Shown here: positions 1 through 48,201 of the stretch, piece after piece
How positions within the stretch are numbered: the first letter of the stretch is position 1
How the letters are laid out: every line of letters starts with the position of its first letter
Assembly: GCA_963755715.1 (NCBI GenBank)
Contig: CAVWLW010000018.1
Location: 1 to 48,201, forward strand
Origin: an uncultured delta proteobacterium
GTDB taxonomy: Bacteria; Desulfobacterota; Binatia; UBA9968
DNA: 48,201 nt
Direction of reading: 5' to 3'
Notes under the pieces: model-generated
Seen by the model: only the letters and a program-made list of their open reading frames with translations
Databases searched by the model: none
What the model was told of the DNA's origin: nothing
Translations under genes and position numbers: made by a program

Positions 1-46
1 TGTGCCTCTGCGGTGAATCCTGCTTTTCTCCTCACGCTCGATTCGC

Positions 47-1213
47 TCACGCGCGTCCCCAGAGCCGGCGGGTCGCCAGGCGCGCGCCTTCGGACAATGC
101 CTTGAGCTTAGCCCAGACGAGCTGGCGGTGCAGCCGGCCGCCGAGGCCGCAGTCGGTGCCGGCGATGACATTCTCGCGACCGACCAAGTTGGCGAAGCGC
201 AGAATGCGCTCCGCGACCAGCTCCGGATGTTCGATGACGTTGGTGGCATGACTGACAACGCCCGGGATGAGTATCTTGCCTTCCGGAAGTTTTACCTGCT
301 CCCACACGCGCCACTCGTGTTCGTGGCGCGCATTGGCGGCCTCGATCAAGTAGGCGCCGGCGCGTATTTGCAAAAGCAGGTCGACGATATCCTTGAGCGG
401 CAAATCCGTCGTGTGCGGTCCGTGCCATCCGCCCCAGCAGATATGGTAGCGCACGCGCTCCTGCGGAATGTCCGCGAGCGCATGGTTGAGCGCCTCGACT
501 CGCGCTGCGGCGAGCTTTCGGTACTGCGCGGCATCGGGCGGCGGATCCTCCATATCGTAGCGAGTCACGAGCTGCGGATCGTCGATCTGCAGCACGAATC
601 CGGCGCCGACAATGGCTTGGTATTCAGTCTTCATCGCGTCGGCAATCGCGAAAAGAAAAGCTTCTTCGCTTGGGTAGTATTGGTTGATCCGCCTGGTAAT
701 AATCGAGCCGGGCGCCACGGCCGTAATGAATGCCTCCTCCGCTGCCACTCCGGCGCAGGCGGTCTGCAAGTCTTCTATGTCCATCTGAACTGCGTCCTGC
801 CCTTTGTAGAGGATCGGCGCGTTGCAAATCACGTCGGTCCAGCGTGAGCCATTGACGGTTCTGAACGGCTGGATTCTGTCGTACTCGTCGTAGAATTCTT
901 GAAATGTTCTTTTGTCTCTGCCTTTCGCCAGAGAGCCTTGTCCCCGGGAAACGCTCTCGGCAAATCCACTCAGACGCTCGTTCACGTAGCTCGACCAGCT
1001 CGACTTCGACAGCTCGCCATCATTGACGATATCCACGCCGCATTCTCGTTGCAGGCGCACGATCTCTAGAACCGCCGTTTTTACCCGCGCGGCCCATGCG
1101 GACTGGTCGATGGACCGACCGCTGCCCTTCGCATCGTTCATCTCGAGCAGATCCACCGGCCGGGGCAAGCTGCCGACATGGGTGGTGAGAATTCTGTCAG
1201 TGCTGCGCTTCAT
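47..1213 (-). CDS. Cobalamin-independent methionine synthase II family (MetE C-terminal domain-like) Zn enzyme
   Basis: 388 aa; TTHVGSLPRP, NDGE, LQIDDP, Zn-ligand motifs HICWG and DCG; GGAGG RBS upstream. Confidence 0.88.
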   Translation of the reverse strand: MKRSTDRILTTHVGSLPRPVDLLEMNDAKGSGRSIDQSAWAARVKTAVLEIVRLQRECGVDIVNDGELSKSSWSSYVNERLSGFAESVSRGQGSLAKGRDKRTFQEFYDEYDRIQPFRTVNGSRWTDVICNAPILYKGQDAVQMDIEDLQTACAGVAAEEAFITAVAPGSIITRRINQYYPSEEAFLFAIADAMKTEYQAIVGAGFVLQIDDPQLVTRYDMEDPPPDAAQYRKLAAARVEALNHALADIPQERVRYHICWGGWHGPHTTDLPLKDIVDLLLQIRAGAYLIEAANARHEHEWRVWEQVKLPEGKILIPGVVSHATNVIEHPELVAERILRFANLVGRENVIAGTDCGLGGRLHRQLVWAKLKALSEGARLATRRLWGRA

Positions 1214-1298
1214 GGATCCTCCATTTTTACCCCATTTACATCTTCTCGCGCCGATTGAAAACAGCTATGACCCGGCTAAGTCTTCCAAACATACATTC

Positions 1299-1325
1299 AA
1301 AGGCGACCGCCCGGTCGGTCTTTAC
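1299..1325 (-). repeat. Degenerate GTAG-type REP-like palindrome
   Basis: Minus strand GTAAAGACCGACCGGGCGGTCGCCTTT, an imperfect hairpin with a GTAR 5' tail. Confidence 0.4.
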
Positions 1326-1371
1326 TTTTGCCATTTCCCTGTGCTGCACAGTTCATCCTGTGCGATTTTTT

Positions 1372-2247
1372 CTAGAGCAATGATTGAATTACTTTTTGTG
1401 CGGCAAGACAGCGACGCAGCAGACGGGGCTCTCCCATGCGCTCCACACATGCGGCGAACGTGTCGGTAGGGCCACGCCAGCGGAGCTCGTCCACATCGCG
1501 GAAGAGGCGCGCGTCGGTCCTGAGCGTTGCAAGACGCTTGAACAATAACGCAAGCTCGCGGCTGTCGCCTAAGACGGCCGCTGGGAAGTCCTCGATGATG
1601 CCGTGTTTATTCAGAAGCCGCGCCGCACTGACCGCGCCGATCTTCGCAATGCCTGGATAGCCGTCGGCGGCGTCGCCGACGAGCGCAAGGAAGTCGGGGA
1701 TCAGCACGGGCTCCACGCCGAACTTCTCTCGAACTCCCGCTGCATCGCGGATCTTCTGACTTCTGCGGTCAACTTGCACGACTCGCTCGTCCCGGACGCA
1801 CTGCGCGAGGTCCTTGTCGGGCGTCCAAATGCAGACTCTCTGCACTCTTTCGTCTTCGGAGGCGATCTGCGCCGCGGAGGCAAGCGCGTCGTCGGCCTCG
1901 AGCTCGATCATAGGCCATGCCGCGACACCCATGGCGGTGAGCGCATCTTCGAGCGGGTGGAATTGGGCGAGCAATGCGCGGTCAATTCCAGCGCCGGTCT
2001 TGTAGCCGGACCAAAGAGCGTTGCGGAAAGACTCGATGACGTGATCGGTCGCCACACCGACGTGAGTCGCTCCGGTCTCGATCATCTGCAAAACAGTATT
2101 CAAGACACCGATCACTGCACCGAAGGGTTTATCCTCGCCTTTGTTGAAGCGACGCAGGCCGTAAAAGTGCCGGAACAACTCGTACGTGCCGTCGATCAGA
2201 TGAACAATTAATTCGCCGCTTGGAGTCGCGTCGTTACTTTTTGTCAT
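1372..2247 (-). CDS. Stand-alone 5'-3' exonuclease / flap endonuclease (Pol I N-terminal domain-like, H3TH)
   Basis: LIDGT, EADDALAS, DKDLAQ and LVGDAADGYPGIAKIG motifs; start placed at MTKSN (ORF extends to 2274). Confidence 0.88.
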   Translation of the reverse strand: MTKSNDATPSGELIVHLIDGTYELFRHFYGLRRFNKGEDKPFGAVIGVLNTVLQMIETGATHVGVATDHVIESFRNALWSGYKTGAGIDRALLAQFHPLEDALTAMGVAAWPMIELEADDALASAAQIASEDERVQRVCIWTPDKDLAQCVRDERVVQVDRRSQKIRDAAGVREKFGVEPVLIPDFLALVGDAADGYPGIAKIGAVSAARLLNKHGIIEDFPAAVLGDSRELALLFKRLATLRTDARLFRDVDELRWRGPTDTFAACVERMGEPRLLRRCLAAQKVIQSLL

Positions 2248-2400
2248 TAGCGGGTCCTGGGCTCTGCATAACAATCTTTACCGAATTCTACGGCAGGGGC
2301 CAATGAGCGGCATGCCCGGCGCAAACGGCAACTTCAGCGCAGTTATCCCAATTACGAATGGCAGTAAAAAACAGACTAGACCTGCACGCTCGATTCGCCA

Positions 2401-2430
2401 TTGACAGTCTTTCGTTTCCTGCCGTAACGT
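2401..2430 (+). promoter_or_regulatory. Putative sigma70 promoter
   Basis: TTGACA-18 nt-TAACGT about 45 nt upstream of the ATG at 2475. Confidence 0.45.
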
Positions 2431-2474
2431 GGCCCGGCACGTCAGATCAGATTTTTTTACGAGGAATTCTAGCC

Positions 2475-4148
2475 ATGATTCATCGACTCAAGGTAATCCC
2501 GATCTTTCTGCTTTTCTTGCTCTGGTTTTTTTCGCCGGGGGTTCGCGCGCAGGCGCCGGACCTCATCCTTCATAACGGAAATATCATCACGCTGGATGAC
2601 AAGCTCGCAACCGCGTCCGCCGTGGCGATTCAGGGGGAAAAGATCTCGACGCTCGGAGCAAGCGAGCAGGTTTTAAAACTGGCAGGGCCAAAAACCAAAA
2701 TTATCGATCTCAAGAAAAGAACGGTGGTGCCGGGCCTGATCGATAGCCATATTCACATCATCAGCGGCGGCCTGGGAATGAAGAAGGTGCAGCTCGCCGA
2801 GGCGTCTTCGATCGCCGAACTTCTGGACACCATCGCCGGCCATATTCGCGACAACCAAGTTCCCGCTGGAGAGTGGATCGTCGCGTCTTCGGACTGGTAC
2901 GTGAATCAATTGAAGGAAAACAGATTTCCGACTCGCTGGGAGCTCGACCGGGTCGCGCCGCAAAATCCGGTGTTTTTGCCCCGCGGCGCGCATCAATCGG
3001 CATCCAACAGCCTGGCCTTGAAGCTCGGCGGGATCACCAAGGAGAGCCCATCTCCCGCCGGCGGCGAGATTGTCAAAGATCCGAAAACCGGTGAGCTCAA
3101 TGGCTCGCTGGTCGACACGGCCCAAGAGCCGATCAAGAAACTTCTTCCCAAAGAAAGCGACCAGGCGAGCCTGGAGGCGCTGCAAAGAGTGCAGGAACTG
3201 GCGCACAGCCTCGGCATCACGAGCTTGGTGGACGGCGGCGTGAACCTCGGCGAATGGCAAACCATGGAGCAGCTCAAGAAATCCGGCCGGCTCAAAATTC
3301 GCATTGCGGCGCGGATCCGACCGAGAGACGTCAACGACTTCGCCAAGATCAATGCCGCTCTGTCGCCTGAAACGGGCGACGTCTGGTTGCGCACCGGTCC
3401 CATCAAAGTGACACTGGACGGCGGCTCCACGGGCGCGCTTTTCACCCGTCCCTATGCCATCAAGCCGGACTTTCACGGCGTCCAAGTCACTTCGACGGAA
3501 GTCTTAAAAGAGATTTCCGAGCTGGCGAACCAAAATAACTGGCGCATGAGCGTTCACTGCAACGGCGACAAAGCCTTCGACATTCTTCTCGACACGTGGG
3601 AAGCGGTCAACAAGAAAAAGTCTATCGTCGGCAAGCGCTGGACCGTCGAGCACGGCAAGAACATCCGGCCGGAGCAGATCCGCCGGGTTAAAGCATTGGG
3701 ATTGCTGGTGACGATCCAGGCGGCGCCTTATGTCAAAGGAGAAACGTACATGACGAATTTCGGCCGGGAAACAGCCGAGCAATCCTCGCCGACGCGGGAT
3801 TATCTGAAGAGCGGGATCGTTCTGGCCGGCGGCTCGGACTGGCTGACCAATCCGCTCAATCCTTTCCTGCACATGTACTTCGCCGTCGCAAGAAAGACCA
3901 AGGCGGGAAATCCCCTGGGCCAGAACCAGGCGCTGACTCCGGCAGAGGCGCTCGCCATGCACACCAAATACGCCGCTTACGTAACCTTCGAGGAGAACTC
4001 GAAAGGAACCCTCGCGCCGGGAAAACTTGCCGATCTGGCCGTGCTCTCGCACGACCCTCTAGAAATCGCCACCGAACAGATCAAAGACATCAAAGTTTTG
4101 ATGACCCTGGTGGGCGGCGAAGTCGTTTACCAGAGAGAAGTAGACTAG
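2475..4148 (+). CDS. Exported amidohydrolase, YtcJ/Amidohydro_3 family
   Basis: Signal peptide (…VRA-QAPD), PGLIDSHIH, VHCNGD, VEHG, GSDW, GKLADLAVL; GAGG RBS before ATG 2475. Confidence 0.88.
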   Translation: MIHRLKVIPIFLLFLLWFFSPGVRAQAPDLILHNGNIITLDDKLATASAVAIQGEKISTLGASEQVLKLAGPKTKIIDLKKRTVVPGLIDSHIHIISGGLGMKKVQLAEASSIAELLDTIAGHIRDNQVPAGEWIVASSDWYVNQLKENRFPTRWELDRVAPQNPVFLPRGAHQSASNSLALKLGGITKESPSPAGGEIVKDPKTGELNGSLVDTAQEPIKKLLPKESDQASLEALQRVQELAHSLGITSLVDGGVNLGEWQTMEQLKKSGRLKIRIAARIRPRDVNDFAKINAALSPETGDVWLRTGPIKVTLDGGSTGALFTRPYAIKPDFHGVQVTSTEVLKEISELANQNNWRMSVHCNGDKAFDILLDTWEAVNKKKSIVGKRWTVEHGKNIRPEQIRRVKALGLLVTIQAAPYVKGETYMTNFGRETAEQSSPTRDYLKSGIVLAGGSDWLTNPLNPFLHMYFAVARKTKAGNPLGQNQALTPAEALAMHTKYAAYVTFEENSKGTLAPGKLADLAVLSHDPLEIATEQIKDIKVLMTLVGGEVVYQREVD

Positions 4149-4305
4149 GACATAAAACGGGGCATCGGTCTTGTCGTGCAGACAGACAGCGCTTTGCGTT
4201 TACTGCCAGCTGTCGCGCGGTAAATACTATAGATCAGCGACACCTCGGTAGCTCAGACGACGCCGCGCATCGCTTCATTCATGCAAACAATGCGAGCCGC
4301 TTCGG

Positions 4306-6498
4306 TTACAAACCTTCCTGCGACCTTTTGACTTCTCGGCGGCGCGAGTGGAGCACGGGTTCGGTGTAGCCGTTGGCTAGGTCACGGCCGTTTAAGACAA
4401 GCTCCAACGCCGCCTGAAAAGCGATGCTTCGGTCATAGTCCGGTGCCATGTTGCGGTAGTTCGGATCGCCGCGATTTTGCCGATCGACCACCTGGGCCAT
4501 GCGCCGAAACGTCTCGATGACCTGATTCTTCGCGACGATGCCATATTTGAGCCAGTTGGCGATATGCTGGCTGGATATTCTGAGCGTCGCCCGATCCTCC
4601 ATCAACGCGACATCATTGATATTCGGAACTTTCGAACAGCCGATGCCCTGATCGACCCAGCGAACGACATAGCCCAGGATGCCTTGCGCATTGTTATCCA
4701 GCTCGCGTTGAATCTCCTCCGGCGTCAACTTCCGCTCCAACAACAGCGGCGGTGTGAGAATATGCTCGAGGTTCGCGCGGCCCCGTTTCGCCAGTTCGCG
4801 CTGCCGCTTGGCGACATCGACATAGTGATAGTGCAGCGCATGAAGCGTCGCCGCGGTCGGCGACGGCACCCAGGCGGTGTTGGCGCCGGCTTGCGGATGG
4901 GCGATCTTCGTCTCGACCATCGCGCGCATCTCGTCCGGCATGGTCCACATGCCTTTGCCGATCTGCGCTTTGCCGCGGAATCCCGTCTCGATGCCGATGT
5001 CGACGTTGCAATCTTCGTAGGCTTTGATCCATGGCTGGGTTTTGATCTCTTCCTTCGGCAGCATCGCGCCCAGCTCCATGCTGGTATGGATCTCGTCGCC
5101 GGTGCGATCCAAAAAGCCCGTATTGATGAACACCACCCGATCTTTCGCAGCCCGGATGCATTCCTGCAGATTGACCGTGGTGCGCCGCTCTTCGTCCATG
5201 ATGCCGATCTTGAGAGTTCTCCGCTTCAAGCCGAGGGCACCCTCGATGCGTTCGAACAACTCGACAGTAGCGGCGACTTCCTCCGGCCCATGCTGTTTCG
5301 GTTTGACGATGTAAATGCCCCCCGTTTTGCTGTTGCGATATTTTCCCTTGCTCTTGAGATCGTGAATCGCGGCAAGCGCCGTGATCATGCCGTCGAGAAA
5401 ACCCTCGGGAATCTCTTCGCCGCTCTTCGTCATTACGGCGTCGGTATACATGTGCATGCCGACATTGCGCACCAGCAGCAGGCTTCTGCCGGGCAAAGTC
5501 AGCTTTCTTCCGGTCGGCGTGGTAAAGACTTTGTCCGGATTCAGCCTTCGGGTCAGCGGGCGGCCGTTCTTTTCGAATGTGGTTTCCAGCGTTCCTTTCA
5601 TCAGGCCGCACCAATGTCGATAGACCGCGATCTTGTCGGCGGCGTCCACCGCCGCGACCGCGTCCTCGCAATCTTCGATGGTGGTGATCGCCGCCTCGAG
5701 GACCACGTCTTTCACGCCTGCGGGGTGGGCCTTGCCGATGGGATGGTTTCGGTCGAATTGAATCTCGATGCGCGCGCCGTTGTTTGTCAGGACGATGTCC
5801 GTCAACTCTCCGGCGCTTTCCCGATAGCCGAGAAATTTTCGTCCATCGGCGAGACTTGTCGTCTTGCCGTCCTTGAGCATCACTGTGAGTTGTTTCTTAC
5901 GGCCGAACCGCTTGAGAAAAAATCGGCTGACGTCCGAGTAACTGCCGCGTTTCAGAGCGACGACTTTGTCTAAAAACTCCTCGGTGTAGGCGATGACCTT
6001 GGCGCCGCGCTTGGGATTGTAGGCTTCACCCTTTTCCGCGCCGTCCTCTTCCGGGATCACGTTAGTGCCGTAGAGCGCGTCGTAGAGACTGCCCCAGCGG
6101 GCATTGGCGGCGTTCAAGGCATAGCGGGCGTTGTCGAGCGGCACCACCAACTGCGCCCCGGCGATGGAAGCGATCTCGGCGTCGACGTTGGCCGTGGTGA
6201 TTTTAAAATTTTTCCCCTCGGGGACGAGATAACCGATCTCTTGCAGAAAGGCAGCGTATACCGGGAGGTCAAACGGCTGACCGGAGCGGGCCAGGTGCCA
6301 CTCATCGATCTGCTTTTGCAGCCGGTCACGCTTTGCCAAAAGCGCTCGATTCTTCGGCCCGAGATCTCTCACGATCGCGCTGAGAGATTTCCAAAAGCCG
6401 TCAACCTTCACCCCGGTTCCCGGCACGATCTCGTCGCGCACCAGACGATAGAGCTGTTCATCGATCCTAAGACCGCCGACCTCGACTCTGCTGGCCAT
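4306..6498 (-). CDS. glcB: Malate synthase G
   Basis: [63 protein letters not shown]; GGAG RBS favours ATG 6498. Confidence 0.96.
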
Positions 6499-6649
6499 GG
6501 TCATCTCCGTTTCGTGTGCACCCGAGGCAAGCACAAAATCGCACGGCGAGACGCAAAAATCTTCAGCGTGCTTCGGATAGTTTTATTCTTGAGTTCTACC
6601 CCTTCTTGTCAACTCCGTCGGTCCTTAATGCCGGATGCAGCGCATCGCC

Positions 6650-7241
6650 TCATTCATGGAAGCGACGCGTGGCGGCGTCGGCAGCTTCTTTCACTCCGGG
6701 CAGAGGGCAGAAATTGTTAGCCTCGATGCCGAAGACCGGGTTGAACTTGCTGCGAAAGTTTTCGAGCGCGATCACCGCGGCCAATTCGACCAACTCCTCG
6801 TCGGTAAAATGTTTCTTAAGACGTTTGAAAAACTTATCCGTGACCCGTTTACCGGTGTAGGTCATGCGCTCGGCGAGCTCCAGTGCCAACCGCTCGCGCA
6901 GGGAAAACAAAGAGTTCTTCTTGTAATCTCCCAGCACGGCTTCGACCTTCTCTGCTGCAGCCCCGTTTTGCATCGCCCCGGATGCGTTACTGTCAATTCA
7001 ATACGGGCAACCGTTGATATGGGCAGTCCTGACGCAGACCAGGTTGCGTAGCTCCGGCGCTATCAGCCCCGATTCCTGAATGCCCTGGGCGAGTGCCTGG
7101 ACTCCTTTCTGGATCGTCGGCCTGACGGCAGAGACCTGCGCAGCGTTTGACACAAAGCCATGACGTTTCTTCTGCTCTGCGAAAATTTGCCGCACCTCAT
7201 CATTGGCTTCATTTTCCAGTTACACCTTTAATCCTGGCCAT
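6650..7241 (-). CDS. AhpD/carboxymuconolactone-decarboxylase-family protein with in-frame UGA (probable selenocysteine, CxxU); one apparent +1 frameshift near codon 7
   Basis: ORFs 6998..7195 and 6650..6973 are in the same frame: …HINGCPY-TGA-IDSNASGAMQNG…; ATG 7241 with AGGA RBS joins after removing 1 nt near 7220 (MARIKGVLENEANDEVRQ…); AhpD-like tail ERLALELAE…FTDEELVEL…NF. Confidence 0.82.
6970..6985 (-). promoter_or_regulatory. Candidate bacterial SECIS hairpin
   Basis: Stem starts 12 nt 3' of the UGA: GCAUC-CGGGGC-GAUGC with a G-rich apical loop about 18-19 nt from the UGA. Confidence 0.6.
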
Positions 7242-7586
7242 GAATGTTCCTTTTGATTTACTTCACGATGTCGATTCATCTGAGTCTCAGTTGTCCGTCA
7301 TTGTAAAATGGGCAAAGCGATCAATACCGCGAACCTTTTGCTCGTTCAAATAGTATCCCGGGTGTGCGAGTAAGAGAGTTTCAACCAGGTACAATTTTTC
7401 ATACGTGGATGATCGCAATTGCCGATAAGTTCGCGACCAAAAAGTTCCCGATCTCCGTTATGTTCCTGATAGAGACGTCCCCAATCGAGGATCTTAACCG
7501 GCGCGTGACTCATCGGCATCGGCAACCCGGATCGATGCATATTTCGTGCTGGTAGGCTCAAAACGATATCGGGGTTTTCAGGTCGG

Positions 7587-8295
7587 TTAGGCTGCTCTCT
7601 CCATCGCTTGCGCCATGCCGCCGAAATAGACGCGGTGAATGTCCATCGAATCCGTCGCGGTCGTCAGGACATCCTGCTCCCGTCCCGGCGCGACATATTT
7701 CTCCAGAACATCGAGGAACATGTCGGAATGTTTTACGTCGGCTTTGCTATGCGCGGTGAAGTTCGGCACCTGCGCGGCGCTGAAATTTAGATCGCGCGAC
7801 CAAATCTTGTAGAGCCGGCTGCAATTGCCCCCGCCGATATCGCCCAACAGCCGATCGTCATTGGTCCACTCGGCGATGGTCGACGCAGCGATGGCTTCCT
7901 GCCACGGACGGGTGCGCGCGATCCAGAACCACGCGTACATGGCCGCCTTGGTGGTGGGCAACGGCGCGGCGTTCATCACCTCATCGGCGCTCAAGCCGAC
8001 TTCTTTTCCCTGACGAACAATGAGATCCATATGGCCGGTCTTGGAGTGCTCGTCTTCGACCAGCTCCTCATACTCGTGCGCTAAGATTCGTTGCTTAACC
8101 TCGAACTCCGGACAATTCGCCGCTACCTGCGGCCAATTGTTACGTCGCTGGCGGGCATAAAGGCCTAGCTGCAGAGAGATATATTCGCGCCCGCTCCGCC
8201 GTCATTTTGATCGAGTAAAAATGTTCCATCTCCGGCGTGCGAAAGAAATCCCTGACGCACTCACCGAGCGCCTGCCGCCATTCTTGTGCTTGCAC
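7587..8295 (-). CDS. Heme-oxygenase-like diiron protein (CADD/PqqC/TenA fold); one apparent +1 frameshift near 8175
   Basis: GTG 8295 with AGGAGG RBS; repaired protein about 235 aa with HEYEELVEDEHSKTGH, AEW and HSKADVKH motifs. Confidence 0.78.
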
Positions 8296-8407
8296 CGAAA
8301 TACCTCCTAGAAAATAAATCCTCTGTTTCGCAGTTTGTACGTCGAATCAATAAGTTCGACAATACCCGTCGATCTACTTTTTCTGCTGCGGATTCTTCTC
8401 CGCACAC

Positions 8408-9371
8408 CTACCGTGCCGCCTTGGCAAAAACTTTTTCGATAAAGCCATCTTTCACCAGTTTATCGACCACGCTATTGTCGATGACTTTGGCAGTGAGCGT
8501 TTCAGCGTCGACGCCTTTGACGGGTTCGAATTCCAAGACCGTAGCCACATTTCGGCTATCGACCCGGGGTGTTTTTTCAGTGAACTTGGTGACGAGAGCG
8601 TAAGTTTCGTCGAGAAAATCGGCATCATTCCGTTTGAAATATTTTGCCAGCACCTTGAGCGTGGCTTCCTTGTCGTGATTCATCGCGCCGACGGCTTCGA
8701 TATAGGCTTTGACCACGCGCTCCGCGGTATCGGGATTCTTTTGCAGAAACTCCCGGGTGACCGCCATGACGTTCATAGAAAAGGGAATGTCGAGATCGAA
8801 AGCGTTCAGCAGGGCCCGTGCCGGCGCTCCCGGCTTGACTCCGGTCACGATGCCGGCAACTTGCTTCTGTCCAAAAGCGGCTTGCATTTCCGGCGTGCCG
8901 CCGAGCGGGCGCATGGTGACGGATTTTTCCAGCCCAAGCTTGCGCAAGATCAATGTCGTCACCGTGTGCCCCGATGAATTGAAGCGCGAGATGCCGAGGG
9001 TTTGGCCTTTGAGCTGATCGGCGCGCGTGATGTCGGGTTGGACATAGAAAGTCATGGCCGGGCGATTGGTCATCGCTGCGATCGCCAGCACCGGCGCGCC
9101 GCGCGCCGCCGCCAAGACGACGCCGCTGATCCCGGGGGCGCTCACGTCGAGACTGCCGCCGAGAAGCGCTTGGATATTCATCCCGCTGGAAGCGATATAG
9201 ATGAGCTGGACGTCGAGACCGTATTTCTTGAACGCGCCGGTCTCATGGGCCATCCAGACGCCTGCAACGCGTGGGCCCGACGACTGAATAGGACAATCGA
9301 AGAGGAGCGGCCGATACCTCGCCCGCACAACAAAGCCAGAGCGCCACAACCTGCAAGAGCAGCTTTTTCAT
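8408..9371 (-). CDS. ABC-type substrate-binding protein, NMT1/THI5/SsuA-like; apparent +1 frameshift near 9270
   Basis: Signal peptide MKKLLLQVVALWLCCAGEVSA from ATG 9371 joins ORF 8408..9349 after removing 1 nt; GAFKKYGLDV, LKGQTLG, IDNSVVDKL. Confidence 0.82.
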
Positions 9372-9537
9372 GCCAGCTGACAAGTTACGGCTGTTGCGGT
9401 GAGACCGTCAAGGGGCAAAAACCAAGCACATTCGTTGACAACCAATTCCCCATCTAGTTACTCTCGGCCTTTGGTCCTGGGCCAAATCAATAGGCCGAAC
9501 AGCCGACGGCGAAATTCTGAAGCAAAGGAGTTCACCG

Positions 9538-10845
9538 ATGCGCCCGTGGTTCTTTCAAATTCCTTTCATCTTCATCGCCCTGTGCGCGGTTTTGCTGCGC
9601 GATGCCGCGCCCCAAAGCGCGTCTGTTTATCTGCAGCTCAGTCCGACGGTCAAGGCCGTGCTTTATTCGCCCGATGCGAGTATTAAATCTCGCGTCGCGG
9701 TGGTCAACATGCATGAAGACGGCAACCGCTTGAACGACATCGCGTGCACCGAGTTGGTCCAGCGAGGCTTTTACGTGCTCTGCATGAATGGCCGCTCGGA
9801 CAACAACGAAGCGCTGGATTTTTGGAACGATCTGCCGCTCGACGTTGCGACCGGTATCAAATACCTGAAAGACACGGTGAAGGCGTCGAAAATCCTTCTT
9901 TACGGGGGCAGCGGCGGCGCGCCGCTGATGACTTTTTATCAAAACGTCGCGCAAAACGGTCTGTCAGTTTGCCAGGGCGCGAACAAACTTATCCCTTGCA
10001 GTAAAGAGCTGGCCGGGCTGCCCCAGGCTGACGGCATCATCTTGCGCGACGCCCATCCGGGAACTGCGGTCAATACTCTGCGCTCGATCAATCCGTCGCT
10101 GCAGCGCGACGACAAGCCGGACCAGATTAACGCCGCCCTCGATCCGTTCAGCGCCAAAAATGGTTTCAACGCAAACGGGCCGAGTCATTACTCGCGCGAA
10201 TTCCAAGAGCGTTATTTCAAAGCACAGGCGGCGCGCATGAACCGGCTCGTCGACGCCGCCCTGGGAAAGCTGCGCGCCATCGAAGCCGGCAAATACTATT
10301 ACAAAGACGATGACGCCTTCGTGATTCACAAAAGCGAGAGCAGCCGTCTGTCGGAAATGGATTTGACCATTCATGCCGGCACCGTCAAGCCGCAAAAGTT
10401 GTTAAAGAACGACGGCACGACCGTAACCGAGGTAATCAAGAGCGTGCGTGTCGCCGACAGCCGGAATCCCGAGCGCGCCAAATCATTTTACGACGGGTCG
10501 AAATTCTTGACGGTCAGATCGTTTCTCGGCACGCGGGCAATTCGCGCCAAGCATGCGCTGGACGATATCGACTATTGCTCCAACAACAACTCGACGCCCT
10601 GTCACTTGCACAAAATCACCGTGCCGATTTTGATCCTCGGCATGGGCGGCCATTATTTTTTGCGCGACAACGAGATCCACTACGAAGTGTCGGCCAGCCC
10701 CGATAAAGAATACATCGTCATCGAAGGCGCGTCCCATGGCATTCGGCCATGCAAAGCTTGCGAGACAACGCCGGGTCAATATTCCAACACGGTCAAAAAC
10801 ACTTTCGACTACGTGCAAAAATGGATCAACGCGCGGTTTCAGTAA
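9538..10845 (+). CDS. Exported alpha/beta-hydrolase-fold protein (paralog of 23673..24989)
   Basis: Signal peptide, nucleophile elbow GGSGGA, ITVPILILG, IEGASH; AAGGAG RBS. Confidence 0.75.
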   Translation: MRPWFFQIPFIFIALCAVLLRDAAPQSASVYLQLSPTVKAVLYSPDASIKSRVAVVNMHEDGNRLNDIACTELVQRGFYVLCMNGRSDNNEALDFWNDLPLDVATGIKYLKDTVKASKILLYGGSGGAPLMTFYQNVAQNGLSVCQGANKLIPCSKELAGLPQADGIILRDAHPGTAVNTLRSINPSLQRDDKPDQINAALDPFSAKNGFNANGPSHYSREFQERYFKAQAARMNRLVDAALGKLRAIEAGKYYYKDDDAFVIHKSESSRLSEMDLTIHAGTVKPQKLLKNDGTTVTEVIKSVRVADSRNPERAKSFYDGSKFLTVRSFLGTRAIRAKHALDDIDYCSNNNSTPCHLHKITVPILILGMGGHYFLRDNEIHYEVSASPDKEYIVIEGASHGIRPCKACETTPGQYSNTVKNTFDYVQKWINARFQ

Positions 10846-11012
10846 CGGTTCGTTGAATGAATCTGCTGCGCGAAATTTCGCCCTCTGCAGGAAACATATA
10901 GCGGTCCTGAACGCAGGCTGACTCCGTTTTCATCGATGACGGCGCCATCGTCGTGTGCAATGGCGGCACGGCGACTCCCGGCGCAGCCCGAGAGCAGTGT
11001 AGATAGTAACCG

Positions 11013-12003
11013 TTAGCGGTAAACGCTGCCGATAAAGCCGCTTTGATCGAGTTGGCGCATGATACTGGTGTCGACGAAGTCTTCGGGCTTGTAGTTCTTC
11101 GTCTTGGGCAGTTGCGCGGACATTTCGTCCAAGTATCGGCTGAATTCCTTCCAAAGTCGGATAAGGCGCCTTTTCATACAGCGCCGAAAACACGCGGTAG
11201 GTTTCCTCGAGGATCTCGCGATCGCTGGACCTGAGCATTTTTCCTAACACTTTGATGGCAAACTCTCGATCCGTCTTCACCCGATGAATGCCCTCGATCA
11301 CTCCCTTGGCGAATTGCGAGAAAGTCTCGCGCTCCTTACGTAGCTGGCTTTCGCGCGCGACGATGACCGTCGTGGCGTATTTGAATTCTTGACCGAGATT
11401 GGCCAGCTCGGTGAAGCCGAATTTTTTTCTGCCGATGTAGGCCCGCGGCGGATCGAGCACCGCGGCATGGATGCGGCGTTTTTCCAACGCAGCGAGGCTT
11501 TCGATATAGCCGCCGGTGGCCAGGAATTTGACGTCGGACTCCAACCCCCACTTTTTTAACAACCGCTGCGTCAAAAGCGTCGGCGAACCGCCCAAGTTGC
11601 CGACGCCGATAAATCTCCCTTTGAGATCGCTGGGCTTTTTTATCTCCGGGACGGCGATCACGGAAAGCGTGAAGGAATTAAGCAGTCCCATCATGATGGT
11701 CGTGTCTGCGCCCTCGATGCGCGCTCTGACGGGAGCGGTTCCGGATAGGCTCGCCGCCAATGTGTCCCCCGCTAAAATAAGCTGCACCTGCCGGGACGCC
11801 GATTGCAGACCGAGAAGTTCGACGTTCAGCCCATGCTTGGCAAACAATCCGGCGTCGCGCGCCGCCCAGAGCGGCAGCTGCGCCGATCCCAGACTTAATG
11901 AAATGCGAAACGATTTTAGCTCTTGAGCATCCAGAGTAGGGAGAAACCCAAATGAGAGCGTCCAAAGGATTGCTAAACAAATTTGCGCCTTGTCCGTAGA
12001 CAC
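11013..12003 (-). CDS. ABC-type substrate-binding protein, NMT1/THI5-like; apparent +1 frameshift near 11130
   Basis: GLFAKHGLNV, DLKGRFIG; removing 1 nt restores the family C-terminus …KPEDFVDTSIMRQLDQSGFIGSVYR* (TAA at 11013). Confidence 0.82.
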
Positions 12004-12020
12004 ACCGGCTCCTTAAGCGA

Positions 12021-12964
12021 TTATTTTGTCGCTCCGAACTCCGCGAAGAATTTTTCCGCGCCGGTATGTAACGGAATGGCCAGACCGCGCAAGCCGGTTG
12101 CCGGGGATTCGCCGCGAAAACCGTCGTTCATTTTTTGCAATTCAGCCATGCGCGAGTAGACGATCTTCAACATTTGATAAACAACGCTCGGGCTCACGTC
12201 GTCGCGCGCTACCAGAGGTCCGGGCAAACCCACCGCTCGCGCGGATCGCGGATAGTCCGGATAGTAAGTCTTGATATCGACGTCGAGATAAAGCGGCGAG
12301 CGCTTTTGCAGCTCTTGAATCCTCGCCGAATCCAGCGGAATGATCTTCAGCGTTTGCCGTTTGACCATCTCGCTATAAGCGGGTACCGGCAGACGGGCGA
12401 TGCTGAAAACGGCGTCGATTTCTTTTTTTTCGAGCGCGCCGCGCGCCTTATCCGTGTCTCCTCTTACCGCCGTTACGTCTGAAGTAATGCCGTAGACATC
12501 GAGAATCTGCTTGCCCAGAAGCGCCGAACCGGTGCCGCCGCCGTAGACGATTTTTCGTCCTTTGAGATCGGCGATCGATTGAATGTTGGAGTCGGGATGC
12601 GCATAGATGAACATGAGACTAAAACCGAAGCTCGCCACGTGGCGGATTCGTCTTTGCGCCCGCCCGTTGAAACTCTCCCGTCCCGTCATAGGCTTCTTTG
12701 ACCGATTCCGCGGTGCTGGTGCCGAAGGAAGCGTGTCCGTCATTGACGGAAATCATATTGCTCGGACCGCCCTCCGACGGCAGCGTGACAAGCGTGAAAT
12801 CCGTCGCGTACTGGTTCACCAGATTGGCGAAGTAAAGCATATTCACGTATACACTGCTGTTGAGACCCGAGGTATGAATCGAATAGCGACTATCGGCGCC
12901 GTGATGCGGCCGCGACGTAAAGCGGCTGCAACAGGAGCGCGAACAGCAAAATTTTCTTAATCAT
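12021..12964 (-). CDS. TAXI-family TRAP solute-binding protein; two apparent +1 frameshifts (about 12900 and 12670)
   Basis: Three frames join into about 313 aa: signal peptide, SEGGPSNM, IQSIADLKGRKI, C-terminal IPLHTGAEKFF typical of TAXI. Confidence 0.78.
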
Positions 12965-13144
12965 GATCACCGCAGTTCATCGGGGATTTCAACTTTAATA
13001 GGGATACTACTAGAGCAAGTCAAGGTAATTTTGTGGCGTCCCGTTGACGGCTTCGCGGCGCTGATCTAGGTATAATTAAAAATCGTTCACGAGTCGAATC
13101 TTTCTCGTTCAACAGGGTCCAGCACTGAAGGGAGAACGCAAATA

Positions 13145-14254
13145 ATGTCATCCAACTTTTTACAATCGATGGCGGTTTTGGAGGGCGCGCGCGCCGCTTT
13201 GAGAGTGGGCGCGGTCAGCAAGGGGGAGCGCGTCGGTTTTATTTGCGATCTGCGCGTCGAGCCCGACGTCATTTACGCTTTCTTCACTGCTGCCGGTGAG
13301 ATCGGCGCCACTGCCTTCTTATGCATGGTCGACCGCGGCCGAGGTTACGGCCCGCCGGATGAGTTTGTCGAAACTATTAAAACCGCGAACGTGCTTTATT
13401 TTTCTTGGGAGATGGCGAACTCTTTAGTCATCAAAGCCCTGCGTCAAGAGCGCGGCATTCGCTGCGTCGGGTTTCCGCATTGCCGCACGGCTGCCCTGCT
13501 CTCGGATGACGCGGTGCGATTTCCCCTGGACGTGCTCTCTGCCTTATACCCAAAAACATGGGATGTGTTTCGCTGCGGCAAAGACGTCGACGTGCATATC
13601 ACCGATACCAAAGGAACAGACTTTCGCGTCACGCTCACCAAAGAAAATATCGAGGAGAAATTTGCCCAGGACCCGCGCTACTCCGGTCAGATCGTCGCCA
13701 ACAAACCGGGCTTCGTCAGCCATCTGCCGGTGGGACATGGGCCCAATGTTTTGAGCCCGTCCGAGCCGCACAATGCGACGAGCGAAGGAACCATTCGTCT
13801 CGACGCCTTGACGCTTGCGCCGGGTGTTTATCGCGGCTGGTCGGGCGATTCAGCGTATCAGGAGCCGGTGACGTGCCAAATGAAACAAGGCCGGATCGTC
13901 TCCATTGAAGGAGGCAAAGAAGCCGACATGTTTCGCCGGGTGATCGAAGACGATCTAGATAATGTTTGCCAACTCCGTGAAATCGGCGTCGGACACAATC
14001 CGAAAGTTCCGACCTTTCGCGGTGAGCGGGGATATCACGGAGCAAATCACGCCGGCGCTGTCCATTGGGGTTTTGGCGGCGGGCATCAGAAAAAACGCAT
14101 TCACGTCGATGCGATTATTTTTCAGACTACTGTTCGGGCTAATGGCACAGTGATCATCGAGCGCGGGCGCCTCAAGGCTTTAGATGATCCAGAAGTCCGC
14201 CAGTTGGCGAGCCAATACGGCGAGCCGGATCGCGTATTGTCGGAAGCACTATAA
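13145..14254 (+). CDS. M29/leucyl-aminopeptidase-fold protein, NicX (2,5-dihydroxypyridine dioxygenase)-like
   Basis: KGTDFRV, GTIRLD, GRIVSIEGGKEA, EIGVGHNP, GAVHWGFG, IHVD motifs; GGGAG RBS. Confidence 0.65.
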   Translation: MSSNFLQSMAVLEGARAALRVGAVSKGERVGFICDLRVEPDVIYAFFTAAGEIGATAFLCMVDRGRGYGPPDEFVETIKTANVLYFSWEMANSLVIKALRQERGIRCVGFPHCRTAALLSDDAVRFPLDVLSALYPKTWDVFRCGKDVDVHITDTKGTDFRVTLTKENIEEKFAQDPRYSGQIVANKPGFVSHLPVGHGPNVLSPSEPHNATSEGTIRLDALTLAPGVYRGWSGDSAYQEPVTCQMKQGRIVSIEGGKEADMFRRVIEDDLDNVCQLREIGVGHNPKVPTFRGERGYHGANHAGAVHWGFGGGHQKKRIHVDAIIFQTTVRANGTVIIERGRLKALDDPEVRQLASQYGEPDRVLSEAL

Positions 14255-14343
14255 CCGGCGCAGGACGACCGACAGATAGAGTTCTAGAATTTTGCAGTCT
14301 GAGTTCGACAACTTACTAGTGTAGCCCGTCTTCTTTTTTCCGC

Positions 14344-14715
14344 CTACCTTCGTCCCTGAGGGCGTCTATAGTAAAAGGACGGCTTGGTCTCGCCTGGCGC
14401 GCCGGCGGATTGTTTGAGCATCTTGGCAATCCTTTTCCCCATGACGTCGACGACATAATTGGATAACAAATGATCGCGCGCACTTTTGATCTTCTGGCGG
14501 ATCAGATTCTTAGACACGTTATCTCGGACCGCCAGTCGCAAGTCGTTCGTCAGCAGGGAAACCACTCCTTCCCGTCCGCGTGTCGACAATCGAAGAGAGA
14601 ACCGGCCTTCCTGAGTCGGGTCGAGGAAATTGTACTCGAGCCTTTTGTCGATGCTGCGAATGATTCTTCTTAATAAATCTGCGCTCTGTCTAACCGATTC
14701 TTGTTGCTCGGTCAT
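14344..14715 (-). CDS. Hypothetical basic protein (123 aa)
   Basis: GGAGG RBS, natural-looking ORF, no recognised motif. Confidence 0.6.
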   Translation of the reverse strand: MTEQQESVRQSADLLRRIIRSIDKRLEYNFLDPTQEGRFSLRLSTRGREGVVSLLTNDLRLAVRDNVSKNLIRQKIKSARDHLLSNYVVDVMGKRIAKMLKQSAGAPGETKPSFYYRRPQGRR

Positions 14716-14860
14716 AGAACCTCCATAGTTTGCGGCCCAATAATAAGCCGCCGAGGTTACCGGATGTCCTCAGGGCCTGAGAGAGCGTCACCGCGGGAAA
14801 TGCGGAAGTAAACCCATACTTCTCGAACACCGGCATCGAGCCGGCAGGTGAAGTGAAAGC

Positions 14861-14889
14861 AAAAAGGGGCAACCCGACCTGTTGCCCCT
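14861..14889 (-). terminator. Intrinsic terminator of the RRM gene
   Basis: AGGGGCAAC-loop-GTTGCCCCT followed by a T-run on the minus strand. Confidence 0.75.
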
Positions 14890-14915
14890 AGGTGATTAGC
14901 TAGCTAACGAAAAGA

Positions 14916-15218
14916 CTACCAGCGATTGCGCCCGCTGTCGCGGCCGCCGCCATCGCCGTTATCGCGCCGCGCCATCGGCTTGGCTTCGTTAACAGTCAGC
15001 GTGCGCCCATCGAGCTGGGTGCCGTTCAACGAATCGATCGCTTTTTGCGCTTCGCCGCCCGTTCCCATCTCGACGAAGCCAAAGCCCCGCGATTGTCCCG
15101 TGAACTTATCCGAGATCACCCTGGCCGATTCGACGGCGCCGTGCGCCGAAAAAATTTCCTGCAGTCGCCCGTCGGTTACCGAATAAGGCAGACCGCCAAC
15201 ATATAATTTACTACCCAT
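14916..15218 (-). CDS. RRM-domain RNA-binding protein (Rbp-like, Gly-rich tail)
   Basis: RNP2 LYVGGL, RNP1 RGFGFVEM, LTVNEAKP, Gly/Arg tail; AGGAGG RBS. Confidence 0.95.
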   Translation of the reverse strand: MGSKLYVGGLPYSVTDGRLQEIFSAHGAVESARVISDKFTGQSRGFGFVEMGTGGEAQKAIDSLNGTQLDGRTLTVNEAKPMARRDNGDGGGRDSGRNRW

Positions 15219-15415
15219 GTTCTCCTCCTATGAGAGAATTGATGTCTGTGACCCTGAGAAGTAGACTGCCAGTCGGCAGAACATGGGCTAGTCAAATTAC
15301 TGAAACCACGCTCTGGTCGGTTTGTCCGTTAGGTATCGTTCGCAAGGAGAGAGACGGATTAGAGGCCTTCAACGTTTGTGTCATCCTCTTTCAGAAGGCC
15401 CATTACTGAACTAGG
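15219..15415 (-). promoter_or_regulatory. Long structured 5' leader of the RRM gene
   Basis: About 195 nt between promoter and ATG; repeated TTCAGTAAT; stems GGCCTTC/GAAGGCC and TCCGT/ACGGA; long-range CTAGTTCA/TGACTAG pairing. Confidence 0.5.
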
Positions 15416-15421
15416 AACTCC

Positions 15422-15450
15422 ACTCTACGTGTTAACGGTGAGAGTGTCAA
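15422..15450 (-). promoter_or_regulatory. sigma70 promoter of the RRM gene
   Basis: TTGACA-17 nt-TAGAGT on the minus strand. Confidence 0.7.
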
Positions 15451-15562
15451 TCACCCGAAAATTATTAAGGTCGCGATAGTTGTGCTCCATGGCGTCTCTG
15501 ATTGGCTGGCTTCCCCGATAGAGGGACTCGGCGCTCAGCTGTTTCGCCCAGCGTTTCGGGCG

Positions 15563-16273
15563 CTAACTCGACTTACGAAATTTCTTGGCGCGACGGACGA
15601 AATACTCCCACATGGATTCGAGTCGGTGCGGCGTATAGATTTGTTCGTATTTAACGGCGGCTTCTTCGTCGCTCGTCCATGATGGATCGCCCGAAGCGGT
15701 CGCCATCAGTTGAATGCGCGCGGCTTTTTCCAGGAATATCGCGTAGAGCGTGGCGACTTCGATCGTCTCGCCGACCACCGTCGAGCCGTGGTTTTTCATC
15801 AGCACGCCGCGACATTTGCCCAGGCTCTTGGCGACTTCGACGCCCAATTCGGGAGTTCGAATCAGCGCGGTGGTATAGTCGAACGTCGGCAAGCCATCGT
15901 AGAAAATATTGCCTTCGTGACTGATCGGTCGCAGCCGTTGGCCGAGCGCGCCGAAGGCGGTGGCGTAGGGCGGATGCGAGTGGACCACGCAATTCACATC
16001 CGGCCGCGCCTTCATGATTTCCGTGTGAATGAAAACTTCGGAGTGGCGCTCGTACTTGCCCTCGAGTTTTTTGCCCGTGCCGATGTCGACAACGATGATA
16101 TGCTGCGGGCGGATCTCTTCGAAGCCGAAGCTGTGCGGCTTCATGAGAATCTTATTCTGCCCCGGAATGCGCACCGAAACGTGGCCTAAGATGTTATCCC
16201 AGTGTCCTTCATGCGCGAGAATGTTGCAGGAGTAGGCGACCTTTTCTTTCATCTCTTTGATGTTCACGGCCAT
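15563..16273 (-). CDS. Class II aldolase/adducin family protein
   Basis: GHVSVR, SEVFIHTEI, VVHSHP, MKNHG Zn-binding motifs; AGGAG RBS before ATG 16273. Confidence 0.9.
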   Translation of the reverse strand: MAVNIKEMKEKVAYSCNILAHEGHWDNILGHVSVRIPGQNKILMKPHSFGFEEIRPQHIIVVDIGTGKKLEGKYERHSEVFIHTEIMKARPDVNCVVHSHPPYATAFGALGQRLRPISHEGNIFYDGLPTFDYTTALIRTPELGVEVAKSLGKCRGVLMKNHGSTVVGETIEVATLYAIFLEKAARIQLMATASGDPSWTSDEEAAVKYEQIYTPHRLESMWEYFVRRAKKFRKSS

Positions 16274-16293
16274 GATTGCTCCTTGAATTGGTC

Positions 16294-16343
16294 GAGAATG
16301 GAAGATTGAGGATCGAGATCGCGATCTTCTATTCTCGATCCTC
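16294..16343. repeat. Inverted heptamer-array hairpin (GARRATN / NATYYTC)
   Basis: GAGAATG GAAGATT GAGGATC GAGATC-GC-GATCTTC TATTCTC GATCCTC. Confidence 0.75.
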
Positions 16344-17883
16344 AGTTTTTGCTTCGTAAACGAAATCTTTGAATCTTGCCTGTGACGGTCTTGGGCAGGT
16401 CGTCGACGAACTCGACCCAACGGGGATATTTATAAGGTGCCAACTTGCTCTTCACATGATTTTGCAGTTCGAGTCTGAGTTCGTCGCTGGGCTTGAATTC
16501 GCTCTTGAGCAAAACGAACGCTTTGGGTTTCAGCAGGCCGTCGGCGTCGGTGTCGCCGATCACGCCGGACTCGAGCACCGCCGGATGTTCCATCAGGGTA
16601 TTTTCGATTTCAATCGGCGAGACCCAGAGGCCGCCGACCTTCATCATGTCGTCGGAGCGGCCGCAGTACCAGTAGTAACCCTCACCGTCGCAATAATAAG
16701 TGTCGCCGGTCTTGAGCCACTCGCCTTGCATCATGCGTTTGGTTTGCTCGTGCTTGTTCCAATAATAGGGCGCGTTGGCATCACCTTTGACCATGAGATT
16801 GCCGACTTCGCCGATCGGCATCTCCCGCCCATTGTCATCGACGATCTTGGCCTCGAATGCCGGCGTTACTTCGCCGCTGCTGCCGGCTTTGGCGCGGCCC
16901 GGGCGATTGGCCAGAAAGTCGTGGGTCGCTTCCGTGGAGCCGACCACGTCTAACAATTCCAGCCCGGTGCGATCCTTCCATTGATGAAACAGCACCGGCG
17001 GCAAGGGTTCGCCGGATGATAGACAGATCCTCAGCGAGCTCAAGTCGTATTTCTTTTCGATGCGCAGGAAACGCGCGAAGAGAGTCGGTACGGAGAAAAA
17101 GAAAGTCGGTTTGTACTTGTCGATGACCTGAAGAATTTTCTCCGGATCGGGTTTCTCCGGCCAGAGCACCGTGGATGCGCCGAAGCGAAAAGGAAAATAG
17201 AGGGAATTTCCCAGTCCATAGGAGAAAAACATCTTCGATGCCGAGAAGCACAGATCGTTTTCGTTCATCTTCAGCACCGGCTTGACGAACAGGTCGCTGA
17301 TCGTGATCATGTCGTGCTGCAGATGAACCGCGCCTTTCGGATTGCCCGTGCTGCCCGAGGTATAACCCCAGAAACAGACGTCGTCTCGAGTGGTCTTGGC
17401 GGCTTCGAGCTTGTCCGACGCTTTGGCAGTCAAACTCTCGAAAGAAAGCGCTTTGCCTTTCGGTTTGCCGACGACGACGACGTGCTTCAGAAACGGCGTG
17501 CGGTCCCAGATCTTTTCGACCTCGGGCAGAGTAGATTCGTGCACGACAATCGCTCGCGCCCGGCTGTCGTTGATCAGATACTCATAATCTTTGGCGAACA
17601 TCCAAGGATTGGTCGGGATCGCGACCGCGCCGATTTTAATGGCGCCGAAAAAGCTATAGGCGAATTCCGGCGAGTCCGGCAGGATGACCAGCACGCGGTT
17701 TTCGATCTCTATGCCGAGATCTTTGAATGCGTTGCCGGTGCGGTTAACTTTTTCGAAGACTTCTTGGTAGGTGATGGTTTGATCTTGGTAGTAGATGGCG
17801 ATTTTGCCGCCGCGACCTTGCGCGATATTTTCGTCGACGAAGGTCGTGGCGGCGTTGTAGATATCAGGAAGGTCGAGATTCAT
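16342..17883 (-). CDS. Benzoate-CoA ligase family (aromatic acid-CoA ligase)
   Basis: YTSGSTGNPKGAVHLQHD, KMFFSYGLGN, GSTEATH, GRSDDMMKVGGLWVSPIEIE, LPKTVTGKIQRF. Confidence 0.9.
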   Translation of the reverse strand: MNLDLPDIYNAATTFVDENIAQGRGGKIAIYYQDQTITYQEVFEKVNRTGNAFKDLGIEIENRVLVILPDSPEFAYSFFGAIKIGAVAIPTNPWMFAKDYEYLINDSRARAIVVHESTLPEVEKIWDRTPFLKHVVVVGKPKGKALSFESLTAKASDKLEAAKTTRDDVCFWGYTSGSTGNPKGAVHLQHDMITISDLFVKPVLKMNENDLCFSASKMFFSYGLGNSLYFPFRFGASTVLWPEKPDPEKILQVIDKYKPTFFFSVPTLFARFLRIEKKYDLSSLRICLSSGEPLPPVLFHQWKDRTGLELLDVVGSTEATHDFLANRPGRAKAGSSGEVTPAFEAKIVDDNGREMPIGEVGNLMVKGDANAPYYWNKHEQTKRMMQGEWLKTGDTYYCDGEGYYWYCGRSDDMMKVGGLWVSPIEIENTLMEHPAVLESGVIGDTDADGLLKPKAFVLLKSEFKPSDELRLELQNHVKSKLAPYKYPRWVEFVDDLPKTVTGKIQRFRLRSKN

Positions 17884-17900
17884 AGAATCGCGGACCGGTC

Positions 17901-17958
17901 GAGGATTGAGAATAGAAGATCGAGAATGGCGATCCTCGATCCTCGATCTTTCATCTTC
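17901..17958. repeat. Inverted heptamer-array hairpin (4+4 units)
   Basis: GAGGATT GAGAATA GAAGATC GAGAATG-GC-GATCCTC GATCCTC GATCTTT CATCTTC. Confidence 0.8.
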
Positions 17959-17960
17959 GG

Positions 17961-19433
17961 TTATTCTCCTCCAACGATCTCGGAGTGAGTCTCCGTAGCG
18001 ATGACGACCGATTTCGAATCGGTGTAGTGCTCGATCGCTTCGTCGCCATGTTCTTTGCCAAGACCGCTCTGCTTGACGCCGCCGAAAGGCAGCTCGTCGT
18101 AGATAATCTGCGCCGAGTTAACCCAGGTATAGCCGGCTTCGATATTTTCGGCGCCATACATGGCGCGGTTGATATCGCGCGTCCAGATCGAGGAGCCGAG
18201 GCCGAAGATCGAGCCGTTCGCCTGCTCGATGGCTTGGTCCAAATTCTTCACGCGCACGATCGGCAGCGCCGGACCGAAGACCTCTTCCTGGATCATGCGC
18301 GACGCGGGGTCGACGTCCGCGACTAAGGTCGGCTGCAGATAGAAGCCTTTGTCGTAATCGTCGCCTTTCGGCCGCTGGCCACCGAAGATAACTTTGCCGC
18401 CGCGCTTCACGGCGTCTTCGACCTGGTCTTCGACTTCTTGTCGCTGTTCCTTGGTGTGGAGCGGGCCCATCAGCACGCCGGCCTTAAGCCCGTTGCCGAT
18501 GCTGATCTTTTTCGCCTTGTCGACCAACTTTTCCATGAACGCGTCAGCGATGCTTTCGAAAAGATATAGACGTTTGACGGCCAAGCAAGCCTGTCCGCAA
18601 TTAAAGAAACGACCGACGGAGGCCGCGCTGACCGCGCGGTCGATATCGGCGTCATCGCAGACGATCATCGGATCGCTGCCACCGAGTTCCAACGTCACGT
18701 GCTTGAAATCCTTGGCGGCCGATTGCATAACCCGCCGGCCAGTGTCCGTCGCGCCCGTGAAGCCGATTTTTCTGACCGTGGGATTCACTAGCAACTCTTC
18801 GCCGACCACGCTGCCGGGGCCGGTAACGACGTTCAAAACACCTTTGGGACCGCCGGCGTCTTGGATCGCTTTGTCGATAATCTCGCAGGTGCGCAGATCG
18901 GTGAGCGGTGTCGTACCGGCCGGTTTGACGACCACCGTGTTACCCGCAAGCAATGCGGGACCGAGCTTGTTGCCCATTAAAGACACGGGAAAATTCCACG
19001 GCACGATGGAGCCACAAACTCCTAGTGGCTTGCGTAGGACGATGCCATGGCGGCCGGTGTCGAGCATCACCGCGCTGGTGCGCATGGTTTTCGCCATGCC
19101 CCCGTAGTGATCGAGGGTGTGCACAAAGCGGCGAATTTCCAAAATCGATTCCCGCATCGGCTTGCCCTGTTCCTTGGTCAGCAGGGTGGCAAGTTCTTTT
19201 TCTTGTTGAAGAATTGTGTGGCCAGCCGCGAGCAAAACTGCGCCGCGTTTGGACGGTGCCATGGCAGACCATTTCTTAAGCGCGCCCTTAGCGGCATCGA
19301 TGGCGCGGCGAATATCCGTGATCGTTCCCTTGGGTACGTTGTCGACAACTTCTCCGGTGGCTGGGTTGCGGACTTCGGTAGTTTGTCCGCTCTCGGAATC
19401 CGCCGGTTCACCGGCGATTAACATCTTGGCCAT
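17961..19433 (-). CDS. NAD(P)-dependent aldehyde dehydrogenase
   Basis: PWNFP, FTGATDTG, LELGGSDP, catalytic GQAC, EEVFGP, PFGGVKQSG. Confidence 0.95.
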   Translation of the reverse strand: MAKMLIAGEPADSESGQTTEVRNPATGEVVDNVPKGTITDIRRAIDAAKGALKKWSAMAPSKRGAVLLAAGHTILQQEKELATLLTKEQGKPMRESILEIRRFVHTLDHYGGMAKTMRTSAVMLDTGRHGIVLRKPLGVCGSIVPWNFPVSLMGNKLGPALLAGNTVVVKPAGTTPLTDLRTCEIIDKAIQDAGGPKGVLNVVTGPGSVVGEELLVNPTVRKIGFTGATDTGRRVMQSAAKDFKHVTLELGGSDPMIVCDDADIDRAVSAASVGRFFNCGQACLAVKRLYLFESIADAFMEKLVDKAKKISIGNGLKAGVLMGPLHTKEQRQEVEDQVEDAVKRGGKVIFGGQRPKGDDYDKGFYLQPTLVADVDPASRMIQEEVFGPALPIVRVKNLDQAIEQANGSIFGLGSSIWTRDINRAMYGAENIEAGYTWVNSAQIIYDELPFGGVKQSGLGKEHGDEAIEHYTDSKSVVIATETHSEIVGGE

Positions 19434-19588
19434 AAGGGTCCTCCTAAACTCTTGTTGGAAACTAGAGAAAAATCATGTTCATAGGTGGAAGTCAACAATT
19501 CCTGCCGCGGAACGGTTGCCGCATCGATGCTTTGTAGCTAGTGATCGGCTCCCCACTGTGCTATTTGAGCGGCAATAAGGAGGCACCC

Positions 19589-20737
19589 ATGGCGCGCAAC
19601 GGTTACAAAATCTTCGATGCCGACACCCATGTTCGGCCCGACGCCGATCTCCTGGAACCGTACATGTCAGCATCGACGCGCGACAAATTGGCGCATTACG
19701 AAAAATACAAAACCCGCAACAAAGAAGGCGCCGTCACCTATTTAATGGGAGAGCGCAAGTACAAGCGTCGCTTGGGGCTCGCCAGCGAAGCAGCTCCCCA
19801 AAGCAAGGAATACATGAGCGGCTACAAGCGCCATCAGCACGGCAACCCCAATCCGCTTTGCGAACGCGATCCGGCAGTGCGCATCGCGGACATGGATCTG
19901 GAAGGAGTCGACGTCAATCTAATGCTGCCGTCGGGTTGGTTCGGCTGCTGGACGACGATTGATGACGTTGGTTTGGAAACTAGCGTATACGAAGCTTACC
20001 ACCGTTGGATGGCGGAATACTGTGCGGCTTTCCCGGATCGTTTAAAGGGCGTGATCGTGGTCGCCGCCCGCGACGTTAAAAGTTCTCTCGTCGAACTCCA
20101 GCGCGCAGCCAAGGAATCCTGGCCGTTGGCGGTTTTCGTCTACGCGCCGTATCAATTTCCGCTGGATCACCCCGACCTTGAACCGATCTGGAAGACGGCT
20201 GCCGACAATGATTTGTCCATCGCCCTCCATACCTTCACCGTGATGCCGCCCTACGCGCCCGGCGGGCTCGACTCGTGGGACAATCTCTGGCTGCAAAGAT
20301 CGGCGGCCCACCCGTGGTGCGGCCAGCGCAACATGGCGTCAATCATCGGTGCCGGCATCATGGATCGTTACCCGAACATTCGCGTCGGCACATTGGAGGC
20401 GGGTCACGGCTGGTTGCCCGCGTGGGTCAATCGGCTCGAAGAGCACACAAAACTCTGCCCGGAGGCGCTGCCGCTGCTCAAACAAACCATCCGCGAGTAC
20501 GTGACCGGCGGGCGCTATTTCCAGAGCATCGAGGTTTCCGAAGGCGCCGCAATCACCCAGAGCGTGATCGATCTACTCGGCTCGGACATACTCATGTTTG
20601 GTTCGGACTATCCTCATGGCGAGAGTTGGTTCCCTGTCTCTGTCGAAACGGTTCTCAATTGGCAGTTAAAGCAAGATGACCTGCGTAAGCTCCTGTGGGA
20701 CAACGCGGCGCGCTATTATCGGCGGTACGCTGCATGA
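19589..20737 (+). CDS. Amidohydrolase family 2 protein
   Basis: DADTHV, DMDLEGVD, ALHTF, LEAGHGWLP, FGSDYPHGES; AAGGAGG RBS. Confidence 0.9.
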   Translation: MARNGYKIFDADTHVRPDADLLEPYMSASTRDKLAHYEKYKTRNKEGAVTYLMGERKYKRRLGLASEAAPQSKEYMSGYKRHQHGNPNPLCERDPAVRIADMDLEGVDVNLMLPSGWFGCWTTIDDVGLETSVYEAYHRWMAEYCAAFPDRLKGVIVVAARDVKSSLVELQRAAKESWPLAVFVYAPYQFPLDHPDLEPIWKTAADNDLSIALHTFTVMPPYAPGGLDSWDNLWLQRSAAHPWCGQRNMASIIGAGIMDRYPNIRVGTLEAGHGWLPAWVNRLEEHTKLCPEALPLLKQTIREYVTGGRYFQSIEVSEGAAITQSVIDLLGSDILMFGSDYPHGESWFPVSVETVLNWQLKQDDLRKLLWDNAARYYRRYAA

Positions 20738-21663
20738 ACCGAGCAAGCGCAGGGCTCAAGCTCAAGAAATTACTGCAGCGGCCCGGCAAAGTCCTCGCGG
20801 TCTTAGGCGCGCCCAACGCGTTCCATGCGAAAATCATGGAAGCCAACGGTGTCGAGGCGTGTTTCGTCGGCACGAGCATCACCGGCGGTAATTACACCGG
20901 CCTGCCGGATCTTGGCGTGCTATCGATGACGGAATGCGTTGGATTTGCGAAATGGATCGCGCGCAGCGTGAAAATCCCCGTGATTCTCGACGGCGACACG
21001 GGGCACGGCGGTATCATGGCGGTGCGCCGGCTCGTGCAAGAGTGCATCGAAGCCGGACTCGCCGGCCTGCGGCTGGACGATCAGCCGCTGGAACAAAAAC
21101 GCCGCACCATGTCGGCGGGTATTTCGATCGTCTCAAGCGACGAAGCGGTGACGCGCTACCGCGCCGCTGTGGACGCGAAAAACGAGATCGACAAAAACTT
21201 CGTGATCATGGCGCAGTGCTACGCGCGAAACGCCGTGAATGGCGGTATGGCGGAGACGCTGAAGCGTCTGCGTCTCTATGAAACCGATGGATGCGCGGAT
21301 TGGGTGCAGTTCGAAGCGCCGCATTCCGTCAACGAGATCCAACGCAGCCGTAAAGTCGTCAAAGGGCCGTTTTCCGCGATGAAAGGCCAGCTGCCGCGGG
21401 CTCTGACGTTGGCAGAGCACCGCGAGCTCGGATTAAATGCCGCCTGGTACACTTTTCTTCCCGATCAAGTGCTAAAGACGGCGGCATGGCGTTTCCTCGA
21501 GTCGTTCAAGAAGAAAGACATGCGCGCATGGTACGAATTTCTTGACGCCAACCCGCACACCCCGTTCAGCGGCGGTGCGGCATTGCCGTGGGACGCCACG
21601 GGCATGAGCGAGCTCACCAAGTTGGAAGCGCGCTATTTCTCCAAACGGAAGCGGAGGTCGTGA
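20734..21663 (+). CDS. Isocitrate lyase/PEP mutase superfamily protein
   Basis: GLPDLG, PVILDGDTGHGG, DDQ; ATGA overlap with the upstream gene. Confidence 0.85.
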   Translation: MNRASAGLKLKKLLQRPGKVLAVLGAPNAFHAKIMEANGVEACFVGTSITGGNYTGLPDLGVLSMTECVGFAKWIARSVKIPVILDGDTGHGGIMAVRRLVQECIEAGLAGLRLDDQPLEQKRRTMSAGISIVSSDEAVTRYRAAVDAKNEIDKNFVIMAQCYARNAVNGGMAETLKRLRLYETDGCADWVQFEAPHSVNEIQRSRKVVKGPFSAMKGQLPRALTLAEHRELGLNAAWYTFLPDQVLKTAAWRFLESFKKKDMRAWYEFLDANPHTPFSGGAALPWDATGMSELTKLEARYFSKRKRRS

Positions 21664-21664
21664 G

Positions 21665-22693
21665 ATGCGTTTTTATCTGGTCGTCGTTTGCTCGGTCATT
21701 TTGCTGGGATCCCGACTCGAGGCGCAGAGCGACTTTTATCAGGGCAAACAGATCAAGATCGTCGTCGGCGCTTCGGCAGGCGCGGCGAGCGATCTCTACG
21801 CGCGCGTAGTCGCGCAACATCTGCCGAAACAAATACTCGGCAAACCCGAAGTCATCGTGCAAAATATGCCGGGCGGCGGATCGATGACCGCGGCCAATTA
21901 TGTCTACAGCGTCGCCAAACCCGACGGGCTGACTCTCGGAGCCGTCACGGCGCCGATTTATTTCGCGCAGCTGCTCGGACGCAAAGAAGTGCAATTCGAC
22001 TGGGCAAAGTTCACCTGGATCGGCACGCCGGAAGAAAATGACGAACTGTTCTTCATCAAGTCGGAGCTGCCTTACAAAACGCTTTTCGATTTACGCAAAG
22101 CGACCGATCCGCCGCGCTGCGGCGCGTCGGGAGTCGGCAGCACGGGGTATTACATCCCAAAGTTGTTAGAGGAAGTTTTTGGCTTTAAGCTCGGTATGGT
22201 CACCGGCTATCCGGGCGCTGCCGATGTCGACCTAGCCGTAGAAAAAAATGAGGTTCAATGCCGCGGCACGACGATCAGCGCGTTTTTCGGTCGCGAGCCG
22301 GGCAAGAGTTGGGCGAAGAACGGCTACGTTCGGTTCCTGGTCCAAACCGGCGATAAGCGAAATCATCGCTTGCCGGACACGCCGACGATCTGGGAATTGA
22401 TGGAACAGGAAAAAGCCGCAGAGGCGAAGAAACGCTTGGCGCGCGTGGTGCTGGGCCCGGGGGCATTTGGCCGGCCGATTTTGGCCACGCCGGCTATCCC
22501 TGCCGAGCGCGTGAAGATTCTGCGCGACGCCTATAGCAAAATGCTCAAGGATCCCGAGTTTGTCGCGGAAGCGAACAAGAGACAATGGGAGCTAAATCCG
22601 GTGAGCGGTGAAAAGCTCGAAGCGTTAGCCAAAGAAGTGATCCACCAGTCGCCGGATATCGTCGAGCGCATGAAGAAAGTTTTAGGCGAATAA
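21665..22693 (+). CDS. Tripartite tricarboxylate transporter binding protein (TctC/Bug)
   Basis: IVVGASAG…DLYAR, QNMPGGGS, AKPDGLTL, LPDTPTI. Confidence 0.88.
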   Translation: MRFYLVVVCSVILLGSRLEAQSDFYQGKQIKIVVGASAGAASDLYARVVAQHLPKQILGKPEVIVQNMPGGGSMTAANYVYSVAKPDGLTLGAVTAPIYFAQLLGRKEVQFDWAKFTWIGTPEENDELFFIKSELPYKTLFDLRKATDPPRCGASGVGSTGYYIPKLLEEVFGFKLGMVTGYPGAADVDLAVEKNEVQCRGTTISAFFGREPGKSWAKNGYVRFLVQTGDKRNHRLPDTPTIWELMEQEKAAEAKKRLARVVLGPGAFGRPILATPAIPAERVKILRDAYSKMLKDPEFVAEANKRQWELNPVSGEKLEALAKEVIHQSPDIVERMKKVLGE

Positions 22694-22778
22694 ACGGCGC
22701 GTTCAAATCGCTGCGGGGTAGTTGATTCATTTAGTCTCGGTTTTCTACGAACGCCAAATACAAAGAACGGAGCGACTC

Positions 22779-23648
22779 ATGGAGCTATCGAAATATATCG
22801 TTAAAGCGCGCCCGGGGGTTCTCGGCGGCAAGCACGAAGAGAAGCGGCCGCTGCGCCAGTTAAGCGCCTTGCCGGTCAAGCGCCATGTTTTTATCAACCG
22901 CGATTCGCACCCTGAAGCGAATATTTACGTGGCGATTCACGAAGCGAAGGATTTGCCGTCGCCGGTGCCGGATTATCAGGTGCCGCACTGTCACAACACA
23001 GACGAATTTTATTACTTCATCGGCAATCATGCGGATCTCACCGGCCTCGAAGGACAAATCATCTTCGAAGGGAAAGCGCACAAGATCATCGCGCCGGCCT
23101 GTGTCTATATTCCCACCGGCGCGGTGCACGAATATAAGGTTACCAAAGGCGCGGGTACCGTGACGGTTTTGTTTCGTGATCGCGGCTACACGCATGAAGA
23201 TAAGCCTTTCGATGCGTCTAAGGGTGAGCGCGAATTTGCCAAGTACGCCGGTTATATTTTTCCGCCCGATGTGAGGCCGACGACGGAAATCAAATATCAC
23301 ACCGACGCGGCGCCCGGCGTGCGCTACGTCTTCGTCGACGGCAAGTTGAAACCCGAGGCCGGCTTTTACACGGTCGTCCGTAGCGTGGAAAACGTCAAGC
23401 CGACGCAGGCCAATTACGTCGATCTGCACAGGCACAATTGCGACACCCAGCATATTGCGATCGGCACCGGACCGGAGCTTAGCGGGTTGAAAATAGAGTT
23501 TCAGATTCGCGACGAAAAAGTCGTCGTCGAGAGCCCGGTGGGCGTGCACATTCCTGCCGGCACGCCACACACGCAGCGCATCATCGAGGGATCCGGGCAC
23601 TTCTTCAACTTCGTGCCGAAGAGCAATTACAACGAGGGCTTGATCTGA
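22779..23648 (+). CDS. Bicupin protein of unknown function
   Basis: Two cupin repeats: HCHNTDE…YIPTGAVH and HRHNCDT…HIPAGTPH; GGAG RBS before ATG 22779. Confidence 0.75.
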   Translation: MELSKYIVKARPGVLGGKHEEKRPLRQLSALPVKRHVFINRDSHPEANIYVAIHEAKDLPSPVPDYQVPHCHNTDEFYYFIGNHADLTGLEGQIIFEGKAHKIIAPACVYIPTGAVHEYKVTKGAGTVTVLFRDRGYTHEDKPFDASKGEREFAKYAGYIFPPDVRPTTEIKYHTDAAPGVRYVFVDGKLKPEAGFYTVVRSVENVKPTQANYVDLHRHNCDTQHIAIGTGPELSGLKIEFQIRDEKVVVESPVGVHIPAGTPHTQRIIEGSGHFFNFVPKSNYNEGLI

Positions 23649-23672
23649 ATTATTGGGCGACGAACGATTACG

Positions 23673-24989
23673 ATGAAATTAAAATATTTATCATTCATCA
23701 GCGCACTTGTTGGGATCATCTCCATCGCGGCATCGGCGTCGTTCGGCCAAACGAATCCGCGCTACATACGATTTTCCGGGGTGCCCAATTCGGTAAAAGG
23801 CGCGCTCTACACTCCGGATGCGCCACAGCAGCCGGCGCATGTGGGCATCCTTGTGATGCACCGGGCGTCGAATTTTCTGGTCACGCTCGCGTGCACGGAA
23901 TTATCCAAGCGCGGCTTTCTCGTGCTGTGCATGAATCCGCGCTCGGACAACAACGAAGCTCTGGTGCGCTGGGAAACCATCCCGCTCGACGTGAAGGCCG
24001 GCGTCGAATTTTTAAAAAAGCAACCGGGAATCACCAAAATCATACTCTGGGGCTTCAGCGGCGGCGGGCCGACCATGACCTTCTATCAAAACGTTGCTGA
24101 AAACGGCGTGTCGGTCTGCCAAGGAGCGAAAAAGCTTGTTCCTTGCGGGGACGATTTGACCGGCCTGCCCAAAGCGGATGGTCTCATTCTGGTCGACGCC
24201 CACCCGGGCAATCCGGTGAATGGCATTCGCAGTATCAATCCGGCGGTCGTCGACGAGAGCCGTCCCGACTTGCTCAATCCCGACCTCGATCCTTTCAACC
24301 CGAAGAACGGCTACAACCCAAAGGGGCCTTCGAGCTATTCCAACGAATTCAAAAGAAGATACTTTCGCGCCCAGGCGGAGCGCATGAATCGCTTGATCGA
24401 CAAGGCACTGGCGATGCAGCGGCAGATGAAAGAGGGCAAGTATATTTATCCCGATGACGATGTGTTTTTGATCGTTCGCGGCGACGGCGCGCGCTTGCTG
24501 CAACTGGACCTGAGCATACATGCCGGCACCGAGAAACCGCGCAAGCTGCTCAAGAACGACGGCACGATCGTGACCGAGGTCGTAAAGAGCGTGCGGGTTG
24601 CGACTCCAAGCGCTGCGAAGCAAAACGCGACGTTCGAGAACGGCACCCGTTTTCTAACCGTGAAGTCGTTTCTAAGCGCCAACGCCGTGCGCGGCACGGA
24701 CTCCATGGACGGCATCGATCACTGCTCGAGCAACAATTCACCGCCCTGCCACTTGCCAACGATCACCGTCCCGACCTTGGTGACGGCGATGGGCGGTCAC
24801 TATTTCATTCGCGACAACGAGATTCACTATGAGCTTGCCGGCGCGAAGGATAAGGACTTTATCGTTTTGGAAGGTGCCGAGCATGGACAGACGCCTTGCG
24901 TGCCTTGCGAATCGACGCCCGGCCAGTACGCCAATTCGGTCAAAAATTTTTACGACTATGTGCGCGACTGGATCAACAAGCGGTTCTGA
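23673..24989 (+). CDS. Exported alpha/beta-hydrolase-fold protein (paralog of 9538..10845)
   Basis: Signal peptide, GFSGGG elbow, DAHPG, ITVPTLV, LEGAEH. Confidence 0.75.
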   Translation: MKLKYLSFISALVGIISIAASASFGQTNPRYIRFSGVPNSVKGALYTPDAPQQPAHVGILVMHRASNFLVTLACTELSKRGFLVLCMNPRSDNNEALVRWETIPLDVKAGVEFLKKQPGITKIILWGFSGGGPTMTFYQNVAENGVSVCQGAKKLVPCGDDLTGLPKADGLILVDAHPGNPVNGIRSINPAVVDESRPDLLNPDLDPFNPKNGYNPKGPSSYSNEFKRRYFRAQAERMNRLIDKALAMQRQMKEGKYIYPDDDVFLIVRGDGARLLQLDLSIHAGTEKPRKLLKNDGTIVTEVVKSVRVATPSAAKQNATFENGTRFLTVKSFLSANAVRGTDSMDGIDHCSSNNSPPCHLPTITVPTLVTAMGGHYFIRDNEIHYELAGAKDKDFIVLEGAEHGQTPCVPCESTPGQYANSVKNFYDYVRDWINKRF

Positions 24990-25114
24990 TCGGGCTTGAA
25001 CTTCGTCCTTTCGCAAGCCAATATTTCGCCAGGATCGAGCCCGCGTTGTTGGCGATACAATATTGATTTGTGGCTTCGTCGGCAGCGTGCGGTCAATCAA
25101 GAAGTGGGGGTAAA

Positions 25115-25675
25115 ATGACTAACGGTAAAATCGCAAGCGCCGTGTTCGGCGGCGGTTGTTTTTGGTGCACGGAAGCGGTCTTCGACGAGCTTCGCGGTGT
25201 GCAGTCGGTCATCTCTGGTTATGCCGGCGGCGCGACGAAGAATCCGACTTATGAACAAGTTTGCTCCGGCAGCACTGGCCATGCGGAAGTGATCAAAATC
25301 GAATTCGATCCGGCGCAGATTTCATTTCGTGATTTGATGACGGTGTTTTTCGCGACCCATGATCCGACGACGCTCAATCGTCAGGGCAATGATGCTGGCA
25401 CGCAATACCGCTCGGCGATTCTTTATGCCGATCCGCAACAGAAAGCCGAGGCCGCGGCATTCATTAAAGAACTCGACGAGGCCAAGACCTATAAGAACCC
25501 GATCGTAACGACCTTGGAGCCGTTGACGGAGTTTTATCCGGCGGAAGATTATCATCAAAAATTTTACGCCAACAATCCGTACCAGGGCTACTGCCAATAC
25601 ACGATTCCGCCGAAGCTCAACAAGCTGCATAAACAATTTTCGGCTTTGCTCAAATCACATGGCAAGACGGCCTGA
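25115..25675 (+). CDS. msrA: Peptide-methionine (S)-S-oxide reductase
   Basis: [29 protein letters not shown]. Confidence 0.96.
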
Positions 25676-25932
25676 TTGGCGTGTCATTTTTTTGCCATGC
25701 GGGTGGGATAGGCGAATCTGAAGTGCTACGCTAGTCAAAGATAACGCCTGCGTCTGCTTCTTTTCTCGGTTGCCGAGATGCTGGTCGCGCGCCCAAGCCG
25801 CCAGAGGCGGTGCATGGCGCGCAAACTCGGAATGAACGGCAAAAAGCACATTCAAAATAGCTTTCCGACCACGCCGCGCGGCGATTTTTTCTCTTTTCGA
25901 TCGCGGTTCGCGAAAGGCAAGAGGGTTTTTTT

Positions 25933-28191
25933 GTGAGCGAGTCCGAGGCGCAAACGAAAGTAAACCGGCCGGACCTGCGGGGCAGGCGGCTGGTGATCGT
26001 TTCGAACCGGTTGCCGTTCAATCTCGCCATCGAGGACGGCCACGTTGTTTTTCATCCGAGCGCCGGCGGTTTGGTGACCGGTCTCGCCTCTTTTCAAGAA
26101 TCTCGTGAGCACGACGCGGCGCTGCCGAGCGAGCGTCTCTGGGTCGGCTGGCCGGGCAGCAGCGTCGATGACTCCCTGCGCGATCAGGTCACGCGCGAGT
26201 CGCTGGCCAAATTCCAGTCGTATCCCGTCTTCCTGACCGAAGACCAGATGGAAAAGTTCTACTTGGGTTTTTGTAACGCGACGATCTGGCCTTTGTTTCA
26301 TTATTTTACGTCTTACGCGATCTACCAGGGGCCGTTCTGGGATCAGTACAAACAGATTAACCAGCTGTTCGCCGACGCTCTCGGGAATATTCTCCGCCCT
26401 GATGACGTGGTCTGGGTCCATGACTATCATCTGATGCTGCTGCCGCGGCTCCTCAAGACTCGCTACACGCAATTATCGGTGGGCTTTTTTCTGCACATTC
26501 CGTTTCCGTCCTTTGAAGTTTTTCGCCTGCTGCCGGGCGAATGGCGGCGCGACATTCTCGATGGGCTTTTAGGCGCCGATCTCATCGGCTTTCATACCTA
26601 CGAATACACGCATCACTTTTTGCAAAGCGTGCTGCGCATCCTCGGCTACGAGCAGCACATGGCCCAAGTCGTGGTCGAGGATCGGCTGGTCCGCGTCGAC
26701 ACTTTTCCGATGGGCATCGACGTGGATAAATTCGCCAGCGCGGCGGCCGACCCGGAGACCGAACAGGAAGCCAAGGAGCTGACGAACACACTCGCCGGCT
26801 TAAAGCTGATTCTCTCCGTGGATCGGCTCGATTATTCCAAAGGCATTTTGAACCGCCTGGAAGGCTACGAGCTATTTTTGGAATCCAATCCCGCCTATCA
26901 CGGCAAGGTCGCTCTGCTCATGGTCGTCGTGCCTTCGCGCATCGGCGTCGTGCAGTACGATCTGATGAAGCGCCAGATCGAAGAATTGATCAGCAAGATC
27001 AACGGCCAATTCGGCCGGGTCGGTTGGACTCCAGTGGTCTATCAATACCGCCATGTGCCATTTAAATCGCTGATCGCGCTTTACGCCGTGAGCGACGTTT
27101 GTTTGGTGACGCCGCTGCGCGACGGCATGAACTTGGTCGCCAAAGAGTATGTGGCGACCAAGGCGGATCGCGCCGGCGTGCTGATTTTAAGCGAAATGGC
27201 GGGAGCGGCGAAGGAACTGCCTGAAGCCATCATCGTCAATCCCAACAATCGCGCGGAAATCGCCGGCGCACTGCGCGAAGCGCTGGAAACGCCGGAGGAG
27301 GAGCAACAAAAGCGCAATGGGGTGATGCACCGCCGGCTGCGCCGTTACGATGTCAAGCGGTGGGCCCATGATTTTTTGACCACGCTGATCGGCATGCGCG
27401 AGCTGCAGGATCGCATCGATGCAAAGTTCCTATCGTCGCAAGCCCGCAAAGAATTTGTCGCGCGCTACCACGCCAGCCATCATCGTCTTTTGTTCCTCGA
27501 TTACGACGGTACGTTGACGCCCTTAGTCGCCCATCCGGCACTGGCAAAGCCCGATGCGGCGCGACTCGATCTGCTGAGAGCGCTGGGCTCGGAGCCAAAA
27601 AATAGCGTGGTGATCGTCAGTGGCCGCGATCGCGAGACGCTTGAGCAATGGTTCGGCGCGCTGCCGCTCGGTTTGGTGGCGGAGCACGGCGCTTGGATCC
27701 GACCGCAAGGCCAAAGTTGGCAACGGGTGAAACCGCTACCTGACACGTGGAAGCAGCAATTGCTGCCGATCCTGGAAATCTATGCGGATCGCTTGCCCCG
27801 CGCCTTCGTCGAAGAAAAAGAGGATTCGCTGGGGTGGCATTATCGCATGGCCGATCCGGAACAAGCCGAACTGCGCGCCTCCGAGCTTACCGACCATCTT
27901 CTCAATTTAACTGCAAAGACGGATCTGCAAGTGATTCAAGGCAGCAAGGTCGTCGAAATTAGGCGGGCGGGAGTCGACAAGGGCAGCGCGCTTTTAGCGT
28001 GGACCGGCCGTGAAGAGTACGATTTTATCCTCGGCATCGGCGACGATACCACCGATGAGGATCTCTTCAAGTCCATGCCGGAATCAGCCTTGTCCATCCG
28101 CGTGGGAATATCGGCGACCCACGCGCACTACAATATGCGCAGTAGCGCCGAAGTCATCGACTTCCTTCGTTCGCTCGCCGACACGCGCTGA
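25933..28191 (+). CDS. otsAB: Bifunctional trehalose-6-phosphate synthase/phosphatase
   Basis: GT20 motifs VSNRLP, WVHDYHL, DRLDYSKG, RDGMNLVAKEY, fused to a HAD domain FLDYDGTL…GDDTTDEDLF. Confidence 0.93.
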   Translation: MSESEAQTKVNRPDLRGRRLVIVSNRLPFNLAIEDGHVVFHPSAGGLVTGLASFQESREHDAALPSERLWVGWPGSSVDDSLRDQVTRESLAKFQSYPVFLTEDQMEKFYLGFCNATIWPLFHYFTSYAIYQGPFWDQYKQINQLFADALGNILRPDDVVWVHDYHLMLLPRLLKTRYTQLSVGFFLHIPFPSFEVFRLLPGEWRRDILDGLLGADLIGFHTYEYTHHFLQSVLRILGYEQHMAQVVVEDRLVRVDTFPMGIDVDKFASAAADPETEQEAKELTNTLAGLKLILSVDRLDYSKGILNRLEGYELFLESNPAYHGKVALLMVVVPSRIGVVQYDLMKRQIEELISKINGQFGRVGWTPVVYQYRHVPFKSLIALYAVSDVCLVTPLRDGMNLVAKEYVATKADRAGVLILSEMAGAAKELPEAIIVNPNNRAEIAGALREALETPEEEQQKRNGVMHRRLRRYDVKRWAHDFLTTLIGMRELQDRIDAKFLSSQARKEFVARYHASHHRLLFLDYDGTLTPLVAHPALAKPDAARLDLLRALGSEPKNSVVIVSGRDRETLEQWFGALPLGLVAEHGAWIRPQGQSWQRVKPLPDTWKQQLLPILEIYADRLPRAFVEEKEDSLGWHYRMADPEQAELRASELTDHLLNLTAKTDLQVIQGSKVVEIRRAGVDKGSALLAWTGREEYDFILGIGDDTTDEDLFKSMPESALSIRVGISATHAHYNMRSSAEVIDFLRSLADTR

Positions 28192-28279
28192 GGGAAGAAT
28201 AGCGCGGCGGCCGCACGATTTTCCAGGTTCTTCTCACAGTTGACCGAGCGCCAGCGGCAATTGCTAGAATGCCTTTCTT

Positions 28280-29324
28280 TCACAGGATTCCTAGCCATAA
28301 CAGAGCCGCCGTGCCGGCCATGATCACCAGTCCCAGCGGCACGCCGAGCTTCGCCCATTCGGTGCTTTTGATGTGAAGCGCGTGCGCCGCGATGATGTTC
28401 GGAATGTTGCCGGGGATCAGCATGCCGCCTGAGATCAGCAGTCCGAGCAGCGCGCTTTTGATTTGCGCTTCGCTCAGAGAAGGGCCGATCTCAGCCGCCG
28501 CCAGCGTGGCATTATCGAGGATCGCGGATACCATGTTGACCCAGAACAGAATCTGCGACGGGAGCTTGAGCAGATAAGTATCGATCAGCGGTTTAAAGCC
28601 GGCGCCAAGGAATATTAGCGCCATGACAAAGATATAGACTTTGCCCGCTCTGACAAATACCTCGCTGAGCCTTTCTTCCTCTTCCTCAGCTGCCAAAGAT
28701 TCACCGGTGTCCTCGGGTGCTTCGTGCACGAGAAAAATGCCGACGATCCCCGAGCACCACAACCGCGGGAACGACGTAGAGCGCGAGGAGGTTGAACAAA
28801 TAGTAGAACGTGGCGTGGTAGGGCGCGCCGCTCAGCTTCGACACGACGATGGTCGAGAGCGGTTCGCCGAGGGGGGTGAGCGCCGCGCCAAGACCGATGG
28901 CGAAGCAAGCGATAACCGTTAGTTTTACTTCGGCGTGGCGGTGTAGCGGCAGCACGCTGATGAATTCGACGAGCAACAGAGCCGCGATGATCGCCGAGAT
29001 CACGCTCGACACGAGGCCGAGAATGATGATGCCGCTGCACACGATAACCGACAGCGGCATGGTGATGAGGACACGGCGCATGCCATGATCGATGTAGTGA
29101 CGCAGGTAATGGAAGAGCACGCCGGCACCCAACACGGCGAGAGTGATGTTGATCGGCGCGATCAATCCCTCATGAAGGACTTCGGTGCTCCAGGCATTTG
29201 CAAAGGTCGCGCTGATCACGCCCATCAGGAACAAAAAGGCTTCGAGATTCGATTCGATCTTCTTGTTCAAGAACGGACCGACCAAGACAACTATAAAAAT
29301 CAAAGAGAGGCCAATGGTTAACAT
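28280..29324 (-). CDS. DUF1646-family membrane protein (putative cation transporter); apparent +1 frameshift in the G-run near 28750
   Basis: IESNLEAFLF, GLGAALTPLGEPLSTI, ILDNATLAAAEI, GGMLIPGNIPNII; the two ORFs join after removing one G. Confidence 0.8.
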
Positions 29325-29499
29325 GCTGTTTCCATGATCTCGGTTCTATGACATCGCGCGCCGTAAGACGCAATGTCGGTGCCGTGGTTTGACGGCTCAA
29401 AGGGTGCGCCGGATGGCGCTGATTTCAGCCAGCAAATTCTTCTAGAAATCTATTGCTTGCATTGATAAGGTGAGCGAAATTTTTCGCTGGAGCGGGACT

Positions 29500-30483
29500 A
29501 TGATTGGTAAAAGCAAATTGCGTCGAGTGCTCGTCGTTTTGTTCTTCATGCTTAACCTACGGGCGGCTTCTGCCCAAGAAATGAGCTTGCGCGCGGTTTA
29601 CAATGCCCTGAGTGGTGTCATGGCGCCGATTTGGGTGGCGCAAGACGCCGGACTTTTCACCAAGCATGGGGTCAACGTCGATCTGAAATACTTGGCGGCT
29701 ACGACGGCGGTTCAAGGCATGCTCGGCGGCGGCGAAGAAATCGGCCTCGTCGGCAATCAGGGCATCGACGCCAAGCTCGAAGGCGCGGATCTCATTTACG
29801 TTGCCAGCGGTTTGCCGGTGTTTGTATTCCAGATTTACGGGCGCCCGGAGACCAAGACTCTGGCGGACTTGAAAGGCAAGGTCGTCGCGGTTACCCAGCC
29901 GGCGGCATCGACTGATTACGCCATGCGCATCGTGCTCAAACGCAACGGCCTGGAACCCGATAAAGATGTGCGGATACTTTATGCGCAGGATATCAACGGT
30001 GTGTTAACCTCTGTGAGCGCGGGCAATGCCGCGGCCGGCATCATGTCGGCGCCGACGTCCATCCGCGCCAAAGCGGCGGGGTTGCGAGCCATCGTCGATG
30101 TTACCGCTCTCAAAGTGCCGTTTCTTTTTACCGCCATGCTCTCATCGGCGAAAGTTATCCGCGAAAAGAACGAAGCCGTGACCCGATTTCTGCGCGGCTA
30201 TATCGAATCTTTGGCGGTCATTCGCAAAGACAAAGAAACCACCATGCGATCGATGGGCAAGTTTCTCAAAACCACGGATCAAGCGGTGCTCGAATCGGTT
30301 TATGACGACTACAAAGACGTGTTTCCGACCACGCCACTAATGACCGCGGCCGAAGTCAAGGCGGTGCTCGACGTCGCTAAGAGTCCCAGAGCGAAGCAGA
30401 TGAAGCCCGAGGAGTTTTTCGATAATTCGATCGTCCAGAAAATTCAGGCGTCTGGGTTCATCGAGCAGGTCAACAAGCATTAG
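29500..30483 (+). CDS. ABC-type substrate-binding protein, NMT1/THI5-like
   Basis: Signal peptide, GLFTKHGVNV, DLKGKVVA, EEFFDNS. Confidence 0.85.
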   Translation: MIGKSKLRRVLVVLFFMLNLRAASAQEMSLRAVYNALSGVMAPIWVAQDAGLFTKHGVNVDLKYLAATTAVQGMLGGGEEIGLVGNQGIDAKLEGADLIYVASGLPVFVFQIYGRPETKTLADLKGKVVAVTQPAASTDYAMRIVLKRNGLEPDKDVRILYAQDINGVLTSVSAGNAAAGIMSAPTSIRAKAAGLRAIVDVTALKVPFLFTAMLSSAKVIREKNEAVTRFLRGYIESLAVIRKDKETTMRSMGKFLKTTDQAVLESVYDDYKDVFPTTPLMTAAEVKAVLDVAKSPRAKQMKPEEFFDNSIVQKIQASGFIEQVNKH

Positions 30484-30535
30484 TTGAGTTTTCGCCTTGC
30501 GCGTCCTCGCGGCGCCGTGGCGACAGGAGAATCAA

Positions 30536-31543
30536 ATGAAGCCAAGACTCATGCTGCTGCTGTTGTTGATTTCCATGTTGGTTCCGGCATTTGCCTTCGC
30601 GCAGACGGCGGATTTGTTGAGCCAAGCGAAAAAAGAAGGTGAAGTTATTCTCTACACCACCATGACCGTGGGCGATTTCCAGCTTTTTAATAAAGCCGCC
30701 AAGGAAAAATACCCGTTTTTGAATATCCGCCATGTTTATCTCAGCTCGGCGCGCCAGACGGCGCGCGTGATGCAAGAATTTCGCGCCGGGCGGGTGCAAG
30801 CCGATGTGCTCGGCAACAGCCCGGAGACGCTGCTTTACTTGAAACAGCAGGGCGTGCTCGGATCGTATCGATCGCCGGAAGCCAAGAATCTCTTGAAGGG
30901 CGCTTGGGATCCCGACGGTTATTGGTCCGGGATCACCACCGATCTTCTGGTCACCGGCTTTAATCCCAAGTTGATTGCCAAAGCCGCGGCGCCGAAAAAC
31001 TATGACGAATATCTGCGGCCGCAATTCAAAGGTCAGCTCGCCGTCAACCGCGGCGTGCCTTATCCTTTGACCGGGATGGTTTCACTGCGCGGCGAAGAGC
31101 AGGGCATCGGCTATTTCAAAAAATTCTCGCAACAAGATTTGCGGCTGGTGGAAGGCTACACGCATACGATCAATTTAATGGCCGCCGGCGAGTATGCGCT
31201 GACGGCGTTCATGCAAGTCTCCAAGCTTGAGGCGATGAAGCGCAAGGAAGCTCCGGTGGACTGGCTGCCGAGCGCGCCAACCTTGGCGACGATCTCGACA
31301 GTTGCCATGATCAAAAATCCGCTCCATCCGGCGGCGGCGCAGTTGCTGATCGATTTCTACCTCTCGGCCGAAGGCCAGCACGGCCTGGCGGCGGCGGGGA
31401 AAATACCGCTACGCCGCGGTGTCAAAAGCCAATCGGGCGAAATTGATCAGTTGATAGAAAGCGGCAATTTTCATGTGATCGCACCCGAAGGGGGCTATGA
31501 CCGCTACATGAAAATCTATAACGATTATCTCAGTGTCAGATAA
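30536..31543 (+). CDS. Extracellular solute-binding protein (AfuA/Fe3+-like family)
   Basis: AKKEGEVILY, ADVL, P.AAQLLIDFYLS.EGQ; AGGAG RBS. Confidence 0.82.
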   Translation: MKPRLMLLLLLISMLVPAFAFAQTADLLSQAKKEGEVILYTTMTVGDFQLFNKAAKEKYPFLNIRHVYLSSARQTARVMQEFRAGRVQADVLGNSPETLLYLKQQGVLGSYRSPEAKNLLKGAWDPDGYWSGITTDLLVTGFNPKLIAKAAAPKNYDEYLRPQFKGQLAVNRGVPYPLTGMVSLRGEEQGIGYFKKFSQQDLRLVEGYTHTINLMAAGEYALTAFMQVSKLEAMKRKEAPVDWLPSAPTLATISTVAMIKNPLHPAAAQLLIDFYLSAEGQHGLAAAGKIPLRRGVKSQSGEIDQLIESGNFHVIAPEGGYDRYMKIYNDYLSVR

Positions 31544-31572
31544 AGCGCCGGCGCTAAGAGGGAGAACTCGGC

Positions 31573-32646
31573 ATGGCTACGGATGTGAAAGCGAGCAAGC
31601 GGGTCAATCATGAGAGGCTTGTGCGGTTTGTCCAAGCGGCTTTTGAAAAATTGGGCGTGCCAAACGCCGACGCGCAAATCGGTGCGGATGCGCTCGTGGC
31701 GGCGGATCTGCGCGGCGTCGACACCCACGGCGTGATTCGCTTTAGTCCGCAAGCTTGGTACGTCAAATGGTTGTCCGAAGGGTCGATGACTGCGCGGCCG
31801 AACATTCGGATGATTTCCGAAAGTGCTTCGACCGCGCTCATCGATGGTGACCGCGGCATGGGCATGGTCATCGGCCACCGCGCCATGGAGTTGGCGATCG
31901 CCAAAGCGAAACAATCCGGCATCGGCATGGTCGGCGTGCGCAACAGCCGGCATTACGGCATGTCCGCGTATTATGCGATGCAAGCGCTGCCGCACGATAT
32001 GATCGGTATCGCCATGACCAATGCGAGCCGGCAAGTGGTGCCGACGTTTGGCCGGGAAGCTCGGTTCGGCACCAACCCGATGTGTTTCGCGGTGCCGGCC
32101 GATAAAGAACTGCCGTTTGTCTTGGATATGGCGACGACGACCGCCGCCGCGGGTAAATTGGAGCTCGCCGCGCGCATGGAAAAAGCGATTCCGCTGGGCT
32201 GGGCGTTGAATGAGAACGCGCAAGCGACGGACGATCCCCGCGTCGCGCAAAAGGCGCGCAGGCTTTTACCCCTCGGCGGCTCGCGCGAAAGCGGCAGCCA
32301 TAAGGGTTACGGTTTGGCAATTGTGGTTGAGATTCTCTGCGGGGTGCTTACGGGCACACTCACTGCGCTCAACGCCGATCAAGATCCGCGCGGCCATTTT
32401 TTCGGCGCGATTCGGATCGACGCGTTTCGCCCTGTGGCGGAATTCAAACAAGACATGGATCGGCTGATCCGCGAATTAAAATCAACGCCGCCGATTGCCG
32501 GGCAGGATCGTGTTTACGTCGCCGGCGAAATTGAATTTGAAACCGCGGAGGAAAGATCCGAGCGCGGCATTCCGCTGCTGCCGTCGGTGCTGAAGGGCTT
32601 GCGGGATGTGAGTGAGCAGCTCGGCGTGCCGTATGATTTGGAATGA
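31573..32646 (+). CDS. Ldh_2-family oxidoreductase (malate/L-sulfolactate/ureidoglycolate dehydrogenase-like)
   Basis: ADLRGVDTHG, RNSRHYG, GTNPMCF, LDMATT, HKGYGL. Confidence 0.92.
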   Translation: MATDVKASKRVNHERLVRFVQAAFEKLGVPNADAQIGADALVAADLRGVDTHGVIRFSPQAWYVKWLSEGSMTARPNIRMISESASTALIDGDRGMGMVIGHRAMELAIAKAKQSGIGMVGVRNSRHYGMSAYYAMQALPHDMIGIAMTNASRQVVPTFGREARFGTNPMCFAVPADKELPFVLDMATTTAAAGKLELAARMEKAIPLGWALNENAQATDDPRVAQKARRLLPLGGSRESGSHKGYGLAIVVEILCGVLTGTLTALNADQDPRGHFFGAIRIDAFRPVAEFKQDMDRLIRELKSTPPIAGQDRVYVAGEIEFETAEERSERGIPLLPSVLKGLRDVSEQLGVPYDLE

Positions 32647-32670
32647 ACGTCGATTGCGCGGCCGCCATAC

Positions 32671-32698
32671 AGGGGCAAGCACAGGGGCTTGCCCCTAC
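32671..32698 (-). repeat. GTAG-type REP palindrome between convergent genes
   Basis: Minus strand GTAGGGGCAAGC-CCCTGT-GCTTGCCCCT, perfect 10-bp stem with a GTAG tail. Confidence 0.72.
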
Positions 32699-33703
32699 CT
32701 ACCTAAACATACCTGACGCAATCAGTTCTTTTACAAACCTGTCGTCGATGAATTGATCCCACTTGGTGCCTTTGGCCTTGGGATTCTCCGAGGATGCGAG
32801 CACGGCTTCAATGGCCGGTTGCGACGGCGCGGGAATTCTTTCCCAGGCGTTCTCGTAGGAGTCGAGCGCTTCGTTGAGCTGCGCCGGGTCGGTGATTTTA
32901 GTGTATTTCGACATGATGGCGACGGCGTCCGCACGGTTTTTGCGCAAGAAATCCAAGCCCTCAGCGGCGCTGCGCACGAAACGCCGAACCACTTCGGGAT
33001 TCGCGTTGATATACGAACGGCTCGTGCCGATGGAATGTTGCACGAAAGGAATTTTCAAAGCCGTGATGTTGAGCAGCTCCTTCAGGCCGAAATTTCGCGC
33101 AGTGAGCGTGCTCGGCGGCGCCAGCAGCGCCGCGTCGATGACGCCTTGCTGCAGCGCGGCGACCAACGCCGGTATTTCCTTCAAGTAAGCAAATTTCACA
33201 TCGACGTCGGGCTTGAGGCCGTTTTGCGTGAGCAGCATATGTCCTGCGATATCGGTGGGTGTGCCTTTATTCGTCGCGCCGAGGGTTTTGCCCGCCAGTG
33301 CCTTGATGTTCGCGATATCAGGCTTGCTATAGAGCGAAAAGACGAAAGTATTAACCGGACTCATGATGTAGACGGTATCCGAGCCGGCGAGATTCGCTTC
33401 TAAAATTTGCGGGCCGGCGGTGACAAAATTTACTTTCCCGCCGACCAGCGCCTGCACGGCTTGGTTGGTCGGAATATGGGTGAGATCGATGTTGACGCCG
33501 TTCTTTTTGAAAAAGTTTTTCTCTTGCGCAATCCAGAGATAAAGCGGATCGGTGGCGATGACGCCATAGACTGCGGTGGCTTGGAGGAGCGAACTTTCGG
33601 CGGCGTCACCGGTCCGGCATAGACCGAATAAGGCGCATAGGACCAATGACCATGTAGCACTAGGCTTGCAGAGTTTCACCGATCTCGTCCCCGTCGACAG
33701 CAC
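32699..33703 (-). CDS. ABC-type substrate-binding protein, NMT1/THI5-like
   Basis: FFKKNGVNI, LAGKTLG, QFIDDRFVKEL; start uncertain. Confidence 0.85.
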   Translation of the reverse strand: MLSTGTRSVKLCKPSATWSLVLCALFGLCRTGDAAESSLLQATAVYGVIATDPLYLWIAQEKNFFKKNGVNIDLTHIPTNQAVQALVGGKVNFVTAGPQILEANLAGSDTVYIMSPVNTFVFSLYSKPDIANIKALAGKTLGATNKGTPTDIAGHMLLTQNGLKPDVDVKFAYLKEIPALVAALQQGVIDAALLAPPSTLTARNFGLKELLNITALKIPFVQHSIGTSRSYINANPEVVRRFVRSAAEGLDFLRKNRADAVAIMSKYTKITDPAQLNEALDSYENAWERIPAPSQPAIEAVLASSENPKAKGTKWDQFIDDRFVKELIASGMFR

Positions 33704-33710
33704 CGCCAGC

Positions 33711-34310
33711 TCAATAACTGCCGCGGCTGATGACGACTTCTTTCAGCACCACCTCTTTAATCGGCCGGTCGCGCGAGTCGCGCGGCGTGTTGCCGATGGC
33801 GACGACAACTTCTTGACCCTTGATCACTTCACCGAAGACGCTGTGGCGATTGTCGAGATGCAGCGTCGGCGCGAGCGTGATGAAGAACTGGCTGCCGTTG
33901 GTATTGGGTCCGGCGTTGGCCATCGAGAGGATGCCGCCTCTGGTATGGCGCAGCTCGGAGTTGAATTCGTCGTCGAACTTGTACCCCGGTCCGCCGGTGC
34001 CGTTGCCGAGCGGGTCGCCGCCTTGAATCATGAAACCGGGAATGACCCGATGAAAAATCGTGCCGTTATAAAGCGGTCTTTTTACCTTCTCACCGGTCTT
34101 GGGATCGGTCCATTCCTTGGTGCCGCTTGCCAGGCCGATGAAATTTGCCACCGTCTTGGGCGCTTTGTCTTCGAACAATTGGATGACGATGTCGCCCATG
34201 CTGGTTTTCAGCGTGGCATAGACCGGCCCTTTCTTTTCAGGAGTTTCGGCCGCCGTCCCAATCGATGCACTGAGAAGCAATGCTGCTACGAGTAATGGTT
34301 TTACTAACAT
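33711..34310 (-). CDS. Cyclophilin-type peptidyl-prolyl isomerase (exported)
   Basis: [38 protein letters not shown]; signal peptide. Confidence 0.95.
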
Positions 34311-34317
34311 GAGTTCC

Positions 34318-35265
34318 TCATTTCTTTTCCAATTCGACCATAACTTCCTTGACGAAGCGCAAGTCCATGTATTCGCGCACCGGCCGCTTCGGTTGCACGT
34401 TCAAAGCAACGGATTGCCAGTGCGCCATGAGCTCGACGCCTTTTTCCGTGGGCACGGGAATCAACGCTTCCTTTACTAAATTGTAAGCGTCCACCGACAC
34501 GTCGCGTTCCATGCGCCAGTGTTTGATCATGGTTTGAATCGCGTCTTCGGGATAATCTCGGCTATGGATGACGCCGCGCACGATCGCGCGCACCATGCGC
34601 TTGACGAATTGCGGATTCTCTCTGATCGTTTTGCCGGTGGCGGCCAGACCGCTGAAAGAAGTGTCCTTGAAAAGATCGGCTAAATTGACCAGGCGCTTGA
34701 AGCCGGCTTTGATCGCGACGTAATCGGACGGCGGCGCGAGCAAGGCGGCCTGGATGATGCCTTGCTGCATGGCGGCGATCTTCGGCTGGCTGCCGGGAAT
34801 GCTCACGTACTGCACGTCCTTTTCCGGATTCATCTTATAGAGTTCGAGCAGCGCTTTGGTCCCAGCGAAAGTCGAGCCGCCGAAGCTGACGCCGATCTTT
34901 TTACCTTTAAGATCCGTTACTTTTTGAATGTCTTGAGTGACCACCATGGAAAAAGTCGGGCGGCCGATCATTTGCGCGAGCAAAATTATCTCAGCGCCTT
35001 CCCAAATAGACGGCATCTGCGGCCCGACTGAAAAGATAAAATGTATCTGATTGCCGAGCAGGGCCTGCACGGCGGTGACGGCGTTGCGCACCGAGATCAG
35101 CTCGGCGTCGAGCCCTTCGCGTTTGTAAAAACCTTTTTCCAAGGCGACGAACGCCGGCAGGAATTGCACGTTGGCGGAGGGATAGGCGCCGCGCACGGGT
35201 TCGGCCTGGGCTGTGTTCGCGCCCAGAATGATCCAAGTGATCAGAAGTAAGGAAAGCCGTGCCAT
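34318..35265 (-). CDS. ABC-type substrate-binding protein, NMT1/THI5-like
   Basis: Signal peptide, [18 protein letters not shown]. Confidence 0.85.
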
Positions 35266-35291
35266 GAGCGCCTTTTTGAACCGGTTCCCGG

Positions 35292-36260
35292 TCAGCGTGA
35301 TTCGCCCTTGAGTTCCTGAATGAGCGATAGGTCAAAAAATTTGTACGGCGGGATCGAGGCGAAAGCGGGGTCCTCATAGCTCATCGTGCGCAGCACGTTA
35401 ACGATGGCTTCTTCGGTCGGAAAAAGATCGGGCCGCGAATCGGCTCGCATGGTTTTATAAGCGTATTCCAAACTGTCGGCATCATCGATTTTCAGCACTT
35501 GCGCCATCACGGCGAGGGTCGAAGCTCTGTCCGCCATCATAAGCCGCACTGATTCGGCGAGTCCACGCAGATAATTTTTAACGACCTCACGATTCTTGTT
35601 CAGGAAGGAACGGCGCGTGATGTTGATGCCCCAAATATATTCAAGCGGCACCGGGATCACGGTGAGCCCGAGTTTCTCGGCTTGGCGCCCTTGCAGCGAA
35701 GATATAAGCGTGGCATCGAGATTGCCGGAAACCACCGCCGCGAGCCGTACCGCGGAGCCGCCGGAAAGCGGGATAATCTGCGCGTCGCTGCGATAGTCGA
35801 GCCCGACCTGGGCGAGCATGAACCGAATGTACGCGTCGGCGCGACCGCCGGCGCCGCTGGACGCGATCTTGCGGCCTTTTAGCTCCTTCAGCTCTTTGAT
35901 CTTGATCCGACTGGCAAGGCTGTATGGCGAGGAATTGTTCCACGAAGCGAGCCCGACCGCGTCCAAGCCTTGTTTGCCGAGGTAGAAAAGTCCCGTGGAG
36001 CTCGAAGTGAGAAACTGCACGCTATCGGACATGAGCGCCTGCATGTTCATTTGTTCGTTGCGGGTAGCGATGACCTCGACGGCGAGGCCATACTTACTGA
36101 ACACGCCCTTTTTTGCGCCAAGATAAATCGGCAGAGCGCCGGTGAGCGCGCCGGGAGTTGCGACCCGCAAAAGCGTTTGCGCGGCGCCCAAGCTTGGGCT
36201 CAGAAGGGATAGCAAAAGAACAATGGTGAAAATTGCGCGCCGATGCTGCATAATTGACAT
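35292..36260 (-). CDS. ABC-type substrate-binding protein, NMT1/THI5-like
   Basis: Signal peptide, GVFSKYGLAV, ELKGRKIA, FFDLS. Confidence 0.85.
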   Translation of the reverse strand: MSIMQHRRAIFTIVLLLSLLSPSLGAAQTLLRVATPGALTGALPIYLGAKKGVFSKYGLAVEVIATRNEQMNMQALMSDSVQFLTSSSTGLFYLGKQGLDAVGLASWNNSSPYSLASRIKIKELKELKGRKIASSGAGGRADAYIRFMLAQVGLDYRSDAQIIPLSGGSAVRLAAVVSGNLDATLISSLQGRQAEKLGLTVIPVPLEYIWGINITRRSFLNKNREVVKNYLRGLAESVRLMMADRASTLAVMAQVLKIDDADSLEYAYKTMRADSRPDLFPTEEAIVNVLRTMSYEDPAFASIPPYKFFDLSLIQELKGESR

Positions 36261-36263
36261 CCT

Positions 36264-36292
36264 AAGCTAAACAAAGTCGAAATGGGGGTCAA
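36264..36292 (-). promoter_or_regulatory. Putative sigma70 promoter of the SBP-SBP-cyclophilin-SBP run
   Basis: TTGACC-17 nt-TAGCTT directly upstream of the start codon. Confidence 0.45.
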
Positions 36293-36434
36293 GTCAATGG
36301 GGAATTTTCACCGGATGACGGCGTTCAGCGATGGAGGGCTCGATCTCGCGCCGGCAAGCAATGCGAAAATCGAACGGTGTGGCCGTTTGGCATGTCCGCC
36401 GCTGAATTTACGTTTAAATTGCCGACGCCGTGTT

Positions 36435-36463
36435 TTGACAATGAGTTTTCTGGATGTTATAGC
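36435..36463 (+). promoter_or_regulatory. Putative sigma70 promoter of bactofilin/atp
   Basis: TTGACA-17 nt-TATAGC with an extended -10 TG. Confidence 0.55.
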
Positions 36464-36492
36464 AAATTCTGCCCAAACGGGGGGGTGCAATA

Positions 36493-37074
36493 ATGGCTTG
36501 GTTTGATCGAAATACTGAGAGCAAGAAAGTTCCGGAAGCAGAGCCAAAAAAAATCGCGGAAGCGCCAAAACCGGTGACCGAACCGGCGCCGCTGGCCACG
36601 GCTCCCGAGCCCAAGCCCGTCGTTGCTGCCAAGGAAGTTGCTCCACCTCAGCCCGCTGAACCAGGATTGGTGGCTTACCTTTATAAAGGTAGCCGGGTGA
36701 GCGGCCAACTGAGTTTTCAGGGGCCCACTAGAATCGATGGCGCAGTCGATGGCGAGATTCAATGCCAAGGGACGCTGACCATCGGTGAGGGCGCGGAGAT
36801 TCGCGCCAAGATCTCCGGTCAAGTAGTGATTATTCGCGGCAAGGTCGAAGGTAATGTGACCGCCAAAGAGAAAGTCGAATTGACGGCACCGGCAAAGTTA
36901 ATTGGCAACGTCGACGCTCCCCGTTTGATCGTCACCGAGGGCGTGGTGTTTGACGGTAACTGCGCCATGGGAGTGGCAAAACAAAAGGGCGGATTCGTTA
37001 GTTCACCAAGTATCGGTGCGGACAAGGTTGCAGCGGTTCAAGCGCCAAAGCTGCAAGCCGATTTGAAAAATTAG
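36493..37074 (+). CDS. Bactofilin (polymer-forming cytoskeletal protein) with Pro/Ala/Lys-rich N-terminus
   Basis: GSRVSGQLSF…RIDGAVDGEI…GKVEGNV…EGVVFDGNC beta-helix pattern. Confidence 0.9.
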   Translation: MAWFDRNTESKKVPEAEPKKIAEAPKPVTEPAPLATAPEPKPVVAAKEVAPPQPAEPGLVAYLYKGSRVSGQLSFQGPTRIDGAVDGEIQCQGTLTIGEGAEIRAKISGQVVIIRGKVEGNVTAKEKVELTAPAKLIGNVDAPRLIVTEGVVFDGNCAMGVAKQKGGFVSSPSIGADKVAAVQAPKLQADLKN

Positions 37075-37106
37075 ACTTCGGTTCGCCGTTTTTTCCATCC
37101 CGAGAT

Positions 37107-37137
37107 CCTACGTTCATCATCGAAGGTAGGTTTTTTT
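37107..37137 (+). terminator. Terminator-like hairpin between bactofilin and atpF'
   Basis: CCTACgTTC-atcatc-GAAgGTAGG followed by T7. Confidence 0.55.
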
Positions 37138-37215
37138 AATTATTGGGGCCTTGGTTTTTGCCTCGCCCAAGCGAGCACGACACTCGCCGGCAGAGTCAAA
37201 AGCGGAAGTTGACGA

Positions 37216-37644
37216 ATGATTTCATTAGACCTCAGCATTCTTTATCAGATCATTCTGTTCGTTGCCCTATGGCTGATTCTCAATAAGATTCTATTTCAGC
37301 CTTATTTGCAGCTGCTCGAAGAGCGCGAGCGCCGGACCATCGGCGCCGAGCATGATTCCGCCGACTTGGAACATGAAGGCGCGCGTCTGCGCGCGCAATA
37401 CGAGGGAAAAATCGCGCAAGCACAGAGCGCCGCCTACGCCGCCAAAGACGCCATTTTGCAAGAGGCGCGGCAACAGCGCGAAAAAATTTTAGGGCAAGCG
37501 CGCGCAGAAGCTGCGAGCAAACTTGAACAGGCGCGACGCGAGATCGCCCTGGCGCTGGAAAAAGAAAAGGCGCTGGCCGCCGCTGAGACGGCGACGGTTG
37601 CCGGAGAAATGGTCAGTAAAGTGCTCGGAAGGAAGGTCGCGTGA
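37216..37644 (+). CDS. atpF: ATP synthase Fo subunit b'
   Basis: N-terminal TM helix, LNKILFQP…ERE, coiled coil; first gene of the atp cluster. Confidence 0.88.
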   Translation: MISLDLSILYQIILFVALWLILNKILFQPYLQLLEERERRTIGAEHDSADLEHEGARLRAQYEGKIAQAQSAAYAAKDAILQEARQQREKILGQARAEAASKLEQARREIALALEKEKALAAAETATVAGEMVSKVLGRKVA

Positions 37645-38192
37645 GCGTGCTCGAATTCTTCACGACGGCCCAGGCTTACGCATCCGCGGCGGCCGAAGCC
37701 GAGCATCACGCGCCGTCGATCAACGACATTTGGTTTCCACTCGCCAACTTTCTCATTTACGCTTTCATCATTGTCAAGTTTGCTTTCCCGCTAATCCGAG
37801 ATTTCCTCAAGTCGCGCCACGACGAAGTGGTTTCCACGGTCAGCCAGGCCGCCGCTAAAAAACAGGCGGCCGAGGCGCTGGTGAACGAATACCGCGCCAA
37901 ATTGTCCGGTCTCGATAGAGAAGTTCAGTCGATTCATGCTTCGCTGCGCGAGGAAGGCGAACGAGAAAAAAGAAAACTTGTCGGCGAGGCTCAGGCGACT
38001 GCGATCAAAATTCAAGAAGACGCCAATTTTCTGGCCGAGCAGGAAGTAAAAATGGCCCGGCAAAAACTGCGCGAAGAGATGGCGGATCAGGCCGAGGCGA
38101 CGGCGCGCCAACTCATCGAGCGCAATCTTTCCGGCGCCGATCAGAACCGTCTCGTGGACGATTTCATTCGGACGATCGGACAGAGTCGATGA
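37641..38192 (+). CDS. atpF: ATP synthase Fo subunit b
   Basis: NFLI TM helix, coiled coil, DQNRLVDDFI. Confidence 0.88.
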   Translation: MSVLEFFTTAQAYASAAAEAEHHAPSINDIWFPLANFLIYAFIIVKFAFPLIRDFLKSRHDEVVSTVSQAAAKKQAAEALVNEYRAKLSGLDREVQSIHASLREEGEREKRKLVGEAQATAIKIQEDANFLAEQEVKMARQKLREEMADQAEATARQLIERNLSGADQNRLVDDFIRTIGQSR

Positions 38193-38731
38193 TCGAAGGC
38201 AGCTTAAGTCGCAGGTACACCAAGGCGCTTTTTCAATTGGCCCGCGATGGTGGCCAAGAAGAAAAAATCGGCCAAGAGGTCGAGCAATTCTACGCGGCCT
38301 ACAGCGGTTCCGATCTGCAGCAGGTTCTCACGAATCCGGCATTCAGGATCGAGGCGCGCAAAAAGATTCTCAATCAGGTGACCGCAAGCCAGCAACTTTC
38401 GGCGTTGACGAGTCATTTCCTTTCTCTACTTTTGGATCGCGATCGTCTGCCTTATTTACCGGGCATCGTCAGTTGCTATCGCCGACTGCTCAATGAAGCC
38501 AAAGGGCGGATCGACGCCAAGGTCGTGAGCGCGAGCGCGGTCGAGCCTGAGCGGCTTGCCCAATTGAACGATCGTTTGCGCAGCATTTCGGGCAAAGACG
38601 TGGTTTTGCAGCAGGAAACCGATGCGAGCTTGCTCGGTGGCCTGCTGCTCGAATTGGAAGGAAAAATTTACGACGGCAGCATTCGTACGCAGCTTGAAAA
38701 CATGAAACAGCGCATCGTGCGCGGCTACTAA
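38189..38731 (+). CDS. atpH: ATP synthase F1 subunit delta
   Basis: [15 protein letters not shown]…YDGSIRTQL. Confidence 0.93.
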
Positions 38732-38742
38732 GGAGTCTGAAC

Positions 38743-40251
<1,509 letters not shown>

Positions 40252-40279
40252 GGTGGAAATTAAGGGTGCCACGGAGTTG

Positions 40280-40344
40280 TGTCATCCTGAGCGCATTGGC
40301 GAAGGATCTCGGTCGAGATTCTTCAGCTATTCCTCAGAATGACA
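40280..40344. repeat. Branched palindromic element TGTCATCCTGAG…CTCAGAATGACA
   Basis: Outer stem TGTCATCCTGAG/CTCAGAATGACA and inner stem GAAGGATCTCG/CGAGATTCTTC. Confidence 0.75.
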
Positions 40345-40364
40345 GCAAATAAGAATTAGCAGCC

Positions 40365-41231
40365 ATGGCGACACTAAAAATAATACGCAAGCGGATCAGC
40401 TCGGTGCGCAACACCCAGCAGATCACCAAGGCCATGAAGATGGTTTCGGCAGCCAAGCTGCGGCGCGCGCAAGACGCGGCGGTGGCGGCGCGGCCCTACG
40501 CCGAAAAGATGACCGAACTTTTAAAAAACGTCGCGGCGCGGGTGTCGAGCGAAGCGCATCCGCTGCTCCAGGCGCGTGAGGAAAAGAAGATCCAACTGGT
40601 TTTATTCACCTCCGACCGCGGGCTGTGCGGCGGTTATAATGCCAATCTGATTCGCGCGGCGGAAGCATTCATTCGGAAAAACGCCGGTGAAAAGGAAGTC
40701 GAATTGACGCTCGTTGGCCGTAAAGGCGCGGATCATTTTCGCCGCCGCCGAGCCAATATCGTCGACCGTTACATCGGCATTCTGGCGCCGCCTGCGGATG
40801 AGTTGGCGGCGGAGATCGGCCAGAAACTCATGGCGCGTTTTATCAACGGCGAGACCGACGCGGTCTATATACTTTACAGCCGGTTTCGCTCGGCGCTTTC
40901 CCAGGTGCCGACCTTGGAAAAGCTTCTGCCCGTAGCATTGAGCGAAACCAGCGATACCGAGGCGCAACAACTTACGGAATATTTATACGAGCCGGGAATC
41001 GAGCAACTGTTGGCGAGTCTCTTGCCGCGGATTACCGACGTGGCGATGCAGCGGGCGCTGCTCGAAGCGACGGCAAGCGAACACGGCGCGCGCATGACCG
41101 CGATGGATTCGGCTACCAGCAACGCCTCGAAGATGATCGGTAGTTTGACCCTGCAGATGAACCGGGCGCGCCAAGCGTCGATCACCCGCGAGCTGATGGA
41201 AATCGTCGGCACGGCGGAAGCGTTGAAATAG
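40365..41231 (+). CDS. atpG: ATP synthase F1 subunit gamma
   Basis: ITKAMKMVSAAK, SDRGLCGGYN, SEHGARMTAM, RQASITRELMEIV. Confidence 0.98.
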   Translation: MATLKIIRKRISSVRNTQQITKAMKMVSAAKLRRAQDAAVAARPYAEKMTELLKNVAARVSSEAHPLLQAREEKKIQLVLFTSDRGLCGGYNANLIRAAEAFIRKNAGEKEVELTLVGRKGADHFRRRRANIVDRYIGILAPPADELAAEIGQKLMARFINGETDAVYILYSRFRSALSQVPTLEKLLPVALSETSDTEAQQLTEYLYEPGIEQLLASLLPRITDVAMQRALLEATASEHGARMTAMDSATSNASKMIGSLTLQMNRARQASITRELMEIVGTAEALK

Positions 41232-41239
41232 CAAAATTT

Positions 41240-42736
<1,497 letters not shown>

Positions 42737-42738
42737 GA

Positions 42739-42826
42739 AGGCATCAGGCAATAGGCAACAGGCAATAGTAAGAAAAGGAAATTTCCAGGCCGGGGGCTAA
42801 TGCCTATTGCCTCATGCCTGTTGCCT
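42739..42826. repeat. Inverted heptamer-array hairpin (AGGCAAT / ATTGCCT, 4+4 units)
   Basis: AGGCATC AGGCAAT AGGCAAC AGGCAAT … AATGCCT ATTGCCT CATGCCT GTTGCCT. Confidence 0.8.
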
Positions 42827-42837
42827 AGGAAGTTGTA

Positions 42838-43254
42838 ATGGCAGACAAGATCAGACTTAGAGTGGTGACGCCGACCCGGCTGGTTCTGGATGAGGACGTC
42901 GATGAGGTAACCGCGCACGGGGAGTTGGGTGAGTTCGGTGTGTTGCCCAATCACATCGCTTTCTTATCGACCCTCGTCGCCGGCGAACTGACTTATAAGC
43001 AGGGCGCCACGAAAAGAACCCTGGCTGTGGGCGGCGGTTACGCCGAGGTTTTGGATAATGTTATGACTGTGCTGGCGCCGTCGGCGGAGTTTGCCGGCGA
43101 AATCGATGTAGCGCGCGCGCAACGCGCCAAGGAACGAGCCGAAAAGCAGTTGGCCCAGCTTAATCAGGAAGAAAAAGATCGGCAGACGGCCGAGACCGCG
43201 TTGCAGAGAGCTCTGGTACGGCTACAGGTTGCCAGCAAAGAAACAAGAAGATAA
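42838..43254 (+). CDS. atpC: ATP synthase F1 subunit epsilon
   Basis: VVTP, GEFGVLPNH, GGYAEV, helical C-terminus. Confidence 0.95.
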   Translation: MADKIRLRVVTPTRLVLDEDVDEVTAHGELGEFGVLPNHIAFLSTLVAGELTYKQGATKRTLAVGGGYAEVLDNVMTVLAPSAEFAGEIDVARAQRAKERAEKQLAQLNQEEKDRQTAETALQRALVRLQVASKETRR

Positions 43255-43280
43255 GAGATAAGGAAACAGGAGGAAATTTT

Positions 43281-44414
43281 ATGGCCGACGCAGCCAAACA
43301 AGAACCCGTCATTACAATGTGGAGCAAGGAATTTACTTACGATCGCTGGATGAAGTCGAAGGGAATCCCGATTCACCGCGGTTATTTTATCGAAGATCTA
43401 CGCACGATTGAATTGGAATGGTGGGAGGAGCGCGGCTGCAAGTCGGCGTTTATCCAGCTTCTGGGTCAAGAAGGCGTGAGCGCGTCGCGAGTCACAGAGG
43501 TCCCTCCCGGAAAATCGCTGCCGCCGGTGAAATTTGCCCTCGATGAAATCGTCTACGTGTTGTCCGGCCGCGGTCTGACAACGGTTTGGGCCAGCGAAGG
43601 CAAGCCCAAAAAGAATTTCGAGTGGCAAGAGCACTCGATGTTTCTAGTGCCGCGTAATCATTGGCACGTCTTCAGCAACATGCAGGGCGACAAACCGATC
43701 CGGCTGTTCCATTACAGCTACATGCCGATGGCGATGTCGGCGCTGCCGGAGCCCGACATGTATTTTAATAACCCGTACGAATCGAAAATTACCGTGGCGG
43801 ATGGCGACTTTTACTCCGAAGCCAAGATGGTTCAAGCCAAGGATGCGGACGAAGGCTTGGGCATGCGCGCTTTCTGGTACGGTAATTTTTTCCCGGACAT
43901 GCGTGCGTGGAACAAGCTCGATGCCAACGAGCGGCGCGGCGCCGGCGGCAAGAGCGTGTTCATGCAATTTCCAAATTCTGAACTGACCGCCCACATGTCG
44001 GTGTTCGCGCCGAAGACTTATAAGAAAGCGCACCGTCATGGCCCGGGCCGCGCGATTATTATCCCGGCGGGCGAAGGCTATTCGATCATGTGGGAAGAGG
44101 GCAAAGAAAAAATCGTTTGTCCGTGGCACGAGTGCAGCATGATCACGCCGCCGGACAAGTGGTTTCACCAACATTTTAATGCCGGCGGCGACATGGCGCG
44201 CTATCTGGCGCTCCATCCGCCGATGCAGTTCCATGGCCACGCAGAAAAGGTCGAAGACCGCGCGAAAGATCAGATCGAATATCCGCGAGAAGATCCTTTT
44301 ATCCGAAGCAAGTTCGAAGAAGAACTGGCCAAACGGGGCATCAAGAGCGAGATGCCGGCCGAATGTTACTCGAACCCCGAATACGAGTGGTCGAAAGCGA
44401 TGGGCAAACAATAA
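43281..44414 (+). CDS. Bicupin protein A (gentisate-dioxygenase-like fold, function unknown)
   Basis: N-cupin DEIVYVLSGRG…VPRNHWH; C-cupin KAHRHGPG…PPDKWFHQHFN; AGGAGG RBS. Confidence 0.8.
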   Translation: MADAAKQEPVITMWSKEFTYDRWMKSKGIPIHRGYFIEDLRTIELEWWEERGCKSAFIQLLGQEGVSASRVTEVPPGKSLPPVKFALDEIVYVLSGRGLTTVWASEGKPKKNFEWQEHSMFLVPRNHWHVFSNMQGDKPIRLFHYSYMPMAMSALPEPDMYFNNPYESKITVADGDFYSEAKMVQAKDADEGLGMRAFWYGNFFPDMRAWNKLDANERRGAGGKSVFMQFPNSELTAHMSVFAPKTYKKAHRHGPGRAIIIPAGEGYSIMWEEGKEKIVCPWHECSMITPPDKWFHQHFNAGGDMARYLALHPPMQFHGHAEKVEDRAKDQIEYPREDPFIRSKFEEELAKRGIKSEMPAECYSNPEYEWSKAMGKQ

Positions 44415-44449
44415 CTTTAACGGCTAGAATTTCCTAAAAGTTGGTTGAT

Positions 44450-44485
44450 GGAATCCCCGCTCCAGCGAGCGGGGATTCCTATTTA
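44450..44485 (+). terminator. Perfect 13-bp hairpin between cupin A and the eutA-like gene (weak terminator or stabiliser)
   Basis: GGAATCCCCGCTC-cagc-GAGCGGGGATTCC-TATTTA. Confidence 0.65.
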
Positions 44486-44500
44486 TGAAGGACACAAAGA

Positions 44501-46039
44501 ATGACGGACCGAGGCAAAAACATGCACGATGATATTTACGATCATGACCATCCCGATAATTTCGTTATTGGGGAAGACGAAATCGTCACCGATATCGAAG
44601 GGTTGGAAATGTTCTCGCTCAAAAGCGTGGGCATCGACATCGGATCTTCGACCTCGCATCTGATTTTCTCGCTGATCACGTTGCGCCGCGAAGGCGCCTC
44701 GCTCTCGGGAAAGTTTAGAGTCACTGCCCGCGAAGTCCTTTATCGCTCGCCGATCATGCTGACGCCTTACATTTCGGCGACCAAGATCGACACGGATAAG
44801 GTCAACGACTTCATCCATGCGGCGTACAAGGACGCCGGCCTGACGCCCGAGGATGTCGACACCGGCGCGGTTATTATCACTGGCGAAGCACTCAAGAAAG
44901 AAAACGCTCAGCCGATCGTCGAAAACTTCGCCAAATATTCCGGCAAGTTCATCTGCGCTGCGGCGGGTCACAATCATGAAGCTTTGCTCGCAGCGTACGG
45001 CTGCGGCGCGGTGGATCTGTCGAAGAGCGAACACAAAACCGTGCTCAACGTCGATATGGGCGGTGGAACCACGAAATTTTCACTCGTTGAAGACGGCGTC
45101 GTGTCCCAAACGGCTTCGATCAACGTGGGCGCGCGGCTGATCGCTTTCGACGACGACGACAAGATCACCCGCATCGAAGATGCCGGGCGAGTCATGATGA
45201 AAGAGGTTGGTTACAAGGTCGAGCTTGGGCAGAAAATCACCGACAAGATGAAAGAAGATTTTGGCGCTTACATGGCCAAAATCCTTTTCGAAGTTATCGA
45301 AGAAGGTCCGAATTCACCTATGGCAAGTTCGTTGATGGTCACGCCGCCGTTTGCCAATTATCGTGGATTCAAGCAAGTGCAACACATCGTTTTCTCCGGC
45401 GGCGTTTCCGAGCATGTTTACGATCGGGATCCGAAAGCCTACGGCGATATTGGGCCGGTGCTCGGCAAGAACATGCGCGAGTATCTCAAGAAGCTACCCA
45501 AGGACGTTTTGCGCGAACCCATCGAGGGTATCCGCGCTACGGTCATCGGCGCCGGCGAATACACGATCCAAGCCAGCGGCAACACCAGCTACGTTTCCAA
45601 CGAAAAAGCGCTGCCGATCCATGGTCTGAAGGTGATTCAAGCGCCGATTCGCGACGGCGAATCCGTAAGCGAAGCGCTAAAGCAGGCGCTGCGTAAGTTC
45701 GATCTGCCCCGTTTCACATCCGGCTTGGCTTTGTCTCTGACCGTGAGCGGTGTGCCGGATTATCAGTCCGTCAGGCGAATTGCCGAAGGTGTGGCGCAGA
45801 TTCTCAAAGACGCCGATGATCCAAAATGTCCACTCTATCTGACCTTGGACCTCGACATCGCCAAGTCGCTCGGCGGCATTCTCAAAGATGAGTGCCATGT
45901 GACGCGGGATATCATCGCTATCGACGGCATCGAAGTCGGCGACTTGGATTACATCGATATCGGCGAATGCTTGGGCATCACCGAAGTCATTCCCGTCACC
46001 GTCAAGTCGCTGATGTTTCCGACGACCCATGCCGATTAG
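44501..46039 (+). CDS. eutA: EutA-like ASKHA ATPase (ethanolamine ammonia-lyase reactivase family) with His/Asp-rich N-terminus
   Basis: SVGIDIGSSTSHLIFS, TGAVIITGE, NVDMGGGTT, FSGGVSE, IRATVIGAG, GDLDYIDIG, VKSL; alternative start 44522. Confidence 0.82.
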   Translation: MTDRGKNMHDDIYDHDHPDNFVIGEDEIVTDIEGLEMFSLKSVGIDIGSSTSHLIFSLITLRREGASLSGKFRVTAREVLYRSPIMLTPYISATKIDTDKVNDFIHAAYKDAGLTPEDVDTGAVIITGEALKKENAQPIVENFAKYSGKFICAAAGHNHEALLAAYGCGAVDLSKSEHKTVLNVDMGGGTTKFSLVEDGVVSQTASINVGARLIAFDDDDKITRIEDAGRVMMKEVGYKVELGQKITDKMKEDFGAYMAKILFEVIEEGPNSPMASSLMVTPPFANYRGFKQVQHIVFSGGVSEHVYDRDPKAYGDIGPVLGKNMREYLKKLPKDVLREPIEGIRATVIGAGEYTIQASGNTSYVSNEKALPIHGLKVIQAPIRDGESVSEALKQALRKFDLPRFTSGLALSLTVSGVPDYQSVRRIAEGVAQILKDADDPKCPLYLTLDLDIAKSLGGILKDECHVTRDIIAIDGIEVGDLDYIDIGECLGITEVIPVTVKSLMFPTTHAD

Positions 46040-46068
46040 CTGAGTTCCGATTCGTTCGTTTACTGTTG

Positions 46069-46102
46069 AAAGGCCTCGCTCCATGCGGGGCCTTTGTTTT
46101 TC
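46069..46102 (+). terminator. Intrinsic terminator after the eutA-like gene
   Basis: AAAGGCCTCGC-tccat-GCGGGGCCTTT-GTTTTT. Confidence 0.7.
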
Positions 46103-46222
46103 GAGGTAGTTGGCGATCCTGAATTTGCCATTGCCGCGCTGTGACCATCCTGCGGTCGATTTGTTTCGATTTTCAATGATGATATGAGTTGATGAAACAA
46201 TTTATCTGGGAGGAACGCGGTC

Positions 46223-47359
46223 ATGTCCAAGGCGATGCCAACGGAACGAAAAATGTGGAGTAAAACATTTACCCACGATGAGTGGATGGAAAGCCAAGGC
46301 ATTCCGATTCATCGCGGTTATTACATCGAGGATTTGAGAACGTTGCAGCTCGGCTGGTGGGACGCGCGCCAGTGCAATTCCGCTTTTATCCAGCTCGTCG
46401 GCCAGGAAGGCATTACCTCGGCTCGGGTGACGGAAATTCCACCGGGGAAAACTTTACCTCCGTTGAAATTCGCCCTCGACGAGATCGTCTATGTTGTCGA
46501 AGGCCGCGGGCTTACGACCATATGGGCCGGCGAAAAACGGCCGAAGAAAACCTTCGAGTGGCAGAAACACAGCATGTTCCTCGTGCCGCATAATTATACG
46601 CACCAGTTCGCCAATATGCAGGGGGACAAGCCGGTGCGTTTACTCCAGTACAACTACATGCCGCTGACATTGTCCGGCGTGCGCGACGCGAATCTTATTT
46701 TCGGGAATTCGTACGAGGGCTCCGACATCCAGAACGAGATGGATTTCTACTCTGAAGCCAAGATGATCTCGCAAGACACCTTGGATGAATCGTGGGGCCG
46801 GCGCGCCTATTGGTACGGCAACTTTTTTCCCGACATGCGCGCCTGGGACAAGCTCGACGCCAACGTCCGGCGCGGCGCCGGCGGGCGGAGCGTTTACATC
46901 CAATTTGCCGACTCCGAAATGTCCTGCCACATGTCGGTTTTCGATGCGCGTTTATATAAAAAAGCGCACCGCCACGGCCCGGGTCGCGTGATCGTCATTC
47001 CCGCCGGCGAGGGTTACTCGATCATGTGGGAGGAAGGAAAAGACAAAGTCGTCGTGCCCTGGCACGAAGCGAGTTGCTTCACGCCGCCAAATAAATGGTT
47101 TCACCAGCACTTCAACGCCGGGGGCGAACCGGCGCGCTATCTGGCGCTCCACCCGCCGAGGCAGTTTCTCGGCCACGCCGAAAAAGTCGAAGACCGCGCC
47201 AAAGATCAGATCGAATACGTCAACGAAGATAGATGGGTGCGCGAGAAATTCGAAAGCCAACTGGCGAAGCGGGGCTTGACTACGCTGATGCCGCCGCAAA
47301 CATACACCGACCCCGACTTCGAGTGGAACTGGAAGCCGTTTTTGAAGAGCGCGAAATAA
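46223..47359 (+). CDS. Bicupin protein B (close paralog of 43281..44414)
   Basis: Same blocks as cupin A: GIPIHRGY, FALDEIVYV, WYGNFFPDMRAW, KAHRHGPG, WFHQHFN. Confidence 0.8.
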   Translation: MSKAMPTERKMWSKTFTHDEWMESQGIPIHRGYYIEDLRTLQLGWWDARQCNSAFIQLVGQEGITSARVTEIPPGKTLPPLKFALDEIVYVVEGRGLTTIWAGEKRPKKTFEWQKHSMFLVPHNYTHQFANMQGDKPVRLLQYNYMPLTLSGVRDANLIFGNSYEGSDIQNEMDFYSEAKMISQDTLDESWGRRAYWYGNFFPDMRAWDKLDANVRRGAGGRSVYIQFADSEMSCHMSVFDARLYKKAHRHGPGRVIVIPAGEGYSIMWEEGKDKVVVPWHEASCFTPPNKWFHQHFNAGGEPARYLALHPPRQFLGHAEKVEDRAKDQIEYVNEDRWVREKFESQLAKRGLTTLMPPQTYTDPDFEWNWKPFLKSAK

Positions 47360-47519
47360 TTGTACGGAACAAAACCGGTTGCCGTCGAGCCGGTTAGGAA
47401 CTCCGGAAGTTGTAATCGCTTTGCGTCATCCGTCTCCCCCGGCTGCTGGGATCCTCGGGCTGGGACCGATGTTCCGGTCATAGTTTGTTCAATGATCGAA
47501 CAACCGTGATCACGACCGG

Positions 47520-48130
47520 CTAGTCGCTTATCCATCGAAGACCGCGCGCCCTTAGGGTTCGATCGACCCTGGCGTGGTAGAGCTTCATCAGCCGCGCCGC
47601 CACGAGATCGCCTTCGATGATTCGCAGCGCGCATGCGATGGCTTGCAAGGTCGCCATCCTTTCCGGCCGGCTTTGAGCCGCAGCTGAAAGGTTACGCGGT
47701 TCGGCGCGCTGATCTTCACTCTCGGAATATTTCTTAGTCGGGGTGGCGGGAATGGATCTTTCGAGCCTTCCGCCAGTGCCATCCGGCACGATCAGCTGGA
47801 TCGGCCTCGATCCTGGCACACCAGTTCCCGGTCCAGTTCCAGCGCATCGGCGCTCGGATAAAACAGCAACGTCCGGTAATTAAGGCGACAATAGATCGCT
47901 CAGGTCGAGCGTTTCCCGGCTCTCACCGCGAATGTGCACGTCGCTGTTGACCAGAGATTGATGCGCGAGCAGACCGGTATTGCTGCTCCGCGAGAGCTCG
48001 CGATGATGGATCACCAGCGAATCTTCGTGCGCAGATCCAAGCGCGGCACCTCTGCGCACATGCATAGCGTAAGCGACGCGCCGCACACCGAGCAGCGCTG
48101 TTTTGCTTTTCCGATTCCAGCCAACGGCAA
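47520..48130 (-). pseudogene. DTW-domain tRNA-uridine aminocarboxypropyltransferase (TapT/YfiP-like), broken by multiple indels
   Basis: Switching frames reads RCSVCGASLTLCMC / LVIHHRELSRSSNTG / YRTLLFYPS / LIVPDGT-W / NIPRVKI / MATLQAIA, matching DTW family architecture; boundaries approximate. Confidence 0.72.
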
Positions 48131-48201
48131 CAAACCTCGACGGCTATAAATCCTTCCGGACGGCAAGGTGCCATCAGTCATGCCGCCCTGAGATCGTCTC
48201 A

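Follow-up and report, generated by a model that had tools for sequence, protein, structure and literature searches.

An AhpD-like CxxU gene with an in-frame UGA and a compact downstream hairpin points to probable selenocysteine use in a Binatia-type bacterium

Proteins related to AhpD that carry a CxxU motif were reported from Sargasso Sea data as a selenoprotein family not known before (27 sequences, COG2128; PMC1088965), so that the view of the earlier note on this DNA, that AhpD-like proteins are a known prokaryotic selenoprotein family, has been in print since 2005. In GOS they ranked among the most abundant families, with 299 sequences of AhpD-like 1 (COG2128) and 70 of AhpD-like 2 (pfam02627) (PMC2398784). 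Reviews from 2022 and 2026 list an 'AhpD-like protein, COG2128 (YciW) / TIGR01926, CxxU' (PMC9312934, PMC13188914), and AhpD-like is a browsable family in BSepDB (PMC13326102). NCBI, for its part, already curates a model named 'YciW-related (seleno)protein'. As described in these papers, AhpD-like selenoproteins resemble the gene reported here in their AhpD/CMD fold, in a CxxU motif with selenocysteine (Sec) in second place, in widespread Cys homologues, in a small hairpin with a loop G straight 3′ of the UGA, and in being encoded by a gene that stands alone and specifies about 190-200 aa. Compared with the same descriptions, the clade studied here consists of Binatia-type soil and groundwater MAGs rather than marine plankton, has Asn at position +4 and stays below the cut-off of TIGR01926. 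The gene is an ordinary member of this long-known AhpD-like (CxxU) family.

Profile matches and a predicted structure together show the AhpD/CMD family and fold, in agreement with the initial assignment of the gene. Pfam CMD (PF02627) matches with an E of 5e-12 and 46 bits against a cut-off of 23, and the AhpD core domain TIGR00778 with 33.2 bits against 27.8. NCBIfam models were compared with a query that lacks the first 7 residues of the full-length protein. The best of them is NF053654, 'GroundWater_YciW: YciW-related (seleno)protein' (E 4e-43), the match covering query residues 3-166 of 189 and profile positions 10-172 of 179; the second, TIGR01926 'peroxidase-related enzyme', reaches 63 bits and is under its cut-off of 81.8. 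NF053654 likewise models a YciW-type (seleno)protein, but the gene scores well under its cut-off (147 bits versus 310) and therefore represents a sister clade rather than an equivalog member. Judged by these scores, the gene is a relative of both TIGR01926 and NF053654 and a trusted member of neither. An AF2 model computed on the homologue alignment predicts ten helices (pLDDT 95.5, pTM 0.90), and Foldseek matches this model to 2prr, 6k40, 6e8l and 6ohi with TM 0.76-0.81 (0.80 to 2prr, 0.81 to the AhpD structure 6k40 and 0.76 to the debrominase Bmp8). A CxxC-type redox pair usually resides at the N-terminus of a helix; in the model C71 directly precedes helix 72-84, and U74 falls into the first turn of that helix (P0001 numbering).

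By sequence, the closest solved protein is PA0269 of P. aeruginosa (2ijc, 2o4d, 7xw1; E 3e-13 for 2ijc/2o4d), followed by several 'peroxidase-related' AhpD-core proteins, D. radiodurans AhpD and Bmp8. The INGC-x-Y-C motif of PA0269 aligns residue for residue with INGCPYU here; PA0269 has Cys in place of Sec and lacks the N-terminal ~35 residues. The 'uncharacterized peroxidase-related proteins' solved by JCSG (2prr, 2pfx, 2oyo) are close relatives as well, again with Cys for Sec. Bmp8 (6ohi, 6ohj) shares the fold at a sequence E of 3e-7 and 19% identity, and the title of 6ohj, 'Bmp8 C82A in complex with 2,3,4-tribromopyrrole', hints at a functionally important Cys. Unlike Bmp8, the gene has no tie to halogenated substrates; the match shows that the scaffold is not limited to peroxide chemistry and supports other reactions of thiols. 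Classical AhpD of the M. tuberculosis type, which partners AhpC, has a CxxC motif followed by His at +4, and ahpC as a neighbour. M. tuberculosis AhpD (1knc, 1gu9) belongs to the same superfamily and has its CxxC redox pair on a helix N-terminus, but it matches our model weakly (TM 0.52-0.54, E about 1). The present gene differs from that type also in having Asn at +4 and no ahpC neighbour: neither ahpC nor a peroxiredoxin gene was found in the window or among recurrent neighbours. Asn replacing the usual His had already been noticed; the residue is the fourth after U, and PA0269 (2ijc/2o4d) does have a His at this +4 position. Among 25 distant homologues Asn is the commonest residue there (13, versus four with His), so it is a trait of the subfamily and nothing peculiar to the sequence studied here.

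The gene lies on the minus strand of the window, that is, of the whole 48,201-nt stretch of DNA analysed. The string TGC CCG TAT TGA ATT GAC is present, with the TGA at 7000-6998, and translating this codon as U gives ...HINGCPY-U-IDSNASGAM... around the redox motif. The UGA (6998-7000, minus strand) was placed by the earlier note at the second Cys of the AhpD motif, and it does align with the second Cys of INGCAYC in PA0269; the TGC of the first Cys of CxxU is at 7007-7009. In the numbering of the orthologues these residues are U81 and C78. Reading 7219-6653 with TGA as U yields a frame of 189 residues, whose sole internal TGA is the one at 7000-6998; a TAA at 7222-7220 lies upstream in the same frame. 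Of this stretch, 188 codons (6653-7216, minus strand) make up the main frame with the AhpD/CMD-fold domain and the Sec codon, as supported by profiles, orthologues and the AF2 model. There are 73 open codons before the Sec TGA and 115 after it, the latter exactly as first counted, and the frame then closes at a terminal TGA at 6652-6650 that has no hairpin context. A terminal TGA also ends the gene in 47 of 74 orthologues, mostly 114-115 codons beyond the Sec codon.

The reading of the internal UGA as Sec was weighed against orthologous loci. A genome scan restricted to one genome per species, with a four-sequence alignment as query, gave 149 pattern matches, 94 of them confirmed, and the best 80 loci were kept. 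The Sec column is covered in 79 of these, of which 75 have TGA there and four distant ones TGT/TGC. The TGA loci are at 55-95% protein identity and the four TGT/TGC loci at 32-36%; among the proteins and genome loci recovered, none with more than 41% identity is a Cys variant. In most loci a single ungapped tblastn match runs across the TGA. By their titles, the TGA loci come mostly from Candidatus Binatia or 'delta proteobacterium' MAGs, and a few from MAGs titled Chloroflexota/Dehalococcoidia/SAR202, Verrucomicrobiia, Eisenbacteria or Acidiferrales. Eleven MAGs among the best 80 loci contain two TGA-bearing paralogues each. In 25 distant full-length homologues (30-40% identity), the TGA column is Cys in 24 and Arg in one, and this second redox position is better conserved than the first, which is Cys in 21. 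Immediately after the TGA, codons +1 to +4 keep Ile/Leu-Asp-Ile/Ser-Asn and vary in their third bases, so the stretch from the UGA to the next ATG is translated. The alignments thus show a Sec/Cys column, a conserved UGA and translation of the codons on both sides of it, and comparison at this level supports the locus as a genuine member of the AhpD-like (CxxU) selenoprotein family.

The protein search returned 776 matches at E <= 1e-3, and 115 of the best 120 are pieces of 106-145 aa; they are 81-99% identical to the query, of which they cover only the C-terminal 56-61%. With hundreds of C-terminal fragments of 107 aa in the databases, gene callers do split this gene, as had been expected at the outset of standard gene callers. 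An exhaustive search of 50% representatives gave 3493 matches at E <= 1e-3; among the best 150 of these, N-terminal pieces end exactly at residue 73 (P0123, P0124, P0155, P0190, P0216) and C-terminal pieces begin at residue 83 or 75. The annotation can thus be read literally, with the UGA as a true stop and two polypeptides, one of about 80 aa and one of 107 aa starting from ATG 6973. The gene-caller annotation reads in this way, and the Met 9 codons past the UGA is invariant in all 66 distinct Binatia-type orthologues. However, the amino acids encoded by the 8 codons between the UGA and this ATG are conserved, while the codons themselves vary synonymously, and they align with C-[IV]-D-x-N of the Cys homologues. 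In three Chloroflexota-type loci (L069, L070, L076) the downstream Met is replaced by Ala, so their C-terminal half cannot begin there. Moreover, the UGA column corresponds to the best conserved Cys of the family (24/25), and a single AhpD fold with a pLDDT of 95.5 is predicted over both halves. The literal reading fails because the stretch past the UGA is translated and three loci have no Met to start from; we consider it very improbable.

Only five of the best 120 matches are longer. Four of them (P0002, P0003, P0004, P0006) show a W in place of U, and in the remaining one, P0005, this region is read in a wrong frame. These W residues, which evidently stem from gene calls with TGA as Trp, might be taken to mean that the UGA is read through without Sec machinery, either under a reassigned code (TGA as Trp or Gly) or by near-cognate suppression (Trp or Cys). 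Yet P0002 and P0003 have W also in place of the terminal stop, followed by unconserved tails, which identifies them as an artefact of calling genes with a TGA=Trp code. Elsewhere in this organism TGA serves as an ordinary stop and is not reassigned: it closes 15 of the 35 long ORFs in the window, besides the 47 of 74 orthologues mentioned above. Plain suppression, in turn, needs no conserved hairpin at SECIS spacing. Read-through of this kind seems to us hardly credible, even less so than a true stop, and selenocysteine remains the preferred reading of the UGA.

The hairpin in question was also pointed out in the earlier note, as a GCAUC/GAUGC stem with a G-rich loop at bacterial SECIS spacing, and it is indeed there. 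It occupies 6970-6985 on the minus strand and consists of GCAUC (6985-6981), the loop CGGGGC (6980-6975) and GAUGC (6974-6970), the loop beginning 17 nt past the UGA. According to a recent review (PMC13188914, Fig. 2 legend), the bSECIS model has an apical loop of 3-9 nt and an upper stem of 4-16 bp, a G as the first or second loop nucleotide that is usually followed by G or U, a distance of 16-37 nt from the UGA to the apical loop, and an MFE of -7.5 kcal/mol or lower. With a loop of 6 nt, a stem of 5 bp and a spacing of 17 nt, the hairpin is within the limits given there (PMC13188914), and the loop in the window, with G at position 2, agrees with the loop rule as given there. In most orthologues the loop reads CAGUG(G/C), which conforms to that rule only with an additional pair of C27 to G32 or G31, the loop then being AGUG or AGU. 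At -6.2 kcal/mol (-6.36 for the alifold consensus), the hairpin alone misses the energy limit quoted in that text. The 60-nt fold reaches an MFE of -9.4 through extra, non-conserved pairs and is no better than shuffled sequences (z = +1.15; 179/200 shuffles fold at least as well). Further pairs that would lengthen the hairpin at its lower end were considered too; they are part of the MFE structure in the window but absent from the prediction on the alignment. Rfam reported no family at gathering threshold; near the gene there were four chance-level matches only (E 6-8), none of them to a SECIS family at E up to 10.

Because the hairpin by itself is not better than chance, it draws its significance only from the comparison of orthologues. 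In an alignment of 76 sequences, 74 of them distinct, RNAalifold predicts the helix of this hairpin and no other. The stem is paired in all 370 of 370 cells (100%), and sliding the 3′ partner by 1-3 columns lowers the figure to 0.8-52.7%; the pairing control (a) gave 5/500 shuffles, a figure that is not a probability. One pair, 24-35, varies: 59 rows have A-U, 12 have G-U and 3 have G-C. The last are the three Chloroflexota-type loci, where a synonymous GCA->GCG change is matched by AUG->GCG on the other arm; the covariation thus involves a single pair and probably reflects one evolutionary event in three related loci. Four-fold degenerate sites provide a second measure. For these we used 66 distinct ungapped orthologues over 160 codons (73 with enough flank at the start), having left out L065, L069, L070, L072, L074 and L075 for frameshifts or gaps, together with one duplicate; a site was counted if its third position is four-fold degenerate in >=90% of sequences (n=48). 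The hairpin contains exactly three such sites, and they have the three lowest entropies of all 48: codon +8 (G in 66/66), codon +6 (C in 65/66) and codon +5 (A in 54, G in 12, no pyrimidine), the median being 1.55 bits. By our own arithmetic, the chance that three named sites would be the bottom three of 48 is 1 in 17,296. As judged from these alignments, the hairpin is conserved along with the UGA and is under nucleotide-level constraint beyond that of the protein code.

At the 5′ end, the sequence of the window departs from that of its relatives. Each of the 17 orthologues inspected has an ATG start and the N-terminal residues M-A-R-I-(K/R)-G, and in 68 of the 73 loci with enough upstream DNA a start codon lies exactly 80 codons 5′ of the TGA in an open frame. 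Here the conserved N-terminus of the family is represented by the first 8 codons (M-A-R-I-K-G-V-T; 7218-7241, minus strand) of the frame of ATG 7241. A Shine-Dalgarno-like AAGGAA (7247-7252, minus strand), whose role would be that of a ribosome-binding site, is found 5 nt 5′ of this ATG, and most of the 17 orthologues inspected have a similar G-rich stretch (GGAGG or similar) in the same place. However, blastn against the orthologous locus L001 and comparison with the 17 orthologues reveal one extra base in codon 9, at 7217/7218 or thereabouts on the minus strand (ACTGG here, versus ACGG in L001 and L005), which is missing from 68 of 73 orthologues. The shift in frame means that the frame of ATG 7241 runs for ten codons only and ends at TGA 7211-7209, and a full-length protein from this ATG is impossible in the sequence as given. 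Taking 6650-7241 as one frame, as the earlier note did, consequently does not work, since the span of 592 nt is not a multiple of 3 and ATG 7241 is out of frame with the rest. Its description of a protein of 196 aa with C78/U81 agrees with the numbering of the orthologues, but holds for this sequence only if one base is skipped.

Two explanations of the extra base were considered. L001 is syntenic with window positions 4259-10838 at 86-94% DNA identity, and compared with it the window has uncompensated 1-nt insertions at 8174 and 9270, which damage the next two genes: a PqqC/TenA-like gene is broken, and an SsuA-like gene loses its signal peptide. Both are intact in L001. In addition, a DUF1646 gene is split at 28283-29324 into overlapping ORFs (profile positions 3-197 and 194-338), and an NMT1_3 gene in the window begins only at profile position 66. 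With at least three other genes of the window broken in frame, an indel in the assembly is the likeliest cause of the frameshift in codon 9, and we are fairly sure that it is this rather than biology. If, instead, the frameshift were real, the gene would be a recent pseudogene or an N-terminally shortened form starting at the in-frame GTG at 7195 (minus strand), and this genome would encode no full-length selenoprotein here. The extra base is, after all, in the sequence as given, the N-terminus is disturbed in 5 of 73 orthologous loci too, and there are database calls from an internal GTG (P0155, 65 aa). Against this, the breakage of at least three other genes within 48 kb in the same manner speaks for sequence quality, and a single MAG series with MFD in the titles accounts for four of the five disturbed orthologues. 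The rest of the gene is also under purifying selection relative to L001, since the protein is 94.7% and the DNA only 91.2% identical (10 amino-acid versus about 57 nucleotide differences). A decayed or shortened gene is therefore unlikely, and we continue with the full-length selenoprotein. Given the indels in the window, the in-frame stop itself has to be weighed against orthologues before it is interpreted.

Scanned for frames that stay open for >=50 codons before as well as after a TGA, the window yielded 62 candidates, and the context of a redox motif occurs in this gene only. The MsrA gene at 25070-25675 was looked at as well and is not a Sec form. Genes for selA, selB or selD are absent from the 48-kb window, and ARAGORN finds no tRNA in it, tRNA-Sec included, nor a tRNA-Sec in 60 related loci (L001-L060). 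With neither a sel gene nor a tRNA-Sec in the window, that the organism decodes Sec is something we infer. The gene neighbourhood yields no conserved neighbour that would give functional context: over 75 loci the two commonest neighbour types, NMT1/SsuA-type binding proteins (26) and one further protein cluster (22), are not consistently placed. The PqqC/TenA-like upstream gene was dismissed as an operon partner, being adjacent in one of 79 loci, L001 only.

Taken as a whole, we hold it highly probable that the locus encodes a thiol/selenol oxidoreductase of about 196 residues, belonging to the AhpD-like (COG2128/YciW, 'peroxidase-related') branch, in which UGA specifies Sec with the help of a SelB-bound hairpin. 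Its redox centre would be Cys-Pro-Tyr-Sec, with Sec in the first turn of a helix. SelB-based decoding of Sec in bacteria is summarised in section 4 of PMC13188914. By analogy, SelB with GTP and Sec-tRNA(Sec) would bind the hairpin 17 nt 3′ of the UGA as the ribosome arrives; the UGA would then be read as selenocysteine and not as a stop, and the ribosome would translate 115 more codons before ending at a normal UGA stop. In the enzyme, as the AhpD/CMD family would lead one to expect, the selenolate may attack a peroxide, a sulfenate/disulfide or another electrophile, Cys78 may resolve the intermediate into a selenenylsulfide, and a cellular thiol reductant may re-reduce it. The SelB dependence, the chemistry, the substrate and the presence of selA, selB, selC and selD in the genome are likewise what we infer for this system.

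The distribution of the gene bears on the lineage as well. Binatia are widespread soil and groundwater bacteria. Somewhat tentatively, we propose that Binatia (Desulfobacterota_B/Binatota) are an unrecognised Sec-using lineage, typically with two AhpD-like paralogues relying on one unusually minimal, near-invariant 5-bp SECIS, and with almost all public entries of the gene wrongly annotated as pieces; we find this plausible, though a little short of probable. Within the searchable full text, and leaving aside the general literature on the family, neither Binatia, Binatota nor Desulfobacterota_B was found joined with selenocysteine, nor Binatota with selenoprotein; use of Sec by this lineage may thus be unreported so far. 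That the same SECIS also occurs in Chloroflexota-labelled MAGs would suggest joint lateral transfer of gene and SECIS.

The gene and hundreds of its public relatives are stored as 'hypothetical' fragments of 80 aa and 107 aa; one such case is the NCBI entry behind P0101, whose source is a MAG of Candidatus Binatia. Some public copies are stored with Trp instead of Sec. Once the gene is recognised, the proteome would be corrected and the lineage flagged as selenium-dependent. A clade of redox enzymes that has Sec only suggests that the supply of selenium is of consequence to an abundant, uncultured group of soil bacteria, in its chemistry of oxidative stress or detoxification.

Two paralogous copies of the AhpD-like gene occur in each of 11 metagenome-assembled genomes (MAGs) among the related loci (best 80 of 94 confirmed), namely the pairs L001/L043, L002/L074, L004/L049, L005/L038, L007/L047, L008/L048, L009/L066, L010/L057, L017/L018, L042/L065 and L054/L059. 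The paralogues are about 66–69% identical to each other's groups, and in all 11 MAGs both copies have the TGA and the same hairpin. In the related locus L001, about 1.8 kb (10594–12415) lies between the AhpD-like gene and the malate synthase G gene, whereas the window lacks this DNA, at about 6625. One of the longer database matches, P0005, is a 196-residue protein from a 133-kb contig. Its N- and C-termini belong to the AhpD-like family, but the stretch between them, which covers the Sec column, is read out of frame. The DNA behind this protein must therefore have two frameshifts or errors that offset each other and mask the TGA.

Frame breaks also affect other genes of the window. Comparison with L001 revealed one additional base near 8174, which splits the minus-strand gene for a PqqC/TenA/haem-oxygenase-like 'iron-containing redox enzyme' (7587–8295) into two pieces (8140–8295 and 7587–8030); the L001 counterpart is a single ORF of 235 residues. 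Likewise, a one-base insertion at 9270 relative to L001 has cost the SsuA/NMT1-type substrate-binding protein (8408–9349, minus strand) its signal-peptide N-terminus, the gene being unbroken in L001 (8049–9011, 320 residues). For the NMT1_3/TAXI-type binding protein (12021–12743, minus strand), profile matches begin only at position 66 (Pfam) or 98 (TIGR02122), and its N-terminal part may lie upstream, in a different frame. The DUF1646 gene (28283–29324, minus strand) consists of two overlapping ORFs, covering profile positions 3–197 and 194–338 of 347; this split is a further frameshift, near 28700–28760.

The two binding-protein genes belong to a set of seven SsuA/NMT1-like periplasmic binding-protein paralogues within the 48-kb window (8408–9349, 10930–12003, 12021–12743, 29470–30483, 32699–33703, 34318–35265 and 35292–36260). 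Among the genes that neighbour the AhpD-like gene in the related loci, this type is also the most frequent (26 of 75 loci). Three plus-strand genes (22722–23648, 43281–44414 and 46223–47359) encode cupin-domain proteins of 308–378 residues, none of which has an NCBIfam name, and a homologue of EutA-like reactivases (44501–46039) is located between two of them. The window also contains a plus-strand run of F-type ATP synthase genes for subunits b, delta, alpha, gamma and beta (37641–42736). Such housekeeping genes, to which malate synthase G (4306–6534) also belongs, show that this DNA is chromosomal rather than a mobile element.

Follow-up and report, generated by a model that had tools for sequence, protein, structure and literature searches.

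Recurrent pairing of bicupins with an EutA-like ATPase in Binatia and other bacteria, with a possible role for the ATPase at the cupin metal site

An EutA-like ATPase is encoded between two closely related bicupins in the genome of an uncultured member of the Binatia (UBA9968), and the pairing of such ATPases with bicupins was met again in several phyla. This protein is very probably no reactivase of ethanolamine ammonia-lyase. As the best explanation we propose, with moderate confidence, that it uses ATP to load or reactivate the metal site in cupin dioxygenases of the Fe(II) type; a preliminary description of this DNA had suggested that the ATPase might mature, reactivate or energise the cupins. 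Within this proposal we infer the metal identity, the direction of transfer, the substrate, physical binding and every biochemical step. The same description knew of no characterised system of this kind, and our literature searches likewise found no published description of a cupin/EutA-like pairing.

Organization of the locus

The window, that is the whole stretch of DNA analysed, comprised positions 1 to 48,201 of contig CAVWLW010000018.1 (assembly GCA_963755715.1). The list of open reading frames confirmed three genes on the plus strand where the preliminary description had placed them: bicupin A (43281-44414, 377 aa), the EutA-like ASKHA ATPase (44501-46039, 512 aa from the first ATG) and bicupin B (46223-47359, 378 aa). 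Pairwise alignment showed that the two bicupins, both recognised by Pfam, were 68% identical over 359 residues. Bicupin A started 26 nt past the stop of an upstream 138-aa ORF, which was read as ATP synthase epsilon.

A terminator-like hairpin on the plus strand (44450-44479; 13-bp stem with nine GC pairs, tail TATTTAT) lay in the gap between bicupin A and the ATPase. It was also found in five close relatives (L014, L026, L017, L018 and L016) and was missing from L020 and L024. A second plus-strand hairpin (46069-46095; 11-bp stem, tail GTTTTTCGAG) followed the ATPase stop codon. With these hairpins between them, the three genes need not be co-transcribed.

The ATPase is distinct from canonical EutA

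The ATPase matched the Pfam EutA family PF06277 (E 2.2e-121), with residues 40-506 aligned to positions 3-474 of the 475-position profile, and fell under all four NCBIfam EutA equivalog cut-offs (score/cut-off 351/598, 277.4/769, 242.3/952 and 236.5/799 bits). Its AF2 model (pLDDT 86.6) contained a core like the DnaK nucleotide-binding domain; the fold matches had Ppx/GppA phosphatases on top and also included the HgdC-type activators 1hux and 4ehu, and Pfam gave a weak BcrAD_BadFG match. The nucleotide motifs DIGSST, DMGGGTT and SGG quoted beforehand could be read in the translation, and the phosphate and adenosine motif residues of the ASKHA fold (D46, G48, D185, G187-189, T190, G300 and G301) were invariant in 65 of 65 EutA-like proteins. 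Residues H9, C152, K192, E226 and Q357 were specific to the EutA-like clade, C152 being kept in 95% of its members and replaced by Val in canonical EutA.

EutA of E. coli (b2451) has the same two-part architecture from end to end and was 34% identical over 480 residues. The EutA-like protein may resemble it as an ATP-driven helper that resets the cofactor site of another enzyme, but it differs in an added His/Asp-rich tail, in its separate clade and in its client, presumed to be a cupin instead of a B12 enzyme. The phylogeny proposed earlier placed the ATPase outside canonical EutA: the 65 EutA-like proteins were split by a branch length of 0.86 (SH-aLRT support 100) from 12 canonical EutA sequences, a narrow sample, mostly from Enterobacterales and otherwise from Azonexus, Pseudothauera and a single Verrucomicrobiota MAG.

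Salmonella EutBC needs EutA, as stated in a part of PMC9426561. EutB was found in 0 of 86 EutA-like loci versus 75 of 77 loci retrieved by a search with the E. coli protein. The preliminary description had seen no eutB, eutC or microcompartment gene in the window and had left room for eutBC elsewhere; no EutB, EutC or BMC shell domain was found in the whole genome, at 93.6% completeness and 4.21% contamination. Among five other carrier genomes, one encoded EutB, on another contig. DdrAB, PduGH and GdrAB reactivate diol and glycerol dehydratases by replacing a cofactor that has been damaged. They are like the proposed system in being ATP-dependent and Hsp70-like; however, their clients are B12 enzymes, they have two subunits, and none was among the listed fold matches of the ATPase.

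Fold and predicted metal site of the bicupins

Pfam recognised the N-terminal barrel of bicupin A alone (Cupin_2, residues 72-143; Cupin_2/Cupin_1 span, residues 61-143). The second barrel was assigned because the AF2 model (mean pLDDT 87.5) formed two beta-barrels and matched solved bicupins. The top three fold matches were gentisate dioxygenase (GDO) 3bu7 (Z 20.9, rmsd 3.8, 266 residues aligned), salicylate dioxygenase (SDO) 2phd (Z 20.5) and 2d40 (Z 19.3). Seed globulins and oxalate decarboxylase came next at Z 18.4-18.8, about 2 Z units under GDO and SDO.

The C-terminal barrel of bicupin A carries Y247 and K249 followed by H251-x-H253 and H296-x-H298 (44031-44174, plus strand). In the family alignment all six residues were invariant in 60 of 60 bicupins, H298 as strictly as the other three His, and a 64-sequence alignment agreed. 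By the offset from the A/B alignment, the corresponding residues of bicupin B are H249, H251, H294 and H296 (46967-47110, plus strand). GDO needs ferrous iron and has the ligands His119, His121 and His160 with His162 in the outer shell, according to part of the text of PMC4019311. GDO and SDO share with the bicupins the HxH...HxH arrangement of three His ligands and one outer-shell His. In bicupin A the ligands would be H251, H253 and H296, with H298 as the outer-shell residue. The earlier reading of a 3-His site in the C-terminal barrels (HRH...WFHQH) was right, and it is strengthened by H298, since H296-x-H298 copies the ligand and outer-shell His pair of GDO. The absence of HxH from the N-terminal barrels was likewise read in the translations (PPVKFALDE and PPLKFALDE). 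The active site of GDO and SDO is in the N-terminal barrel, whereas that predicted for the bicupins is in the opposite, C-terminal barrel. The KAHRH stretch aligned with 3bu7, with marginal sequence similarity (E 8.7e-4).

No named dioxygenase family was matched above its cut-off, the best being 5-aminosalicylate 1,2-dioxygenase at 18.5-22 bits versus 650, and similarity in sequence to named dioxygenases in general was marginal (E about 1e-3). GDO and SDO are not known to have a partner ATPase. The bicupins are most likely mononuclear non-haem metal enzymes of the Fe(II) ring-cleaving gentisate/salicylate 1,2-dioxygenase type, with a predicted active site in the C-terminal barrel, and we propose that, as members of an extensive family of paralogues, they take part in degrading carbon compounds that are carboxylated or aromatic. 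A-type orthologues (the window, L026, L018 and L016) and B-type orthologues (the window, L016, L017 and L042) formed separate clades, each with support of 100.

Bicupins and EutA-like ATPases are linked across genomes

Five full EutA-like genes were identified in the genome under study; four of them adjoined a bicupin, and the ATPases shared only 36-44% identity. A bicupin was present in 51 of 80 related public loci, while each of the next gene clusters was present in at most 17. Counted by EutA-like gene, a bicupin was adjacent in 38 of 65 cases, near in 6 more and absent from the fetched locus in 21. The survey of neighbourhoods thus bore out the expectation that this EutA clade co-occurs with cupins and not with EutB.

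The pairing recurred in MAGs and isolates labelled Binatia, Chloroflexota, Alpha- and Betaproteobacteria, Actinomycetota and Bacillota. Gene order and strand differed among loci, with the bicupin first (C>E>), the ATPase first (E>C>) or the two convergent (E>C<), which argues against mere inherited synteny. Counting against the proposed role, one whole Binatia-labelled clade of EutA-like proteins (L009-type) was conserved without a bicupin, and a 99% complete genome (G134) encoded an EutA homologue and no bicupin at E<=1e-20.

The neighbours of 29 diverse loci included MFS transporters (9), UbiD (4), Rieske and LigXa proteins (4 and 3), ABC parts, TctC/TctA and LysR/IclR regulators. Around 20 orphan bicupin paralogues, NMT1-type binding proteins (9), UbiD (5) and Amidohydro_2 (5) were found. 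Metal-uptake or nickel-specific families were not among the 25 most frequent neighbour families in either tally.

The N-terminal tail and the proposed action of the ATPase

The true start of the ATPase is probably the ATG at 44522, giving the N-terminus MHDDIYDHDHPD; a GAGG lies 8-11 nt upstream of this ATG, and 19 of 65 homologous longest ORFs opened exactly with MH. The segment that follows (44522-44617, plus strand) is an acidic, His-rich tail with an MHD start. It is predicted to be disordered, the pLDDT being below 50 over residues 1-33. Among the 65 EutA-like proteins the tail began with MH[DE] in 36 and with [MVL]H[DE] in 44, contained at least three His in 56, and had a median of 32 residues with 10 Asp+Glu, 1 Lys+Arg and 0 Cys. 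In all 12 canonical EutA sequences the tail was absent, the N-terminus being 3-7 residues long and free of His. Almost His-free tails occurred in some cupin-adjacent ATPases (one His in L011, none in L035:3990 and L080:878), indicating that the tail is not required for pairing.

The N-terminal MHE motif of HypA binds Ni(II) via the terminal amine and His2, as described in a section of PMC7055735. With nickel metallochaperones of the HypA, HypB and UreE type the EutA-like protein shares an N-terminal Met-His-acid start that leads into a His-rich stretch, as well as a nucleotide-hydrolysing partner function (same section of PMC7055735). HypA itself, however, is a small Zn-finger protein partnered with a G3E GTPase, whereas the tail here is fused to an ASKHA ATPase; the ATPase has neither the CxxC Zn pairs nor the fold of HypA, and the clients hydrogenase and urease are not involved. 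The resemblance is an analogy only.

In the proposed mechanism the EutA-like ATPase would be dedicated to these cupins and dock on one of them, and its ASKHA cycle would open the buried cupin site, much as EutA forces EutBC to release damaged cobalamin. The ATPase might then insert or exchange a metal ion carried on the Met-His-Asp, His/Asp-rich tail, and a single ATPase could serve several cupin paralogues.

We consider it improbable that the ATPase is instead an Hsp70-like chaperone for assembly or folding that handles no metal and uses its acidic tail as a docking or regulatory segment. The DnaK-like core, one resemblance among several folds, the cupin-adjacent members without His in the tail and the absence of metal-transport genes from the frequent neighbours would fit such a chaperone, but the His content of most tails and the frequency of MH[DE], the Ni-binding start of HypA, speak against it. 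In addition, the known action of EutA is cofactor exchange, not folding.

A shared helper is favoured over a fixed complex

The genome under study encoded about 25 full-length bicupin paralogues, each of them with HxH...HxH, versus five ATPases, and for this reason the ATPase looks like a helper and not an obligate subunit. An ATPase adjoined only about 6 of the roughly 30 bicupin paralogues found there; the majority of cupins may therefore do without it. Loci L068 and L088 encoded three or four cupins and a single ATPase. Taken together, the surplus of paralogues, the EutA-like genes without a bicupin and the intergenic hairpins make a shared helper more likely than a fixed A/ATPase/B complex.

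The prediction of an ATPase-cupin complex that had been proposed beforehand gave a score of 0.60 (0.59-0.61 in three runs), compared with 0.00 for the best of three controls; at least 44% of contacts agreed between runs, and the partner pLDDT was at least 80. Among solved complexes 58 of 80 passed the mark, as did 2 of 110 mismatched pairs, and scores of 0.60 or less that reached it came from just 7 of the 80 solved complexes and from both passing mismatches; since the prediction used our own alignments, these counts apply to it only roughly. The verdict was weak support for physical binding of the ATPase to cupins.

It also appears unlikely that the ATPase is a catalytic or energising subunit with which the cupin consumes ATP, for example by phosphorylating or activating the cupin substrate. 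ASKHA proteins do include kinases and phosphatases, the Ppx/GppA matches and the invariant nucleotide motifs are compatible with such a subunit, and the (de)carboxylases UbiD and Amidohydro_2 recur nearby. Against it stand the cupin:ATPase ratio of about 5:1 with most paralogues alone, the loci with three or four cupins per ATPase and the hairpins between genes; moreover, the closest sequence relative is a reactivase, not a kinase.

Redox and B12 reactivation

XylT ferredoxins are encoded with a ring-cleaving dioxygenase, catechol 2,3-dioxygenase, and reactivate its oxidised iron. They resemble the proposed factor as dedicated accessory proteins that restore an oxidised iron site, but these [2Fe-2S] proteins transfer electrons without ATP, belong to an unrelated family and serve a client of different fold (an extradiol dioxygenase). 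A redox reactivase that hydrolyses ATP to re-reduce an Fe(III) site, in the manner of the HgdC/BcrAD activators or, ATP apart, of XylT, is quite improbable for the EutA-like protein. The HgdC-type fold matches, the weak BcrAD_BadFG match and the conserved C152 point in this direction; HgdC-type activators, however, carry a bridging [4Fe-4S] cluster, for which one conserved Cys per chain is too few. GDO crystals contained iron that was presumably ferric, according to part of the text of PMC4019311, which would also suit re-reduction, but ferredoxins or reductases were not frequent in the cupin-linked neighbourhoods.

Least of all do we expect a reactivase for an unlinked adenosylcobalamin enzyme with coincidental cupin adjacency: the PF06277 match is full-length and the genome has 11 B12-binding-domain matches, but none of these lies on the five contigs bearing EutA-like genes, and the adjacency to bicupins in several phyla with changing order, the separate clade and the loci free of EutB all argue against it.

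Representation in soil RNA libraries

Near-identical contigs from soil RNA libraries of three studies covered parts of all three genes. These contigs, which may contain DNA and are silent on transcript ends and levels, give a hint of expression of the three genes. One of them (X15, 44090-44540, 0 differences) spanned the hairpin that precedes the ATPase gene.

Organization and occurrence of the bicupin–ATPase cassette

Three genes of the cassette were identified in the ORF listing on the forward strand of the window: bicupin A (377 aa, 43281-44414), an EutA-family protein (512 aa, 44501-46039; Pfam EutA PF06277) and bicupin B (378 aa, 46223-47359). Bicupins A and B were 68% identical over 359 residues, and the motifs quoted for these proteins in the preliminary description could all be read in the ORF translations. 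Terminator-like hairpins were located in the gap between bicupin A and the ATPase gene (44450-44479) and in the gap between the ATPase gene and bicupin B (46069-46095). The first hairpin was present in five close relatives and absent from two more distant relatives. Scans of the window for tRNA genes and Rfam families gave no matches.

Judged by their translations and not by Pfam, six ORFs upstream of the cassette (37641-43254) putatively encode the ATP synthase subunits b, delta, alpha, gamma, beta and epsilon. A gap of 26 nt (43255-43280), in which no terminator-like site was found, separates the last of these ORFs from bicupin A. Clusters matching the putative ATP synthase ORFs recurred in 12 related loci. 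Contig 6 of the same genome (C6:1-2000, locus L013) opens with a near-identical second copy of window positions 45377-47359, with amino acid identities of 95.8% over 144 residues for the 3' part of the ATPase gene and 99.2% over 374 residues for bicupin B. The contig of the window ends 840 nt beyond bicupin B. The copy on contig 6 probably stems from a strain variant or from a collapsed repeat at which the assembly was broken.

The 4.1-kb stretch was near-complete (share 0.82-0.92) in 14 soil and rhizosphere DNA runs from 8 studies. Four RNA libraries, from three studies, contributed contigs that covered part of each of the three genes and showed 0-6 differences per 150-450 nt; one of these contigs (X15, 44090-44540, 0 differences) spanned the first hairpin. 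This cover is only a hint of expression of the cassette, because the libraries may contain DNA and the contigs carry no information on ends, strand or level.

The EutA-like ATPase is separate from canonical EutA

The match of the ATPase to Pfam EutA PF06277 was full-length (E 2.2e-121), and none of the four NCBIfam EutA equivalog cut-offs was reached (best 351 vs 598 bits). The ASKHA nucleotide motifs were invariant in 65/65 EutA-like proteins, and conserved clade-specific residues of the ATPase include C152, K192, E226 and Q357. A maximum-likelihood tree (LG+G4, quick search) was built from the 65 EutA-like and 12 canonical proteins. Canonical EutA was set apart by one branch of length 0.86 with an SH-aLRT of 100; as the canonical sample is taxonomically narrow, the position of the root and how deep the split lies are provisional. 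A PDB sequence search with the ATPase returned no solved EutA structure. Its only match, phosphoglucosamine mutase (E 0.0023), was taken as spurious. In fold, the ATPase core is similar to Ppx/GppA, the HgdC-type activators and DnaK.

The preliminary description had found no eutB, eutC or microcompartment gene in the window, and this absence extends to the whole genome (7.4 Mb, 76 contigs, completeness 93.6%, contamination 4.21%), in which no match to EutB, EutC or the BMC shell domain was found. As a canonical control, E. coli K-12 EutA from the annotated eut operon was used as the query and gave 77 loci. A match to E. coli EutB was found in 75 of these 77 loci vs none of the 86 EutA-like loci, the window included. 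The two control loci lacking an EutB match were one E. coli and one Shigella record; in K-12, a prophage lies between eutA and eutB. One carrier of an EutA-like gene, Paenibacillus thalictri, does encode EutB, at another place in its genome. On this evidence, an ethanolamine role of this EutA branch is very unlikely.

Linkage of EutA-like ATPases with bicupins

Five full-length EutA-family genes were identified in the window's own genome, in addition to the near-identical partial copy opening contig 6. Four of the five ATPases have a bicupin of this family as a neighbour, although the five share only 36-44% mutual identity. The ATPase of the window is flanked by two bicupins, those on contigs C27 and C32 (locus L010) have one directly upstream, and that on C51 (locus L012) has one 1.9 kb downstream with two PF14518 genes between, while no bicupin was found near the ATPase on C69 (locus L009). 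The bicupin of L010 is split into two overlapping ORFs (7343-8531, minus strand) covering profile positions 6-222 and 213-368, which is a frameshift or sequencing error. The intervening genes of L012 (7155-8613) are tandem haem-oxygenase-like di-iron genes, and genes for NMT1-type binding proteins and a DHDPS-family gene lie upstream in this locus.

With the five paralogues as query, a pattern scan that covered a single genome for each species yielded 572 confirmed relatives, and the 80 best loci were surveyed for linkage. A profile search over all ORFs found a bicupin in 51 of these 80 loci, and in an all-against-all clustering of the ORFs every other cluster occurred in at most 17 loci. By record title, the carriers were Candidatus Binatia, 'Deltaproteobacteria', Chloroflexota/Dehalococcoidia (SAR202 included), Alpha- and Betaproteobacteria, Actinomycetota (Micromonospora) and Bacillota (Paenibacillus thalictri). 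Gene order was variable, with the cupin first, the ATPase first or the two convergent, and loci L068 and L088 combined one ATPase with three or four bicupins. For the 65 EutA-like proteins of the tree, a bicupin was adjacent (≤300 nt) in 38 cases, within 6 kb in 6, and not present in the fetched locus in 21. The evidence supports a partnership in function of the bicupins with this branch of EutA proteins.

Predicted structure and metal site of the bicupins

Pfam recognised only the N-terminal cupin barrel of bicupins A and B; the second barrel was predicted by the AlphaFold2 model (mean pLDDT 87.5, pTM 0.89). Residues W48, G96, G98, E114, W115, P124, N133, Y247, K249, H251, H253, G266, H296, H298 and G353 were invariant in 60 aligned bicupins. 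When the model was compared with 48,161 representative chains using VIA-align, the top match was gentisate 1,2-dioxygenase (GDO) 3bu7 (Z 20.9, rmsd 3.8, 266 aligned), followed by salicylate 1,2-dioxygenase 2phd (Z 20.5) and 2d40 (Z 19.3), a small lead given that seed globulins and oxalate decarboxylase scored Z 18.4-18.8. A Foldseek comparison with the PDB gave generic bicupins only (TM 0.42-0.46, rmsd 10-15), and a PDB sequence search gave one marginal GDO match (E 8.7e-4). The bicupin is not a member of the curated NCBIfam dioxygenase families, its best score being 22 bits vs a cut-off of 650, and all related clusters in the ESM Atlas were named 'cupin' or 'hypothetical'.

According to PMC4019311, GDO requires ferrous iron; in 3bu7 this iron is bound in the N-terminal domain by His119, His121 and His160, and His162 acts as a catalytic residue of the outer shell. 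In homogentisate dioxygenase, by contrast, it is the C-terminal domain that carries the site. The bicupin family shares the exact HxH...HxH pattern with GDO. However, this pattern lies in the C-terminal barrel of the bicupins and in the N-terminal domain of GDO, and the N-terminal bicupin barrel has K-F-A-L-D-E at the HxH position. The bicupin is therefore read, from these sequence patterns, as a putative GDO-like Fe(II) dioxygenase in which the active barrel is swapped. K249 and the four His had also suggested a binuclear or carbamylated-Lys site; this was set aside, since the ligand and outer-shell pair of GDO explains H296-x-H298.

Bicupin paralogues and their neighbours

The cupin profile gave 32 matches in the own genome at E≤1e-10. 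A custom profile run over all ORFs identified 25 full-length paralogues at E≤1e-96, including the near-duplicate on contig 6, and seven more distant bicupins had E values of 1e-21 to 1e-30. HxH...HxH was present in all of these paralogues, the distant seven included. About 25 bicupins at 24 loci (e.g. C68:63223-64341, C55:2748-3842 and C24:81695-82855) thus stand against five ATPases, and most have no ATPase nearby. One such orphan paralogue (C64:126734-127936) has a 606-aa ORF with a B12-binding domain (C64:129147-130958) 1.2 kb downstream, away from every EutA-like gene. Beyond this genome, 7209 sequence relatives of bicupin A were found among 8000 candidates scored.

Neighbours were tallied by Pfam in public genomes for 135 ORFs taken from 29 diverse loci; loci closely related to the window were redundant and were omitted. 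These ORFs were what remained of 167 candidates after removal of 12 longer than 640 aa and, by hand, of 20 others (all of L078 and L089, in which a long distance separates cupin and ATPase, plus seven outlying ORFs in L080, L081, L082 and L086). The most frequent families were MFS_1 (9), ABC permease (7), ABC ATPase (6) and solute-binding proteins (4-5), accompanied by UbiD, class II aldolase, TctC and Rieske (4 each) and TctA, LigXa_C and LysR (3 each). In the own genome, 20 of the 24 strong paralogues were surveyed, and 74 of 106 candidate ORFs were tallied; the remaining 32 lay outside the fetched stretches or at the window pair or the C51 and C27 paralogues. The most frequent families here were NMT1-type binding proteins (9), SBP_bac families (6-8), UbiD (5), Amidohydro_2 (5) and haem-oxygenase-like proteins (2). 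Genes for UbiD, Amidohydro_2 and NMT1-type binding proteins repeatedly adjoin the own-genome bicupins. No nickel-specific family was found among the 25 most frequent neighbour families of either tally. The bicupins keep the company of aromatic-acid and recalcitrant-carbon catabolism.

Proposed role of the ATPase

The EutA-like proteins carry an acidic, His-rich N-terminal extension with a median of 32 residues, 10 Asp+Glu, 1 Lys+Arg and 3 His (n=65). At least three His were present in 56/65 proteins, and a Met-His-Asp/Glu motif was found in 36/65, or in 44/65 when Val or Leu start codons were counted. In contrast, 12/12 canonical EutA proteins had only 3-7 residues and no His ahead of the first strand, the extension being absent. 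Because the longest ORF starts exactly with Met-His in 19/65 EutA-like genes and GAGG is located at -11 to -8 of ATG 44522 in the window, translation of the ATPase most likely begins at this ATG, giving the predicted N-terminus MHDDIYDHDHPD. Residues 1-33 of the ATPase model were predicted to be disordered and the remainder was confident (mean pLDDT 86.6). In HypA, the N-terminal MHE motif forms a Ni(II) site via the terminal amine and His2, as stated in PMC7055735; the likeness of the tail to this motif is an analogy, not homology.

Complex prediction of the ATPase with bicupin A (custom alignments) gave a score of 0.60 (runs 0.59-0.61), and the best of three controls gave 0.00. In calibration, the score mark was reached by 58/80 solved complexes and 2/110 mismatched pairs; only 7/80 solved complexes, and both passing mismatches, reached it with a score of 0.60 or lower. 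The runs agreed in at least 44% of contacts with a partner pLDDT of at least 80. The preliminary description had pictured the ATPase acting on the cupins, which would possibly form an A/B heteromer; for binding of the ATPase to bicupin A the prediction provides weak support.

The ATPase may be a helper acting on the cupin metal site, a role for which we see roughly an even chance. The 5:1 ratio of cupins to ATPases, the multi-cupin loci and the metal-chaperone-like tail point to such a helper and away from a stoichiometric catalytic subunit. It could load the metal, exchange it after mis-metallation or rescue the site after Fe(II) oxidation, and these alternatives are indistinguishable on present evidence. 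A chaperone that assembles the cupins without handling metal is unlikely. We consider it just as doubtful that the ATPase energises the cupins or is a catalytic subunit. ATP-coupled re-reduction is improbable. A reactivase still directed at B12 is barely credible, with none of the 11 B12-binding-domain matches of the genome on a contig bearing an EutA-like gene.

Extending the helper role, we tentatively propose a joint reading that is somewhat more probably wrong than right as a whole: the His-tailed EutA-like proteins would be the first ASKHA-family metallochaperones, one per cupin fleet, and the EutA family would consist of cofactor-exchange ATPases. An ATP-driven 'metal-site reactivase' would open the buried cupin dioxygenase site and insert or swap the catalytic metal, and a single ATPase would service the whole paralogous cupin set in soil and marine degraders of recalcitrant aromatic carbon. 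The EutA family would then have at least three kinds of client, namely B12 lyases, cupins and perhaps tungsten aldehyde oxidoreductases. Full-text searches, which did not extend to subscription journals or supplements, found no description of a cupin-linked EutA homologue; the matches dealt with the eut operon or with an ectoine gene that is likewise called eutA but is unrelated. Thousands of soil, groundwater and marine genes are labelled 'ethanolamine utilisation protein EutA' or 'cupin domain-containing protein'. If this reading holds, the branch is mislabelled as EutA, a new route exists for maturing or rescuing non-haem metal enzymes, and a large, unassigned dioxygenase-like family tied to UbiD, Amidohydro_2 and Rieske enzymes becomes a tractable target in the breakdown of recalcitrant aromatic carbon. 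Since the metal of cupins is buried and easily oxidised or replaced by a wrong one, an ATP-driven exchanger would then meet a real need. The cassette is directly tractable with two or three recombinant proteins.

EutA homologues without a neighbouring bicupin

The cassette is patchy in the phylum of the window, since the EutA-like profile matched only 3/151 sampled genomes. Members of the bicupin family were found in 4/5 other carrier genomes; the fifth (G134, 99% complete) had no bicupin of the family at E≤1e-20. The EutA homologue of G134 (L192, G134:C12:17000-30500, ORF 5853-7331, minus strand) matched PF06277 with an E of 1.9e-131 and has no His-rich tail. Its cluster encodes a tungsten-type aldehyde:ferredoxin oxidoreductase, two 4Fe-4S proteins and an FAD/4Fe-4S oxidoreductase, and the tungsten enzyme may be a third kind of client for EutA-type ATPases. 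The clade of the C69 ATPase also had no bicupin nearby in about 14 more loci from Binatia-labelled MAGs (L046-L062, L065, L070). Neighbours of this type were DUF4175, a TPR protein, a small 4Fe-4S protein and an oxaloacetate-decarboxylase-alpha-like gene, and its tail reads (L/M)HEGHDD...HPMWRSERI.
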